From Hydrolagus affinis (lineage: Eukaryota), in the NCBI GenBank assembly GCA_012026655.1, contig JAAILG010001363.1, positions 1 to 64,000 of the forward strand: a stretch of 64,000 nt of DNA. The letters are read 5' to 3'. This document shows, in pieces, positions 1 to 64,000 of this stretch. Numbering within the stretch: the stretch's first letter is position 1; the number at the start of each line of letters is the position of its first letter. A program made the translations under genes and the position numbers. The notes under the pieces are model-generated. The model worked only from the letters and a program-made list of their open reading frames with translations. It was not told the DNA's origin and ran no database searches.

Positions 1-318
1 AACAACTGGCTTCACGATTATATGTTTAGAAATGGTATGGCGGAATCGAGCCAGCCCTCTGGTGGTGGTCCTGGTGGTCGAGTTCCTGAGCCAGTTGGGT
101 GCAGTATTCTTATTACAGCACAGGATGGACAGATTAGTCAATGGGGGGTAGGGATTTTTCCACTCAGTTCCCGTTAACTCTTCTCAAAATGGGGGGGTCT
201 TAACTGGACAAGCGGTGAAATGTGCCAGCTAGTGCTCTCAAATGGCAAACTATGAAAATTTAACCGGTTCATTTCACCATTACCCCAATGCAGAATTTCA
301 TTGACTCTTGCCAACTTT

Positions 319-655
319 CATAAGAACACAAGAATTAGGAGCAGGAGTAGGCCATTCAGCCCCTCGAATCTACTCCGCCATTCAATAAGATCATGGCTGA
401 TCTTCTCACCTAACTCTGATTACCTGCCCTATCCCCATATCCCCTAATCCCTCTATTTTTCAAAAATCTATCAGTCTCAGCCTTGAAAATGTTCAAGGAC
501 TGAGCATCTACAGCCTTCTGGGATAGTGAATTCTATAAATTCACTACCCTCTGAGTGAAGAAATGTTTCCTCAACTCTGTTCTAAAAGGCTGACCCTTAA
601 TTTTAAGACTGTGACCCCTGGTTATAGATTCTCCTACCAGGGGAAACAGTCCCTC
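319..655 (-). mobile_element. CR1-type LINE 3' fragment
   Basis: Reverse complement closely matches the 3' end of the + strand CR1 at ~9230-9560 (cataagaacacaagaattaggagcaggagtaggccattcagccc...gatcatggctgatc). Confidence 0.85.
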
Positions 656-1860
656 ACCTCAGTCCCTCTCGCCTATCACTCTCTGGAATTGGAAAGCAGG
701 ATATATCTTTCCAGGAAGAGAGAGTGTGTATTCCATTCCAGTAAACATCTCTGGAATTTCCATGTATAGATGGGATGCATGGACCTATCAGTTTGGTGTG
801 GATCCTCTTAAGCCTGGTGATGGGTTTCCGCATATGTCAGACACCCAGCCGATCAAAAAGCAAAGGTTTGCGCAAATTGTGGAAAATTCTTATGTTCAGA
901 CTTAATTTGGAAGCCAACTTTCCAAGTTTTAAAGAAGAATAGGTTCACGTATTAAGATAGGATTTCAGGATCCTTCATACTTTCATGCAATGTTGAATTT
1001 TACAGAAATTAGGACTTTCAGGTTAAAACTTGGGAGTAATTTCAGACCTCAGGATCAGAAGCTAAGAATATCCGCCAAGCCCACCGAGTAAGGGAAATTG
1101 CAAGGAAAATGATGTTTCTCTTCTTTTTCCATCCAACCTCACCACTGACCATATAAAGCAACTAGAACTGTAGGGCCCAGGTGTTCCTGAGAGTAAGATA
1201 AATAATCCTTACATTTTGTGGGTAAACGTAGCACATTTAATTGAGCTCCACCTTCACCCACAAAACGTCTAGCCAGTGCACTTCACAGTACTGTCGATTA
1301 TTTTTTATTATCACTGCAATTACGGCATCTCTCTTAAGTGCTCAAATGATTTTGATTTTACTGTGACTATTTTTGGAGGCAAATCCAACAGTCCATTTGT
1401 ACACAGCCATTTCCCACAAACAGCCAGTCGAGTAATACTGGACAGCAACCAACAATAACGCAATAATAAAAAGTCAAGCCAGGAGGGATGGGAGTGGGAA
1501 ATGGGTCATGGGAGGGGATGTAAAGTGTAACACATTGCTGCGTTTGATATGGAAGAAGTGGATGGAAAATAAATTTAAAAATGAAACTGGAACGCTGGCT
1601 TCACTATTGTATTTTTCAACACAATTTTAAAAAAACACCAAACGAGGGTGCAAAAATCCAATAAATTAACTCCCGATCCAAATCAGTTGATCCTGAATGA
1701 CTGATGTCCTGGTAATCATACAGAACCAGTAATTACCTTTCAACATCAAATGCTCTGTTCATTGCTCGGATTCTGTGCAGTGGAATGGAGCCTGGAATAA
1801 GACGGGCAGGAGTATCGCCTGTTGGTTTTAAACTCTTGTTTTCTAAAATTATCTTTTCAG

Positions 1861-2075
1861 GAAAAGTTGGCCTCACCTATCAGGAAAACAACACCATTGA
1901 TACCGGTGAGGTGGATTTGGGCCGCAGGGCTATCCAGGAAGTGCCTCCTGGGATCTTTTGGAGAGCTCAACTGTTCGTTGACAAGCCCCAGTTTCTGAAA
2001 TTCAACATATCCCTTCCAAAGGATGCACTGATTGGAATCTATGGCAGAAAAGGGCTACCTCCTTCACACACTCAG
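1861..2075 (+). CDS. TENM3: Teneurin-3 coding exon (juxtamembrane ectodomain, (G)[13 protein letters not shown]...LPPSHTQ), 215 nt, phase 1 to 0
   Basis: Acceptor ttttcag|GAAAAG at 1860/1861; donor CAG|gtatca at 2075/2076; part of ORF 1785..2246. Confidence 0.95.
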
Positions 2076-2099
2076 GTATCACTTGGTCTGCTGTCTCAG

Positions 2100-2410
2100 C
2101 GGACCTTTCTCACTCTCTGTCTACTGTCCCCTCCAATCCCCTCCCCCACTTCCCTCATTTGCTATCTGTCTGCTGCTTCCTCCGACCATTCACTATCTTC
2201 TCATGCCCTTTTATTATTATCCACTTCCTCCTTATTGCCTATTTAATCCTCTCACTGTCTACTTAGTCCTCCTTAGACCACACTCCCTATTTGTCTATCC
2301 CTCCTTAGACCTTTTTTTTATTGTCTATCTATCCCTCCTTTTAACTTGTTCTCTGTATTATCCCCTCCCACCCTTCTCATATTTATGTTTGCCTGCCATC
2401 TGATCTCATC
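2100..2410. repeat. CT-rich low-complexity tract
   Basis: Strong pyrimidine bias just after the 2075 donor; explains the L/S/P-rich spurious ORFs. Confidence 0.6.
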
Positions 2411-3596
2411 CTCTTTGTATTCAAGTCTTGTTCAATGACTCCTCAAAACACTCAATTCACTTTCATATCTATCTGCTCTACCCATCCTACACACATACAT
2501 TTTTAATTTTGTCACAAATAACATCTCCTCCAAGTGTTCTCTACCCTCTCTCATTTCACAACTATTTTTGTAGCTTTACCTTTTAATTATATTACTTGTC
2601 AGTGGTAGGAATTTTCTCGTAGTCAGTAAAATACCAGTATATAACAATCACTCAGAAACTTGTTTTTCTCTTTACAAGGACCGCATTTCAATTCCTGGCA
2701 GTCATTAGTAGTGAAATGTGGTTGCGCATTCTTCTTTTGTCATTGATATTCCCTGTATGTTTTCTGTAGAAATAGATTTGTTTACTTTATATGAAATTCT
2801 CAAAAAAGTGAACTGAACTGATTGACATTCACCACCCTGTACAATATATTTATTATAGTTTCTTAAAAAACCCTGCTTTGGATTCTGCAAAGTATTTGTT
2901 TTGCAGACTCTTAACCCCCTGAGGACAGTAAGAACTTTTCTGCATCACCTTCAGTTAGCAATAAAAGATCTATGTGACAAGAGGCATCTTCCATTGTGCA
3001 ATACTTTATTCACATTTTATTCAACAGCATTGCAGTCATGTCTCAAACAAATGCAATTATAATATCTTATTGGTGCATAAAATGGGAATGAATGAGCACT
3101 GGTACATTGGTACATCCCTGCGAGAACTCTTAAATAACGGATTGAGCTCTACTGAATTGTATCCGTGGATCAGGAACTTGCTCATCCTAGTTGCACTGTT
3201 AATATTTTAGAAAAAGCAATTGTGACCAACCTGTTTATCATCACTAAAGGAGTTAATTAACCACCGTAGCCTCTTGCCTATCTGAATTCACACTGCATTC
3301 AATTCTGCATTATATAACCCACAAGTGGGTTTGTGGATACACACTTTTGACGCTCGATTCACTTTGCTACACACAAGTAGGACATGAGACCTTGTTCACA
3401 ATTCCCACCAGTTGAGATCCCAATCTGAACTATGTCATTGAATGGAGTTGATAAGCACAGTTCAGTTGCTTTTCCAAGTTGAGATAATCGAAAATCCAAA
3501 GACATAAATTACCTCACTCAACTCTCAGAGATCACTGAGTAGTAGTTGTTCAAAAAGGCTTTGACGGAGGAATGGTGGGACAATACCAATAGTGAA

Positions 3597-3960
3597 TCTT
3601 AGAATTATAGAATATTACAGCACAGAAGGAGGCCATTCAGCCTATAGTGCCCTTCTTTGGAAGAACTACCAAAGCAGTCCAACTCCCCCACTCTTTCCCC
3701 ATAAGCTTGCAAATATTTCCTCTTCAAGTACTTATCCATTTCCCTTTTGAAAGTTATTTCATGTGTTTCCACCACCATTTAAAGCAGTGCATTCCAGACT
3801 GTAAAAACGATTCTCTTAATCTCCCCTCTGGTTCGTCAGCCAATTTCTATGAAACAATGTCCCTTGGTTACCGATCCACCTGCGAGTGGAAACAGTTTCT
3901 CCCTATCAAAACCTCTCATAATTTTGAACAACTCTATTAAATCTTGAACACATCTATTAA
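3597..3960 (-). mobile_element. Degraded CR1-type LINE 3' fragment
   Basis: agaattatagaatattacagcacagaaggaggccattcagcc...tccatttcccttttgaaagtt is the reverse complement of the copy at ~39235-39425. Confidence 0.7.
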
Positions 3961-4034
3961 ATCTACCTTGTAAGTCACCTCCCACTTCTCAAGCACACTC
4001 TCTGCTGGTCTCCCAGTTCCACCATCCACAAGAT

Positions 4035-4512
4035 CCGTCTTATCCAATACTCTGCCATATACATCCTCAACAGTACCAAGATCTTCACACCCATCATTCC
4101 TATCCTCTCCAGGCTCTACTGGCTCCCTGACTCTTGAGAGGATTGATTTAATTACCCTCATCCTCACAAACAAATCCTTTCACACCCCAGGCTTGCTATC
4201 TTTCTAACTTGTCCATACCCATCTCCTCTGCCTGCCCTTCTTATCTCTCTAACCTGCTTTACCGCATCCCTCTGCCTGTCTCCTTCTCCCAGTTGACACA
4301 GCCTATTACTACACTTCTAATCTCTAGCTCACTTGCCTCAATCCCTCAGCCTTACTTTTATCTTCAAATTCCACATTACCACTTACTTGTTTGACTAAGG
4401 CTATAGCCACCTCTTTCTTTCTTATTCAGCATCCAACCCTGCTAAAGTACAGTTCTCCCAAGATGTTATTCTGCATGTAGGGTGCTATACAAACGCAAGT
4501 TGTTGTTGTTTG
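4035..4512 (+). mobile_element. Degraded L2-type LINE 3' fragment
   Basis: cacacccatcattcctatcctctccaggctctactggctccc resembles the ITPxLxxLHWLP-coding segment of other copies; ends gtgctatacaaacgcaagttgttgttgtt. Confidence 0.55.
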
Positions 4513-7009
4513 GAAGGTGAATAAATGAAGATACCTTTCTAAAAGAGCAAGGTTTTATGCAGGAATGGAAAAAGAACTCTGTTTCTAAGTAAATGCAAAT
4601 CGATTTATCATGGTTATGTGTCAGAACTGCTGTTTAACAACTCTTGATAACTGTCTAAGCAATAGCTTGCATTTGCACTGTTCATTTAGATTTCCCCACC
4701 ATCGTTTTACCAGGAAATGACAACACGGCTGTAACACTTTAAATACAAACACCTGTCGCCTGGGTTTGACTTACAATCTCTTGAATAAATCTGAGGAACT
4801 GACAATGAAGTCCCATTTAGTCCCCAATCAATATCTGCTTGAAACTGTTCCGCACCACTTTCTGAGAACGTTAGTTTAGGCATAACCGAAGGATCAATGC
4901 GTTGCTTTGTTGGCAATAAAACAAACAAAATATATTGATAGTTTAAAGTAATTCTGATAAGTGCCCATGCAGTACCAAAACAATGTGACTCTATACCTCT
5001 CCGTTATGGGGACGCTCAATATGTTTTCTAGTGGCTGTGAAGATCAAAGCTATGTGATGTACATGTTGCTTTTTCTTTCGATGATCCAAAAGACATTGTT
5101 TTTTTCGGCCGCTTGCGTTGCCATTATGAGATCTTCATGTGTATTACTCTTTGGAGTAATGTTTACTGTACCTTGAAACACATTTCCACTTATCTTTCAT
5201 CGCTTCTGTTATCCCGTGGAAGCTACACAGTGCAGTGTTTATTTATGCATTTGTTGTACGGCAAGTTGAAATTCATATTGAGATTCAAATCTATACATGC
5301 ATACGTTTGGGAAAATTATTTCTTCGCCCACTCCTCCCGGCCGTTCATTCGAGTCACATTCAAGATCTTTTTAACGTGGATATCAGCTGGAAAACAAGTG
5401 AACAATGCAATGAGTAGATGATGCCCATTTGTAGAAACAACAACAAAAAATTACATTTGTAAAGTGTCTTATGTTGGCCAGATGTCCCAAGAGAATGGAC
5501 GGTCAGAGATTTGAACCTGAGCAATGGGTTGGGTTTAGGGGTGGAGGGTAGCGGTGGAGGGCATGGTGGGTAGGGTTAGGATGCTTCAGTGCTAAAAGTC
5601 TTTAACATTGAAGGTCCTTTGACCCATAATACCTGAACCAACTACTGGAGATACTCTATTTGCCTATTTTGCCCCTATCATTACTGAAAGCCAAAGAGTC
5701 ATTTTTTTATTTAAATATTTTCTTCTGGTCCTAATAAACGCTAAGCATATTGCTGGATACGGTTTTTAATTCCTGCAAAATTGTCCTCCTCAGAAGGCTT
5801 AAGTGTGGTATCACATTTAACATTGAAAAGCTTCACAACCTTCACAATTGGAAATATTAATTTTAAGTCTAATGTGTGAAAATGGAATTTTCTGAACAGT
5901 GTTGAATATGGATAGCAATAAATCAGTTGATCATATCAGTGAATGCTGGTCCATTACTGGAAGTCCAGGCAAACTGATTTCTATGTAATTCAGATTTTTT
6001 GCACATTAAGGCAATATGCCTTTTTTTTCCTGAAATAGTTTTCCCCTCTCATTAATTTCGGCAGCATTCAAGGTCCTTTCAATGAAAGGTGTGGAAACAA
6101 GTAATTTACCATGATATTATCAGTTCACTGTAGTGGTCTGAATTGTAAGAGTTTGCACACTGGATCCGACCTGACTTCTGGTTCATGCAGGCAAACCCCA
6201 TGGTCACTCGGCATCCCAGCAACCACTGGAAGCATCTGCTACATGCTGCGTTCAATAATGTAATTCCCTTATTATGCGACTCTGATTTGAAATCAGTCAG
6301 GCAATATAATTTTAAATGCGGCTATACCGCTGACTTGACTCAGTCTAAAAGTAATCACGCACTCTGGAAAGTTTAATCCCTATCTGAATAGAACTTGAAT
6401 CATCATCAATCTATGGTGATCCGATACTGGCAGTCTTTTAATGTCCATATAACATCATCAGATGTTGCGATGCCTCTTATAGTTCAAGATCGGAAGCAAT
6501 GCTTTAAGTTGTGACATTCGTTGATTGTAACTTCCACTTTTTTTTTTACGAAATTCACAGGCTTTGAAAGTAGAAGGGTGAAGATGGTATGAGGGGCCTC
6601 GGGTGGGTGTGAGGGAATGTGGGGGGCGGGTGGGGAGGAATTGTCCAATTTTGTTGGCAGGACCTTTTTTTCTGGTTTAGCCGACTTTGGAATCCTGGGG
6701 CAATGATTTCCCCTATAAGAGTGCAATTCACGCCCTATGAAGTGCTTTGAGTCGATTATCCAACATGAAATATGAGGATTATTACTTTAAATTGACAAAC
6801 CAGGAAGTGGTAGCGGACACAGCAGCAACAGATTGCATGTTATAGTGCCATTCAGAGCAGTCCCGGAGTGCTTCAGTCTTGCAAATACAGTACATGGATT
6901 GTAAATTAAACGCGCAGTGCTCATTTTCCCCGTGTTTTGGAAATTTGCGTGCTTGCCTGCTTTGGATGCCAAATAGACGTCTAACTGGATGTTGTACCTT
7001 ACCTCTCAG

Positions 7010-7220
7010 TACGACTTTGTGGAGTTGCTCGATGGCAGTAGATTGATAGCCAGAGAAAAACGCAACCTTGTTGAGTCTGACCGTCGAGTCCGACGCGCCA
7101 GGGCTGTTAGCCTCCAAGAAGCCGGTTTCATCCAGTATCTGGATTCAGGAGTCTGGCACCTGGCCTTTTACAACGATGGGAAAACTCCTGAGCAAGTGTC
7201 CTTCAACACCATTATCATTG
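7010..7220 (+). CDS. TENM3: Teneurin-3 coding exon ([12 protein letters not shown]...SFNTIII), 211 nt, phase 0 to 1
   Basis: Acceptor ctctcag|TACGAC; donor TTG|gtaagt; part of ORF 6989..7279; contains WHLAFYNDG teneurin motif. Confidence 0.96.
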
Positions 7221-7532
7221 GTAAGTGTTGTATTCCACGCGTGTGTCTCAAATTAGTAATTAGTACAACCAATGACTGATAATTTGAACCTCATAGTACA
7301 ATGTTCAGATAGATGATAAAGGCTCGGATGGTAAAGTCCAGTGTGAATGCCAGGCGTTTCCAATTGCTCCTAAGTAACTATGTGCTAAGGAGAAGAAAAA
7401 TCATCCAGAGTTTGTTACTCGCGACATTGCAAAGCTTGCAAACAAGGTGCAGTGTAACCAATAGCCTTGTACAAAGTAAAAACATATACTCTTTGAAAAG
7501 CATTAAAAGCTTGCTTTGTTGTCCGCAAACAG

Positions 7533-7634
7533 AGTCTGCAGTTGAGTGTCCTCGAAATTGCCATGGAAGTGGAGAATGTATTTCTGGAACTTGCCATTGT
7601 TTCGCTGGATTCCTTGGGCCTGATTGTGCAAGAG
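7533..7634 (+). CDS. TENM3: Teneurin-3 coding exon, EGF repeat 1 ([34 protein letters not shown]), 102 nt
   Basis: Acceptor aaacag|AGTCTG; donor GAG|gtatgt; six-cysteine tenascin-type EGF; end of ORF 7313..7642. Confidence 0.95.
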
Positions 7635-8095
7635 GTATGTGAATTGTATTTCCTGCAGCTGCAAAGTAGAGAGGTGAGGGTGGTGAGGGATTGCTAGTGG
7701 GAGGGATCTCTACTGCTTAGAAATCCTAACCTTTTGTTCGTTGTTAATATAAGGAGAGACCTGCGTGCCCACTGAAGAGCGGAGGGAGCACTTCTATAAT
7801 AGCATAGGACAGACAGACTTAGCCGTTGCCAGTGGCGACCACGGTACCCAGCTGGGCAGCCCACGATGAGTCTGCCACAGTCTCTTTGATAGTCCTTACA
7901 TCTGAAGAGCGTGATGGATAAAATCTTCATATTCGAGGATCAGAGCATTTATATTTCTTAGAAATACCAAGAAGCGTATTGATGAGATTGTGGTATCATC
8001 GCATAAAAGGATTTTTAAAATCTTCCTGAGCACCTCACCACTGAGCTCTACTCTATCCCGAGTGCTAATATCTTTCTTTTCTTTTTGTTGTGCAG

Positions 8096-8290
8096 CAGCC
8101 TGTCCCGTCCTATGTAACGGCAATGGACAGTACTCCAAAGGACGCTGCCTTTGTTACAGTGGATGGAAGGCAATGGAGTGCGATGTGCCCTCAACACAAT
8201 GCGTCGACCCTCAGTGCAGAGGACACGGCATCTGCATTATGGGCTCCTGTGTCTGCAACTCGGGCTACAAGGGAGAGATGTGTGAGCAAG
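8096..8290 (+). CDS. TENM3: Teneurin-3 coding exon, EGF repeats 2-3, 195 nt
   Basis: Pyrimidine tract then tgcag|CAGCC; donor AAG|gtacag; [20 protein letters not shown]...GEMCEQ in ORF 7990..8373. Confidence 0.95.
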
Positions 8291-8429
8291 GTACAGCGAA
8301 ACCAAACTGTAGGGGTTCCAGGGAGGTCAGCACTGTTCTGGCAGAAACGCAATGGAAGTATAACAATGGCTGAGATATTCTAGCTAGATAACTTAAGCTT
8401 GTGATTTAATAGCCTACATAAGATTTTAC

Positions 8430-9560
8430 ATAAGATTAGGACCATGGAATTAAAGATAATATATTAGCATGGATTGGAGAGTGGCTATCAGGAAGAAAAC
8501 AGAGAGCAGGGATAAACAGGTCCTTCTCAGATTGGCAGGATGTGACTAGTGGAGTGCCACAAGGATCAGTGCTTGGGCCTCAACTATTCACAGTTTATAT
8601 CAATGATTTAGATGGGGAAATAGAACTAAACATATCTAAATTTGCGGATGATACAAAGCTAGGTGGGAAAGTAAGCTGCGAGGATGACCCTAGAAGAATT
8701 CAAAGGGATATAGAAAAGCTAGGTGAGTGGCCAAGAAGGTGGAGTTGGAGTATAATCTGGGGAAATGTGAAGTTATTCACCTAGGGAGTAAACTTAGAAA
8801 AGTGGATTATTTTCTAGAGGGGGAGAGACTTAAGTTGTGTTAGTGATCAGAGGGATTTAGTCACAAAATGTTAATATGCAGATACAGCAAGCAACTAGGA
8901 AGGCTAACAGCATGTTGGCGTTCAAAAGGGTTAGAGTAGAAGAGTAGGGAAGTCTTACTGTAGTTGTATTGCACCTTGGTGAGGCAGCACCTAGAATATT
9001 GTGTGCAGTTTTGGTCTCGTTATTTAAGAAAGGACATACTGTACCTACCTTAGAGGGGATGCAATATTAATTCACTAGGTTTGTTCCTGGGATGAGGGGG
9101 TTGACCTATGAGGTTAGGTTGAGTAAACTAGGCCATATATTCTCTAAAATATAGAAGAATTAAATGTGATCTTATAGAAATCTATCAGATTCCTAAGGGG
9201 CTTCACAGAGTAGACAGCGTGAGATTGGTTCCCCTGGTTGGAGAACTTAAAACTAGAGGTCATTATCTCAAGATAATGACCTCTACCAGCCTTTTTGCAC
9301 TGAGTTGAGGAAACATTTCTTCACTTAGAGGGTAGTAAATTTTGGAATTCTCTACTCCAGAAGGCTATGGATGCTCAGTCCTTGAACATATTCAAGACTG
9401 AGATTGATAGATTTCTATAGGATAGAGGGATTAAAGGATATGGGGATAGGGTGGGTAAATAGAATTAGGTTAGAAGATCAGCCATGATCTTATTAAATGA
9501 CGGGGCAGGCTCAAGTGGGCTGAATGCCCTACTTCTGCTCCTTTTTCTTATGTTCTTATT
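8430..9560 (+). mobile_element. 5'-truncated CR1 LINE (ORF2 reverse transcriptase C-terminal half plus 3' UTR), disrupted
   Basis: ORF 8542..8784 has RT motifs SGVPQGSVLGPQLF and SKFADDTKLGG; frameshifts/stops downstream; ends in ttcttatgttcttat. Confidence 0.93.
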
Positions 9561-12500
9561 CCCATTCCCCACAAATACATATTACAGTATTCAATATTTT
9601 CTGGATAGACATATAAAAGGTGCACACTTTTGATCAGTGACATTTTATTTGATCACCAATGTAGCACCAATGTGGAAATTGGAGGGTTTAAAGGTCCTGG
9701 AGAACGTTCTGAGAAATTGCCCCAAAAAAACATATGAGTACATCTGACCAACCACTCTCTTTGTTCCTTATTGTTAAATGAAACTTTCCGAGTGGTTTTA
9801 AATACAAAACACAAATACAATGGATAAGAATAATATGTATATAGATTATCAATCTAACAGGGACCACACAATCCTCAGATCATTTGATATAATTGACTAT
9901 TTTGTCCATCATCCATTTATTAGACTTTAACAAATTTGTTTCTCCAACCCTCACACAAGCTGTACAACTTCACAATATCTTCCATTTTTTTTTCTCTCAA
10001 CCCTTCCTCTCCCCCACATCTAATCATTTCGAAAACTCACAATGAAGATCTGGTCAGCTCATTCTCAGTATTAGCCTAGAGCCTAGACATCTGCCCATTT
10101 TTTCCACAATCAAATGGAATGTCCGAGTTTCCCTCTCAACGTGTTGACAGTTTGCGGAAGATCCTCTGCCTTCGTATTTTCACAGTAGAACATTTGAATT
10201 TAACATAATCTGATTTTAGATTCCCCCAAATTCACACTGTCGGCATTTTTCATCCATTGTCCCATTCCGATGTTTTATTTCATGTAACAACAGAGAAGCA
10301 GAAGGATGCTTTTCCAATGGTTGGTGATTCATTTGGTTTCACCCAGCAATGATTCTGAGTCACTGTCTCTCGGATATGACTGTCAGATTTGTCACTGAGT
10401 TATAGAATCTGATACGTTGCCGACAAGTGGCAATTTCCCGTGGGAAATACATAGTTGAGAGGGTTATTCCTTTTGTTGTCATCGAAGCTTCGAACAGTTC
10501 AAGAAACAACATTCCTCAAGGCAGTTAGGAAGTGCACTGTCAAAAGGTTTTGTCTTCAGAGATAAAGAAAGAGTCCTCTATTGCAGTTCGCCATTGAGCA
10601 ATAGGTCCAAAAAATGACATTTTTGTTACTCATTTTCAAATCCCATCTAAAAAGATGGGGGATATTTGCAACCCACAGTGAGCACAAGAGGATTAAAATG
10701 ACAAGGACATTCAAGATGGTGATTTTGCAGCACGTTATCTAAGCAGTGCAAGAAAGTGACTTCGAAGGCAAACAATTTCCTGAAGAGATAAAAATGTTTC
10801 CATTGAAAGGTTCCAGTATGGGTTGCTCCACCACTTCTGACCTAAACTGGCACAAAGGGGTTGGAACTATGAGCGATGCAATTCTTCTATTTGGGAAATA
10901 GATGCAAGGCCGATCAGTGAGAGTGAGGTATTAATGCCTAAACTGGGAATTACTTGAAACAGCAGGGACGGATTGATCCCATTCCCTGTGCAGACCTCTT
11001 ACTTATTTCACAATAGTGGCACCCGAGGCTTACTATCCCATTTTGTTGAACAACTCTTAGGTTCCCTATATACCAGATGATTGCCCGAATGAGCAGAGGA
11101 AGTTTCATAACAAGCAAAGGACATTAATTTGGGGTTACCAAAATAGATAGCTCTCATGTCAAACTTCCAGGTCAAGAGATTGCCAAGATTTTGTCAATGG
11201 AGTGGTCTTTCCTGGGAAGAAATATACCTGAATACCTTCTCTTGTTTTTCAACCGTAACAGTATCCATAAGAAGGTCAATTTGGAGAGGACAACATTGTT
11301 CCTTGTAGCTCCTTACTAACTAAGGAAAATTGGGTATTCCGATCCAGTGGAGTGAATATTAACTGCCTACAATTATCCTCTATAGAAAAGGCCTACTGTT
11401 GTGCAGCTGGAAGGTCAAATATAGCAGAGCATAATTTAACTCGATCTTTGTTCAGCTTGGCTCTTGAGAAATGCCTTTTCAATAAAAAAAAGGCCTTTTT
11501 TTTTAGTTGGTAGAATTAAGAAAAATGCTGCTCTTAAAAGAATGTGGAAAAGATTCATCTTGTATTTCTGTTATTTCAGCTGTTTATTTGCTCTCCTTAT
11601 TCTTTTCAAGATCTGTCGCCTGGTTGTTCAGCTGTGATACTTCCCACACAATCTTATCGTTCTCCTTTTAAGAGTAGTTATGTGAAGATCATCTTGTGTT
11701 ATCATGTTTGTGGCAGCTGCCTGGAAGCGTACACCTTTCATTTGTCCAGTTCAATCTAGCTCTTGTTCTTATCTCCAAATGCAGAAGACAAAGTGAAGTT
11801 GATTTCTCTTTTTTTGTTGTTGGTTTTCCATTTGGACAGGACTTTCTCTTGAGCTTCTTGCCTAAAATTGTAAAAGTTTTATTTATCTCAAGAAGTTTTA
11901 CCAGTTTTCCTGTTTTTTCCGGTTGGGAGAGAAAATATGAATTATTTGTTATTTGCAGTTGTCAGCCTTCTGTATAGACAGCTCCAAGGATTGATGCCAA
12001 TTCAGGTGTTATTTGCATATTTCATTGGCAACAGAGCTTTAAATGACGCGTCCCATAACAAAATAAATCCTTATAGAATTCGGCCATGAATTGAGACAAA
12101 GGCTTCTTGAACTGTGTTGTTTGGTCTCTTGGTCTGGACAATCTTCCACGTGGAAAAGATAGGCTTTTACAGGACACTTGTGCCTGTATGTCCTCTGAAG
12201 AAGTTAAATGCTTTATTATGCTTCTGAACCCATTGCATACTACAAAGTGAGCCTGGGAATCAATGAGGCAAAGGGAGAAACAGCCTTCTGGAAATCTGAA
12301 ATGAAACACAAAATGTACAGCAGTTCAAACAGCATCTGAAGGAGAGATAGATCAGCGATTTGGGTATGACCTTTCAATGGAACTTAACTTTTGCTCTATT
12401 TCTAGTCAACTGACTATTGCTAGTCACTATTATTGAGTCAGTGTGTTTGCAAGTAGGGGATGAAAGTGGGAGCTTGCACCAGCACAGACTCAGTGGGTTG

Positions 12501-15500
12501 AATGACCACTTTTTGAGACTGTGCTAAATCTGTGGCCTTCACCATGGGTTTCCTCATTTTTGAGTCAGTTTACGACCCAAATATTCCATCACACGCTCAC
12601 CTGATCTCTCGGAACTTGAATTTGTGGAGTATTCTTATTAATTTGCTCACTTCTACTCCTACCATCGAACTAACTGAGGGAATGCAGAGCAAGGTCTCAC
12701 AGCCAGCCTATGCTACAGGAGATTATGTGGGTTGTGAGATGCTCATCAGTGAGAAGTTCTTAAAGATTCAATATCAATGTTTTGCCTGTTTAGATGATGC
12801 TTTATTCATTGTGTTTGATCAATGAATTGCCTTTAAAGAATGAGGAAAACCACATGGAAAGCAATCATTTTTCATTATCACTTGACATATAACCAAACAA
12901 ATTAATCCAATCACAAAATACACCTTTTGTATAAATGAGGGGCAGGGAGAATTGCAACAGGTCCCTGAGGAACAGGAAAGTAGAAGAGGAACAATGATGG
13001 GTCAGTAGTGCTTTTGGGATAAATAATCCTTATGGTATTTGACTTTAATTTGGGCCAAAACAAGCATTCATACCTGCGGTGGGTGGAATTCTTCAGCTTT
13101 GTTATGACATGGTATTACCCAAAAAGTTAAGCATCAAAACAGGCCATTTGGCCGAACTAATCCATGTTGATGTTTATACTCCACATGAAACTCCATCACT
13201 CCTAATCCCCACTCCTACAACTGTTGTGGCTTTCACAGTCAAAGTGATCTATTTTTCACACTCCATTCACTCAGATGAATAATTCTGGCCAGAACAGAGC
13301 TGGGAGAATGACTACGTGTCAGTCGTATCATTAATGGGAAGAGAGGTTAGATTAGACCCAACAACTGAGAAATCAAAGCCCAAGTGTGTGAAAACATTAT
13401 CCGAATCCTCCCAATCATCTCTCTGTCTTGCAATCATCCTGGCTTTCTCATTATTATTTTGGGACATACACTGCAAATTTTCTGAAGCAATATATATTGC
13501 AAATGTTCTGAAGTAATATTTTTCTGCCAACAATGTTCATCATTAGATGCAGACCGACACTGCACACCATGTAAATGATAGTGTTTCTCCTGTAGTTAAT
13601 GAATGTAGCCACATTTATCATGCTAATTCACAGAGAAATGAACTGTACTTGATTACCGGGGAGCTCTGTGTTCAATGCATTAAATGTCATTATCAGTGCT
13701 AGGTGTGTGCTTTCAGGCTATAAATATCCTTTTTCTAACAATCTGTTCAGGGTAGAAACGATGTTTGGAATCTGCTTTTTTTTTCTAAAGATTGTTATAC
13801 TGCTGTGAAAGTGCTTAACGGCTCTGTTTTTGTGCAGTAATTTAACGAGTGAGATCTTACAGCCCGCCACTAATGAATCAGATTCACATTTAAAATCGTT
13901 TCTCTGTAGGCAGTCACCCATCATTCCATGTTTGCAGATGGTTGCTTGTCATTCTTGTATTCCAAAGCAAACCCCTCTCAAAAAACGGATTAAAATAAAA
14001 TTGGATCTTTTGAATTTAAAAAAACGACATTAAATATTTACAGAAACTTAAAGAATGAGTTTCTTCCCCACTGCTAGAAATCTCAGTGCTAGCTTCTGGT
14101 ATTTTGCTGCCTATATCAATGGTATCATTAAAACATTGCTGTTCATTGGCATTAATGAACATGGAAAGTAATGAAGTTTCAGTAATTGCGGAAAGGTCTC
14201 GGGCTTCTCCCGTTTGCTTTTGACTCATTGCAAGTGAATCTTGCTTGTTGGGCTCTATTATCCACTTTAATGAAGCTTATATTCTCTGTCACGCAGACAC
14301 TTAGATTTCATGCTGTGGAGCGAAATGCGACTCCCTGCCATAACACCAGCTGCCATTATAAACTATAACTGTGGCTATAGTTATATAGCAATAAAGGAAA
14401 GGGAGAGGAGGGGTTTTCTACTCTTCTGGCCATTCTTGAGTCAGACACACCAGAGAGGCAGAGAGCACACAATTGCCTGTAAAAGTTTTGATTTTGTTAA
14501 TAAGAGAAGAAAATCCTGTAGCCGGTCTTCAGCTTCATGGGGCGCAGGATCGCATTCAGAAATTTGGATAAATTAGCTCTAACACTAGATTGCAACCAGG
14601 GTTTTAGTCCAGTTCCTCTTTATCAATGTTGGAGTTAGGAGAAATATCAAGGCACCCAGTACTAAAACATTGATTTGTTCCCCCCTCTTCACAAGTAAAC
14701 CATCCCACACAAAATAAGCATTGGGATTTAAAACCCAGAGATAGGAAACAGGATTCTTCAAGTGGGAATTCTTAAATCATTAGTCGAACAGACTCATGTG
14801 AATTTGATTTCCAAATAAAATCACATTGGGAAGAGTTTCTGTGAGTCAGTGTGACGCACGTCTGTATTTCTTAAGTAAGGAACTCTGGTCAAAGTCCTTG
14901 ATTAGATACCTCATTAGACTCGGGAGAATCATAAAATAAGTAGGTAATACAATGCGGTTTGTTAACAAATAGGTCCTAGATATGACCTTATGAGATTTTG
15001 GCTAAAGGCTGACGAGTAAGTAAAGGAATTACATGTACTTCAGAAGCCTGAAATTGACAGGTATGGAGATAGCATGGACAGTAATAATCATCCTGTAGTT
15101 TGGTCAAGTCTGAGATGCACTGAGAATTTGCTTTGAACAAATGGTAGCCAAGATTCAGATTTAGCTGAAGGTATTTTGCATTGAATGCAAGGACACAGTT
15201 TGTTATGTGTTTGTGTAGAAAAGATCTGCCAAAAATCCTGCAACTAAACACGGTAACGCAAAGAAATCCTAGCAGAGCCAGATTCTCTCTTTAAACTGTG
15301 AAGCATGCTTTTTCCACCATATAGAACAAATCATCATCCAGATTGAACATACTGATGCATGGCTATACAGTATCACTTATAGTCATGCAGTCATAAGAAG
15401 AAAGAGTAGCTGTTTCTGGTAGATTATGATGAAAAATGATAAGGGTATCTTTTCTGTTGCAACGTTGGCATGAAACAGGGTTTTGTGAAAGAGCAGTTCA

Positions 15501-15760
15501 TTTTTCAAGTGGAAAATCCCATTTTCAAAACCACGGAAATATTGATTTTATTGATCTTTGTTCATACACTAATGCAATTATGCTGCAGAAATTTAATTTT
15601 CGGGTCGATGACCCTACATGTGTAAAATTTTATTGAGTCAAATTGCAAAATTAGATCTCATCACATGAAGCACATTAAAGTGAATTAAAGGACCAGGTCT
15701 TGACACTCTCTGCGATTTTTCATCTTTTGGGCCGAAAGATTATTTCTTTTTTTCTTCCAG

Positions 15761-15961
15761 CGGATTGTTTCGACTCGACTTGTTCAAATCATGGAGTCTG
15801 TATCCACGGGGAATGCCACTGCAGTCCAGGATGGGGAGGTCCCAACTGTGAAAATTCGAAAACCGTCTGCCCCGATCAGTGCTCTGGCCATGGGACATAC
15901 CTTCAGGAGAATGGTTCTTGCATTTGTGATCCACATTGGACAGGCCCAGACTGCTCAGTGG
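15761..15961 (+). CDS. TENM3: Teneurin-3 coding exon, EGF repeats 4-5, 201 nt
   Basis: Acceptor tttcttccag|CGGATT; donor GTGG|gttagt; [19 protein letters not shown]...WTGPDCSV in ORF 15700..15966. Confidence 0.95.
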
Positions 15962-18900
15962 GTTAGTAGACAGAGGATACCTTGCAAATCATCCTATAAG
16001 TGGTGAAATGTTCAGATCCTTCTTCCCCCGAGGGCTAAAGCAGCAGTATACTTACTGAGATACATACAGGCTCATTTGAAACTTGGTGGTGTATGTCATT
16101 GGGTTACCTCAACAAATTGATCTCGGGTTTTAATGATCACTTGATTTTCATGGGCTGTTCCCTCTGTTTAAAAGTATAATTCTGTTCAGGAAATTGTTGT
16201 GCTGTGAAGAACAGAATTTCCTTTGTAGAAACAGCAGAAACGGTTCTGCAAATCATGAACGACACAAGTTTGCATATTTCACCTCAAAAATCTTCCAGTG
16301 GCATGGCTCAAAAATATTGTCACCCTTGAGATTACACGGTGAAATGTGATGTTTGTACAGTATTTATCACCTGGAATGTGTAAAGTTGGACATCTCGCTG
16401 GTTGTCTAACCATTTCTTCCCTTTGCTCCCATCTCCCCCTTGACAACTTTGATTTTCTTCTCACTGTGGAGTCTTTGAGAATCGTGCAATCTTAAAGCAT
16501 CAGGAGGAGACCATTCGGCCAATTGTGCCTTTCCAATTAGACCCACTCACCCTCTCTTTCCCATAGCCTCGCAATTTTTTTTTCATTTTCAAGTGTATAT
16601 CCAATTCCCTTTTGAAAGTTATTTCAGAAGAAGCCAGGGATTTGAGCTTCTGACTCATGTAGCCTTTGACTGCTGTTCAGCAGGATAGTCAGGATTGTCA
16701 GCAGGATGACGATATCCAGCCAGCAAGCAAATTGCAAGTCTAATCCTATGGACCCAGTTTCTCAGATAATAGAGACTGGTGTGGAGGGGGCCAACCTGCA
16801 GCAAACATGTTATGATAAACACACACTAAAATGACTGAATACACCTTTAAAAAGGCATGGTAAGCAGGAAGCCCGGCAGATTAGACTGGGTGACTGACTC
16901 ATTGGAGAAAACCACCAATGTGGCCACATACTCCAAACGCCCTTTTCTGTGCCTTAACATTGTTTGATTCTGTGATGAAGAACCGTCTTTCAAGAATCGC
17001 AAGCTTTCCTGAGTAAATGTAGTGGATCAAACAGGCCAGGAAGGCCTAAGGTGTGAATCATTTTCTGAACTGGGATGTTTTATCTCTGCCAGGTGGCTGG
17101 TTGGGTGCAATTCACTTCAACCATCCCCATAATCAACCAGAGGGCTCTTGATTGCAGTTCACAGAATCCATCCACAATGTTTGTGTGTGTGTATGTGATG
17201 GAGGGGCTATGAGGAAAGGATTCTCTCACTAGACTCACAGTCCTGGTGTATACCTCACAGCCGTATGAGTGAGGTGCCCAAATGACTACCGGTGTGATTT
17301 CAGTAGAAAGTTAGTAAGGCAAAGTCGGGATAGTAAAGACATGGTTGTGAAATGACAATAGATTTGTAATTCTGCCCACTACTTTTCATACTTCATACTC
17401 TACGTAAACATGTCTGCCTTTTAAATCACATGTTTGTGGCATTGACCCTTTAAAGCAACAGCATTCCTTGTTAAGTCACTGCACGCTATTGAAGCTATCA
17501 AAATTCCATTATAGAAATGCCTCTGTGAGTCCAACCTTGATGCTGTGATGCTTTAAGCAGCTTTCAATCATTTCACTTCAGTAAAAGGCAGTAATACAAA
17601 ACAAACCCTAGATTTCTTGTTACCAACAGTCCCCTGTTTTTCGTAACTTTCCAGCAGATTATGGAGGATCAGATATAATCGTCTCTGACCTACTTAAGAT
17701 GATTCCTTTCCATCAATTCCTGTATCTTTCAATTTTGCAACCTTAGTTTCCTCGCCCCTCCCAAGTCTTTGGCTTTTTAGAAGCTGGAATTGTAATGGGA
17801 ACACAGGGAATAGGAGAAGGCCGTTCAGACAGTTGATCAGATGTCATTAGATCTTTGAATCCCAGTGCCTTACCCTTGAATACCCCAGCGGAAACAAAAC
17901 GTCTCAGTAGAAGCTGAATAATCAGTCGAAACAAAATATGTCCCTTTAAAAATGTAACTCCAAGGTCAGATCTGATTTATTTTTAAATTAATTTTTGAAA
18001 TAGGTGAAGAAAAATAAATGCTGTGAAAACCAATTACTGGACTTGAAAAAGTTTACCTTATCCCAACACATTTGATTAATAGAGTTAAAATCAATTAATT
18101 ATAATGTTGCTCAGTCAGGTAACCCTGTGATAAAAGGCTTCAGTTGTGGGGATATTAGGCTGTGCATTGAATGAAAGGCAGGGACTGAGCACGAACAGTG
18201 CAAATTTTCATACAGATGGATAAAATAAATCCTTCACATTGCTTTGTTCTTAATGGATTTCTGGAATGCGTACCTCTGATCAACGTGAGTCCCATTGGTG
18301 ATCTCAGCCCTTTTTGGCTGGTGGCAGGGCCAGACGTCAACACATAGAGATCTCGGAAGAAAACTCACTGTATCAAACTGTTACTTAATTTCCCAGTTTT
18401 TAATTGGCTAATTTCCTGCATTTGTTCTTTCGCCAAATAGTGACAGTGAGTTCTGTGCACAGTCAGCAAACTGTGTGACTCATGCAGCCAACCTCCTGAA
18501 TTGAATAATTCAACAAAAGCAGACTTTCAATGTTTTCTCACAGGCTTATGAGTTTCCCTGTTGAATGTTTTGGGAAAAGTTGAAGAAAAGTTCAAAGTCC
18601 AGTTGTTGTTGGATTTGTTTTACTGGGATTGTCAGACAGAATAAATTGAGTGTATCTTTAGAGAAAGATATCTAAAGATATCTTTATCTTTAAGATAAAG
18701 GGAATAGGGAATGGCTGTTTTTTCTGAAAGTGTTACTTAGAAACTTTCATTTATAAAGCACCCACATTACTGTTGGGTAATGTTTCCGACACTATACAAA
18801 GACAGGATAAAACACTGAGTAAAGGGGAAAAGACAGAGATGGGGCAAGGCAAAAGGGTCAAGAGAGTGATTTTCATATAGGCATAGATTCTGAAGTCTCA

Positions 18901-19255
18901 GACACTGACGGTGGCATGGAAAGGACAGGAGACTCGAGAGCAAACCAAACCGAAGGGTCGAGCAGAGGGGTGGGAGAAGATCAGAGAGCTAAAGGGATGT
19001 TAGAGAATGAAGGGATTTATAGGTGGAGGTGAAGACCTTGAAATCAATGAATGGAACAAGGTATCAATGCTCATGATTGAGCCAGTCAAACCCCTAATTG
19101 GGTATTTATCCCAAGTCAGCACTAATGTGAAAATGGTCTCCGCAGACCCTGATAGCCACAACATAAGAAATGTGACAATAATCCTTGAATATGTTATAGC
19201 TTGTTTCATATCAGGAAGATGAAATCATTTGAAATAAATTTCAAATCATCATTGT

Positions 19256-19564
19256 GGAGTACTGTAGCTCAGTGGTTAAGAGCACTTGCCTTTTAAGCGA
19301 TTCCAAGCAGGGCAAAAACTTGGACAACTTTCCTTACTCCACACGTCTGATAATAGTCCCTCAAAAAAATGGATTATTTCAGTCCACGATTGTTTGTGGG
19401 ACACTGTTGTGCGCAAAGTGTTTTGCCCACAAATCTACTGTCTACTGTAGATGCCTGCTGTAGATGCCTACTGTCAATTTACTTTACGGTATATTCTGTG
19501 AAGCGCTTTGAGATGTTTAGAACACATGAAAAGTGCTATATCAAATGCAAGGATTATTATTATT
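19256..19564 (+). mobile_element. tRNA-headed SINE copy with internal deletion in head and small internal tandem duplication
   Basis: A-box tgtagctcagtggtt; body tgtttgtgggacactgttgtgcgcaaa; tail aaatgcaaggattattattatt; internal repeat ctgtagatgcct x2. Confidence 0.85.
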
Positions 19565-21185
19565 GTGTTTCAAAGTCCTTCACGGGATTTACTGTAAAGT
19601 GGAGTGAATGTTCGTTTTGTGGGCAATGATGCTCTCTTGCTAAATTCTTAAACTGGCGTGATGTTTTTTTAAAAAAGGCTCAAAGAGAGAGAAAAAAATC
19701 CAACCAAGGAGGAAATAATCCAACAAATGAGGCGACAGATGTGAACAGAATTGTTTGCGATGTGATGAGACTGAAGGGCAATTAAGATGAGAGAGGACAG
19801 GCGCATTCGGGACTGGTGGCAAAAAAACTGACCGGTCCAAATCACACAAGGGTAGTCACTTGACTAATTGGCAAGGCCTTCAAACAATAACATCTTTATT
19901 AAGAGGCTCCTTTCAAATCTATCAGGAAAGCAATGGTCGGAACAAGTTAATGGATGCAGTGTTATGAACTCACTTAGCCATCAATTAACTTTATTCATTT
20001 TTCTTTATGTGCTATGATGAAAAGCGATGAAGCGAATCTGCTATTTCTGTGGGAGGGTATCTGGTGCAACTTTAAACAGGTGGACTTGGTAGTAACCATC
20101 GATTGTTGAACTCTGCAGGCATCAGCCCGCAACTGAATGGTGGCTGGAGTCCGCAGGTTTAACGCAGACTAATTCCCCACCAGCAAGCCACTTGAATGAC
20201 GAGCCCTTCCAGCTTGCTCTTATGGAATTGACGCTGCCAAAACATTATTTGATGTTCGGAGAGAAACATGGTTATTAATTAGCCGCCCAATTTCACTCCA
20301 ATTAAATGAACTTTAATTAATAAGTTCCTTGCGAAGATTGACACACACCCCCAGTTTAAGGTGGTGTGTTAAAGGCTGATAAACACCTTTGTGCTAATGA
20401 AAAATTGATTAGATTGATTCGCAGAAGAAACAGGGCTCAGAATAAAAAAAAACACTTTACCTTTCAAAGCCCAGTTAATATTTTGCAGCACAAAGGTTAA
20501 TCAGCTCCTCCAAGGTCCCTTAATCGAAAGCTTGATTCAGGAAGTAGGGAAGTGATTCTATAAAGAAATCATTGAAAGGAGCACAAATGAACAGACAAGT
20601 GTGTCCCAAAGCAACACAGCAGATGGAAACTGATGAAGCTGTAACTAATCCCGTTGGTGTTGGGATAGATTTTCAGATCATTGTTTTTTGCATTAGGAAA
20701 TGCAGCAAGTTTTTCTTTCAGCATAACTTTTGTTTTTCATTGTTTAGTTCGACAGTTGTTAAGCGTTGTTGACTTCTTTGCCTCTTCTCCCAACACATGA
20801 TATGTTTCAGTTAGCGCTGTGCTGTGCATTTAATCACGATGCTTTGTGCACTAGGGTGTTTTTGCCCAACACTGACATCCCTGACCATCAAAGCACTTAT
20901 AGATGTTATCGATGGCCTGAATGTTACTCAGGCTGTTTTTATGTCAGACTCTGATTTAATAGTTTTCCCTTTGTTATGAGGCTACAGAATACTCTGAGTA
21001 TCTTGATATATGCTGTATGTAGGCTTGATATGGGCTCTTTCAGTTGTCAAATTTAAAGGGAAATAGAAATATCTATTCAGAACAAAGCATCATTGGAATT
21101 ATGAAGCAGGATGGGAGGAAAGGCTTACTGCCAGATTGCAGTGGGCTCGATTGTCACCCATGTTTAATGGTGTCGAGTCAATGGC

Positions 21186-21199
21186 ATTGCTATGGTAAC
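21186..21199. promoter_or_regulatory. Candidate RFX X-box
   Basis: ATTGCTATGGTAAC fits GTTRCCATGGYAAC-type consensus with two mismatches and lies in non-repetitive sequence. Confidence 0.35.
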
Positions 21200-22479
21200 G
21201 GCTTAGACGGCTATCAAGACTAGGCTGTCACTCCGCGGGATGCCGTAATACAGGTACTTTATTTTAACTGGATGGCTTCTGGAGCAGTCTGGAAGTGGCT
21301 GCTCCCTTTTCCTCACCCTTAACACAAAGGAATATTAGTCGAGGAGCCGAGCACACGTGTGACTCTTCGCACCTCGGGTGCTAATCCTGCTCTGTGAGAC
21401 AGCTGCTTCAAGCTGTGCAAATGCTCAAAGACTGAACACCAGGGAGAAAGGCTTCTGTCAGCTTTCCCCACTGACAATTGTTGAGAACGCACTGTTCTGA
21501 CATAATTGAAAACCCCACTTAATTTCCATCTGACTGTATAACCATCAGGGGAAGGGCATTGCATTGACTGTCCAGTCTGCAAAACCACAAGTACATGACT
21601 GCTTATATGGCAATGAAATGCAAAGAGCAGAGGCCAGACCCAGGTGAAGAGAGGAACAATTAGAAAAGTTACTCTTCCCCCCCCCACCCCCGGGATACCT
21701 GTCGACTTTGCTGGAAGCCAAGACCAGAGTGCCAGTAGTAAAGAAGACAACTGCTTTCCTGCCTGCTGTTCATCCACAGAATATTGTAATGGTGGGGAGA
21801 GGGTGGAAGCGGAATAAGAGAAAATAAAATAAATTTAAAATGGAGAGGGAAAAGGGGAAATAACTGGATTAAATTCAAAATTCGGAACTGGAGTATTATC
21901 ATTAAATCCTGACCTGCAAGGCAGGATTAGATTGTATAGGCAGCATAACCAATGTTTTCATGGTCAATTTATAGAACTGGATGTAAAGCCGAGTACGGTA
22001 ATGGGCTTCATGTAAATTTTCTGTGACAGCAACTGACTCGAAAGGCGCCTCCAATGGTACAATCTATATTTCCAGAATTGCACATTGTCACATCAAATTC
22101 TAGACAAGTTGTTGTGTAAATTTTCAGCCTGTTAGGATATTTTTTTGGCATTTCGTTCAAAGCTATTTCTATTTCTGTGCTTCTCTCCCAAGTTTACAAA
22201 TTTGCTCATCTGTTTGACCTTCTCGAAAAAAAAATGTAGGCATTAACTTTGTGTAGAAAATAGAAAAGAATGTCACTTGCCATCAATAACAGCAATTTAA
22301 GAGATTGAATCAAAACAATTCGCACAGCTGACTGGACTCTAGAGCTGTGCGAGGGAGAGTGGTGGGGGGTGGGGGTAGAAGATGACAAAAAAGTGTGGTG
22401 TCAAAGATAAGACTCAGAGAACTACCGTTAAGTATCTTCGTAATTTGAATACCATTTTTAAAATTCAATTGCTCTTGAT

Positions 22480-22687
22480 GAGCCCTGATTCTACTCACCC
22501 ACGAGACTGAAGCCTTTAAATCCCTCCATGGTCTTTTCCCCATCCTATCTCTGTTATCTCCTCAAGCCCCACAAACCCGGCTGCTGCCTCCACCCAACCC
22601 CACTGTCCGCTGTCGGGCTTTCAGTGCCTTGGGACGTCCTCCTGACATGAAAGGTGTTATACAAATGTAATTTTGTTGTTGTTGTTG
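22480..22687 (+). mobile_element. L2-type LINE 3' fragment
   Basis: Ends gccttgggacgtcctcctgacatgaaaggtgttatacaaatgtaattttgttgttgttgtt, like copies at 26270, 45740, 47680. Confidence 0.7.
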
Positions 22688-23113
22688 TATCTCCCCCTCC
22701 CCATTCCCGGGAAATCTATCCTGGCTTCCCTTTGACTTACTGCTTCATTCGCTTCCTTGAAAATCCTTAAGGGAGACTTAAGTTTAATGAATTGGTTCCT
22801 GAAAACTCAAACATTATTTGACACCTTATTTGTCAATCCAACATGAAACTCTGCGATTGATCAAGAATAACTTTCGAATTGCTGTGATGGGAGCACTTAG
22901 TAAAGTAATTGAAAATGTTAAATACAATAATTATCTTGAATTTGAGGTCATTTCGAAAATGGAAGATGGACAATGTCTCGATTTACCGCTGTAGAACAGT
23001 TCCATTTCACAGCACCTTACAGCTTCAGTGTCCCACTCGTGAGAAATGCGCTTTGACGGAATTCTGAGCGCACAAGTGAGTGACTGTGCTGCAATTGCAT
23101 TTTTGTCCCACAG

Positions 23114-23299
23114 AAATCTGCACCGTGGATTGCGGAGCCCGCGGAGTTTGCATTGCCGGTAGCTGCCGCTGTGAGGAAGGCTGGGGCGGAACGGGCTGTG
23201 TCCAGAGAGTATGTCACCCCCGCTGCCTGGAGCACGGAACCTGTAAGGATGGCAAATGCGAATGCAACCAAGGCTGGAGCGGCGAACAATGCACCATAG
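23114..23299 (+). CDS. TENM3: Teneurin-3 coding exon, EGF repeats 6-7, 186 nt
   Basis: Acceptor cccacag|AAATCT; donor ATAG|gtaggc; [13 protein letters not shown]...SGEQCTI in ORF 23080..23358. Confidence 0.95.
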
Positions 23300-23719
23300 G
23301 TAGGCCCTTGTTGGACAGACGAGGCTCTAACTTTACCCATGGGAATATTATTCCCTAAGAGTACCGAATAGCGTCTGCATCACAGTGGAAAATGTCGGTC
23401 AGGTACCTTCAGCCACTGTTTCTGAACATCGAGGTTGTTTGCATAGAAGGGGGCCCCATTCGACTCATTGTGCCATGATCTGCACATTAGTTTGATTCAA
23501 AAGAGGCATGGGGCAAGAAACTCCTGAGGGAGCTAAGTAGAGTGCCACTGACACGATGTTCAGTTCATTATATCCCACATGGTCTTAAGTCAGTGCACTT
23601 AACAATGAGGAATTTTTCATTGTTTTTCTCCATTCTCCATTCTCTCTCAAACCTTTGTCCAATTCCTGCAAAAGAACCGAATGGTCATCTATTGGATCAA
23701 AGGCTACAGCATAATGTCA

Positions 23720-24129
23720 ACTTGGCTCAGTGAGTCAGAATGCTATGATTTTGAGTCCCGTGCAAGGTATAATAGTCTAGGTTGACACTCCAGCGCTGTG
23801 CTGGGCAATTGCTGCATCGTTTGAGATGTTGTACTTTGGTAAATACATTAAAGCAGGATCCCAAATAGCTATTCAAAAGGAGAAGTGACTCTCTCATGGT
23901 GTCCTGACCAACAAGGAATCAAATAAATTTGGTCATTCACTTCATGACAGTTCATGAGACATTGCTGGTGTGCAAATTGGCTGCCGTACTTCCATATAAA
24001 TATGCAGTCTTTACAGCACACTTTATAGGACACTACAATTTATAGTAAAATCTTGTGAAGCGCTTTGAGTCATCACAATGATGTGAGAGGAGCTTTATCA
24101 AATCCAAGGATTATTATTATTATTATTAT
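23720..24129 (+). mobile_element. Old long-form SINE (DeuSINE/SacSINE1-like)
   Basis: cttggctcagtg...gagtcagaa head, tctaggttgacactccag core, gtgcaaattggctgccg body and (ATT)n tail; family name from recalled consensus. Confidence 0.65.
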
Positions 24130-24204
24130 AACAATCATGCTTCTGAATATTCTTTTAGTCGAAGCTTTACAAGTAGTGTCTAAGCTTGTTACAGTGACTT
24201 ATGG

Positions 24205-24478
24205 TAATGATAATCTTTGCATTTGATATCGCGCTTTTCATGTCTTCTAGACATCTCAAAGTGCTTCATGGAATATAGTGTAAAGCGAATTGACTGTATT
24301 TATGTGTGCGAAACGCGGCAGCCAATTGTCTCGCAAACAGTCGTGGATTGAAATGACCAATTTATTATGGTTTACTTTTATTAGTAAGGAAACTTGCCCA
24401 ATTTTTCACCCTGGGCTGGAAATGAACCCAGGCCTCTCGCTTGTAGGGCGAGCGCTCTAACCACTGAACTACAGGACT
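24205..24478 (-). mobile_element. tRNA-headed SINE, near full length
   Basis: Reverse complement: cctgtagttcagtggttagagcgctcgccctacaagcgagaggcctgggttc...aaatgcaaagattatcatta. Confidence 0.88.
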
Positions 24479-25369
24479 TAGCAAGCTTCCACTTGGGGCT
24501 CATAATATTGTATTTGGTCCACTTATTCTATTCTGTCATCCTACCCACTACGCTGCTGCACCAATTCATGAATATTTCCTCTGAGCAAGCAAACCCTCCA
24601 TTTAAAAATGTGACAAGGTAAGAAAAGAAGGTGGAAATTAAAGAAAAATATGAAGGCTCAAAGATTTGTCAGATACGACTGAAAAGAATGAACAATTAAT
24701 AGCCTTCCTGCAAGTTATTATAACCACATCCATTATCACCATGACCTTTTGAGAACTTTATTTCCTGAGAAGCTTGAAGTATAATTTTTCCCTTAGTCCT
24801 CACTAATGCCTTTTAACAGGCTATCTGTCATTTCTGAATCTCCGAATAAAGTGAAAGTTTCCATATCTTAGGCAACGGTGCAGAAGTATGACTGGAGACC
24901 TCAAGACGGTTAAATCTACTTAAAGGCTCATTTTTGTTATACCCGGCGAATATCCATCCCGAAAAAGACTGCACATCAAGAATGAATGTATGACATTAAG
25001 TCATCGGGTTATAATTGAATGAAATTGTGCATTACTTCACGATTGAATCATTAGAATGTCAAGAGACATTTGGAGTATGTGGGATGTGGCAAAACCATCA
25101 CCGGCAAAATCAGCAAGGGACATTGGGGTCTAATTTGCCTTTTTAATGGAATTCATAAGAAGGAAATGACTCTCATATAAGGATTCCCTCTGGTAGGTAA
25201 GTGGATGTCAATCACACCGACCAGATGGGAATGCACACAAACACCATGTACTGTACTTCCGGAGCAGAGTTCCTGAAGGTCATAAAGGAATTTTAATGGG
25301 AATCTTTAATCCAGGAATTTGTGAGGTTGGACAGTGAACGACCACGGATTGTTGGGCAGTAGTAGTAAA

Positions 25370-25757
25370 AGTAATCGCGGCAATTGATTATGGAGCCGTT
25401 TCACATCAGCAGGACGTTCCAAAGGAACTCACAGAATTTACTGTGAAGTACAGAGACTATTTGTAGGTGAACATGGCAGCAAATTTGCACACAGCAGTTC
25501 CCACATATAGCCATGAAATGAATCATCGATTTTAATTGCCAGATTGTTAGTCAGGATATGAGGAGGAGCTGCCTTCTATTTTCATTTAATGTCCACCTGA
25601 TCAGGCAGATGGGATTGTGGTTGAACATCTCATCCGAAACATGGTACTTCAGACAATGAGGTCCACCTCCAGCGTTGTATCAAAGTGTCATTCTAAGGCT
25701 TGAACCCACAGCCTTCTTACTGATGGGTAAGAAGATGACAATGCTACCAGTTTGCTG
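25370..25757 (-). mobile_element. Old long-form SINE (DeuSINE/SacSINE1-like)
   Basis: atggcagcaaatttgcacacagca, tttaatgtccacctga, ttgaacatctcatccgaaa, cttgaacccacagccttct..tgctacca are reverse complements of the long SINE body, core and head. Confidence 0.65.
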
Positions 25758-25769
25758 TCAGTGTTGATG

Positions 25770-26272
25770 CTCATCCAAAACTCTGCGGCTCGTGTCCTCT
25801 CCCGCACCAGGCTCCGTGACACCATCACTCCCACCCTCGCCCGGCTCCATTGGCTCCCCATCCCCCAGAGGATCAAATTCAAAATCCTCGTCCTCACCTT
25901 CAAGGCCATTCACGGCCTTGTCCCTTCTGACCTGCTGACTCCCTACCAACCTGCCGCCCCCTCCTTTCTGCTCCATGTCTCCCACCCGACCGGCCCTACC
26001 ATCGGTGGACGGGCTTTCAGCCTCTCTGCCCTCACACTCTGGAACTCCACGCCACAGTCCTTCATCTCGCTTCCTCCCTTGCCTCCTTCATGGCCGGTCT
26101 CAAGTCCCTCCCTTGCGATTGTGCCTTCTGACGCCCTCCCACCTCTCTCCCTACCCTCTCACCTCTCCTGCACCTCCCCCATGCTCAGGTCCCAAAAACT
26201 GTGACTGTTTAGCACCTTGGGACATCCTCCCGATGTGAAAGGCGCTCTTTAAATATAATTTTGTTGTTGTTG
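25770..26272 (+). mobile_element. L2-type LINE 3' fragment (ORF2 C-terminus plus 3' UTR)
   Basis: ORF 25752..26204 IQNSAARVLSRT..HWLPIPQRIKFKILVLTFKAIHGL..GGRAFS..LWNS is the typical L2 ORF2 C-terminus; (GTT)n tail. Confidence 0.9.
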
Positions 26273-27235
26273 CTGCGCAGATCTGACTTAATTCGCCACC
26301 GACCACTAACCTCCCATCTTCCCCCAACATAAAGGGTTTTCCTTCATGTGTTTATTATCAACTGTAGATTGTATGAGCTCAAGCATTCATGAAACATCTT
26401 GTTCAAGGCAGTGCAATTAATACACAGCAGTTTTCTGTCATTTTAAATTAAACTTCTGAAAACTACAGTGAGTTCTCTATGAAGACTGCCATCATGTTAA
26501 GTATCCAGGCTGAAGTATCCAGGAATGCCAGCATTTCCTGTGGTGTTTCTTTTAAAACAAATCTATTTTGTAATGATTTGAGATCTGAGAAACTATTTCT
26601 GCCGCAGAAATCCAGCAACCTGAACTTACTTTCCTCTGTTATAATTAGGGGTCCATTATTTTATGTTTATTAATTTTCTAATTTTCTCCCCATTGGCAAA
26701 TGTCTGCAAATGATTTGGCCTCCGCCCAACTACAAGCAGGAAGGCCGGCCGCCAATTTGTCCATCATTTCTCCCACTTGATTTTAGTTGAATTTTTGAAG
26801 ATCTTTTCAGCTCTCATAATTTCACCGCCTACATCACATGTGCAGGCAGCACCACTAACATCACTCGTAGAGATGACACAATTATATATTCCACCTTCTA
26901 AAGGTGGGAATACCTCACCTCGCCCGTGAGGCAATTATTATCTTGACAATTGCTTTGCGCAAGATGTGACCTTATGATTGGACTTTGGCCTATTTTGTTC
27001 AAAACAATAAAAAGTGTCAGAAAGAATTGTTTTCCTTTATTTGGGGAAAACTGAAGAATCCGATAAATACCACTGTTTACTGATAAAATTGAAAACTGTG
27101 AAGCCCTGTTATAATTGTACAGCAGTAGCTGAAACATTTACAGTTCTGCACATTTTTCCTAATGTATGTTGGACTTAGAATGCCTTTTGTTAGATGAACC
27201 AGAAAATTACATTTTCATAAGCTTATCTTTCTTAT

Positions 27236-27546
27236 TAATAATAATAATTCTTGCATTTGATACAGTGCTTTTTTCACCCCTTCTAGACGTCTCAAAGTGC
27301 TTCACAGAATACACTGTAAAGTGAATTGACTGTATATTTGTGGGCAAAACGAGGCAGCGAATTGCGCACAGCAATGTCCCACAAACAGTCATGGATTGAA
27401 ATGACCAATTTATTATTGTTTTTTTTGAGGGATTAATATTAGGCATGTGGAGTAAGGAAACTTGCCCAAGGTTTCACTCTGCCTGGAATTGAACCCAGAT
27501 CTCCCGCTTGTAAGGCACATGCTCTAACTATTGAGCTACAGGACTC
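27236..27546 (-). mobile_element. tRNA-headed SINE, full length
   Basis: Reverse complement aligns end to end with 40696-41005. Confidence 0.9.
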
Positions 27547-30190
27547 TGTAACACCTTATCATATTTTCAAGACTCGCAAAGGGCTTCACATGATTTTACT
27601 GTGAGCCACAAGCAGAAATGCTATCAACTGAGCCAGCCTGATCCCTGAATCCAATGTTTCCAGGGGACTGTGAGAGGAAATCCAGATAGCATTCCTGTTC
27701 CTGGTCCCTCTTCCACTCTCGGTATGCGTATGTTTGTGTTTTGTTTTTAAATTTAGTATATCCCAATTACTTTTTCTATTGTTCTCCCTATTGGCAAATA
27801 TTTCTCTGCAAACCATATGGCCTCTGCTCAACTGCAAGTAGGAAAGGCTGGCCACCAAGCTCTTAAACCTTCTATCCAAAAGAAAAAAATATTCAACGAT
27901 AATATTGTTGTGGTGCTTACGTCCTGTAATGCCTTGAACACTGGCATGTTTATTGAGCTACATTGATTTTCATGTACACACATTTAGGTAATTCACACAG
28001 AAACTTGCCTCGGGGAAATTCTAATTCCTTTAAGCTGCTCTCAAAGTGGAAGCGGGGGACGACATGCTATTTGTTTTCATTCTAATGCTTCAATACAGTG
28101 GGGAACAGGATCATTAACAAACACAGAAATACTGATCTGTTTGTTTCAAGGAACCTACAGCCTCCAGAGCTCAATGTTTCACCCGTAGTTTACTAGGAAT
28201 TGGGGCATTCAGGGAGAAGGTGTCCTCCACGCATGTGTTAAATGTTATTGCCAAGGGCGGTGCTCTTTAATTTTCTAATTTCTCTTTTTTTTCACTCGAG
28301 GTAACTGTTTGGCTACCTCAATGTTTCCTGTCGAGGTAACATATAGCTGGAAGGGAAGGAGAACCCTAATCATCTAGTCACAGCCTGTTAATAGGAACAA
28401 ACTGCTCTGAATGAGGCCTTCTCATTGAACAGATCATTCTATTATGCTAGGAGCAGCCTGTGCTTCGTGTCACACAAAGAGCGCTGCTCAGCAAGCCGAG
28501 GTGCTTGACAGTGATGGGTGGCTTTTTGTGAAGTCAGTGCCTTTATTTAAAAATAAAACCCTGAGATTGCCTTTCATTGTATTGTCGCACAGTGCTGACC
28601 GACACACTTCAAAGGCCCCAGACTTGGCATTGTCTTTGCATTGGTGTAAAACAGAGAGTGAGAGTGTTTGCCCCCGTGAACTTGAAACTCTCTAGGGCCT
28701 ATTGGAAATAGCATTTTAAAAGTGCCTTACCACAAGACACCTTAATTGCCACGCACCTAAAGACTGCATCATCCAATGTTGCAACAAAACCAAATGTTTT
28801 ACCGTGATTATGAGCAAGTAACTCTCATTTGGCCCACATATAGAAATACAGTCGCACTGCTTTACAGTATATCCTATGAAATACTTTGAGACATCTCAAT
28901 GGAATGATGAGGTGCTGTATCAAATGGAAGGATTGTTATTATTTATTTTACCACAGTTGAGTGTCAACCTTTGATTATGAACGCAAGTCCCCAAAACGGT
29001 ACAAAACAATTTATATGTGATGCTTCCAAGCTAGAACATTCTGACCCTCGGGTGGAGATGCTACCAACTGAACCGTGGGAGACCTGGTCAGTAATCTCAG
29101 CCGAACCTACATAAATTATGCTAAAAATCCCTCCCTGTTTGCACAACTCTTCTCCAAAAGGAGAAACAAAACAACTTGCATTGTATTTCTCCGTCCTGAC
29201 AGATAATCCCTTTTTTAAGCATTAACATAGTTTTGAAATCATACAAGTAAACAGAGGTGCGCTGCAGCTGGAGATAACAATGTACCCAATGTTTCCTTCT
29301 CTTTTGCTGAATTCAAAAGCAAGAGGTTGGTTGTTAAGGAGAAGGGGTGGGGGTGGTTGTCAATAAAACTGCTACATGTCAATATCTTAGCTTAATTGAG
29401 TGTTGCACAATTGATCTCTTTAGCACAATGTAATATTCTGTGTCTAGGTGCCAAACTATCTTTGACTAATTTTTCATGTAAATTAGGCAATTTGCATGAA
29501 ATCTATACATTTCTGTTCTGGCCTGTCAATGCTGCTTTAAAAAATAGGAGAGTCTTTAACATCAAACACGGGTAGAGGATATCCATCTGTTTGCAGTGTT
29601 TGCCTGGAGCCTTTTCACATAATGCAAAATACAAATTGTGGCTCTTTAATTGTTACCCCGCAGAAAGAGTGTAATCCTGACTAGAATTCATCTACGTACA
29701 TATACATTATATAGACACATACAGTAATGTGTGCATATACAAATGATAGTGAAATACCAAACCTGTAATGTAAATAATGAATTCTATTATGGTTGATATA
29801 GTATTCATGGTGGTGTTCAAACTTTTTATTTCCTAATAACCTGTAGTAATAGAACAGCTATGCCAATTACTGTAGTTTTAAGTTCAATCTCGGGAAGAGC
29901 TCTCCTGTATTGATCCAATAGTGGCTTCGGGATGTACTTTGGCGTAGTTTAAACACATCCAAAATAATAGCAATACAAGAAGGCTGTAATGGGGAGCATG
30001 GTTTCTTAACCTGAATTTCAATCAGTGCTGCTGCTTGCAAAGAAGTGCCAGGCACTAGAAGTTGACTTGTCTTTTGAAAACTTCCAAAAGGAAAGGTAGA
30101 AGCTCACAGTGAAATTTGGGAGAAATCTCGAGTTGATGACTTTAGAGCGCTAATGAAACGGTGGGGACTCAAACCCTCTGTAACTAGTTT

Positions 30191-30822
30191 CAGCTCACAC
30201 AGTGTGATCAAGCACAAGGCAAACATTGCAGTTTCTTTAGAGCGATTGGAACAAAGTTAAAAACACTTTGGGGATAAAATTTCCACCCAGGTCTAGAATT
30301 GCTCTTTTTTCGTAGTATTTCAGATGTCCAGAATGTGACAAGCAGGTTGAATTTTGATGCCATTTTTCTGTAAATTCTTTTAAGAACTACAGAAACCTGG
30401 CTTCAAAGTAAAGAACTGAATTAATCAATTGTCAAAGTAAATCCTCACCCAGGTGGTATTTCCCTCTGTTGTAGTTTCTTGTTGTTTTACTCTGTGCAGC
30501 TCTGTAGTCTATATTCAAAGCATGCAGTTGAACATTTGTGGTTCTCATTCATTCAGTGTAGTGCGTTAGTGCATCTAAAATGTACAAGTGTTTGCAGAAT
30601 ATGGTGTGTATTTGTTTTTGTATAGCCTCAAGCTATATTATTGACCATTCAAAACCTTAAATATAGCACCAAATCCAGCAAAGCTGGACCACTGAATTTT
30701 TGACGGAATGTCCCGCTCATGAACTTCAATACAGTTTCGGAGACCAACATTGCCTTTTTGGAACTGAAAGAAAAACTGAATGAAAAATGTTTGCCTTGTG
30801 CTTGATCACACTGTGTGAGCTG
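30191..30822. repeat. Perfect 37-bp inverted repeat (30191-30227 / 30786-30822) with 558-bp spacer
   Basis: CAGCTCACACAGTGTGATCAAGCACAAGGCAAACATT and its exact reverse complement, checked base by base. Confidence 0.92.
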
Positions 30823-31044
30823 GGACATTGCTGTGCGTGACTGTGCCGCCCAGTTTGCCTACAAATAAACAGTCACTCCATTTCACAGTGAATCCATTAA
30901 TAAGTATCAGCCTGGCTCGGTTGGTAGCATTCCACCGCCATGTGAACTGTCTTGAGTTCTGACAAGGAATTATTCTGAAAATAATAGAGAATGCACTGCT
31001 GATTTTAATCTAAAAATGAGAAACACATACTGTTCTGTACAAAC

Positions 31045-31405
31045 TGGCTCAGATGATAGTACTTTCAGGTTGTATTTCAGGCCCTGTAACTTGATACAGG
31101 GAGCACTGCTGTATAACATTCAGATGATATGTTTTAAACTAAGTTCTTGTCTGCTGTTCATGTGGATGTTGAAGATCCCATTATTCGAACAGAGAAGGGG
31201 GTTTCTCCCAGTGCCCTTAACAACTAATCCTCCGAATGTTTGGGTCATTCACTTCATCACTTGGTTGTGACATTGACAGGTGCAAACTGACTGCCGCGTT
31301 CAACTGCAACTACACAGTCTTTACAGTAAATCCTGTGAAATACTTTGAGACATCCTACCAATGGCAAAGACACTACATGATATGCAAGAATGATTGTTAT
31401 TATTC
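31045..31405 (+). mobile_element. Old long-form SINE (DeuSINE/SacSINE1-like)
   Basis: tggctcagatgatagtact head, tgtggatgttgaagatccca core, gtgcaaactgactgccgcgtt body, degenerate ATT tail. Confidence 0.6.
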
Positions 31406-32774
31406 ATAAAAGGCATCACATTTAACATCATTCTTGCCAATAATTGTTACAGTTAATGATTAATAGCTATGCATTAAAAAAAAATTCAACCGTTTACTCA
31501 AGGTCAGATTTGTTAAAGGAAAATTATAGGACCAAAAGAGATCTTAAGAAGTGATATTGGATGTGGAAAAAAAAGGATTTCCTCATATCTCAATGAACTA
31601 AATTCTACTTGCCTTGTTTTGCTTTATTAAGGTAGGGAACCAAGGTATTTTCACTTCCAAATTTCAACATCACATACAAAATGAAGTCAAGGGCACTGTA
31701 TCACAATGTGTATTTATTAATATATTTATCAATTTGTTATCAGTTATGTTCAGATGTAGCACAGATTAAATACATAGTAAACTCCCATTATAAGCCATCT
31801 GAAGCTTGCATGTCAAAACAGTGGCTTTTTGTTTTCTGCAATGAACCGTCATTATGGCCCTTTTGGAATGAACCATGACAATTTAGTACCAAATTATAGA
31901 CAGGTTTGCGCTATGCGCCCGCAGCTACAGAGCACTGGAATGAGCCTGTCCAACCTCGTTTCATCTCGGACCTGTAGTGCCATCAGACAGTAGAGACTTT
32001 CAACCTATCAGTCCAAATAGGAATCAAATCCAGGCCCTGAAGGTGAAAGGTCTTTCCAATTCAGTCCATTACTACTACAGCAGAGTTTATTTTTCTCCAC
32101 ATATCCTGGATGATACTCAGCCAAATAAAATTGGTCATTCGTTTCATGGCTTTTTGTGGGACATTGCCGTGCGTGATTGTGCTGCTCAATTTGCCTACCA
32201 ACAAACAGTCACTCCATTTCACAGTGAATCCTGCAAAGTGCTGTGAGACATGAAAAGGCACTAAACTGAATGCAAGGAATATAATGTTTTTCTTATTCAA
32301 TGCCAGACTGAAGAAGATTGTGTAAGGATGGCACTTCACTTCAGTAGCTATAATGAAACTGTTCAGTAATGAAAGGCTAAATCCCACTTGTATATTTTGT
32401 TGGCTTGCAATATTATTTTTCTTTCATATAATTGAAGATAAATTTTGTAGAATGTTCAAGTGATGCAAAAGATGCCACAAATGAGCTGAATTGCCTTCTC
32501 TTTGCACCTGAAGCTGATATTACTCATATGCTTAGCCTTGCGGCCGGCCATTCCCTTAAAACTAAGGTTGTGCAGAATATTGATGAATTCAACTCAATCT
32601 TCATTTGGAATCTGATTTTCTACAATTTTTCAACATGGCTATTTGTGGAACTTGCTGACGCAAAAGGCCGACACGTTTTCCTGCAAAACCAGTCACTACA
32701 CTATGGTTATGACAAGCAGAGTGCTTTGAGATATTTCTATCAAGCTCTCAAGAGATATATTTTGAAGTCCGGTT

Positions 32775-33015
32775 AATATGTATTTTGTGAACATGGTAGC
32801 CAATTTGCACACAGCAATGTCCCACAAACAGTAATGAAGTGACCAGGGGATTGTCGGCCCAGAAACTCTGTTCGCTTTTCAAATAGTGCCATGGGATCTA
32901 TAATGTTCATTTGAACAGATGGATAGGCCCTTGAATTAAAGCCGCATCTGTAAGACAACTTCTCCAAAAGTGCAGCATACCCTCAGCATTTGCTTAGAGT
33001 GTCAGCCTAGACAAT
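32775..33015 (-). mobile_element. Old long-form SINE fragment
   Basis: atggtagccaatttgcacacagcaatgtcccacaaacag...aatagtgccatgggatct...gagtgtcagcctaga. Confidence 0.65.
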
Positions 33016-34160
33016 GTGAATTAATGGATCTGATGGAATGGTAATGGACAAGGGTGGAACCCATTAAAATCTGTTCAAATTAAATCACTGAACCCCTGAA
33101 TCTGACTCAATTACTTTCAAGTCCCTACTTGAAGCTTCAACCCCAAACCTTTTTATTAAAAGGCGAGTGTGCCATCAATTGATATCATGATACCCCTTGA
33201 CGGTTCAACTTTGCAATGCAATTCAAAGGGAAAGAAGCTCTCCCCTCCCCCCCCCCCCACCCCCCACTACCTCCAACTCCATTTCCTGGGCCTGGGACAT
33301 TTTTCCAACATATTAAAATATCCATTCAGCAATTTCAATGTGCCAGCATTAAATCACTGATACTGCTGGTATATGAGAGGAACTAGGATGTAAGCGTCAA
33401 GCAGGGAGCCAAAATTTGGCACTGGAGAGTGATAAAAGTATGCAGATGAAATTATTTTTACTTGAGATGTTTGATGCAGGAATCTAGGCGATGAAAGGCG
33501 ATAAGGTGATCACAAATATTTACAGTATACATGAAACAGATAAACTTGACATGGAATTTAGAAAGGTTCTCTGCAGATTTTCGGGTACCTAAATCATCCA
33601 ATTCATGCAAACAAAAACAGTTTGTCTATTTCTGTGAAGTGGTGAAAATGTGCAATGAATAACAATTAACAAATGAAAAAACAGTGGTCAAGCAATTGAG
33701 TTAGATTTAGGGTCTCAGTGATTTAACTTGAGCAGATTTAATGGGTACCCAATTGTTCATTATTACCGTTCCATCAGACCTATTAATATCTGACAGTGAA
33801 TAATCTGGGTCCTGATGATGAGTGCTGTCTATTTATTTCTCTAATGGAGCAGTAATGATGGTGGTTATTATTCATTGCAACAAATTGGTGTAAAAGTGAG
33901 GTTAATTGTTAATGAAGAGGCTTTATTGGCTCGTCAGGAATGTAATGAATTGGAGGCTGGACTATCAGATACTGAGCATGGTATAACATAATGTAATCTT
34001 TAACAAATGAAAATGGTAAAAGTAACTAATAATAGAGATCCAAAGGAGAATTGAGTTTCTCCCAGTGTACTAGCTGTCGGAAAATTGGCACCCAAATATT
34101 ACTAGTCTATTGTTTGCAGATGCAATACATAGAACTAACATCACCCTCCATATCTCTTAT

Positions 34161-34490
34161 TCCTGTAGCTCAGTGGTTAGAGTATTTGCCTTTACAAGGT
34201 GAGACCTCTGTTCGAATCCAGGCAGGTCAGGGCGAAACCTCGGGCAAGTTTCCTTCCTCCACATACCTAATAATAATCCCTCCAAAAAAGACAATAATAA
34301 AATTGGTCATTTCAATCCACGCCTGTCTGTGGGACACTGTTGTGCGCAATTGGCTGCCGCATCCCGTCCACAAATATACAGTCAATTCACTTTACAATTT
34401 ATTGTGTGAAGCTCTTTGAGATGTCTAGAAAATGTGAAAAGCACTTTTATCGAATACAAGGATTATTATTATTATTAATATTATTATTAT
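34161..34490 (+). mobile_element. tRNA-headed SINE, full length
   Basis: A-box tagctcagtgg, B-box gttcgaatcc, shared body, (ATT)n tail. Confidence 0.9.
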
Positions 34491-35437
34491 CGGAGGTGCT
34501 ATGGTTCAGATGCAAAGTTCAACCAAGGCCTGTCTCATTAACGTATTCTTCTGGTGGATGCTAAAGATCCCACGCATCATTCAAAAATACAGGAATTTTC
34601 TCAGATTCTAATGGTTCATGGCTGTCCATGGGATACTTCTGTGGGCAAAATTGATATCATTTAGTTCCATAATAAAAGTTACTCTAGTAATATCCAACTG
34701 TAAAGCAAATCCTGTGAGGCACTTTGAAATATTTTGACTCAAGCTGGTGGTTTAAAATCTCACACTCTTCTTTATTTGGCCCATTGAGTCTGCATGGACT
34801 CTCATAGCAAAGTCTTATTTTAATTCCACAGCCCTGTGATAGCCCCATGCCAATTCTAGGCTCTTATCTTTCATACACAGTACTTGTCTCCTTCGCTCTT
34901 GAAAACCAAAATGGACTTTGTCTCTACCTCTGTACTTGCCAACAATTTCAATGTGCTATTTTGAGATTCCAAAAGATCAACACGGTATCTGAGAGTTAAA
35001 GGTTATTGTATCACAAACCAGCTCTAGGTCCATGGTGTTCTGTCATGAATAGATCCAAGCGAGTTGTCTCTGTATTCTGGAACAGAATTATTCTGTAAAT
35101 AATAGACTGCACTTTCAATTTCTAACTCAAAATTAGCAAGACAGATCAGGGATGTTGTCCATTCATAGAACTTCCTGTGAATTGATAAGATCTTTGTTGG
35201 CAACCGTGTCAGACTACATCCTGCGCTTCTATGCAGATTCAGCTATAGAACTGTATTAAAAAAGTTACACTGTCTTAAATACAATTGTAATCTGTTTCTT
35301 TCATGATCACACCAATGTTGATTGCTCCTGTTGAATGTTAACAGCTCAGATCATTTGCATGTGAAAAGCAGGAATGCAGTAATTTCCTTGCTCTGCGTGA
35401 TATTGTTCTGAAATGTCTATGTGTTTTATTTCTCAAG

Positions 35438-35464
35438 CACACTTTCTGGATAAAATAGTCAAAG
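35438..35464 (+). CDS. TENM3: Teneurin-3 alternative 27-nt microexon between EGF7 and EGF8 (AHFLDKIVK)
   Basis: ttttatttctcaag|CA CAC TTT CTG GAT AAA ATA GTC AAA G|gtactg; phase 1-1; 8/9 identical to the mammalian Ten3 site-A insert AHYLDKIVK as I recall it. Not in ORF track. Confidence 0.92.
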
Positions 35465-35552
35465 GTACTGTATGCCTTTTCCTTTCTTCTTGTTTGTTGT
35501 GCAGTCTTTGCACATAGAGTAAATAAGTAAACAGATACCTAACCCTCTATCG

Positions 35553-35575
35553 TCATCTCACTTTCATCCATTCAT
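35553..35575 (+). promoter_or_regulatory. YCAY cluster (candidate NOVA-binding intronic splicing enhancer)
   Basis: TCATcTCACttTCATCCATTCAT: five YCAY tetramers in 23 nt, about 90 nt downstream of the 27-nt microexon. Confidence 0.5.
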
Positions 35576-36253
35576 ATTTCTGGGATCGATAACGGGTGCA
35601 TTAACAAGGGCTTAATAGTGAATTATATCAGCAACACTTTTATCAGACGGTGTATCGTACAAGTCAATTAACAGAAATAGAATTGCACTCTTACACATTG
35701 TGGTACCTTTGTTAACCCACATACTGCAATATTTGAAAATTGCTGAAATGTAATTGAGAACAGTTAGTTCCTGGTAAGCACTATTACTGTAGTTACTGCT
35801 GGAAAAAAATAGGTCACAGAATACACCGTTTTTAAAGAGTAATTTTATCAGTAAAGAAGAAATCAATTGTAACAATGTCAAACATTGTTTTGAAGCGCTG
35901 CGTGAAACTGTTAAGTGGCTCAAAGCAAACTTGATATACGTTTTTAACGATCATGGCACCTCATCTCTCATTAATAGTATTTGTGTGCTTTAACAGCATT
36001 TCTGAAATATATATTCACTTTGAAAAAGTGTTTGTGGTGTTGCATTGCCAAACCTGGCCTATTTAAGATTAAAGCTTGGATAGTAGACCAGTGTTTCTGC
36101 GTTAAAAGGAGCAGCAGGGATTTTATTTAATTCACTCACATTTTTGTGATTGCAAGCATCCTTTTTTTTAATTCCATTTTTATAAATACAGATTCTGGAT
36201 GTGCCATTACTTTTTAATTGTGTTTCCAAATTTTTCCTCCTTGTCCATAATAG

Positions 36254-36274
36254 CAGACAAGATAGGATATAAAG
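36254..36274 (+). CDS. TENM3: Teneurin-3 alternative 21/18-nt microexon between EGF7 and EGF8 (ADKIGYK or DKIGYK; alternative start 36257)
   Basis: tttttcctccttgtccataatag|CAG|AC AAG ATA GGA TAT AAA G|gtaaag; tandem TAG/CAG acceptors; phase 1-1; matches the recalled second Ten3 site-A insert DKIGYK. Not in ORF track. Confidence 0.88.
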
Positions 36275-39219
36275 GTAAAGACAAAAGCCCCAGGGAGATT
36301 GTTATGAACTATCCCTCTCTGCTCTCTGTCTTCAAGCACGTCATTTAGTGTTTCCATTTTAGTTATTTTTTTGTTCATTTTATTTCCAATGCTCATTTTA
36401 TCTCTGTTCAGTCTTTTTATGTTCACTGTGGTTCCTCTGATATTACGCTTCTACTTGTCTTAAGTAGTTCGACGTGCAAAGCTATTGTTTCTGTTGAAAC
36501 CCTTGTCTGTCCAGTTCCGTCCATCTGCAGCCTTGAATTTGTAAAAGACTTAGGTGCTCTGAGCTTTGTCTCTTGTTTCTTCGCCTTTGCTTATTCCTTT
36601 AAAAGAAATGTGAGTTTTAAATTTCTTATTTTCTAATAAGTTATAGCTGTAAATGATCTTACTCTATGTTGTTCATCTATTAGCTACAATAATTTCACAT
36701 GAATAAGCTCCAATTTGCACACCCCGCGACAGAGCGACAGATTCCATCTCTGAATTTTGGGTGCAGAAGACAAACATGGGTCTTGTGTGTCCTTCCGAAA
36801 GTCAAGTGTCTCTCGTATTGGCTAATTCAAAACTAGAGAGAGAGACTCTTGACACTTCATAGTGCATTGCAAAGAAAGTATACGACTTAATCTGTGTGAA
36901 AAAAAATGAGATGTCGTGCAAATCTTGTGGTGTGAATATAGCAGTAAGTTGGACATACATGATTATCTTTTTGGAAGTCCCTTGTTATAATCATGTCTCA
37001 AACAATTCTATTGGGATCATGTTTTTCAGCTGTAAATAGTCGCTTGGTGCTTCGCAATAGGTTTCCAGATCTCTGAATGGTAATTTATGTAAATGGCAAC
37101 TTGACAAATTTAGTGTGATGGACACCCGAGCGAGTAAATAAGACATTTAAACATGTTGGCAAAAGGAGTATTTGAATCAATGTTTGTTTTTGGAGGCCTT
37201 TGAGGAGACAAGGAGAGAAATAATAAGGCTTTAAGGAAGGAAGTGACACGGGATTGGGGAATGGTTCTATGAAGCCTCAATCAATGGTGAAGCAAAGTGA
37301 ATGGGGAGCAAGTATAGACCGTGTGTGGGAAGAATGTAAGGTCACCTTCAACAAAAAGATCTTAACAAGGATTCTGAAATTTCTGGATTCCGAAATAGAA
37401 CTTGGTGAGGTTGAGGATTACGAGCAGAGCTCAGAAATGCTGTGCCTTTTAGATATGGCTATTTCCTGCAATTTCCCTATGTATTTTTTTTTAAAGTTTC
37501 CCTATTTTCTTCCAGGTAATCATTGTATGTTCCTTCGTTTAAAAAAAAAAAAAGCTGCAGTACAGACAAAGATTATCTTGGAGACCTGAAATCAACTCGC
37601 TGTAATTAGCGTTTTTCGGTTTGTTTTTTATCTTATTCTCTCCTCCCCTTTCATTTGTTTGTCTTCCTGTCTCACGACTTGGCCATGGATTTCTTCCAGG
37701 CCTTTGCAGATGCCGTGTGAGACATTGAGTCCTCCGCCACTCTCCCCTCCCTTCATCTGTTCAGGAAATTGCCCATCGCTTCAGATGCCCTCAGATAAGA
37801 TCACGACACCCGAGGATGCAACCTGCATACTGCTACAACAACAAATTGAATTGAGACAGTGCCTTTCACATCGGGAGGACATCCCAAGGGATTGGATAAT
37901 AAAGGCTTTGCACCGCAGCTGAGGCCCGGAGTCTGAGCTAGCTGGGGCCTGGAGCTGAAGAGAAATGGAGTGGGGGTGGGGGGAAGGGGGGGAAAAGATG
38001 TTACCCAAGCTCACAAACCTATTTTGTCCAAATTGCAGTCTTAACAAGGCTTTATTGCAATACAACATTTTTCTTTTTTTTAAGTAATTTACTATTGTGC
38101 ATCTTCTTTGTGCAAGAAAGCTTGGAAGTTCTGCACAGGATGCAGAATGGATTAGGTCATTCCACAAGAAGAGTGTTCACTTGTTGGGAATTAGCAAATG
38201 AAGGGCAGACTACGTGGAAAGGAACCTCTTTGCCTGCCGTTGCACAACAGCCAGGAGTTGCAGGTCAAGCGTACCAGCGCCTTCGGACGTCATCTCGACG
38301 TGAAAAGCGCTGTATAAATGTAACTTTTGATTGAACGTTTGATTGATCATCAGTCAAAATGCAGTCAGTGCTAGACTTAGCACTGTGCTGCATCACCAAG
38401 CTCAGTAGACTATTTACTCCGCATTCTCCCCCCACCCCCCCACTCCCACTTACCACACATACTACAGGCCTTTTAACTCTTCTAAAACAGAGGCTTGGAC
38501 AATTTGGGGACACTTCTGTCCTGGAATTCATTTGCACTGGGACTCGGGTTCAAACTGGTTAAATGAGTTTCACTTCGATTTTGTAACAGGCATCAAACCA
38601 CAAGTGATGAGTTCTGCTCTGTCTAGATTGTTTTTGAAACCGGATCTGACAGTTAAAAGGACAGCATTCTGTACCAATACCCAGAGACACACTTGTTTCC
38701 CTACCTCCAAATTCCAATTGATATTAGTTAGGTTTGTCTAAATTGTTCTTCCTGATGCTAACCGCCATTTTCAGCAGGGAAAGACGGTCGTAATAAAGCA
38801 AATTTGAAGTCAATCCTTCCATGATGTTACTCACATTTCTTTCTATTCCTGTTCTACTTCCACACTATCTCTATAACAGTTGTTGGAGCAGTAATCCTCA
38901 GCCGCCTCCCAATAAATTATCCTAAGAATTGGGGTAATACAAAATCTGACACTTTCCTGAATAAAAACCTGCTTATTATGGGATAATTTTCACCAAAGGC
39001 TGATCGCAAGATTTTTTTCAGATGATGAAGGCCCTTCAGTCCATGTCATCCCTTCAGGATACCCACCCCATCACAGCATCAAGCTTTGTTTTAGTTCAGT
39101 CAAGTGTCCTGGTCTCAACAGGACACTGGACTGGTTTAAACCCTTCCTGGAAACCTGTATCAGTCATTAATTACTCTCTGAATAAATACTTATTTGACCA
39201 TTTTATTCTCCAGTCATGG

Positions 39220-39425
39220 TGGAAACAGATTCGATAACAACTTTCAAAGGGGAATTGGATAGGTGCTTCAAAAGGAAAAAAAAATCACAGCGGGTAAAAA
39301 GTGGTAGCTAGGTAGGTAGGTAGCTAGGTAGGTAGGTAGGGTGTAGGACTGAATGGGTAGCTCTTCCAAAAAGCCAGCACAGAGCACGATGGGCCGAATG
39401 GCCTCCTTCTGTGCTATAATTTTCT
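39220..39425 (+). mobile_element. Degraded CR1-type 3' fragment containing a (GTAG)n microsatellite at ~39305-39340
   Basis: actttcaaaggggaattggataggt...cacgatgggccgaatggcctccttctgtgcta. Confidence 0.7.
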
Positions 39426-39735
39426 ACAATATCTCTTAAAACCCTCACGTGAATCTTACGTATTGAAAGGTGTGCATTTTATTTCAATTCCTACTCTTCT
39501 AACTATTCTGCATTTTGTGGAAAATGTAAGGTGTTTGTCCTTTCAAAGAGGAACGAATGCTCACAGTTTCCATTGTACAAGGGCACAGTTTATCCATGTG
39601 AAATTATGATTTGCGTGCTTCTGAAAAGGCTTGTAAGCTGCTATTCTTTCATTCTTGTATACCTGCATAATAACAGAGCAGAGCAGAAGTGGCGCGTTTG
39701 GTATTTATTTTCTGTGTCCCTTTTATCATCGACAG

Positions 39736-39882
39736 AAGGTTGCCCTGGACTCTGCAACAGTAATGGAAGATGTACCCTCGACCAAAATGGCTGGCATTGC
39801 GTCTGCCAGATGGGGTGGAGAGGAGCGGGATGTGACGTTGCTATGGAGACTATCTGCTCCGACAACAAGGATAACGAAGGAG
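39736..39882 (+). CDS. TENM3: Teneurin-3 coding exon, EGF repeat 8 and start of cysteine-rich region, 147 nt
   Basis: Acceptor cgacag|AAGGTT; donor GAG|gtaagc; [24 protein letters not shown]...DNKDNEG in ORF 39531..39902. Confidence 0.96.
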
Positions 39883-40695
39883 GTAAGCGCAAAGAAATGT
39901 AAGCACTTCACCTGTGGAAACATCAGTGGAGGAAACCTCCTGAATGAACAAAACCTCCTGCATGAACAAAAGCAAATTATGGAACGGTCGCAGGCATTTC
40001 AAAGCTGTGTAGCATCCTGATAGCAACAGGCCCGTAATAGAGGCGTGATTGGGACAAACCATTCAGCTTAACAGCAAAAAAGGAATTTAGGGTCAACGTG
40101 TCATCCCCAACCTTACTCCTCGCACCTCTTTACCTCTCCACCTCATTCCTTTCCACCTGACTTCACAGTCCACCTAAAAACCTACCTCTTTGACTGCGTC
40201 TACGCTCAACATCTGACCTTATCGTTGTGAAGCGTCTCGAGGTACAAGGGGTTAAAACACTGATGTCAGGAACCAAATGAGTCAAAAAAAAACACCAGTC
40301 CCCTGTTGCCAGCAATCTATGTCTCTTTAATAGTATGTAGCAATATTTTTTTAATGAACTTCTTGATGCTTTGGATCAGCTTAACTCTGCTTGTAGGAGA
40401 TAACATAATGAGAATCTAGTCATTACTTTTAAAGACCTTAAACATTAAAAGAGAGGTTTAATAATGTCAACTGTTCGTTACAGAGTGAGAGGTCTTCAAT
40501 CATTGTTTTTGATGCCTGTTACAGAAGAACTCACCTCTTATCTGTGGGGGGTGTTTTTTTTTTAAAAAAAGGTCACTTTTTAAGGCTTTTTACAAACTCA
40601 CTCCCCTGCAGCGTTCATAGATTTCAGTGGTGTGCTGGGCTATGAACAAGGAATCAAGCTTGCATGGCATTTCTCTGTCAGAATGCTGTCGTTTT

Positions 40696-41005
40696 GGAGT
40701 TCTGTAGCTCAGTGGTTAGAGCACTCGCCTTACAAGCGAGAGACCTGGGTTCAGTTCCAGGCAGAGTAAAACCTTGGGCAAGTTTCCTTGCTCCACACAC
40801 CCAATAATAATCCCTCAAAAAAACAATAATATTTGGTCATTTCAATCCAGGACTGTTTGTGGAACACTACTGTGTGCAATTGGCTGCCACATTTCGCCTA
40901 CATATATACAGTCAAATCACTCTACAGTATATTCTGTGAAGCGCTTTGAGACGTTTAGAAGATGTGAAAAAGCCCTACATCAAAAGCAAGGATTATTATT
41001 ATTAT
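40696..41005 (+). mobile_element. tRNA-headed SINE, full length (best-preserved copy)
   Basis: A-box TAGCTCAGTGG, intact anticodon-like arm CTCGC-CTTACAA-GCGAG, B-box-like GGTTCAGTTCC, tail aagcaaggattattattatt. Confidence 0.92.
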
Positions 41006-43194
41006 CTTGTTATTTTCCTGCTTTGCCTGTTTGGCTTTATTATAGACGGGTTTCCCTGTACAAACGATCCCAGGAGGTGCACATCCACCTCAGTAAGAAA
41101 CTTGATCGTAACATTAATTTAAGAAGCAAGAACAAAGCACAATCTGCAACAGTGGGCATGTGCCCAGCAGCTTGGCTTCAATCAGTAACACCGAGCAAAG
41201 CTCCAGAGTAGCTGCTCAGAACCGACTGTTAATTTGCTCATTTTCCATTCTGCTACGGATGAAAATATAGCATTTATTTGCAACAACTGTTCTCACGAGC
41301 ATAACCCCATTTAGCTTAGAGTCTGTAGTCCCTTATGATAGAGTGTTGAAAGCAGACTTGGTGTGAAAGAAGGTTGCATTTGTACTTAACTTGCCAGCTT
41401 AAAGGGTGTCCCATGAAATAAGTTTTAAGCTATAGCGCGAGTGAGCATGAAACCGCAGTGCAGGCCTGTGCTATCTTTCGCGAAGAATACTGTTTAGTGT
41501 TTGCATCCCCCAGATAAAATAAAACCATTTACTTCATGACTGCATGCGGGACACTACTGTACAATCCACATTCACAGTAAATCTTGTGAAGCATTTTGAG
41601 GCATGTCGACCACATAATTGGGTCCACTTCAAAACAAGGATTACTATTTCTGTATTCTAACTCCCATCTCCCAATGCCCTCACAGAAAGTTATAAAGTAA
41701 AAGGACATGAAAGGTTGAAACAGTAGAACAATTTGAATATTCTTGATATTTAATTTTGTATTCCTTTACCTTTGACTTTAACTTCATCTTCAACTGTTAT
41801 GAATAGGGGAAATACATAGATGCTAATAAATTGGGTAGCAAGTTGGGAGTTAATCTATATTTAGGTTTCCTTCTTTGTGCAATCAATAAATCTGCAAATA
41901 TGTAGCATTCTGGTACTAAGGAACATGAAATGAAGCTTTTAAAAATGAATAGGCAAAAGAAAACTTCAAACACGCTTCCCATCAGTCAGAACTTAGTAGC
42001 ATGCTGTGAGTTTTTCATTAAATACAATGTGCTGGTGAAGTGATTAGCTGGTGAAGTTGATGTCTAGTGTTCAGTGCTTTGATGGACGACATGAAGCAAA
42101 ATAGGAATAGCAGTTATTTTTGAAGTACAATGGATGGAGTTTAATATATAGAAAAATCCTAAAGTCAAGGCAAAAATAGGAATAAGAGGTGTAATATATG
42201 TTTTGGCAGTGGAAAATTAATTCTCTTTGAACTTTGATTTGAAGTTGTGATATCCATAATTTAAGAATCCCATTTTGCATGTTGCAAAGTACGTTGTTCG
42301 TTCCCATTTGCATTCACATATTTAGAGGGTGTACTTACTTAGATATCTTTTCCTTACAGCATTCCTGATCTCGGACCAACTTTAAATTAAAAGTAATGGT
42401 CGAATCACTCTTGACCTTCAGTTTTAAGAATATTACAAGGGTCATCGTTAGTGTGTTTGAAGCATTCTATCAACTATTTAAGTCACATATAACCACTACC
42501 ACTATATTTGTTTGGAAGAAGGTCCCAACCATACAAACAGAGGGTAGTTCCCACCTTAGATCAGTTTAATTTATAATGACCTCAGGCAATAGTAACATTG
42601 AAATATTTTGTAGGTTTATTAACTTAGAAATATGTGTAATAAAGACAATAACCTGCACTCATGTACGTTAGCATCTTTCAGATCAACATCCCTCAGAGTT
42701 TAGTCAGTAAAATTCATTAGAAAGAGGCGAATACTGTAAAATAGGCTAACATGGCAGCTAATCTTTTTCTAAACAACGAGATGAGCAGCCAGTTACAGTG
42801 CGATGATCCATTTTACTTCCACCTGAAATGACAAGGCAGATAGAACCTAATTTATAATGTAATCAGAAAAAGTTTGCTCAGGTTGCACTGATGTAAAAGC
42901 TATATTTTTTTAACATTGGTTTCAATCAACTGAGATACAAAGAACAAAAAAAAGTCATTGCTTTTGTGTGTAACGCATCGTTTTGCAGACCAGAAATATC
43001 TAATTTTACCCACTCCACTGTTTGGCCTAGGGGTGTTCCCAACCCTGTAGAGAAATGGTGCATCTGAATATAAGACCTGACAAGATATACCTGTTAACCA
43101 TGATACTTTCATTGTATGCCAGCTATCATGCTCCACTACGCCTGCATAACCACTTAATAATACTTTTTAGAATTTTTAATATAAGATACAAATA

Positions 43195-44220
43195 CAGTGA
43201 AAGCCCGTTTATCCGGCACCCTCGGGACCTGGCCAATGCCGGTTAAACGGCATGCCGGATATTCGGAAAAAAAACCAACTCAAAAAACATTTACTTTTTT
43301 CTAAACATACCATATTAATAATAGACTAAATAATCACAGAATATTGTATGGATACTTAGCAATACAGCAATACATATCGATTACAGTCTATAAACAGGGC
43401 ACACAATCACAAAGCAAACTTCTACAGTGACGGACGGTAGTGGCTTAACTGTCGTTTTTTCCTCTCTTTTTTCTTTCTTTCTCTCCCTCCTTCCCTCTCT
43501 CTCTTTCACACACAAACTCAGTCAGTCTGGCATCTCAATGGCTCCAAACCCAACCCCCCTCTACTCCTCTCATTTTCTATCTAAATTAATCAACGTTCCC
43601 CCTCTCCCCTCCTCTCCCCCACCTCTCTCTCCCCCTCCCACTCCTCTCTCTTTCTGCCCCCCTCTTTCCCTCTCTTTCTGCCCCATCCTCTCTCTCCCTC
43701 CCTATTTCTCCTTCTCCCACCCCACTCCCTCACCAAAACAGTGTATAAACCCACAATACAGTCAGGCTACACAGGCAATATGTAGTATCCGNNNNNNNNN
43801 NNNNNNNNNNNNNNNNNNNNNNNNNNNNNNNNNNNNNNNNNNNNNNNNNNNNNNNNNNNNNNNNNNNNNNNNNNNNNNNNNNNNNNNNNNNNNNNNNNNN
43901 NNNNNNNNNNNNNNNNNNNNNNNNNNNNNNNNNNNNNNNNNNNNNNNNNNNNNNNNNNNNNNNNNNNNNNNNNNNNNNNNNNNNNNNNGAGGGAGACGAA
44001 AAACCGACAGCGCTGTTTTAAGAGGAAAAACCAGAAGTGCCACTACCGACACCATTCGGAAATAATCGTACTGTACTCTTGTGCGACAATCAACTCATTA
44101 AATGTGCCACCGTGATTGTGGCGGATAAGATCCGGTTGTTCGAATAGGGACCTTTTTTTTGAGGTGCCAGTTATACGGAAGTTACGGTTGATCTGGTCAT
44201 GGATAAACGGGCTTTCACTG
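43195..44220. mobile_element. Tc1/mariner-superfamily (pogo/Tigger-like) DNA transposon or MITE
   Basis: Perfect 20-bp TIRs CAGTGAAAGCCCGTTTATCC (43195-43214) / GGATAAACGGGCTTTCACTG (44201-44220), TA on both sides (43193-94, 44221-22); no transposase visible; interior interrupted by N gap. Confidence 0.88.
43792..43988. other. Assembly gap (197 N)
   Basis: Run of N, following a CT-rich tract at ~43460-43735. Confidence 1.
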
Positions 44221-45339
44221 TATATGGTGCTCATGCAGTGGGTTGAAGGACATTTGTGAACACCATAATTGAGTGCTGCACCCCTAGCTTATAGGTCACA
44301 AAGTTCAAATCAAAGGGCTGCCTGTCACTCACCTATGCTTGATTCAGTTGAATGTATTTACACTAAAGGAAATACTGTGCAACGTAGTGAATACAACATT
44401 TTTATGATGGCATCCAGTCAAATTGGGCATAAAAATAATGGGACATTACACTCCGAACTCAAGTGTGGAGCCTCTGAAAATAGGTCAAGGAGTATCCATC
44501 AGTGAGAAGCAGATGAACAGTTTCACTGTTGGGATGGCAATTTTGACTTTCTGATCCATTTACTGTAATAATGAGGTGAATCACAATGAATTTACCACGT
44601 TTTAATTGAGTTATTCTCTACTGAGATAGCCCGTTAAACATAATTGTTTCTGCCCGAATGCAAATGTCTGCAGGAATGTTAAATCTATTATTAATCAATG
44701 GCTTTGCAGAAATATTAGTGGTTTATTTACCATTTGGATCTGTAGCCAAGTTAATACTGCAGTGAGCTAATGTTATGCAAGGATTAAATAATTAATATCA
44801 TTGCCAACTTTAGCAAAGAAATATCCAACTGGTAGTTTTGTATACTCAACCACATATACCTGTGTTCCCACATTAAATTCACATGTTTGTTCCAGTAACA
44901 GTTCCAATAGTTCCAATTCCATATTAAGGAGCTGATCCATTTACTTATTTATGAAAGCTTTCCAAACAGTTAGCTATCTGCACCAAACTCATAAATAATC
45001 CTCCCACTCAGTTGCTGTTAACCCTGCTCGTCCAAACCCTAAAGGATTGGGTTATCCTCAAACGATAATCAGGAGGAAGCTTGCTAGAAAGTGCTTCCAA
45101 TTCCAAGCTATATATATTGTTTTGACTTGTTAAACTTCAGCAGTGCTCAAACACACATTGTAGGTACATCCTTCCAGGAGAGAGAGTACCTCCCACTCCA
45201 GTCACAACAACAACAACAAAATTAAATTTATAGAGCGCCTTTCACGTTGTAGAGACGTCCCAAGGCGCCTCAGTCGCAAGGAAATTTCCATGTGTATGGG
45301 GCATACATATGTGCAACTCTCAAATCTCTTAAGTATGTT

Positions 45340-45745
45340 CCTCGTTCTGATTTTCAAGGCCCTCTAGGGCCTTGACCCACCTAACTCTCTGACCTGCTGA
45401 CCCCCTATCAACCTGTCCACTCTCTTCATTTAGCAGTCTCCGCCCTGCTCCATGTCTCTCACACGGTCTGTCCTGCCATCAGTGACTGGGCTTTCAGCCT
45501 CTCTGCCCCCACGCTTTGGAACTTCATCCCACAATCGTTCGCCTTGCTCTCTCCCTTACCTTCTTCAAGACCCGTCTCAAAACCCTCCATTTCGACCAAT
45601 CTTTCAGCCACCCCCTATCTCTCTGCCCTCCTTCATCCCAACCCTGCACCACACCCATTCTCATGTCCTAACCCCTGACTGTTCAGCGCTGTGGGCTGTC
45701 TGCCCGACATGAAAGGTTCTCTACAAATGTAATTTTGTTGTTCTT
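45340..45745 (+). mobile_element. L2-type LINE 3' fragment
   Basis: Aligns by eye with ~25890-26270 (tctgacctgctgaccccctatcaacct...gggctttcagcctctctgcc...aatgtaattttgttgtt). Confidence 0.85.
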
Positions 45746-47229
45746 GGTGTTATGATGTTTGGTTTCTGTGTATGTGAATCACCCACCTGACCAATCATCC
45801 TTCCCATCCACCCACCCACCCCTCCTCACATCGGACTGCTTTCCAATTCACATGCTTGAGAAAGAACACCCTTGTGAACCCGACAGGCAATGTTCTTACT
45901 GCCCTTCCTATACAAGCTAAAGGCAGCAGGTGCAGCAAGACTGATTTCATTTAGAACTTTTACATCCGGCAGAGAAAGATTTTCATCCTATTTGAACTCG
46001 TGTTCCAGAACTGAAAACACAATTCTAATTCAATGAGCTGTCACCAACAGGAATCCCTAATTCTATTCTACATAAGGTTCAACTTCCTTTCTATTGATCT
46101 TACTGAGGCCTGATTGGGAATCAACAACAACATCAAAATTACATTTATAGAGCACCATTCATGTTGGGAAGGCGCTGGATACCATACTTGTTCCAGATAA
46201 AACTGCATTTCAGTTCCTCAATTATTTTATCCTGCTCATAACCTTGGACTCCAACTGGCATATGAACCACAGAGAAGCAAACTTTTCATCGTAGGGTCAG
46301 TATTGAAACGTCAACACTATAAAAGTGAACCTTTATCACTTTACATCAATGCGGGATAAGCTCAATTGAGTGTTGACACACCTTTCAGAGAAGAAAGAAT
46401 GACATTATTCTCAAAAATGTCATCCCAAATGATTGATTCAGAATGATATATTGTTAAAAAAAAAACTTTGGGCTGGCACTTTTTTACCCTTTAACCAGCA
46501 AAATAACAGCTTGGATTTATATAGCACCTTCCATGGAGGGTAATGTCTTCGAGCACTTCACGGTGGCAGAGTTGGACACTGAGCAAGCGAGAAATGGGAA
46601 GGGTGACATTTTATTATAGGGTAGTAGAAGTAAAAACGTTCCCATCTGAGCAAGTCCAGAATAAGAAAATGTATTCTGTCCCAGTTTGTGTCAAGTAGCA
46701 TCAGATCAGTTCTTGCAACATGACACAACAGTGACAGCCAGTGCACCCACTCCCTCCAGCCAATTTTCATTCAGTTCAGCCGCTCAGTCTAATTCCCACT
46801 GCTGGGACTGCCAAAATCAATAGCGCTAAATCTCATATGAATATTTTGATTCTGATGGCAGCACACTTAGAAGCTGTAGGGTTCACTCTCACAGTTTATG
46901 ACATTATGTTGTCCCATGTGTTATAGCCTGGTAACTCACTCCTGTGTGTATGTTCTTCGTATTACAAATGAATTGTCACTATTCCTTGGAGCTTTCCGGA
47001 ATGATTTCTATGCATGGTTCAACAATCTCCACACTACAAATGAATAGTGACACTTTACAATATTATAACCTATTAGTACACCGAAGGTTATCATGCAGTG
47101 GTTCAACAGCTGCTGTGAATGTTTTGTTGGGTCTGATGTATAATGGTAAACGTTACTGCAGTAGTGAATACCATATCCTCACTAATTGGGACTGGCCTAA
47201 TTGGGTAACTGGAAACAGTGGATACATCA

Positions 47230-47682
47230 GGCCTCTGTTGCTTGTCCACGCATTCGTCACCATCAAGGCTTGACTGTGGAAACTCCCTCCTCGTCGGCCT
47301 TCCCGGCTCTTCCCTTCACAAGCTGCGGATCATCCGGAACTCTGCAGCTCGTGTCCTTTCCCGCACCAAGCTTCGCGACCCCATCACTCCCACCTTCACC
47401 CGACTCCATTGGCTCTCCATCCCCCAGAGGATCGAATTCAAGATCTTCATCCTCACTTTCGAGGCCATTCACGGCCTTGCCCCCTCCTATCTCTCCAACC
47501 TGCTTCTTCCTGTGAACCTCCCCGCCCCCCCTCTGTTCAGCGGGCTCCAGTCTGCTCCATGTCCCCCGCTCGACCATCAGTGGACGGGTTTCAGCCTCTG
47601 GAACTCCATCCCACAGCCAACTTCGCCTTGCATCCTCCGGACGTAAAAGGCGCTCCATAAATGTAATTTTATTATTGTTGTG
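47230..47682 (+). mobile_element. L2-type LINE 3' fragment
   Basis: ORF 47218..47646 SRLDCGNSLLVGLP..RNSAARVLSRTK..ITPTFTRLHWL..RIEFKI; tail gtaaaaggcgctccataaatgtaatttt. Confidence 0.9.
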
Positions 47683-50064
47683 TATGTGTTTGACTCTCTC
47701 TCTCTCTTCCTCACTGTCTCTCTAATCCTCTTTGGGGTGAGGTTTGCAGAGTCTGTTGCAGCACAACTGACTCATGGGTGACATGCTTGTAATGGAATGT
47801 CATAATTGAGCCAACCCTCTGTATTCTTGGTACTCCAGCTCCTGATTCAGGTGGGTCTGCAGTACCCCTGAGACAGTCTGTCTCATCAGCAAGATTTGGA
47901 GGGCAGTACAGTCATTGGGAGCAGGAATTCTCCCCTTTCAGCTTCTATTAACTCTGCGAGTCCATTTCCATATGCATAGGATGAGCAAAAGGAAGCTTCC
48001 CTTACAGTACTCTCAATCGCAAGCTGCTCAGTTTGAGTTAGTTGAACTCCAGTAGTATTCTGATGGGACACTCTAAAGTCTCCAAACCTCGGTTCTTATT
48101 AACCAGCGCCTAAAACTCTTCAGAATTCATAGGCAACAGCAAACAACAACCACAAAATTACACTTGGAAAACAGGATGCATTCCTCCCAATACCCACAGT
48201 CACATACACGTAAACTAAAAATGTTTTGCTGGCAACGCGCTCCAGCTTCCCTGCCACATCTTAGTGTCCCAATGTGTGTAAGTGGATATATGCATGTAGT
48301 CAGTCATGCGGCATTCTACTCAATAGACATCAGAACAGAGCCTGATCACCTCAAAATGCTGGTGTTGCAGTTATTGAAAAATGCCAAGCCTCTATTTCTT
48401 GTAGAGGCCCCTCACACTTTCCAGCAGTAATGATATCCCACAAAATCTTTGTGTAAATCTTCCATGTACATATCTTATTCCATAATTTTTTTTTGAAAAC
48501 CACTGTTGTCAGAGATGCCGAGATCTCATGTTTACTATTATTGGTTTCCTGGCTTTTTGACCAGTTTCCGTAATGTGGATAGCTCTAATGCGATAAGATC
48601 TGTTCAATACCAAGTGCACTTCACAATGTGACAAGCCAGTAGATACCTCCGTTCTCCCATTGCAATGCAATTCTGCACAGCTACTCTTGCCTGAACTACT
48701 TGAACAATAGTGCAATGAAGTTAAAGCAAGTAAATAATTCTGGGTTCCATGAACACATCACACAATGACAAATAGCTTCACAGTTCGAGAAAAAAACAGT
48801 TCAACAGCTATCCATCACTCACTCGAGCAAGTAGCTGATAAACTCCATCACAAAATAACCAAACACTTCAGGCTCCTTCTCAGCAGCTGAAAATGAGATT
48901 CTTGTTTCTGATTGATGTTCGTAGAGGAGCTTGTAAAAATGCATTTCCAGCTGATTAGTTCTGAGGGTGTCAATCTCATGCAGTTTTATGACCCGCAGTC
49001 TACATGCCAGATGTACATTTGCTTTACATAATCTAACAAAGACGAATGACTAAATTTCAGTGTGCCTCTTTCTGTACTTCTCACTATATTTCCTGGGGGA
49101 GGAATTATACAGCAGTGCTAAAAGAGAACATTAACTCTTGTAGTTCTGTCATTGTATTTACTCTGCAGAATAGTCCACAGGAAAAGTAAATATAAGGGAA
49201 GGGGATCAAGGGAACACCAGTGTTTTATTTTTCAACTGCGTTCTTATTGAAGGACTATTCTTTTCAAGAAGGGTCTAATGTGTTATGTAGTGGAGAGGAA
49301 GGAAAGTAGCATAGAAAGTCCTCTCAGAGCTTTTATTATGGTAATATCATACCAGGGGTGAGTGGGAGGTAAAAACTTCCTCACACAAAGAAGGGAGGTG
49401 AACATTAAAGGAGATATTCATCACTCTCAAGCTGCTATTGTGCACCTTGACATGATTTAGAATTCCAAAGGTTTGGACATAAGTGTCTTGCTTATTCTCT
49501 GACTAGAAATGGCACTGAGGTGGGAGAGAGATAAACTAATAAAATACCAAAAAGTGGGATACTTTTTTAAAAATATTTAATAATCAGTTTTTAGGCAATC
49601 ACTTGCAAAATGCCCAATCCCTACACTTTAATGAATATTTTGCGAAGTACTTGGAGAAATCCTCTCAACTTGAAAGGTGCTATATTAAATGCTAATATTA
49701 TTAATATTATATCATCAATATAATATCAGCATAAAGCTTAGAAACACATTATTCGAAATTCTCCTAATGTACGGATATACTGACAATTCTGCAGTCTTGT
49801 TGGCTTGTTTGATGTGTGGGATTTCAATTTGCAGGTCATTACCTGGAAGGGAGGAGGAGAGTTAAAATTCTATTTTGGCTCTTGCAAGATTTAGAAGAAT
49901 ATTTTGGACATAAGTTGAGGATGCTTTTACATGTTAGTAATGGCCTCGAGAATACTTCTAGACATTCTTGGTTTTGTTAATTTTTACACTTATTTTTCTC
50001 CATTGACACTGACGTCTGGGTGTACAGGAAACAAGATCCTGGGAATAGTTGCAGGACAACAATG

Positions 50065-50912
50065 AATAATAATAATTTGATATGGTTACTCTCTCTCATT
50101 GGGAGGATGCCTCAAAACGCTTCACAGGTTTTTACTGCACAATGTATTTTGTAGGTGAAAAACACTCAGTCAATTAGAGTTGAGGTGCAGATCAGCCATG
50201 ATCTAATAGAATGGTGGAACAGGCTCCAGGGGCTGAATGGACGACTCTTGCTCCTACAACAACAACAAAATTACACTTATATAGCGCCTTTCACGTCAAG
50301 AGGACATCCCAAGGTGCTGGACAGTCACTGTGTCAGACCCGATCTGGGGAGGTGGTGGGGAGGGAAAGGGGGGATTAGGAGTTGCCGATGGGACCATTGA
50401 AGGGGAGAGTTTTGAGGCGGGACTTGAAGGAGGCCAGGGAGGGGGTGAGGCGGAGGGACTGCGGGACGGAGTTCCAGAGGTTGGGGTCAGAGTGGCTGAA
50501 GGCTCCTATGTTCCTAAGCAGACAATTTGCATTCAGCAATGTCCCACAAACAGCCATGAAACCAATGATCAGTTTTATCTGGGGGAATTGTTGACCAGGA
50601 CACTTGGACACTCTCTTCTGTGGAACTCTATCCCGCAGTCCCTCCGCCTCACCCTATCTCTTACCTCCTTCAAGACCCACGTCAAGGCATTCCTCCAAGC
50701 TTTTGATCAACCTCCTTTCCCCCCCCCACCACCCCTGCCCTCTACCTTGGGATATCCTCATCACAAATGAACAGTCAATTCACTTTACAGTATATTCTGT
50801 GAAGCGCTTTGAGACTGGGATAAGAGTGAAATGCGCTATATCAAATGCAAGGATTATTATTATTAAGTTAAAGGCACTATACATATGTAATTTTGTTGTT
50901 GTTATTGTTGTT
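50065..50912. mobile_element. Cluster of abutting SINE, CR1 and L2 fragments in alternating orientation
   Basis: SINE tail (-) ~50065-50170, CR1 3' (+) ~50175-50255, L2 (-) ~50256-50505, SINE (-) ~50520-50605, L2 (+) ~50615-50750, SINE tail (+) ~50760-50865, L2-type tail to ~50912. Confidence 0.7.
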
Positions 50913-51299
50913 CTCCTTTGTCTGAGAAAGTGCTTGGCTGGATCTTGGAAAAAGAAAGCAAAAGTCAGCTGCTCTTCTCAATGCCACAAAGAGTTAAAGA
51001 TAAAAAGAAGTTTTGGAAAGCAGACACTGTCTCTGGACAAGGACAAATAAGCAAAACGCTTCCCTTATCCTATTTATCCCTTATCCATTATCCTTTGCTT
51101 AAAATAATGTTTCCTTGAATTGACTTAGAATTCATTACCGGTTAATTATAAGGTATGCACAATAATTGGTACTAATCACCCACTGTTTTGTTAAGCAGGT
51201 TTTTCAATGTACAATATTGTGCAATTTTATAGTTTTTGTCAAAAATGGGACATAGTGTCAACCTCACTTGAACTGTTAACAGATGGAAACATTTGTTTG

Positions 51300-51506
51300 G
51301 ATGAAAAAAACAATAATAAAGTGGTCATTTTCAATTCACGACTGTTTGTGGGACGCTGCTGTGTGCAATTGGCTGCCACATTTTGCCCACATATATATAT
51401 ATATATATATGCAATCAATTCACTTTACAGTATCCTCTGTGAAACGCTTTGAGACATCTAGAAGATGTGAAAAGCATTAGATCAAATGCAAGGATTATTA
51501 TTATTA
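51300..51506 (+). mobile_element. SINE 3' part with internal (AT)n
   Basis: gtggtcattttcaattcacgactgtttgtggga...atcaaatgcaaggattattattatt. Confidence 0.85.
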
Positions 51507-53295
51507 ATTTTAATACAATGCTGTAGTGGAAGATACTCCTTTGCTAATGGCCAAAATGGTGCATGTCAGCTTCACAGTTGTAATAATTTGGCAAATTTGT
51601 TGATCAGGTTCTTTTGAAGGTGAAATGAGCGAGTTCCTCTGATGACCCAGTAGAGGGCTATGGCATCACCCAGTGTACTACTGGATCATAGAGACCAGCA
51701 AGCTCATGTTTGAATCTCAGTGAGTGCCTGAATTAATTCAGGGTGCTGTAATTGGCTTCCACGTCACTGGCTTAAGGAGGAACAAATTAGTTGGAGTTCT
51801 GCTCTCCACTGCAGAAAAGGAAAATGGGTCAGTTACCTGCAGAAGCGGGAGAGGAGAGCAGACAAATTGAAGGAGTAAAAGAGGTAGTAGTCCTTGGGAT
51901 GTGTACAGAAAACATTTGGTGAAGGAATCGGACACGAAGAAGCAGCTTTCATCTTGTGGATGTTAATTCTACCAAGTGGGTTACTCGAACTACGAACATT
52001 TCAAATGTGCTTCAAAAAGCTCTTTAGCTGGGAAACATCCCAAAAATTGCAAGACAGTTCTGTCCAGTAAATAGGTTCAATTGAAATCATATTTCTACAA
52101 CAAGAAAGACCTTACTATCCAGTTTTATCAATGGGATCGCCTGTAAAGATCTAACGAAGTAGTGTTGGGTCTGAACTCACTTTGAGCTGACATCAAATGC
52201 ACCGTTAGGGCAATGTTTGAGATACTGTTCATTCAAATGCGATGTTAAACTGTTCAGGTGGACATGAAAGTTCTCATAACACTATTCGAAAAGAGATGTG
52301 CGTTTCTGCCTCCTGGACAAACAATACTCCAGATAAAATTGGTCATTCACTTTATAGTTTGTGTGATATTGCTGTGTGCAAATTGGTAGTTCTGCGGCTG
52401 TACAAAATATACAGCCACTACACTTTATAATGCCCTCTTGACATGAAAAGCATTATATGAAATGCAAAGATTATTATTGTTTTATCATCTTTTCGAATGC
52501 TGAAGAAACACAATAGTTTGGGTATCCGGGAAGTATGGGATTGAATGGGACGAATAGCATCTGAAGGTCTCAGTATTTTGCGAAAGTGGCCTACTGTTGT
52601 TGCTCATTTTAAAAGTTAGATGCTTGCCATTAGTAATAATTCATTTTCATCAAATAGTTGCAAGCACCAGTTTTTTTTTTTTGTGGGGGGGGCAGGGCGG
52701 GGGGGAGAAGTGGTGCTTTTATCAGGCATTTAATGGTTTACATGCACAAATGCATTTTGTGAATCCATTGATCAATTTTGATTGCATTGTGCTGGGGGCA
52801 AAGTGCATTGATTTATTAGGTTTGTCAGCATAGATGTACATAGACTGGGACTAATGCGCATTAAGGGTTGAAGCAATTTGCTTCTGAAGCCGCGGGGTTT
52901 GATTCAGCGGGATCGGCAGTTGTGGGGGGGGGGTGTGGGGGTGTTGGTGGTGGGGGGGCATAGCATAGCAGTAGTTAGGGTAACTACCCTCGCTTCAGTC
53001 AAGTCCCAGTCCTTCATTTAATCCTTTGTGTCACCAAGCAAGGAGTCCAAATGGCCTCCAAAACGATGACTTTCAAAATAGCCAGAATTCTCTCTCGCCA
53101 ACGTTCTGTTACAATTTGAAAATAGCTGTTGTTTCCAATCGATGAACACAGGCCAAAGGTATGCCTTCCGTTGGCCTCGGTGATGTCTGGCATTTTGTGA
53201 GTTAACAAAACCAACTGGGGCAACTGGAGCTCCTCAAATGAGGTGGATGAATAGTGACTAATACATTTCTCCCTTGACTGATTTCCATTCTGCAG

Positions 53296-53512
53296 ATGGA
53301 CTTGTAGATTGCATGGACCCTGATTGCTGCTTACACAGTTCCTGCCAGAACCAGCCCTCCTGCCGCGGGTCTCCCGACCCAGTAGATATTATTGGTCAAA
53401 GCCAGCAGCCACCCTCTCAGCAAGCTGCCAAGTCCTTCTATGATCGAATCAAATTTCTTATTGGACCAGACAGCAGTCATGTCCTACCTGGGGAAAATCC
53501 TTTCAACAAAAG
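53296..53512 (+). CDS. TENM3: Teneurin-3 coding exon, cysteine-rich region ([12 protein letters not shown]...GENPFNK), 217 nt, phase 1 to 2
   Basis: Acceptor tctgcag|ATGGAC; donor AAG|gttagt; ORF 53274..53531. Confidence 0.96.
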
Positions 53513-54704
53513 GTTAGTGTGTTATTGCTGAAATGAGTGCAGGTAAAGTAGAAGGCACATCGATGTGATCAATGTTATGTCTTTTACAAAAGGGAAATTT
53601 CTCACAACTTCTCAGCATGTTTTCGTTCTTCAGGCACATTTCATTTCATTGCTTTAAATCGCAGAAATCCCTGGTAGTATTTTTGTCAATTATTCCACCC
53701 CCTGGGCAGAACTGCTCTGAAAGAAGGTGCAATCAGTGTACAGACCGTTCTGTGGTAAATTGGAGTTGTGTAAAACCCATTAATATGAACATTTCCTTTA
53801 AAACTCTGAGCTTCGCCTTATTCGCTTCAGTGCCTTCCAGTTGGTTTTAATGCAAGTCCACATTGAAGTACAGTACAGTACTGGGAATCGGCACAGAGCA
53901 AAAGGCAACATTGCTATGCAAACACAAGCTAATGTCTGTTTAAATATAAGGCAACTGATTTCAGTGATGTGTAAAAGAAGGGTCGGAAATACAGCTTTGA
54001 GTATAACCTTATCAAATTATAGTGTTCCTGATCTGAGTTTAGAAATTACATTTTTTTTAACGTTACATAAAGAGGAATAATTTACCATTAACAGACTGTG
54101 AAAATCATTTAAAAACTGTTAGAGCTACAGTGTAATATTTTCTTTTTATATTTGTAGCCTTTAAATGGGTTACATCCTGTAACCTGGTTATACACAGATC
54201 CAGGAAGCATGCATATGAATGATTTTCAAGTCCTTAGGTAGTTGCACATCAAAGAATTTAAAGAGGAGAGGTCAGAAAAATCTCTTTTTAACATAGGGTT
54301 GTTCGAATGTGGCATGTATTACCACAAATGGAAGTTGAAGCTGAGTCTAAACCACCATTTATAAATATTTGAGGAGAAATATTAAAGGTTATAGAAAAAG
54401 AGCAAGGTAGGTGGGATGAAAGTAGATACAAGTAACTCCAGTATAGAAGCTAGCATGAGGATAGATACTATGGGCCAAATCGCCTGCTGTGTTTTAAGCT
54501 TGTTATGATTTATTGCAGTCTTTATATTTTTAAGTGAAAATAGCTGCTGTAAACATATTGTTGAAGAACATGTAAAAAGATTGGTTTCACACGCTTTGAG
54601 CTAGTAGAGGACATCGTCTCTCCTACAGGGATAGAGGAGAAAAAAATGTGAACCCAATCATTCACTCACTCACCTAATCATTCACTCACTCACCCAAGTA
54701 GCTA

Positions 54705-54886
54705 ATAATAATAATGATCCTTGCATTTGATATAGCGCTGTTCACGTCTTCTAATAATCTCGAAGGAGTTCACGGAATATACCGTAAAGGTTGTGAATAT
54801 GTGGACAAAACACGGCAGCCAATTGCGCACAGCTGTGTCTCACAAATAGTCGTGGATTAAAATGACCAATTTTTTTTTGAGGGATA
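54705..54886 (-). mobile_element. SINE 3' part
   Basis: taataataataatgatccttgcatttgatatagcgct...cacggcagccaattgcgcacag...aaatgaccaatt. Confidence 0.85.
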
Positions 54887-56305
54887 GCTGCCCACAAAGT
54901 AAATGTGATACAGACCAGAAAAGCTGTACACTGCTTGCCAGCTGGAGATCTGAAAGAGGAAAGGGGGAGAATGCATAAAGGGATGAGAAATGCAATGTTC
55001 ATAACGCGTTCCGTGTATCACCTCAGATCTGTTAATGAAACGTTACGTTTACACTGCCAACATAATTTAGTCGAACATTAAGCAGCGTGACTACAGAGAC
55101 AGTTTTCTAATACATCGACCAAGTGGGCAGGGCCATGTGATAAACTGAATTTGCCTGCAGATTGTTGCTGAGAGCGCGGCCTTTGTAAATTCACAAATCC
55201 TCCTATCGATTCCCATGCTTCAACCTACATGGATAAGTTTCAAAGCAGTTGAACGGCATCACGGCAGACTAATGAAGTAAAGAGTAAATTTAATAACATC
55301 CTAACCGGCTGTAATAACGAGGCACAAATTATATTTGATTGGCTTTTTATGGATTCCTAATGACCTGAAGATAAAGTGAGAAAATAAGTGGAATGTCTGC
55401 CTTTCCCTAGAGCAGGAGTTGGCTCTATACTGCAGAGGCTGGTACCCTCCTAGAATCGATCTAACCGAATCCTCCTCATGGGCCATCCACACAGTCAGGT
55501 TTTACAAAATACTATCCACGGCCTTGCCTCACCCAACCTGTTTCACCTTCTGCAGCCCTACTGCTTAGCAAACACTCGGCTGCTTCATTATTTTCTGCTT
55601 GTCTTGTTCCACCATCAGTATATGAGCTTTCAGCCGTTCCGACATTTATCTTGGAGCCCCCCCCCCCACTGCCTTGCCCCCTAACTCTGCACCTTCAGAC
55701 CCCATCTTAAAACCTACCTTTTCAACCACCACACTTCCGTCTACATGTAGCCCATCCCTTTCGACCACTACCACCTCCCCTCATCTGCTCCACTCGCCTT
55801 GCACAAATTCCTAATCCACTGTAGGATGCGCTTTTGAGATATCTCTGCAAGGTGAATGACGTTATGCAAATTGTTGTTCCATTCTTCAGGTTTAAAATGC
55901 AACCTGCCTGTCTGCCATTCCACGGTTGAAACTCTATATATTGTCCCCTTGTTGTTCCCTGTGAGCTTTATCACTAATAATTAAAAAGGTTCGAGGACAA
56001 ATAAGGTGCGTGCCACCGCAAAACATAGAAAAGGAGTCGACGATATTGTGAATCTGAGGCGTGTATCATAAAATTATTGATCTTGATAAAATGCCAAGGG
56101 AATGCTGCAATAAATCAAAAAGATTTGAAACAAAATTAGGGAATGTTTAATGAAGATAAATTCCCCTTATAGAACTCAGAGTGTGCTTGACTCTATATTT
56201 TTAGTGGCATTTTTGGTAAACCTGACGGAGCACGCTCCTGCTTACATCAAACTAGAATGGAAACTCTACTGATGCTCTTGCTGTTTTATTTCTCTCTCTT
56301 CACAG

Positions 56306-56425
56306 CCTTGGCTCTGTCATCAGAGGGCAGGTGCTGACTGCAGACGGAACCCCTCTCATTGGAGTGAACGTGTCCTTTCTGCACTACCCACAGTATGGGT
56401 ACACCATCACCCGCCACGATGGCAT
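56306..56425 (+). CDS. TENM3: Teneurin-3 coding exon, transthyretin-like region ([41 protein letters not shown]), 120 nt, phase 2 to 2
   Basis: Translated by hand (not in ORF track); acceptor ctcttcacag|CCTTGG; donor CAT|gtgagt; fills the gap between the flanking exons in frame. Confidence 0.95.
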
Positions 56426-56527
56426 GTGAGTTTGCACATGGTTTAAGATCTAACCCAGATTCCACTCAACACCAATGATTCCGAAGCTAGAATTGCAACT
56501 TCTACCAAATGTTCAGAAAATGTTTTG

Positions 56528-57078
56528 GATAATAATAATTCTAATAATCCTTGCATTTGATATAGCGCTTTTCACATCTTATCGACGTCTCAAAGCGCTT
56601 CACAGAATATATAATCTTCCCCTCGGTTGGAGAATCTAAAACCAGGGGTCACAGTCTTAAAGTTAGGGGTCAGCCCTTTCACATTGAGTTGAGAAAAAAC
56701 TTCTTCACTCAGAGGATGGTGAATGTATGGAATTCTTTACCCCAAAGGGCTGTTGATGCTCAGTCCTTGAACATATTCAAGACTGAGTTAGATAGGTTTC
56801 TCATTTATAAAAGGATTAGGGGGTAAGGGGATAAGGCAGGTAGCTGGAGTTAGGGTAGAATATCAGCCATGATTGAATGGCAGGGCAGGCACGATGGGCC
56901 AAATGGTGACTGTATATTTGTGGGCAAAACGTGGCAGCCATTTGCACACAGCAGTGTCCCACAAACAATTGTGGAATGAAATGATCAATTTTATTATTTA
57001 AGTTTTTTTTGGATGGATTATTATTAGGCATGTGGAGTAAGGAAACTTGCCCAATGTTTTGCCCTGACCTGCCTGGAT
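56528..57078 (-). mobile_element. SINE (lacking most of tRNA head) interrupted by an opposite-strand CR1 fragment at ~56614-56906
   Basis: SINE halves 56528-56611 and 56907-57078 are near-contiguous in the family consensus; the insert matches CR1 ~9230-9525. Confidence 0.85.
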
Positions 57079-58877
57079 ACTTAATATCTACACAGAAACA
57101 AATCAATCAAAACCAAAGCAATATAGCATTGAGAGTACAATCTATAGATTCCATGGTGGAGCCAAATTGACCCTTTCTGCTACTTCATAAAAACAGGATA
57201 TTTGGCCCATCATCAAAGATAGTTACATTTCTGCCAGTTCAGATATACTTTAAATTCCACTGTTTAACATTTTGTGGCACTGTGGCACCTTGAAGAATGT
57301 TGTTTGAATGACAACTCAGCGATTCTCTTAAGATCGTTATTGGGATGGGCCTAACACAAGGTACTTGCTTAGTTGGGAATAGTGCTATCAGTCCTCTTGA
57401 TCTGCTTTGGCTCGCTTGGGACTTCAATGCATCTCCTGCCCCACCCCACCCCACCCCCCAAAGAAAATTAATGGCTGAGCCTTTAGCTACTACATGGTGA
57501 ATCTCTGGAACCCTTTTTTCTTCTCCCCTCAGCCCATGCTTTCTCTGTCTGCTTTCTTAATTGCTGTCTGAAAATCTATCTCTTCAACCACAGCCACGGA
57601 TAGCTTCCTATTCATCTTAACCCCTTTCCTTTCTTCTTTGCCAAACAATCAACATGTCAAGCACTAAAAGATGATATGCTACATAAAGGACCCAATGCAA
57701 AGAAGAGAAGTGAGTTTCACTCAGTGTCCTGGCTAACATTCCCTCAAATGAAATTGGTCATTCACTTTATGGTGGGACATCGAGGGAAATTGCTATGTAC
57801 AAATTGGCTGCGTATTTGCACACAAAAACAATATACTGTACAGTCACTGCACAGGCGGGTTAATTTGGTAAAGTGCTTCAAGAAATCTCCCAGGCGTGAA
57901 AGGTGCTATACCAAATTTACAGATTATTGCAGATGCAAGTTGTTGCTATAATTGTTCCAAAATATGTTTTTAAGAAAATAAAAAAAACGGAGTAAAAGTT
58001 TAGGGTCGTATTTCCATTTGCATCAATGGAGTATTATCAACTGTCATTTCAATATCTTACATCGGTGTGCACCCATCATTGGGATGGTAAACCCTGGGAT
58101 TCACTTTAATGGTATTTGCAGAAATATTTGATCGATACATATGAAAAGCTGAGTTTCAGAGATTTCAAACTGAAATTGTCAGGTTTGGATTTGTACAAAG
58201 GCATCAATATTATTTGCTTCAAGGAATGTGGTGTACAATCCTTTGTGTTACTGCAGGATTTCAGTGGCAGATGCATTTGATCTTCTTTCTCTACGTTCCA
58301 CGCTGCTGGGAAGCTGGAAAGTCAGCAGTTTTTCAGTTCAATACAAGCCAGTCTGTATTTATAAGTTAAAAATTTGTGTTTTTTCTCATTTTTAAAACCT
58401 CGCAGGGAGACCAATAAAAAAAAAGTGTCTTTCGTTCGAATGCACTGGCATGTTTGGCTCAAAGAGAAGTGTAAAAACAAGCCATCTATTTATTCTTCCA
58501 GCTGGCATAGGAATTAAGGCAATAGATTTTTTTTTAAAAGATATTATTTCAAATTATTTTCTAAATTCCTCTGGAAGAATGTGCTGCCTGCAGCCATTCT
58601 TCCCACGCACTGATCACAATATTGTGGCACTAATGGATTTGCCTGTAATTAGACCACAATTTTAAATACTATTTTTTTCCAATTGTCAGTAATAGGTGAC
58701 AGTTTTATTATGCTGAGGCTATATTTAAATGTTGAGGCTTGCCAGTGTTCAGCAATACATTCGCTTACAAGTTCCCCTTCTCCCCTTCCCATCAGGAGCA
58801 AGTTATCCAATTTTCAGCTATGTTGCATGCAGGAAGGAATATACAGTAGCCAGAAAGAAACCCTTTTCCATATAACA

Positions 58878-59365
58878 TTACATAGAATTACATAGAACTT
58901 TGCAGCACAGAAACAAGATAGGCAGCCAATTAATCTGTGTTTACAGACTTTTGACCTACCACCCCTCCTATTCCCTTCTCCTGGACCCGTCTACTATCAT
59001 CTCTCACAACATTTCTTCCTAAATACATTGATGCTTTTTGATTCAACCACCGCTCACAGTGTGAGTTCCAGATTCTCACTTCCCTCCGTGCAAAGAGATT
59101 CCTCCTAAACTCCCTTTTAGATTTGCAGCTGACTAGCTCTACATTTATGTTTCCCTTTGTTTTGGACTCATCTGCCTTACTGAATCCTTTCATAATTCAC
59201 AAACACATCCATCGTGTCTCATGTCCAGAAAGAAAAGATCCAACCTGTCCAATCTTAAGAAATCTTAGGCATATCCATTAACTGTAGTGAAATCCTTGTA
59301 AATCTACACAGGCCTGCCTCCGATGCTACAAAATCCTTCTTGCAAAATGGCGACCAGATCTGCAA
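58878..59365 (-). mobile_element. Degraded CR1-type LINE 3' fragment
   Basis: Tail repeat ttacatagaattacatagaa; ORF 58930..59193 has RRNLFARREVRIWNS (CR1 FFTQRVVxxWN-like). Confidence 0.7.
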
Positions 59366-59596
59366 ATACACCTTGGGGGATTTCCACCCCACCCCACCCC
59401 CTACACCACCACCACCAATTCAAACCAACAAGTTGATTAATCCACCAGGAGATTAATCATGCCACACACCCCACCTATCTAAAGATAATTGTAATGGAAT
59501 ATCACTGGGTGTTGATGCATTGAATGTTCAGTTAAGAGGTTCAGCTTGTTTCTTGCAAGGTATTGATTTTCTATTGTGATTTTTCCTTGTGTTCAG

Positions 59597-59858
59597 GTTC
59601 GATTTGGTTGCAAACGGCGGTGCCTCTCTAACCCTTAGCTTTGAACGTGTTCCGTTCATCACCCAATATCGTACAGTGTGGATTCCATGGAACGTTTTTT
59701 ACGTTATGGACACTATGGTCATGAAGAAGGAAGAGAACGAAATTCCCAGCTGTGATTTGAGTGGATTTGTGAGACCAAATCCCATCATCTTGGCCTCTCC
59801 TTTATCTACCTTTTTCCGCTCATCTCCTTCAGAGAGCCCCATTATTCCTGAAACACAG
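59597..59858 (+). CDS. TENM3: Teneurin-3 coding exon ([13 protein letters not shown]...SPIIPETQ), 262 nt, phase 2 to 0
   Basis: Acceptor gttcag|GTTCGA; donor CAG|gtacgc; ORF 59589..59894. Confidence 0.96.
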
Positions 59859-60949
59859 GTACGCAACACTTTTCTTCAAATTCAGAATCGTTAAAACAGA
59901 CAAATGTCATCAGTTCAGGCTGTTGAACACCACTTTCCAAACTGTATCCTTACACCACTTTCATTGTTGCTTTCAAGCACCATTTCCCAGCACCAACTGG
60001 GACATTTCCATTCTGAACTGCGTCCTTTGCAAAAACAATTGTGTCCATATTGATTGAAAATATATTTTTAAAGAAAATTGAAGGACTTGAGCACATGTAA
60101 ATTTCCATCTTGTTATAGGATGTCAGACAATTTTGTTTAAAAATTTAGGGAAAGTATAGTAGTGGAGTAAATCTCACCATATGTTGTCCCTGTTGGGACC
60201 ATACATTTAATATGACTTATGCAAAGTATGAATTACGTCATCAAACTTGAATAAGTTGTAGAAAATTCAACAGGATTTGGGCAGATGTATGACTTAGGCA
60301 AATATAAAATTTCTACACATTAGTTTGAGGCAAGTTTAACTGTCTGAGGGAAAATTGTCAAATTTAATCTTAAATTAGAAAACCTTTCCCGCAGTTCTTC
60401 ACAAAAACTGTCATCCAAACTAAGACCTCATTTAAGCATTTTTCCCAATTCTTTGCAGAATTGCCGTAAGACTAGGTGGAATTTGGGGTCTTTGTTGAGC
60501 CGTTGGGTAGTGAACTAGATTGTCTTATGCTGCTATTTCATCTGCGGGTTCTAGGTTTTCAATCCAGCCCATATTGATGGGTTCAACACCTCCTTTCCCT
60601 GCTGGCTGACTAGAAGGATGCTACGTGAAATAAGTTAACACAATTAAGGCATCAGTCTACAAGTCAACACTGCCATGATCTGACACTAAGTTTGTTGCCT
60701 CATTTACATTTAAAATGAATTTGGAATCTGATAAACTAGGATGAATTTTTTTGTACCCTATTTCACTCGATAAAATAAGACAATTTCCTGAATCCAAATT
60801 CTGTCAAGTTGCTCACCTGTCACGAACAAAGCAAATCCCAATGAAATGGTCATCTTGATGATCATCATGGAAATGTAATCACGTGGAAGGAATGAGAGAC
60901 TTAAACCCACGTGGAGACACCAGCCGGTTGTTCTACTACCCCATTCATA

Positions 60950-61890
60950 ATCCACCATTTGCCGGGGGTTGCAAGGATCTGTTCTGGTTCAGCGCCTGGT
61001 GGGGCGAGTGGGTGGGGGGACATGGAGCAGGCCTGAGTGGCGGGTGTGGGCAGGTTGGTAGGGGGTTAGGAGGTCGCAGAGATAGGGTGGGGCAAGGCCA
61101 TGGAAAGCTTTGAAAGAGAGGAATAGGATCTTGAATTGAATCCTCTGAGTGATGGGAAGCCAATGGAGTTGGGCGAAGTTGGGGGAGATGGGGTCACACA
61201 GCTTGGAGCGGAAGAGGACACAGGCCACAGAGGATTCTGGAGGGAGGAATTGGGAAGGACGACAAATAAGTTGTTGGCGTAGTCGAGCCTGGATGTGATG
61301 AAGGCATGAATGAAGGTTTCAGCAGTCTGGGGGTGAGGTGATGTAGGAGTAGGGCAATATTGCTGAGGTGAAGGAAGGCAGAGCAGGTCACGGCTCAGAT
61401 GTGGGGGAGGAAAGACACTTGAGGATCAAACATAACACCTAGGTTCCCGACTGGCTTGGTGAGGTTGAGTGTGCAACCATGGAAGTTGATGCTTCCAGTG
61501 CCTGATGTGTGAAGGTGCTGGCGCAAGCCAATCCAGAGGGCCTCGGTCTTGTTGACATTCAATTGTCGAAAGTTAGATCTCATCCAGGATTTGATGTCTG
61601 ACAGGCAGTCTGTCAGGACAGCAGTGGTCCTGGAGTTGAGGGTAGAGGCAGAAAGATAGAGTTGGATGTCAACCGCATACATGTGGAAGTTAACCCCATA
61701 TCTGCGGATGATGTCGCCAAGTGGGATCATGTAGATGTTAAAATGTAGGGAGCCAAGAACAGCACCTTGGGGGACACCACAGGTGATAGTGCAGAGGTTG
61801 GAAGAGAAGCCGTTGGTGGTGACAAAGTGAAGACGGTGAGAAATTCGAACCAGGTGAGGGCATGTCCATGGAGATTGAGCTGGGAGGAGA
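60950..61890 (-). mobile_element. L2-type LINE fragment with reverse transcriptase core, disrupted
   Basis: ORF 61395..61919 CGVPQGAVLGSLHFNIYM..FHMYAVDIQLY (YADD decayed)..WMRSNFRQLNVNKTE; 60989..61228 LHWLPITQRIQFKI. Confidence 0.9.
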
Positions 61891-63003
61891 GACCTTACAG
61901 GACAGGATAATACTGACATCCTTCACTTTAAAGACCACCAAAAAATCAATGAAATATAATAAAAACATTAAGACAACTGCACTTGATAAAGAATGTTGAC
62001 TTTCCTGTGTCCCTGCTGACTGTCAGTCCTTCACCAACTACCTGACAAATGTTTCACAGCCAAATCACATTCCGAACGAAAAGATAGCTCCTTCTCACCA
62101 AAGAAAGCAAAAGTACTAACTCTGGTGCAGTTAATATTGTTCGAATGCCATGAAGTCGTACAATACAGTTGAGGCTTTGTTAGCGGGTTGATGGACAGCC
62201 AGGATATTTTGTTTACTAAAATACATGAGTGAAAGACCACATGTGCTTAGAGTGCCGGGCGCCACTGAAGTTGAGTGGGCGAGAGGATGACATAAAACAA
62301 GAGAAGTGGTTAGTTTGCATGGGTTTTAAAATATTGTGGCTGATTAAATGAAAAGATGGAGGATTTATTTGCTAACGACATGATCCAGCTCCTTATCTTT
62401 GATTACACAAAATATAACATTATATTCCTCCATTCTCTCACTCATCTGCTTCAGCCTTTCGTGCATGGTGACTGGGCTGCCTATCTGTGCTGGGACCATT
62501 CCTGGCTAGCTGTTAGAAATTGGACAAAATGTTTTTTTCCCCTTACGTCCATAGTAAGGAGGTGCCTCCGCTCAACACGCATGCGGCTTCACCAGCAAGT
62601 CCCTGGACTGAATGAGGGAGGATTGCACCTGCATTCTTCTGCGCTGTGCTGCCACGTAGTCAATTCATGCTCCAACATGTGGTATCAACACACCACCTCA
62701 CCCTAATGACTTATTTTATTAAAAGGTTTACGTTCACACACCTGTGGTCTATGATACAATATAAACTTCACGGCACTGAGTGCAGACATAATTACACTCT
62801 TGAATCAAATTTCCCTGTTCCATATCGACAGCCCCATCTGTACTGTTTAATGGACTGTAGGTAATCCCTGCCCTTGAGAAATCACAGTTGAAATGAAAGC
62901 TATGTAATAAGTGATTTTTGGATTAAAATCTCCCCAGTGGTTGTGAGCGTTGTCTTGGCCTTTCGCTTTTGCTGTAAACAAAGTCTCACTTGATACCCGC
63001 CAG

Positions 63004-63271
63004 GTGCTTCACGAGGAGACAGAGATTCCTGGCACAGATCTGCAGCTCACCTACTTGAGTTCGCGTGCCGCTGGCTACAAACCGGTTCTGAAAGTCACCA
63101 TGTCTCAGAATGCAATCCCTTTCAACCTGATGAAGATTCACCTGATGGTGGCCGTGGTGGGCCGACTGTTCCAGAAGTGGTTCCCAGCATCTCCAAACCT
63201 ATCGTACATCTTCATATGGGATAAAACCGATGCCTACAACCAAAGAGTCTATGGCTTGTCTGAGGCTGTGG
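63004..63271 (+). CDS. TENM3: Teneurin-3 coding exon, FN-plug region ([10 protein letters not shown]...YGLSEAV), 268 nt, phase 0 to 1
   Basis: Acceptor cccgccag|GTGCTT; donor GTGG|gtaagt; ORF 62950..63300. Confidence 0.96.
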
Positions 63272-64000
63272 GTAAGTTCAATGGAGAACATCGCCTGTGA
63301 AAAGTCATAAAGTGGATTTTTTTTAAAAATCTGGCTCACCAGATCCCTGCAGCATTAGCTAAATCTGTGTAAAATAACTTTTTTTTCCCCTATTTATATT
63401 AATTAATGGCATGAACTTCTAGAAGCGAGCCTGCCGAATCTCTGTGGAGATCTTAATATTTTTAACTGAGTAGCCTTCTTTTCAAATCAGGCAATTTGAT
63501 TCCGTGGAACTTGCGAATAGAATATTGAGATTGCAGAACCAAAGAGACGTCACACACTTTCAGAGAAGACAAAACTCACTGTGATAAAGTCTATTCAAAA
63601 TATTTTTTTTTTGAATCTTTAATCGATTTACTGCTGTGATGCCCTACCTCTCTGTCAAGCTCCCACAGCTGCCTGGCTCATCATTTTTCTTGATGGTCTG
63701 TCACCTCCCATGAGAAATGGTTCATTTGGCTGAGGAGTTATACAGACAATTCTAGGTGAGGTTTGATGGATCCAGGGAATCATTTACCAAGGAACAATGA
63801 AAGGCAGAAATGAACTCAGATGGAAGTTGATCCATATTTCTGTATGATTAACAGTCTTTATACTGCATGACCGGTATCTTTCGCAGCCCATTCAATTTCT
63901 GATAAATCGACATTCTGACATGTTTGCGTGATAAATAAATAAAATTAAAACTTACTTTTACTGTCATGGATGGACAAGCACAATTGTTAGCTTTTTCTGT

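Follow-up and report, generated by a model that had tools for sequence, protein, structure and literature searches.

A probable splice insert A microexon in a teneurin-3 gene of the chimaera lineage

The TENM3 locus and its microexons

The window, by which we mean the whole 64,000-nt stretch of DNA analysed here, contains part of a teneurin-3 (TENM3) gene. The intron between the exons for EGF7 and EGF8 holds two short exons, referred to below as microexon 1 and microexon 2. The features of the gene are as follows.

1861..63271, + strand: TENM3 gene segment, an 11-exon model of 707 aa with no stop, assigned by tree and PDB search
1861-2075, 7010-7220, 7533-7634, 8096-8290 and 15761-15961, + strand: other TENM3 exons, part 1
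23114..23299, + strand: upstream constitutive exon, EGF6-EGF7, phase 1 at its end
23300..39735, + strand: EGF7-EGF8 intron, 16,436 nt, containing both microexons
35425..35437, + strand: weak 3' splice site of microexon 1, reading F-I-S-Q in the exon frame and ending in AAG; FISQ abuts AHYLDKIVK in a TENM3 model of Albula
35438..35464, + strand: microexon 1, probable TENM3 splice insert A1, 27 nt, AHFLDKIVK, phase 1-1, acceptor AAG, donor AAG/GTACTG
36254..36274, + strand: microexon 2, 21-nt form, ADKIGYK, made when the upstream TAG in the tandem acceptor TAGCAG is used
36257..36274, + strand: microexon 2, 18 nt, DKIGYK, phase 1-1, acceptor CAG, donor AAG/GTAAAG
39736..39882, + strand: downstream constitutive exon, EGF8, phase 1 at its start, best PDB match mouse Ten3
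53296-53512, 56306-56425, 59597-59858 and 63004-63271, + strand: other TENM3 exons, part 2

The first-pass annotation had named the host gene teneurin-3 and supposed the animal to be a chondrichthyan, and both proposals are borne out. In a maximum-likelihood tree of 24 rows built on the constitutive exons, which has no TENM2 row and leaves out Heptranchias TENM3 and Polypterus TENM4 because their alignments are short, the window falls inside TENM3 (100/100) and inside the chondrichthyans (99/96), as the sister of Callorhinchus milii (100/99). In PDB searches, exon 63004-63267 scored 160 bits with mouse Ten3, 124-129 with Ten2 and 120 with Ten4, and the EGF8 exon (39736-39882) scored 95 bits with mouse Ten3 versus 74 with Ten2. 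The EGF6-7 exon gave no PDB match at E <= 1e-8, probably because a short query rich in Cys has difficulty reaching this cut-off. Constitutive-exon identity over the 707 aa is 96% to Callorhinchus TENM3, 88% to Hemiscyllium and 86% to Mobula; by paralogue it is 78-96% for TENM3, 61-66% for TENM4 and 56-59% for TENM1. These comparisons identify the gene as a holocephalan TENM3, from a species other than C. milii.

Some smaller observations concern the constitutive exons. A possible tandem acceptor, CAGCAG, precedes the EGF2-3 exon (window 8093-8098), and another, CAGAAG, precedes EGF8 (window 39733-39738), where use of the second AG would remove one residue; that E at the start of EGF8 is missing from one UniRef Callorhinchus model. 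The EGF4-5 exon (window 15761-15961) is absent from Callorhinchus TENM3 X3 (P0105), and Heptranchias X6 (P0178) aligns poorly over the same region, which could reflect exon skipping or a gap in the models.

Microexon 1 reads ...ttctcAAG/CACACTTTCTGGATAAAATAGTCAAAG/GTactg or, with its fuller upstream flank, ...ttttatttctcAAG/CACACTTTCTGGATAAAATAGTCAAAG/GTactg. Since both flanking exons are in phase 1, its 27 nt insert AHFLDKIVK without a frame shift, and its length and AG/GT ends place it in the microexon class, defined as 3-27 nt in the part of PMC10987577 available to us. The phase 1-1 microexon originally proposed at 35438-35464 in a 16-kb intron is thus present as AAG, 27 nt and GT in an intron of 16,436 nt, and the junctions claimed with it (23299, 35438, 35464, 36254, 36257 and 39736) are all AG/GT boundaries. 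Spliced in silico over the 11 constitutive exons, the skipped form and those with 27, 27+18 and 27+21 nt are all stop-free. The AAG acceptor is unique in the gene model, CAG being found in 11/11 constitutive exons, and the donor has 5/9 bases of the consensus CAG/GTAAGT, a score that ties with constitutive donor 8290 as the lowest in a comparison from which donors 7634, 15961 and 63271 were left out. The 3.3 kb around both microexons (34482-37831) form the intron's longest stretch without window-internal repeats, which cover 17% of the intron, and may be taken as a weak sign of constraint.

The unusual acceptor has a possible counterpart in a teleost. A TENM3 model of Albula runs through the intron, with FISQ immediately N-terminal of AHYLDKIVK; in the window, FISQ precedes one of the 3938 + strand AG sites, which is the acceptor of microexon 1, a figure that overstates the rarity because pyrimidine-rich acceptors favour F and S. 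As a phase-1 exon needs CAA for the Q codon, the same AAG ending is implied in Albula, and we infer that the weak acceptor is conserved there. A longer match to the Albula intron flank (EMS...FISQ) was not significant by itself, the site falling outside the top 8 in a tblastn search with 36 upstream residues.

Microexon 2 sits 0.8 kb downstream of microexon 1. Its shorter peptide, DKIGYK, is identical (6/6) to part of the 15-residue inserts of gerbil, ferret, cattle, paddlefish and Rhinoraja, and the longer ADKIGYK is identical (7/7) to that of Mobula (P0052), with the same form in sturgeon (P0055), inserts in these last two being of 16 residues. Among 172 named rows, from queries that favoured rows with microexon 1, microexon 2 never occurs without microexon 1, and the fetched rows of TENM1 and TENM4 showed no second exon of the DKIGYK type.

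Counterparts in mouse, chondrichthyans and ray-finned fishes

In mouse Ten3, the available part of PMC11058771 gives insert A as AHYLDKIVK between EGF7 and EGF8, and that of PMC5851990 numbers it as residues 741-749. This is the mouse peptide that had been named in the first reading of the window, and it is found in PDB 8R50 as well; the insert is absent from 8R54. The mouse A1 form (PDB 8R50/8R51/9IGS; A0 = 8R54) and microexon 1 agree in gene, length and position (I740-E750) and in 8/9 residues, as expected from the proposed orthology with insert A, the single difference being Y743 in mouse and F in the window.

The closest counterparts are chondrichthyan. NCBI Callorhinchus milii TENM3 X3 (P0105) has AHFLDKIVK, so that the two species share an identical peptide (9/9) although their constitutive exons are ~4% diverged. 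The Mobula hypostoma models X5/X7 (P0053/P0052) have AHFLDKIVKADKIGYK, a match of 16/16 that includes the 21-nt second exon, and Rhinoraja longicauda X2 (P0056) has ALFLDKLVK followed by the 18-nt form, with F in common with the window. NCBI 'isoform X' records such as these are computed models. The microexon had been described as hidden, but because its peptide already stands in the Callorhinchus and Mobula models the finding is not new: microexon 1, its F peptide and microexon 2 are all known from public chondrichthyan annotations.

The ten chondrichthyan TENM3 rows comprise four with the microexon, three without an insert and three, UniRef Callorhinchus models, with a peptide like that expected from reading through the EGF7 donor. 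For Callorhinchus, model P0105 carries the insert and P0172 lacks it, and the true-shark rows fetched (n=2, Hemiscyllium and Heptranchias) are insert-less isoforms. Read-through past the EGF7 donor in the window (23300-23325) would code for G-R-P-L-L-D-R, and no GT lies 24 or 27 nt downstream of that donor. The peptides at this position in the UniRef models, GRHTLDRL or GRAGTGTM, are probably aligner artefacts that imitate the microexon or the Ten2 insert.

All four insert-bearing chondrichthyan TENM3 rows have F at insert position 3, and the Y-to-F change is therefore not peculiar to this copy, as had been thought. Our rows were the named ones from the best 120 of 1107 and best 120 of 1531 matches, to queries that favoured insert-bearing proteins; with that bias, 126 of 172 named teneurin rows have some linker insert, 35 have none and 11 could not be parsed. 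Inserts that begin with A occur in 124/192 named rows, with Y (67), P (43), S (6), F (4), N (3) or H (1) at position 3, and among those 124 rows F is seen only in chondrichthyan TENM3. The change is, across these models, a chondrichthyan TENM3 trait, seen in the holocephalan and in both batoid genera, and by parsimony it would extend to sharks proper.

In ray-finned TENM3, insert A reads AHPETYVQGERIGFK in zebrafish and its relatives, AHSLEPSVRGESLGGYK in Denticeps, AHNPDIRVK in trout and AHNLDKLVK in gar (rows P0075, P0119, P0021 and P0107). The sequence has diverged strongly in these fishes while the length is roughly kept, which fits a spacer role, and its poor conservation in some teleosts (zebrafish AHPETYVQ) indicates that the exact sequence is not universally constrained.

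Judged from sequence, we put at about 0.9 the probability that microexon 1 is a genuine, alternatively spliced orthologue of insert A1.

Proposed function and alternative readings

What is available of PMC11058771 reports that both splice forms are expressed in mouse, that insert A is predicted to be helical, is poorly resolved and is proposed to be a spacer, and that the A0B0 form shows no homophilic clustering while insert-bearing forms cluster. By analogy, the nine residues of microexon 1 would form a short spacer, probably a helix, and raise EGF6 out of the YD-shell/ABD groove. The freed EGF8 would pair with the ABD of the partner subunit, extending its beta-sheet, and the resulting compact dimer would permit homophilic adhesion; the part of the gene that codes for the ABD surface is beyond the window. 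Together the two microexons would allow EGF7-EGF8 linkers of +0, +9, +15 and +16 residues; the PDB matches include no solved structure of the 15- or 16-residue states. We consider it likely, on this analogy, that microexon 1 works as in mouse.

The F residue bears on this question. Simulations of the mouse R2579W mutant, in the part of bioRxiv 10.1101/2025.02.28.640769 available to us, describe a hydrophobic pocket formed by Y743/L744/I747/W769. The window retains E718, L744, I747, L764 and W769, with F743 in place of Y, so that the hydrophobic face is preserved, and the hydrophobic role of Y at this position is most likely filled by F. The alternative that survives best accepts the exon as alternative and supposes that F743 gives the chondrichthyan TENM3-A1 dimer a stability or adhesion measurably unlike that of the Y form, as might be expected from the place of Y743 in the simulated pocket and from the restriction of F to chondrichthyan TENM3 (4 of the 124 A-initial rows, against 67 with Y). 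However, Y to F is a conservative change that keeps the aromatic ring, N, H, P or S is tolerated at this position in other lineages, and the mouse insert is itself a poorly resolved, proposed spacer; a distinct F form is accordingly improbable.

Quite unlikely is a reading in which a genuine exon is included constitutively in this lineage, with no splice code at all. Insert-less TENM3 models in Callorhinchus, Hemiscyllium and Heptranchias speak against it, with the qualification that gene finders can miss microexons, as do the weak splice sites and the expression of both forms in mouse. We suggest instead, by extension from relatives, that transcripts would differ in whether they carry microexon 1, and that its inclusion would rise as neurons differentiate. 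For the zebrafish tenm4 paralogue, the PMC12626420 supplement lists RT-PCR values at five time points between 12 and 72 that start at 0 and climb to 0.46; we take them to be inclusion levels, with time in hours post fertilisation.

Like the neural microexons (3-27 nt) regulated by SRRM3/4, microexon 1 falls in this size range, preserves the frame, has a weak 3' splice site and lies in a cell-adhesion gene. A mark of that class is a UGC between branch point and AG, with a UC-rich tract upstream of it. In microexon 1 no UGC is close to the AG: none lies within 40 nt of its acceptor, the nearest being at -44 and -49. According to bioRxiv 10.1101/2024.09.17.613571, UGC is found in only 74-79% of the exons that depend on SRRM3/4, which can do without it, and in the PMC12626420 supplement the paralogous tenm4 exon has No under both UC repeat and UGC and is classed as non-canonical. 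The + strand carries TGCATG 20 times in the window and 4 times in this intron, including a copy at 35356-35361, 82 nt upstream of microexon 1. We take TGCATG to be an RBFOX-type motif; noticed after the fact, the copy at -82 is a weak candidate for a splicing signal.

Slightly less probable still is that the match arose by chance, or that the exon is a decayed relic which this species has ceased to splice. The weak AAG acceptor and the 5/9 donor would suit a relic, and the intron contains 659 stop-free AG-(3n, <=51 nt)-GT candidates, so that splice-site shape alone proves little and the evidence lies in the peptide match. Stop-free AG-27nt-GT candidates were scored against the mouse insert, in the intron and in 2000 dinucleotide shuffles of it. 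Among 37 such candidates in the 16,436-nt intron, microexon 1 scored 8/9 and the runner-up 3/9. The best score in the shuffles was 5/9, reached in 9/2000, with 6/9 in 0/2000; when the splice-site requirement was removed, the maximum over 300 shuffles was 6/9. For microexon 2, DKIGYK scored 6/6 against the gerbil insert and 0/2000 shuffles exceeded 4/6. A relic or chance match is also hard to reconcile with the 9/9 identity to Callorhinchus, which exceeds the 96% of the constitutive exons, with an intact microexon 2 in the correct order 0.8 kb downstream, and with the seeming conservation of the weak acceptor in a teleost.

Finally, the similar inserts of TENM1 and TENM4 and a tree with no TENM2 row might suggest that the gene should carry a different label (TENM1, TENM2 or TENM4), but its place in the TENM3 clade, its PDB scores and its identities by paralogue, all given above, make this very improbable indeed.

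Age of the insert and other features of the window

Taking microexon 1 as the orthologue of insert A1, we considered its distribution among paralogues. Homologous inserts stand at the same position in TENM4, as AHYLDKVVK in zebrafish, bichir and bamboo shark and AHYLDRVVK in rodents, and in TENM1, as AHYLDVVVK in bowfin, AHYLDAVR in rat and AQHLDNVVK in a TENM1-like protein of whale shark, with a further TENM1 case in eel. The 27-nt tenm4 exons given in the available part of the PMC12626420 supplement are identical to the window at 22/27 nt in zebrafish and 21/27 nt in mouse. The mouse Ten2 A1 insert, GRQTAGTET (PDB 9G2H/9G2F), fills the same place in the linker with nine residues of unrelated sequence. 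A reading of this nine-residue offset in the Ten2 PDB entries as the same microexon was ruled out by the unrelated peptide, and TENM2 is therefore not counted among the genes that share the microexon. Because GRQTAGTET starts with G-R, like the read-through of the EGF7 donor, it is probably an extension at the 5' splice site.

In the part of PMC6428715 at hand, the four paralogues are dated to the root of the vertebrates, and the two genes of jawless fish are modelled as a 1/4-type and a 2/3-type. An insert common to TENM3 and TENM1/4 would have arisen before those duplications, and the microexon thus probably predates the vertebrate teneurin duplications. The evidence supports an age at least that of jawed vertebrates. 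The jawed-vertebrate origin put forward in the first-pass annotation therefore holds as a minimum, while the homologous inserts in TENM1 and TENM4 take away its standing as a date of origin. The matches listed (the best 120 out of 1107 and the best 120 out of 1531) include no lamprey, hagfish or invertebrate teneurins. On balance we favour a history in which the AHYLD-type exon existed before the duplications (TENM1/3/4), the Ten2 nine-residue insert is convergent, and the DKIGYK exon is an addition specific to TENM3 that had become fixed by the time of the jawed-vertebrate ancestor, which would give a linker code of 0, 9, 15 and 16 residues.

In a literature search that covered few subscription papers, we found no paper on the paralogue-wide history of the insert or on a chondrichthyan TENM3 insert, and the strings DKIGYK and AHFLDK had no matches. 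That some neural microexons have stayed conserved between shark and human for 450 million years is stated in the accessible part of PMC10987577; that of PMC12868881 has teneurin only in its references, and that of bioRxiv 10.64898/2026.09.05.749416 has no mention of it. The site-A splice option, which in mouse affects dimer architecture and neuronal recognition, would on sequence grounds be intact in the earliest-branching jawed vertebrates, and the tandem second exon and weak AAG acceptor both appear to be old. The result is of use for annotating this genome and as a small evolutionary footnote, and would not surprise a specialist.

Other features lie in the surrounding introns. An assembly gap of 197 N occupies 43792-43988, in the intron that follows EGF8. 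LINE-like reverse-transcriptase ORF fragments, presumably of CR1/L2 type, occur in introns at 8440-8781, 56566-56823, 61398-61922 (- strand) and 47209-47643. tRNA-like sequences are found at 40698-40769 (+ strand), 27474-27545 (- strand) and 24415-24472 (- strand), with Rfam scores of 51, 36 and 34 bits, and ARAGORN calls a tRNA-Val(TAC) at 40699-40768. Both - strand copies fall within repeat intervals present several times in the window, so all three sequences are probably heads of a tRNA-derived SINE rather than tRNA genes.
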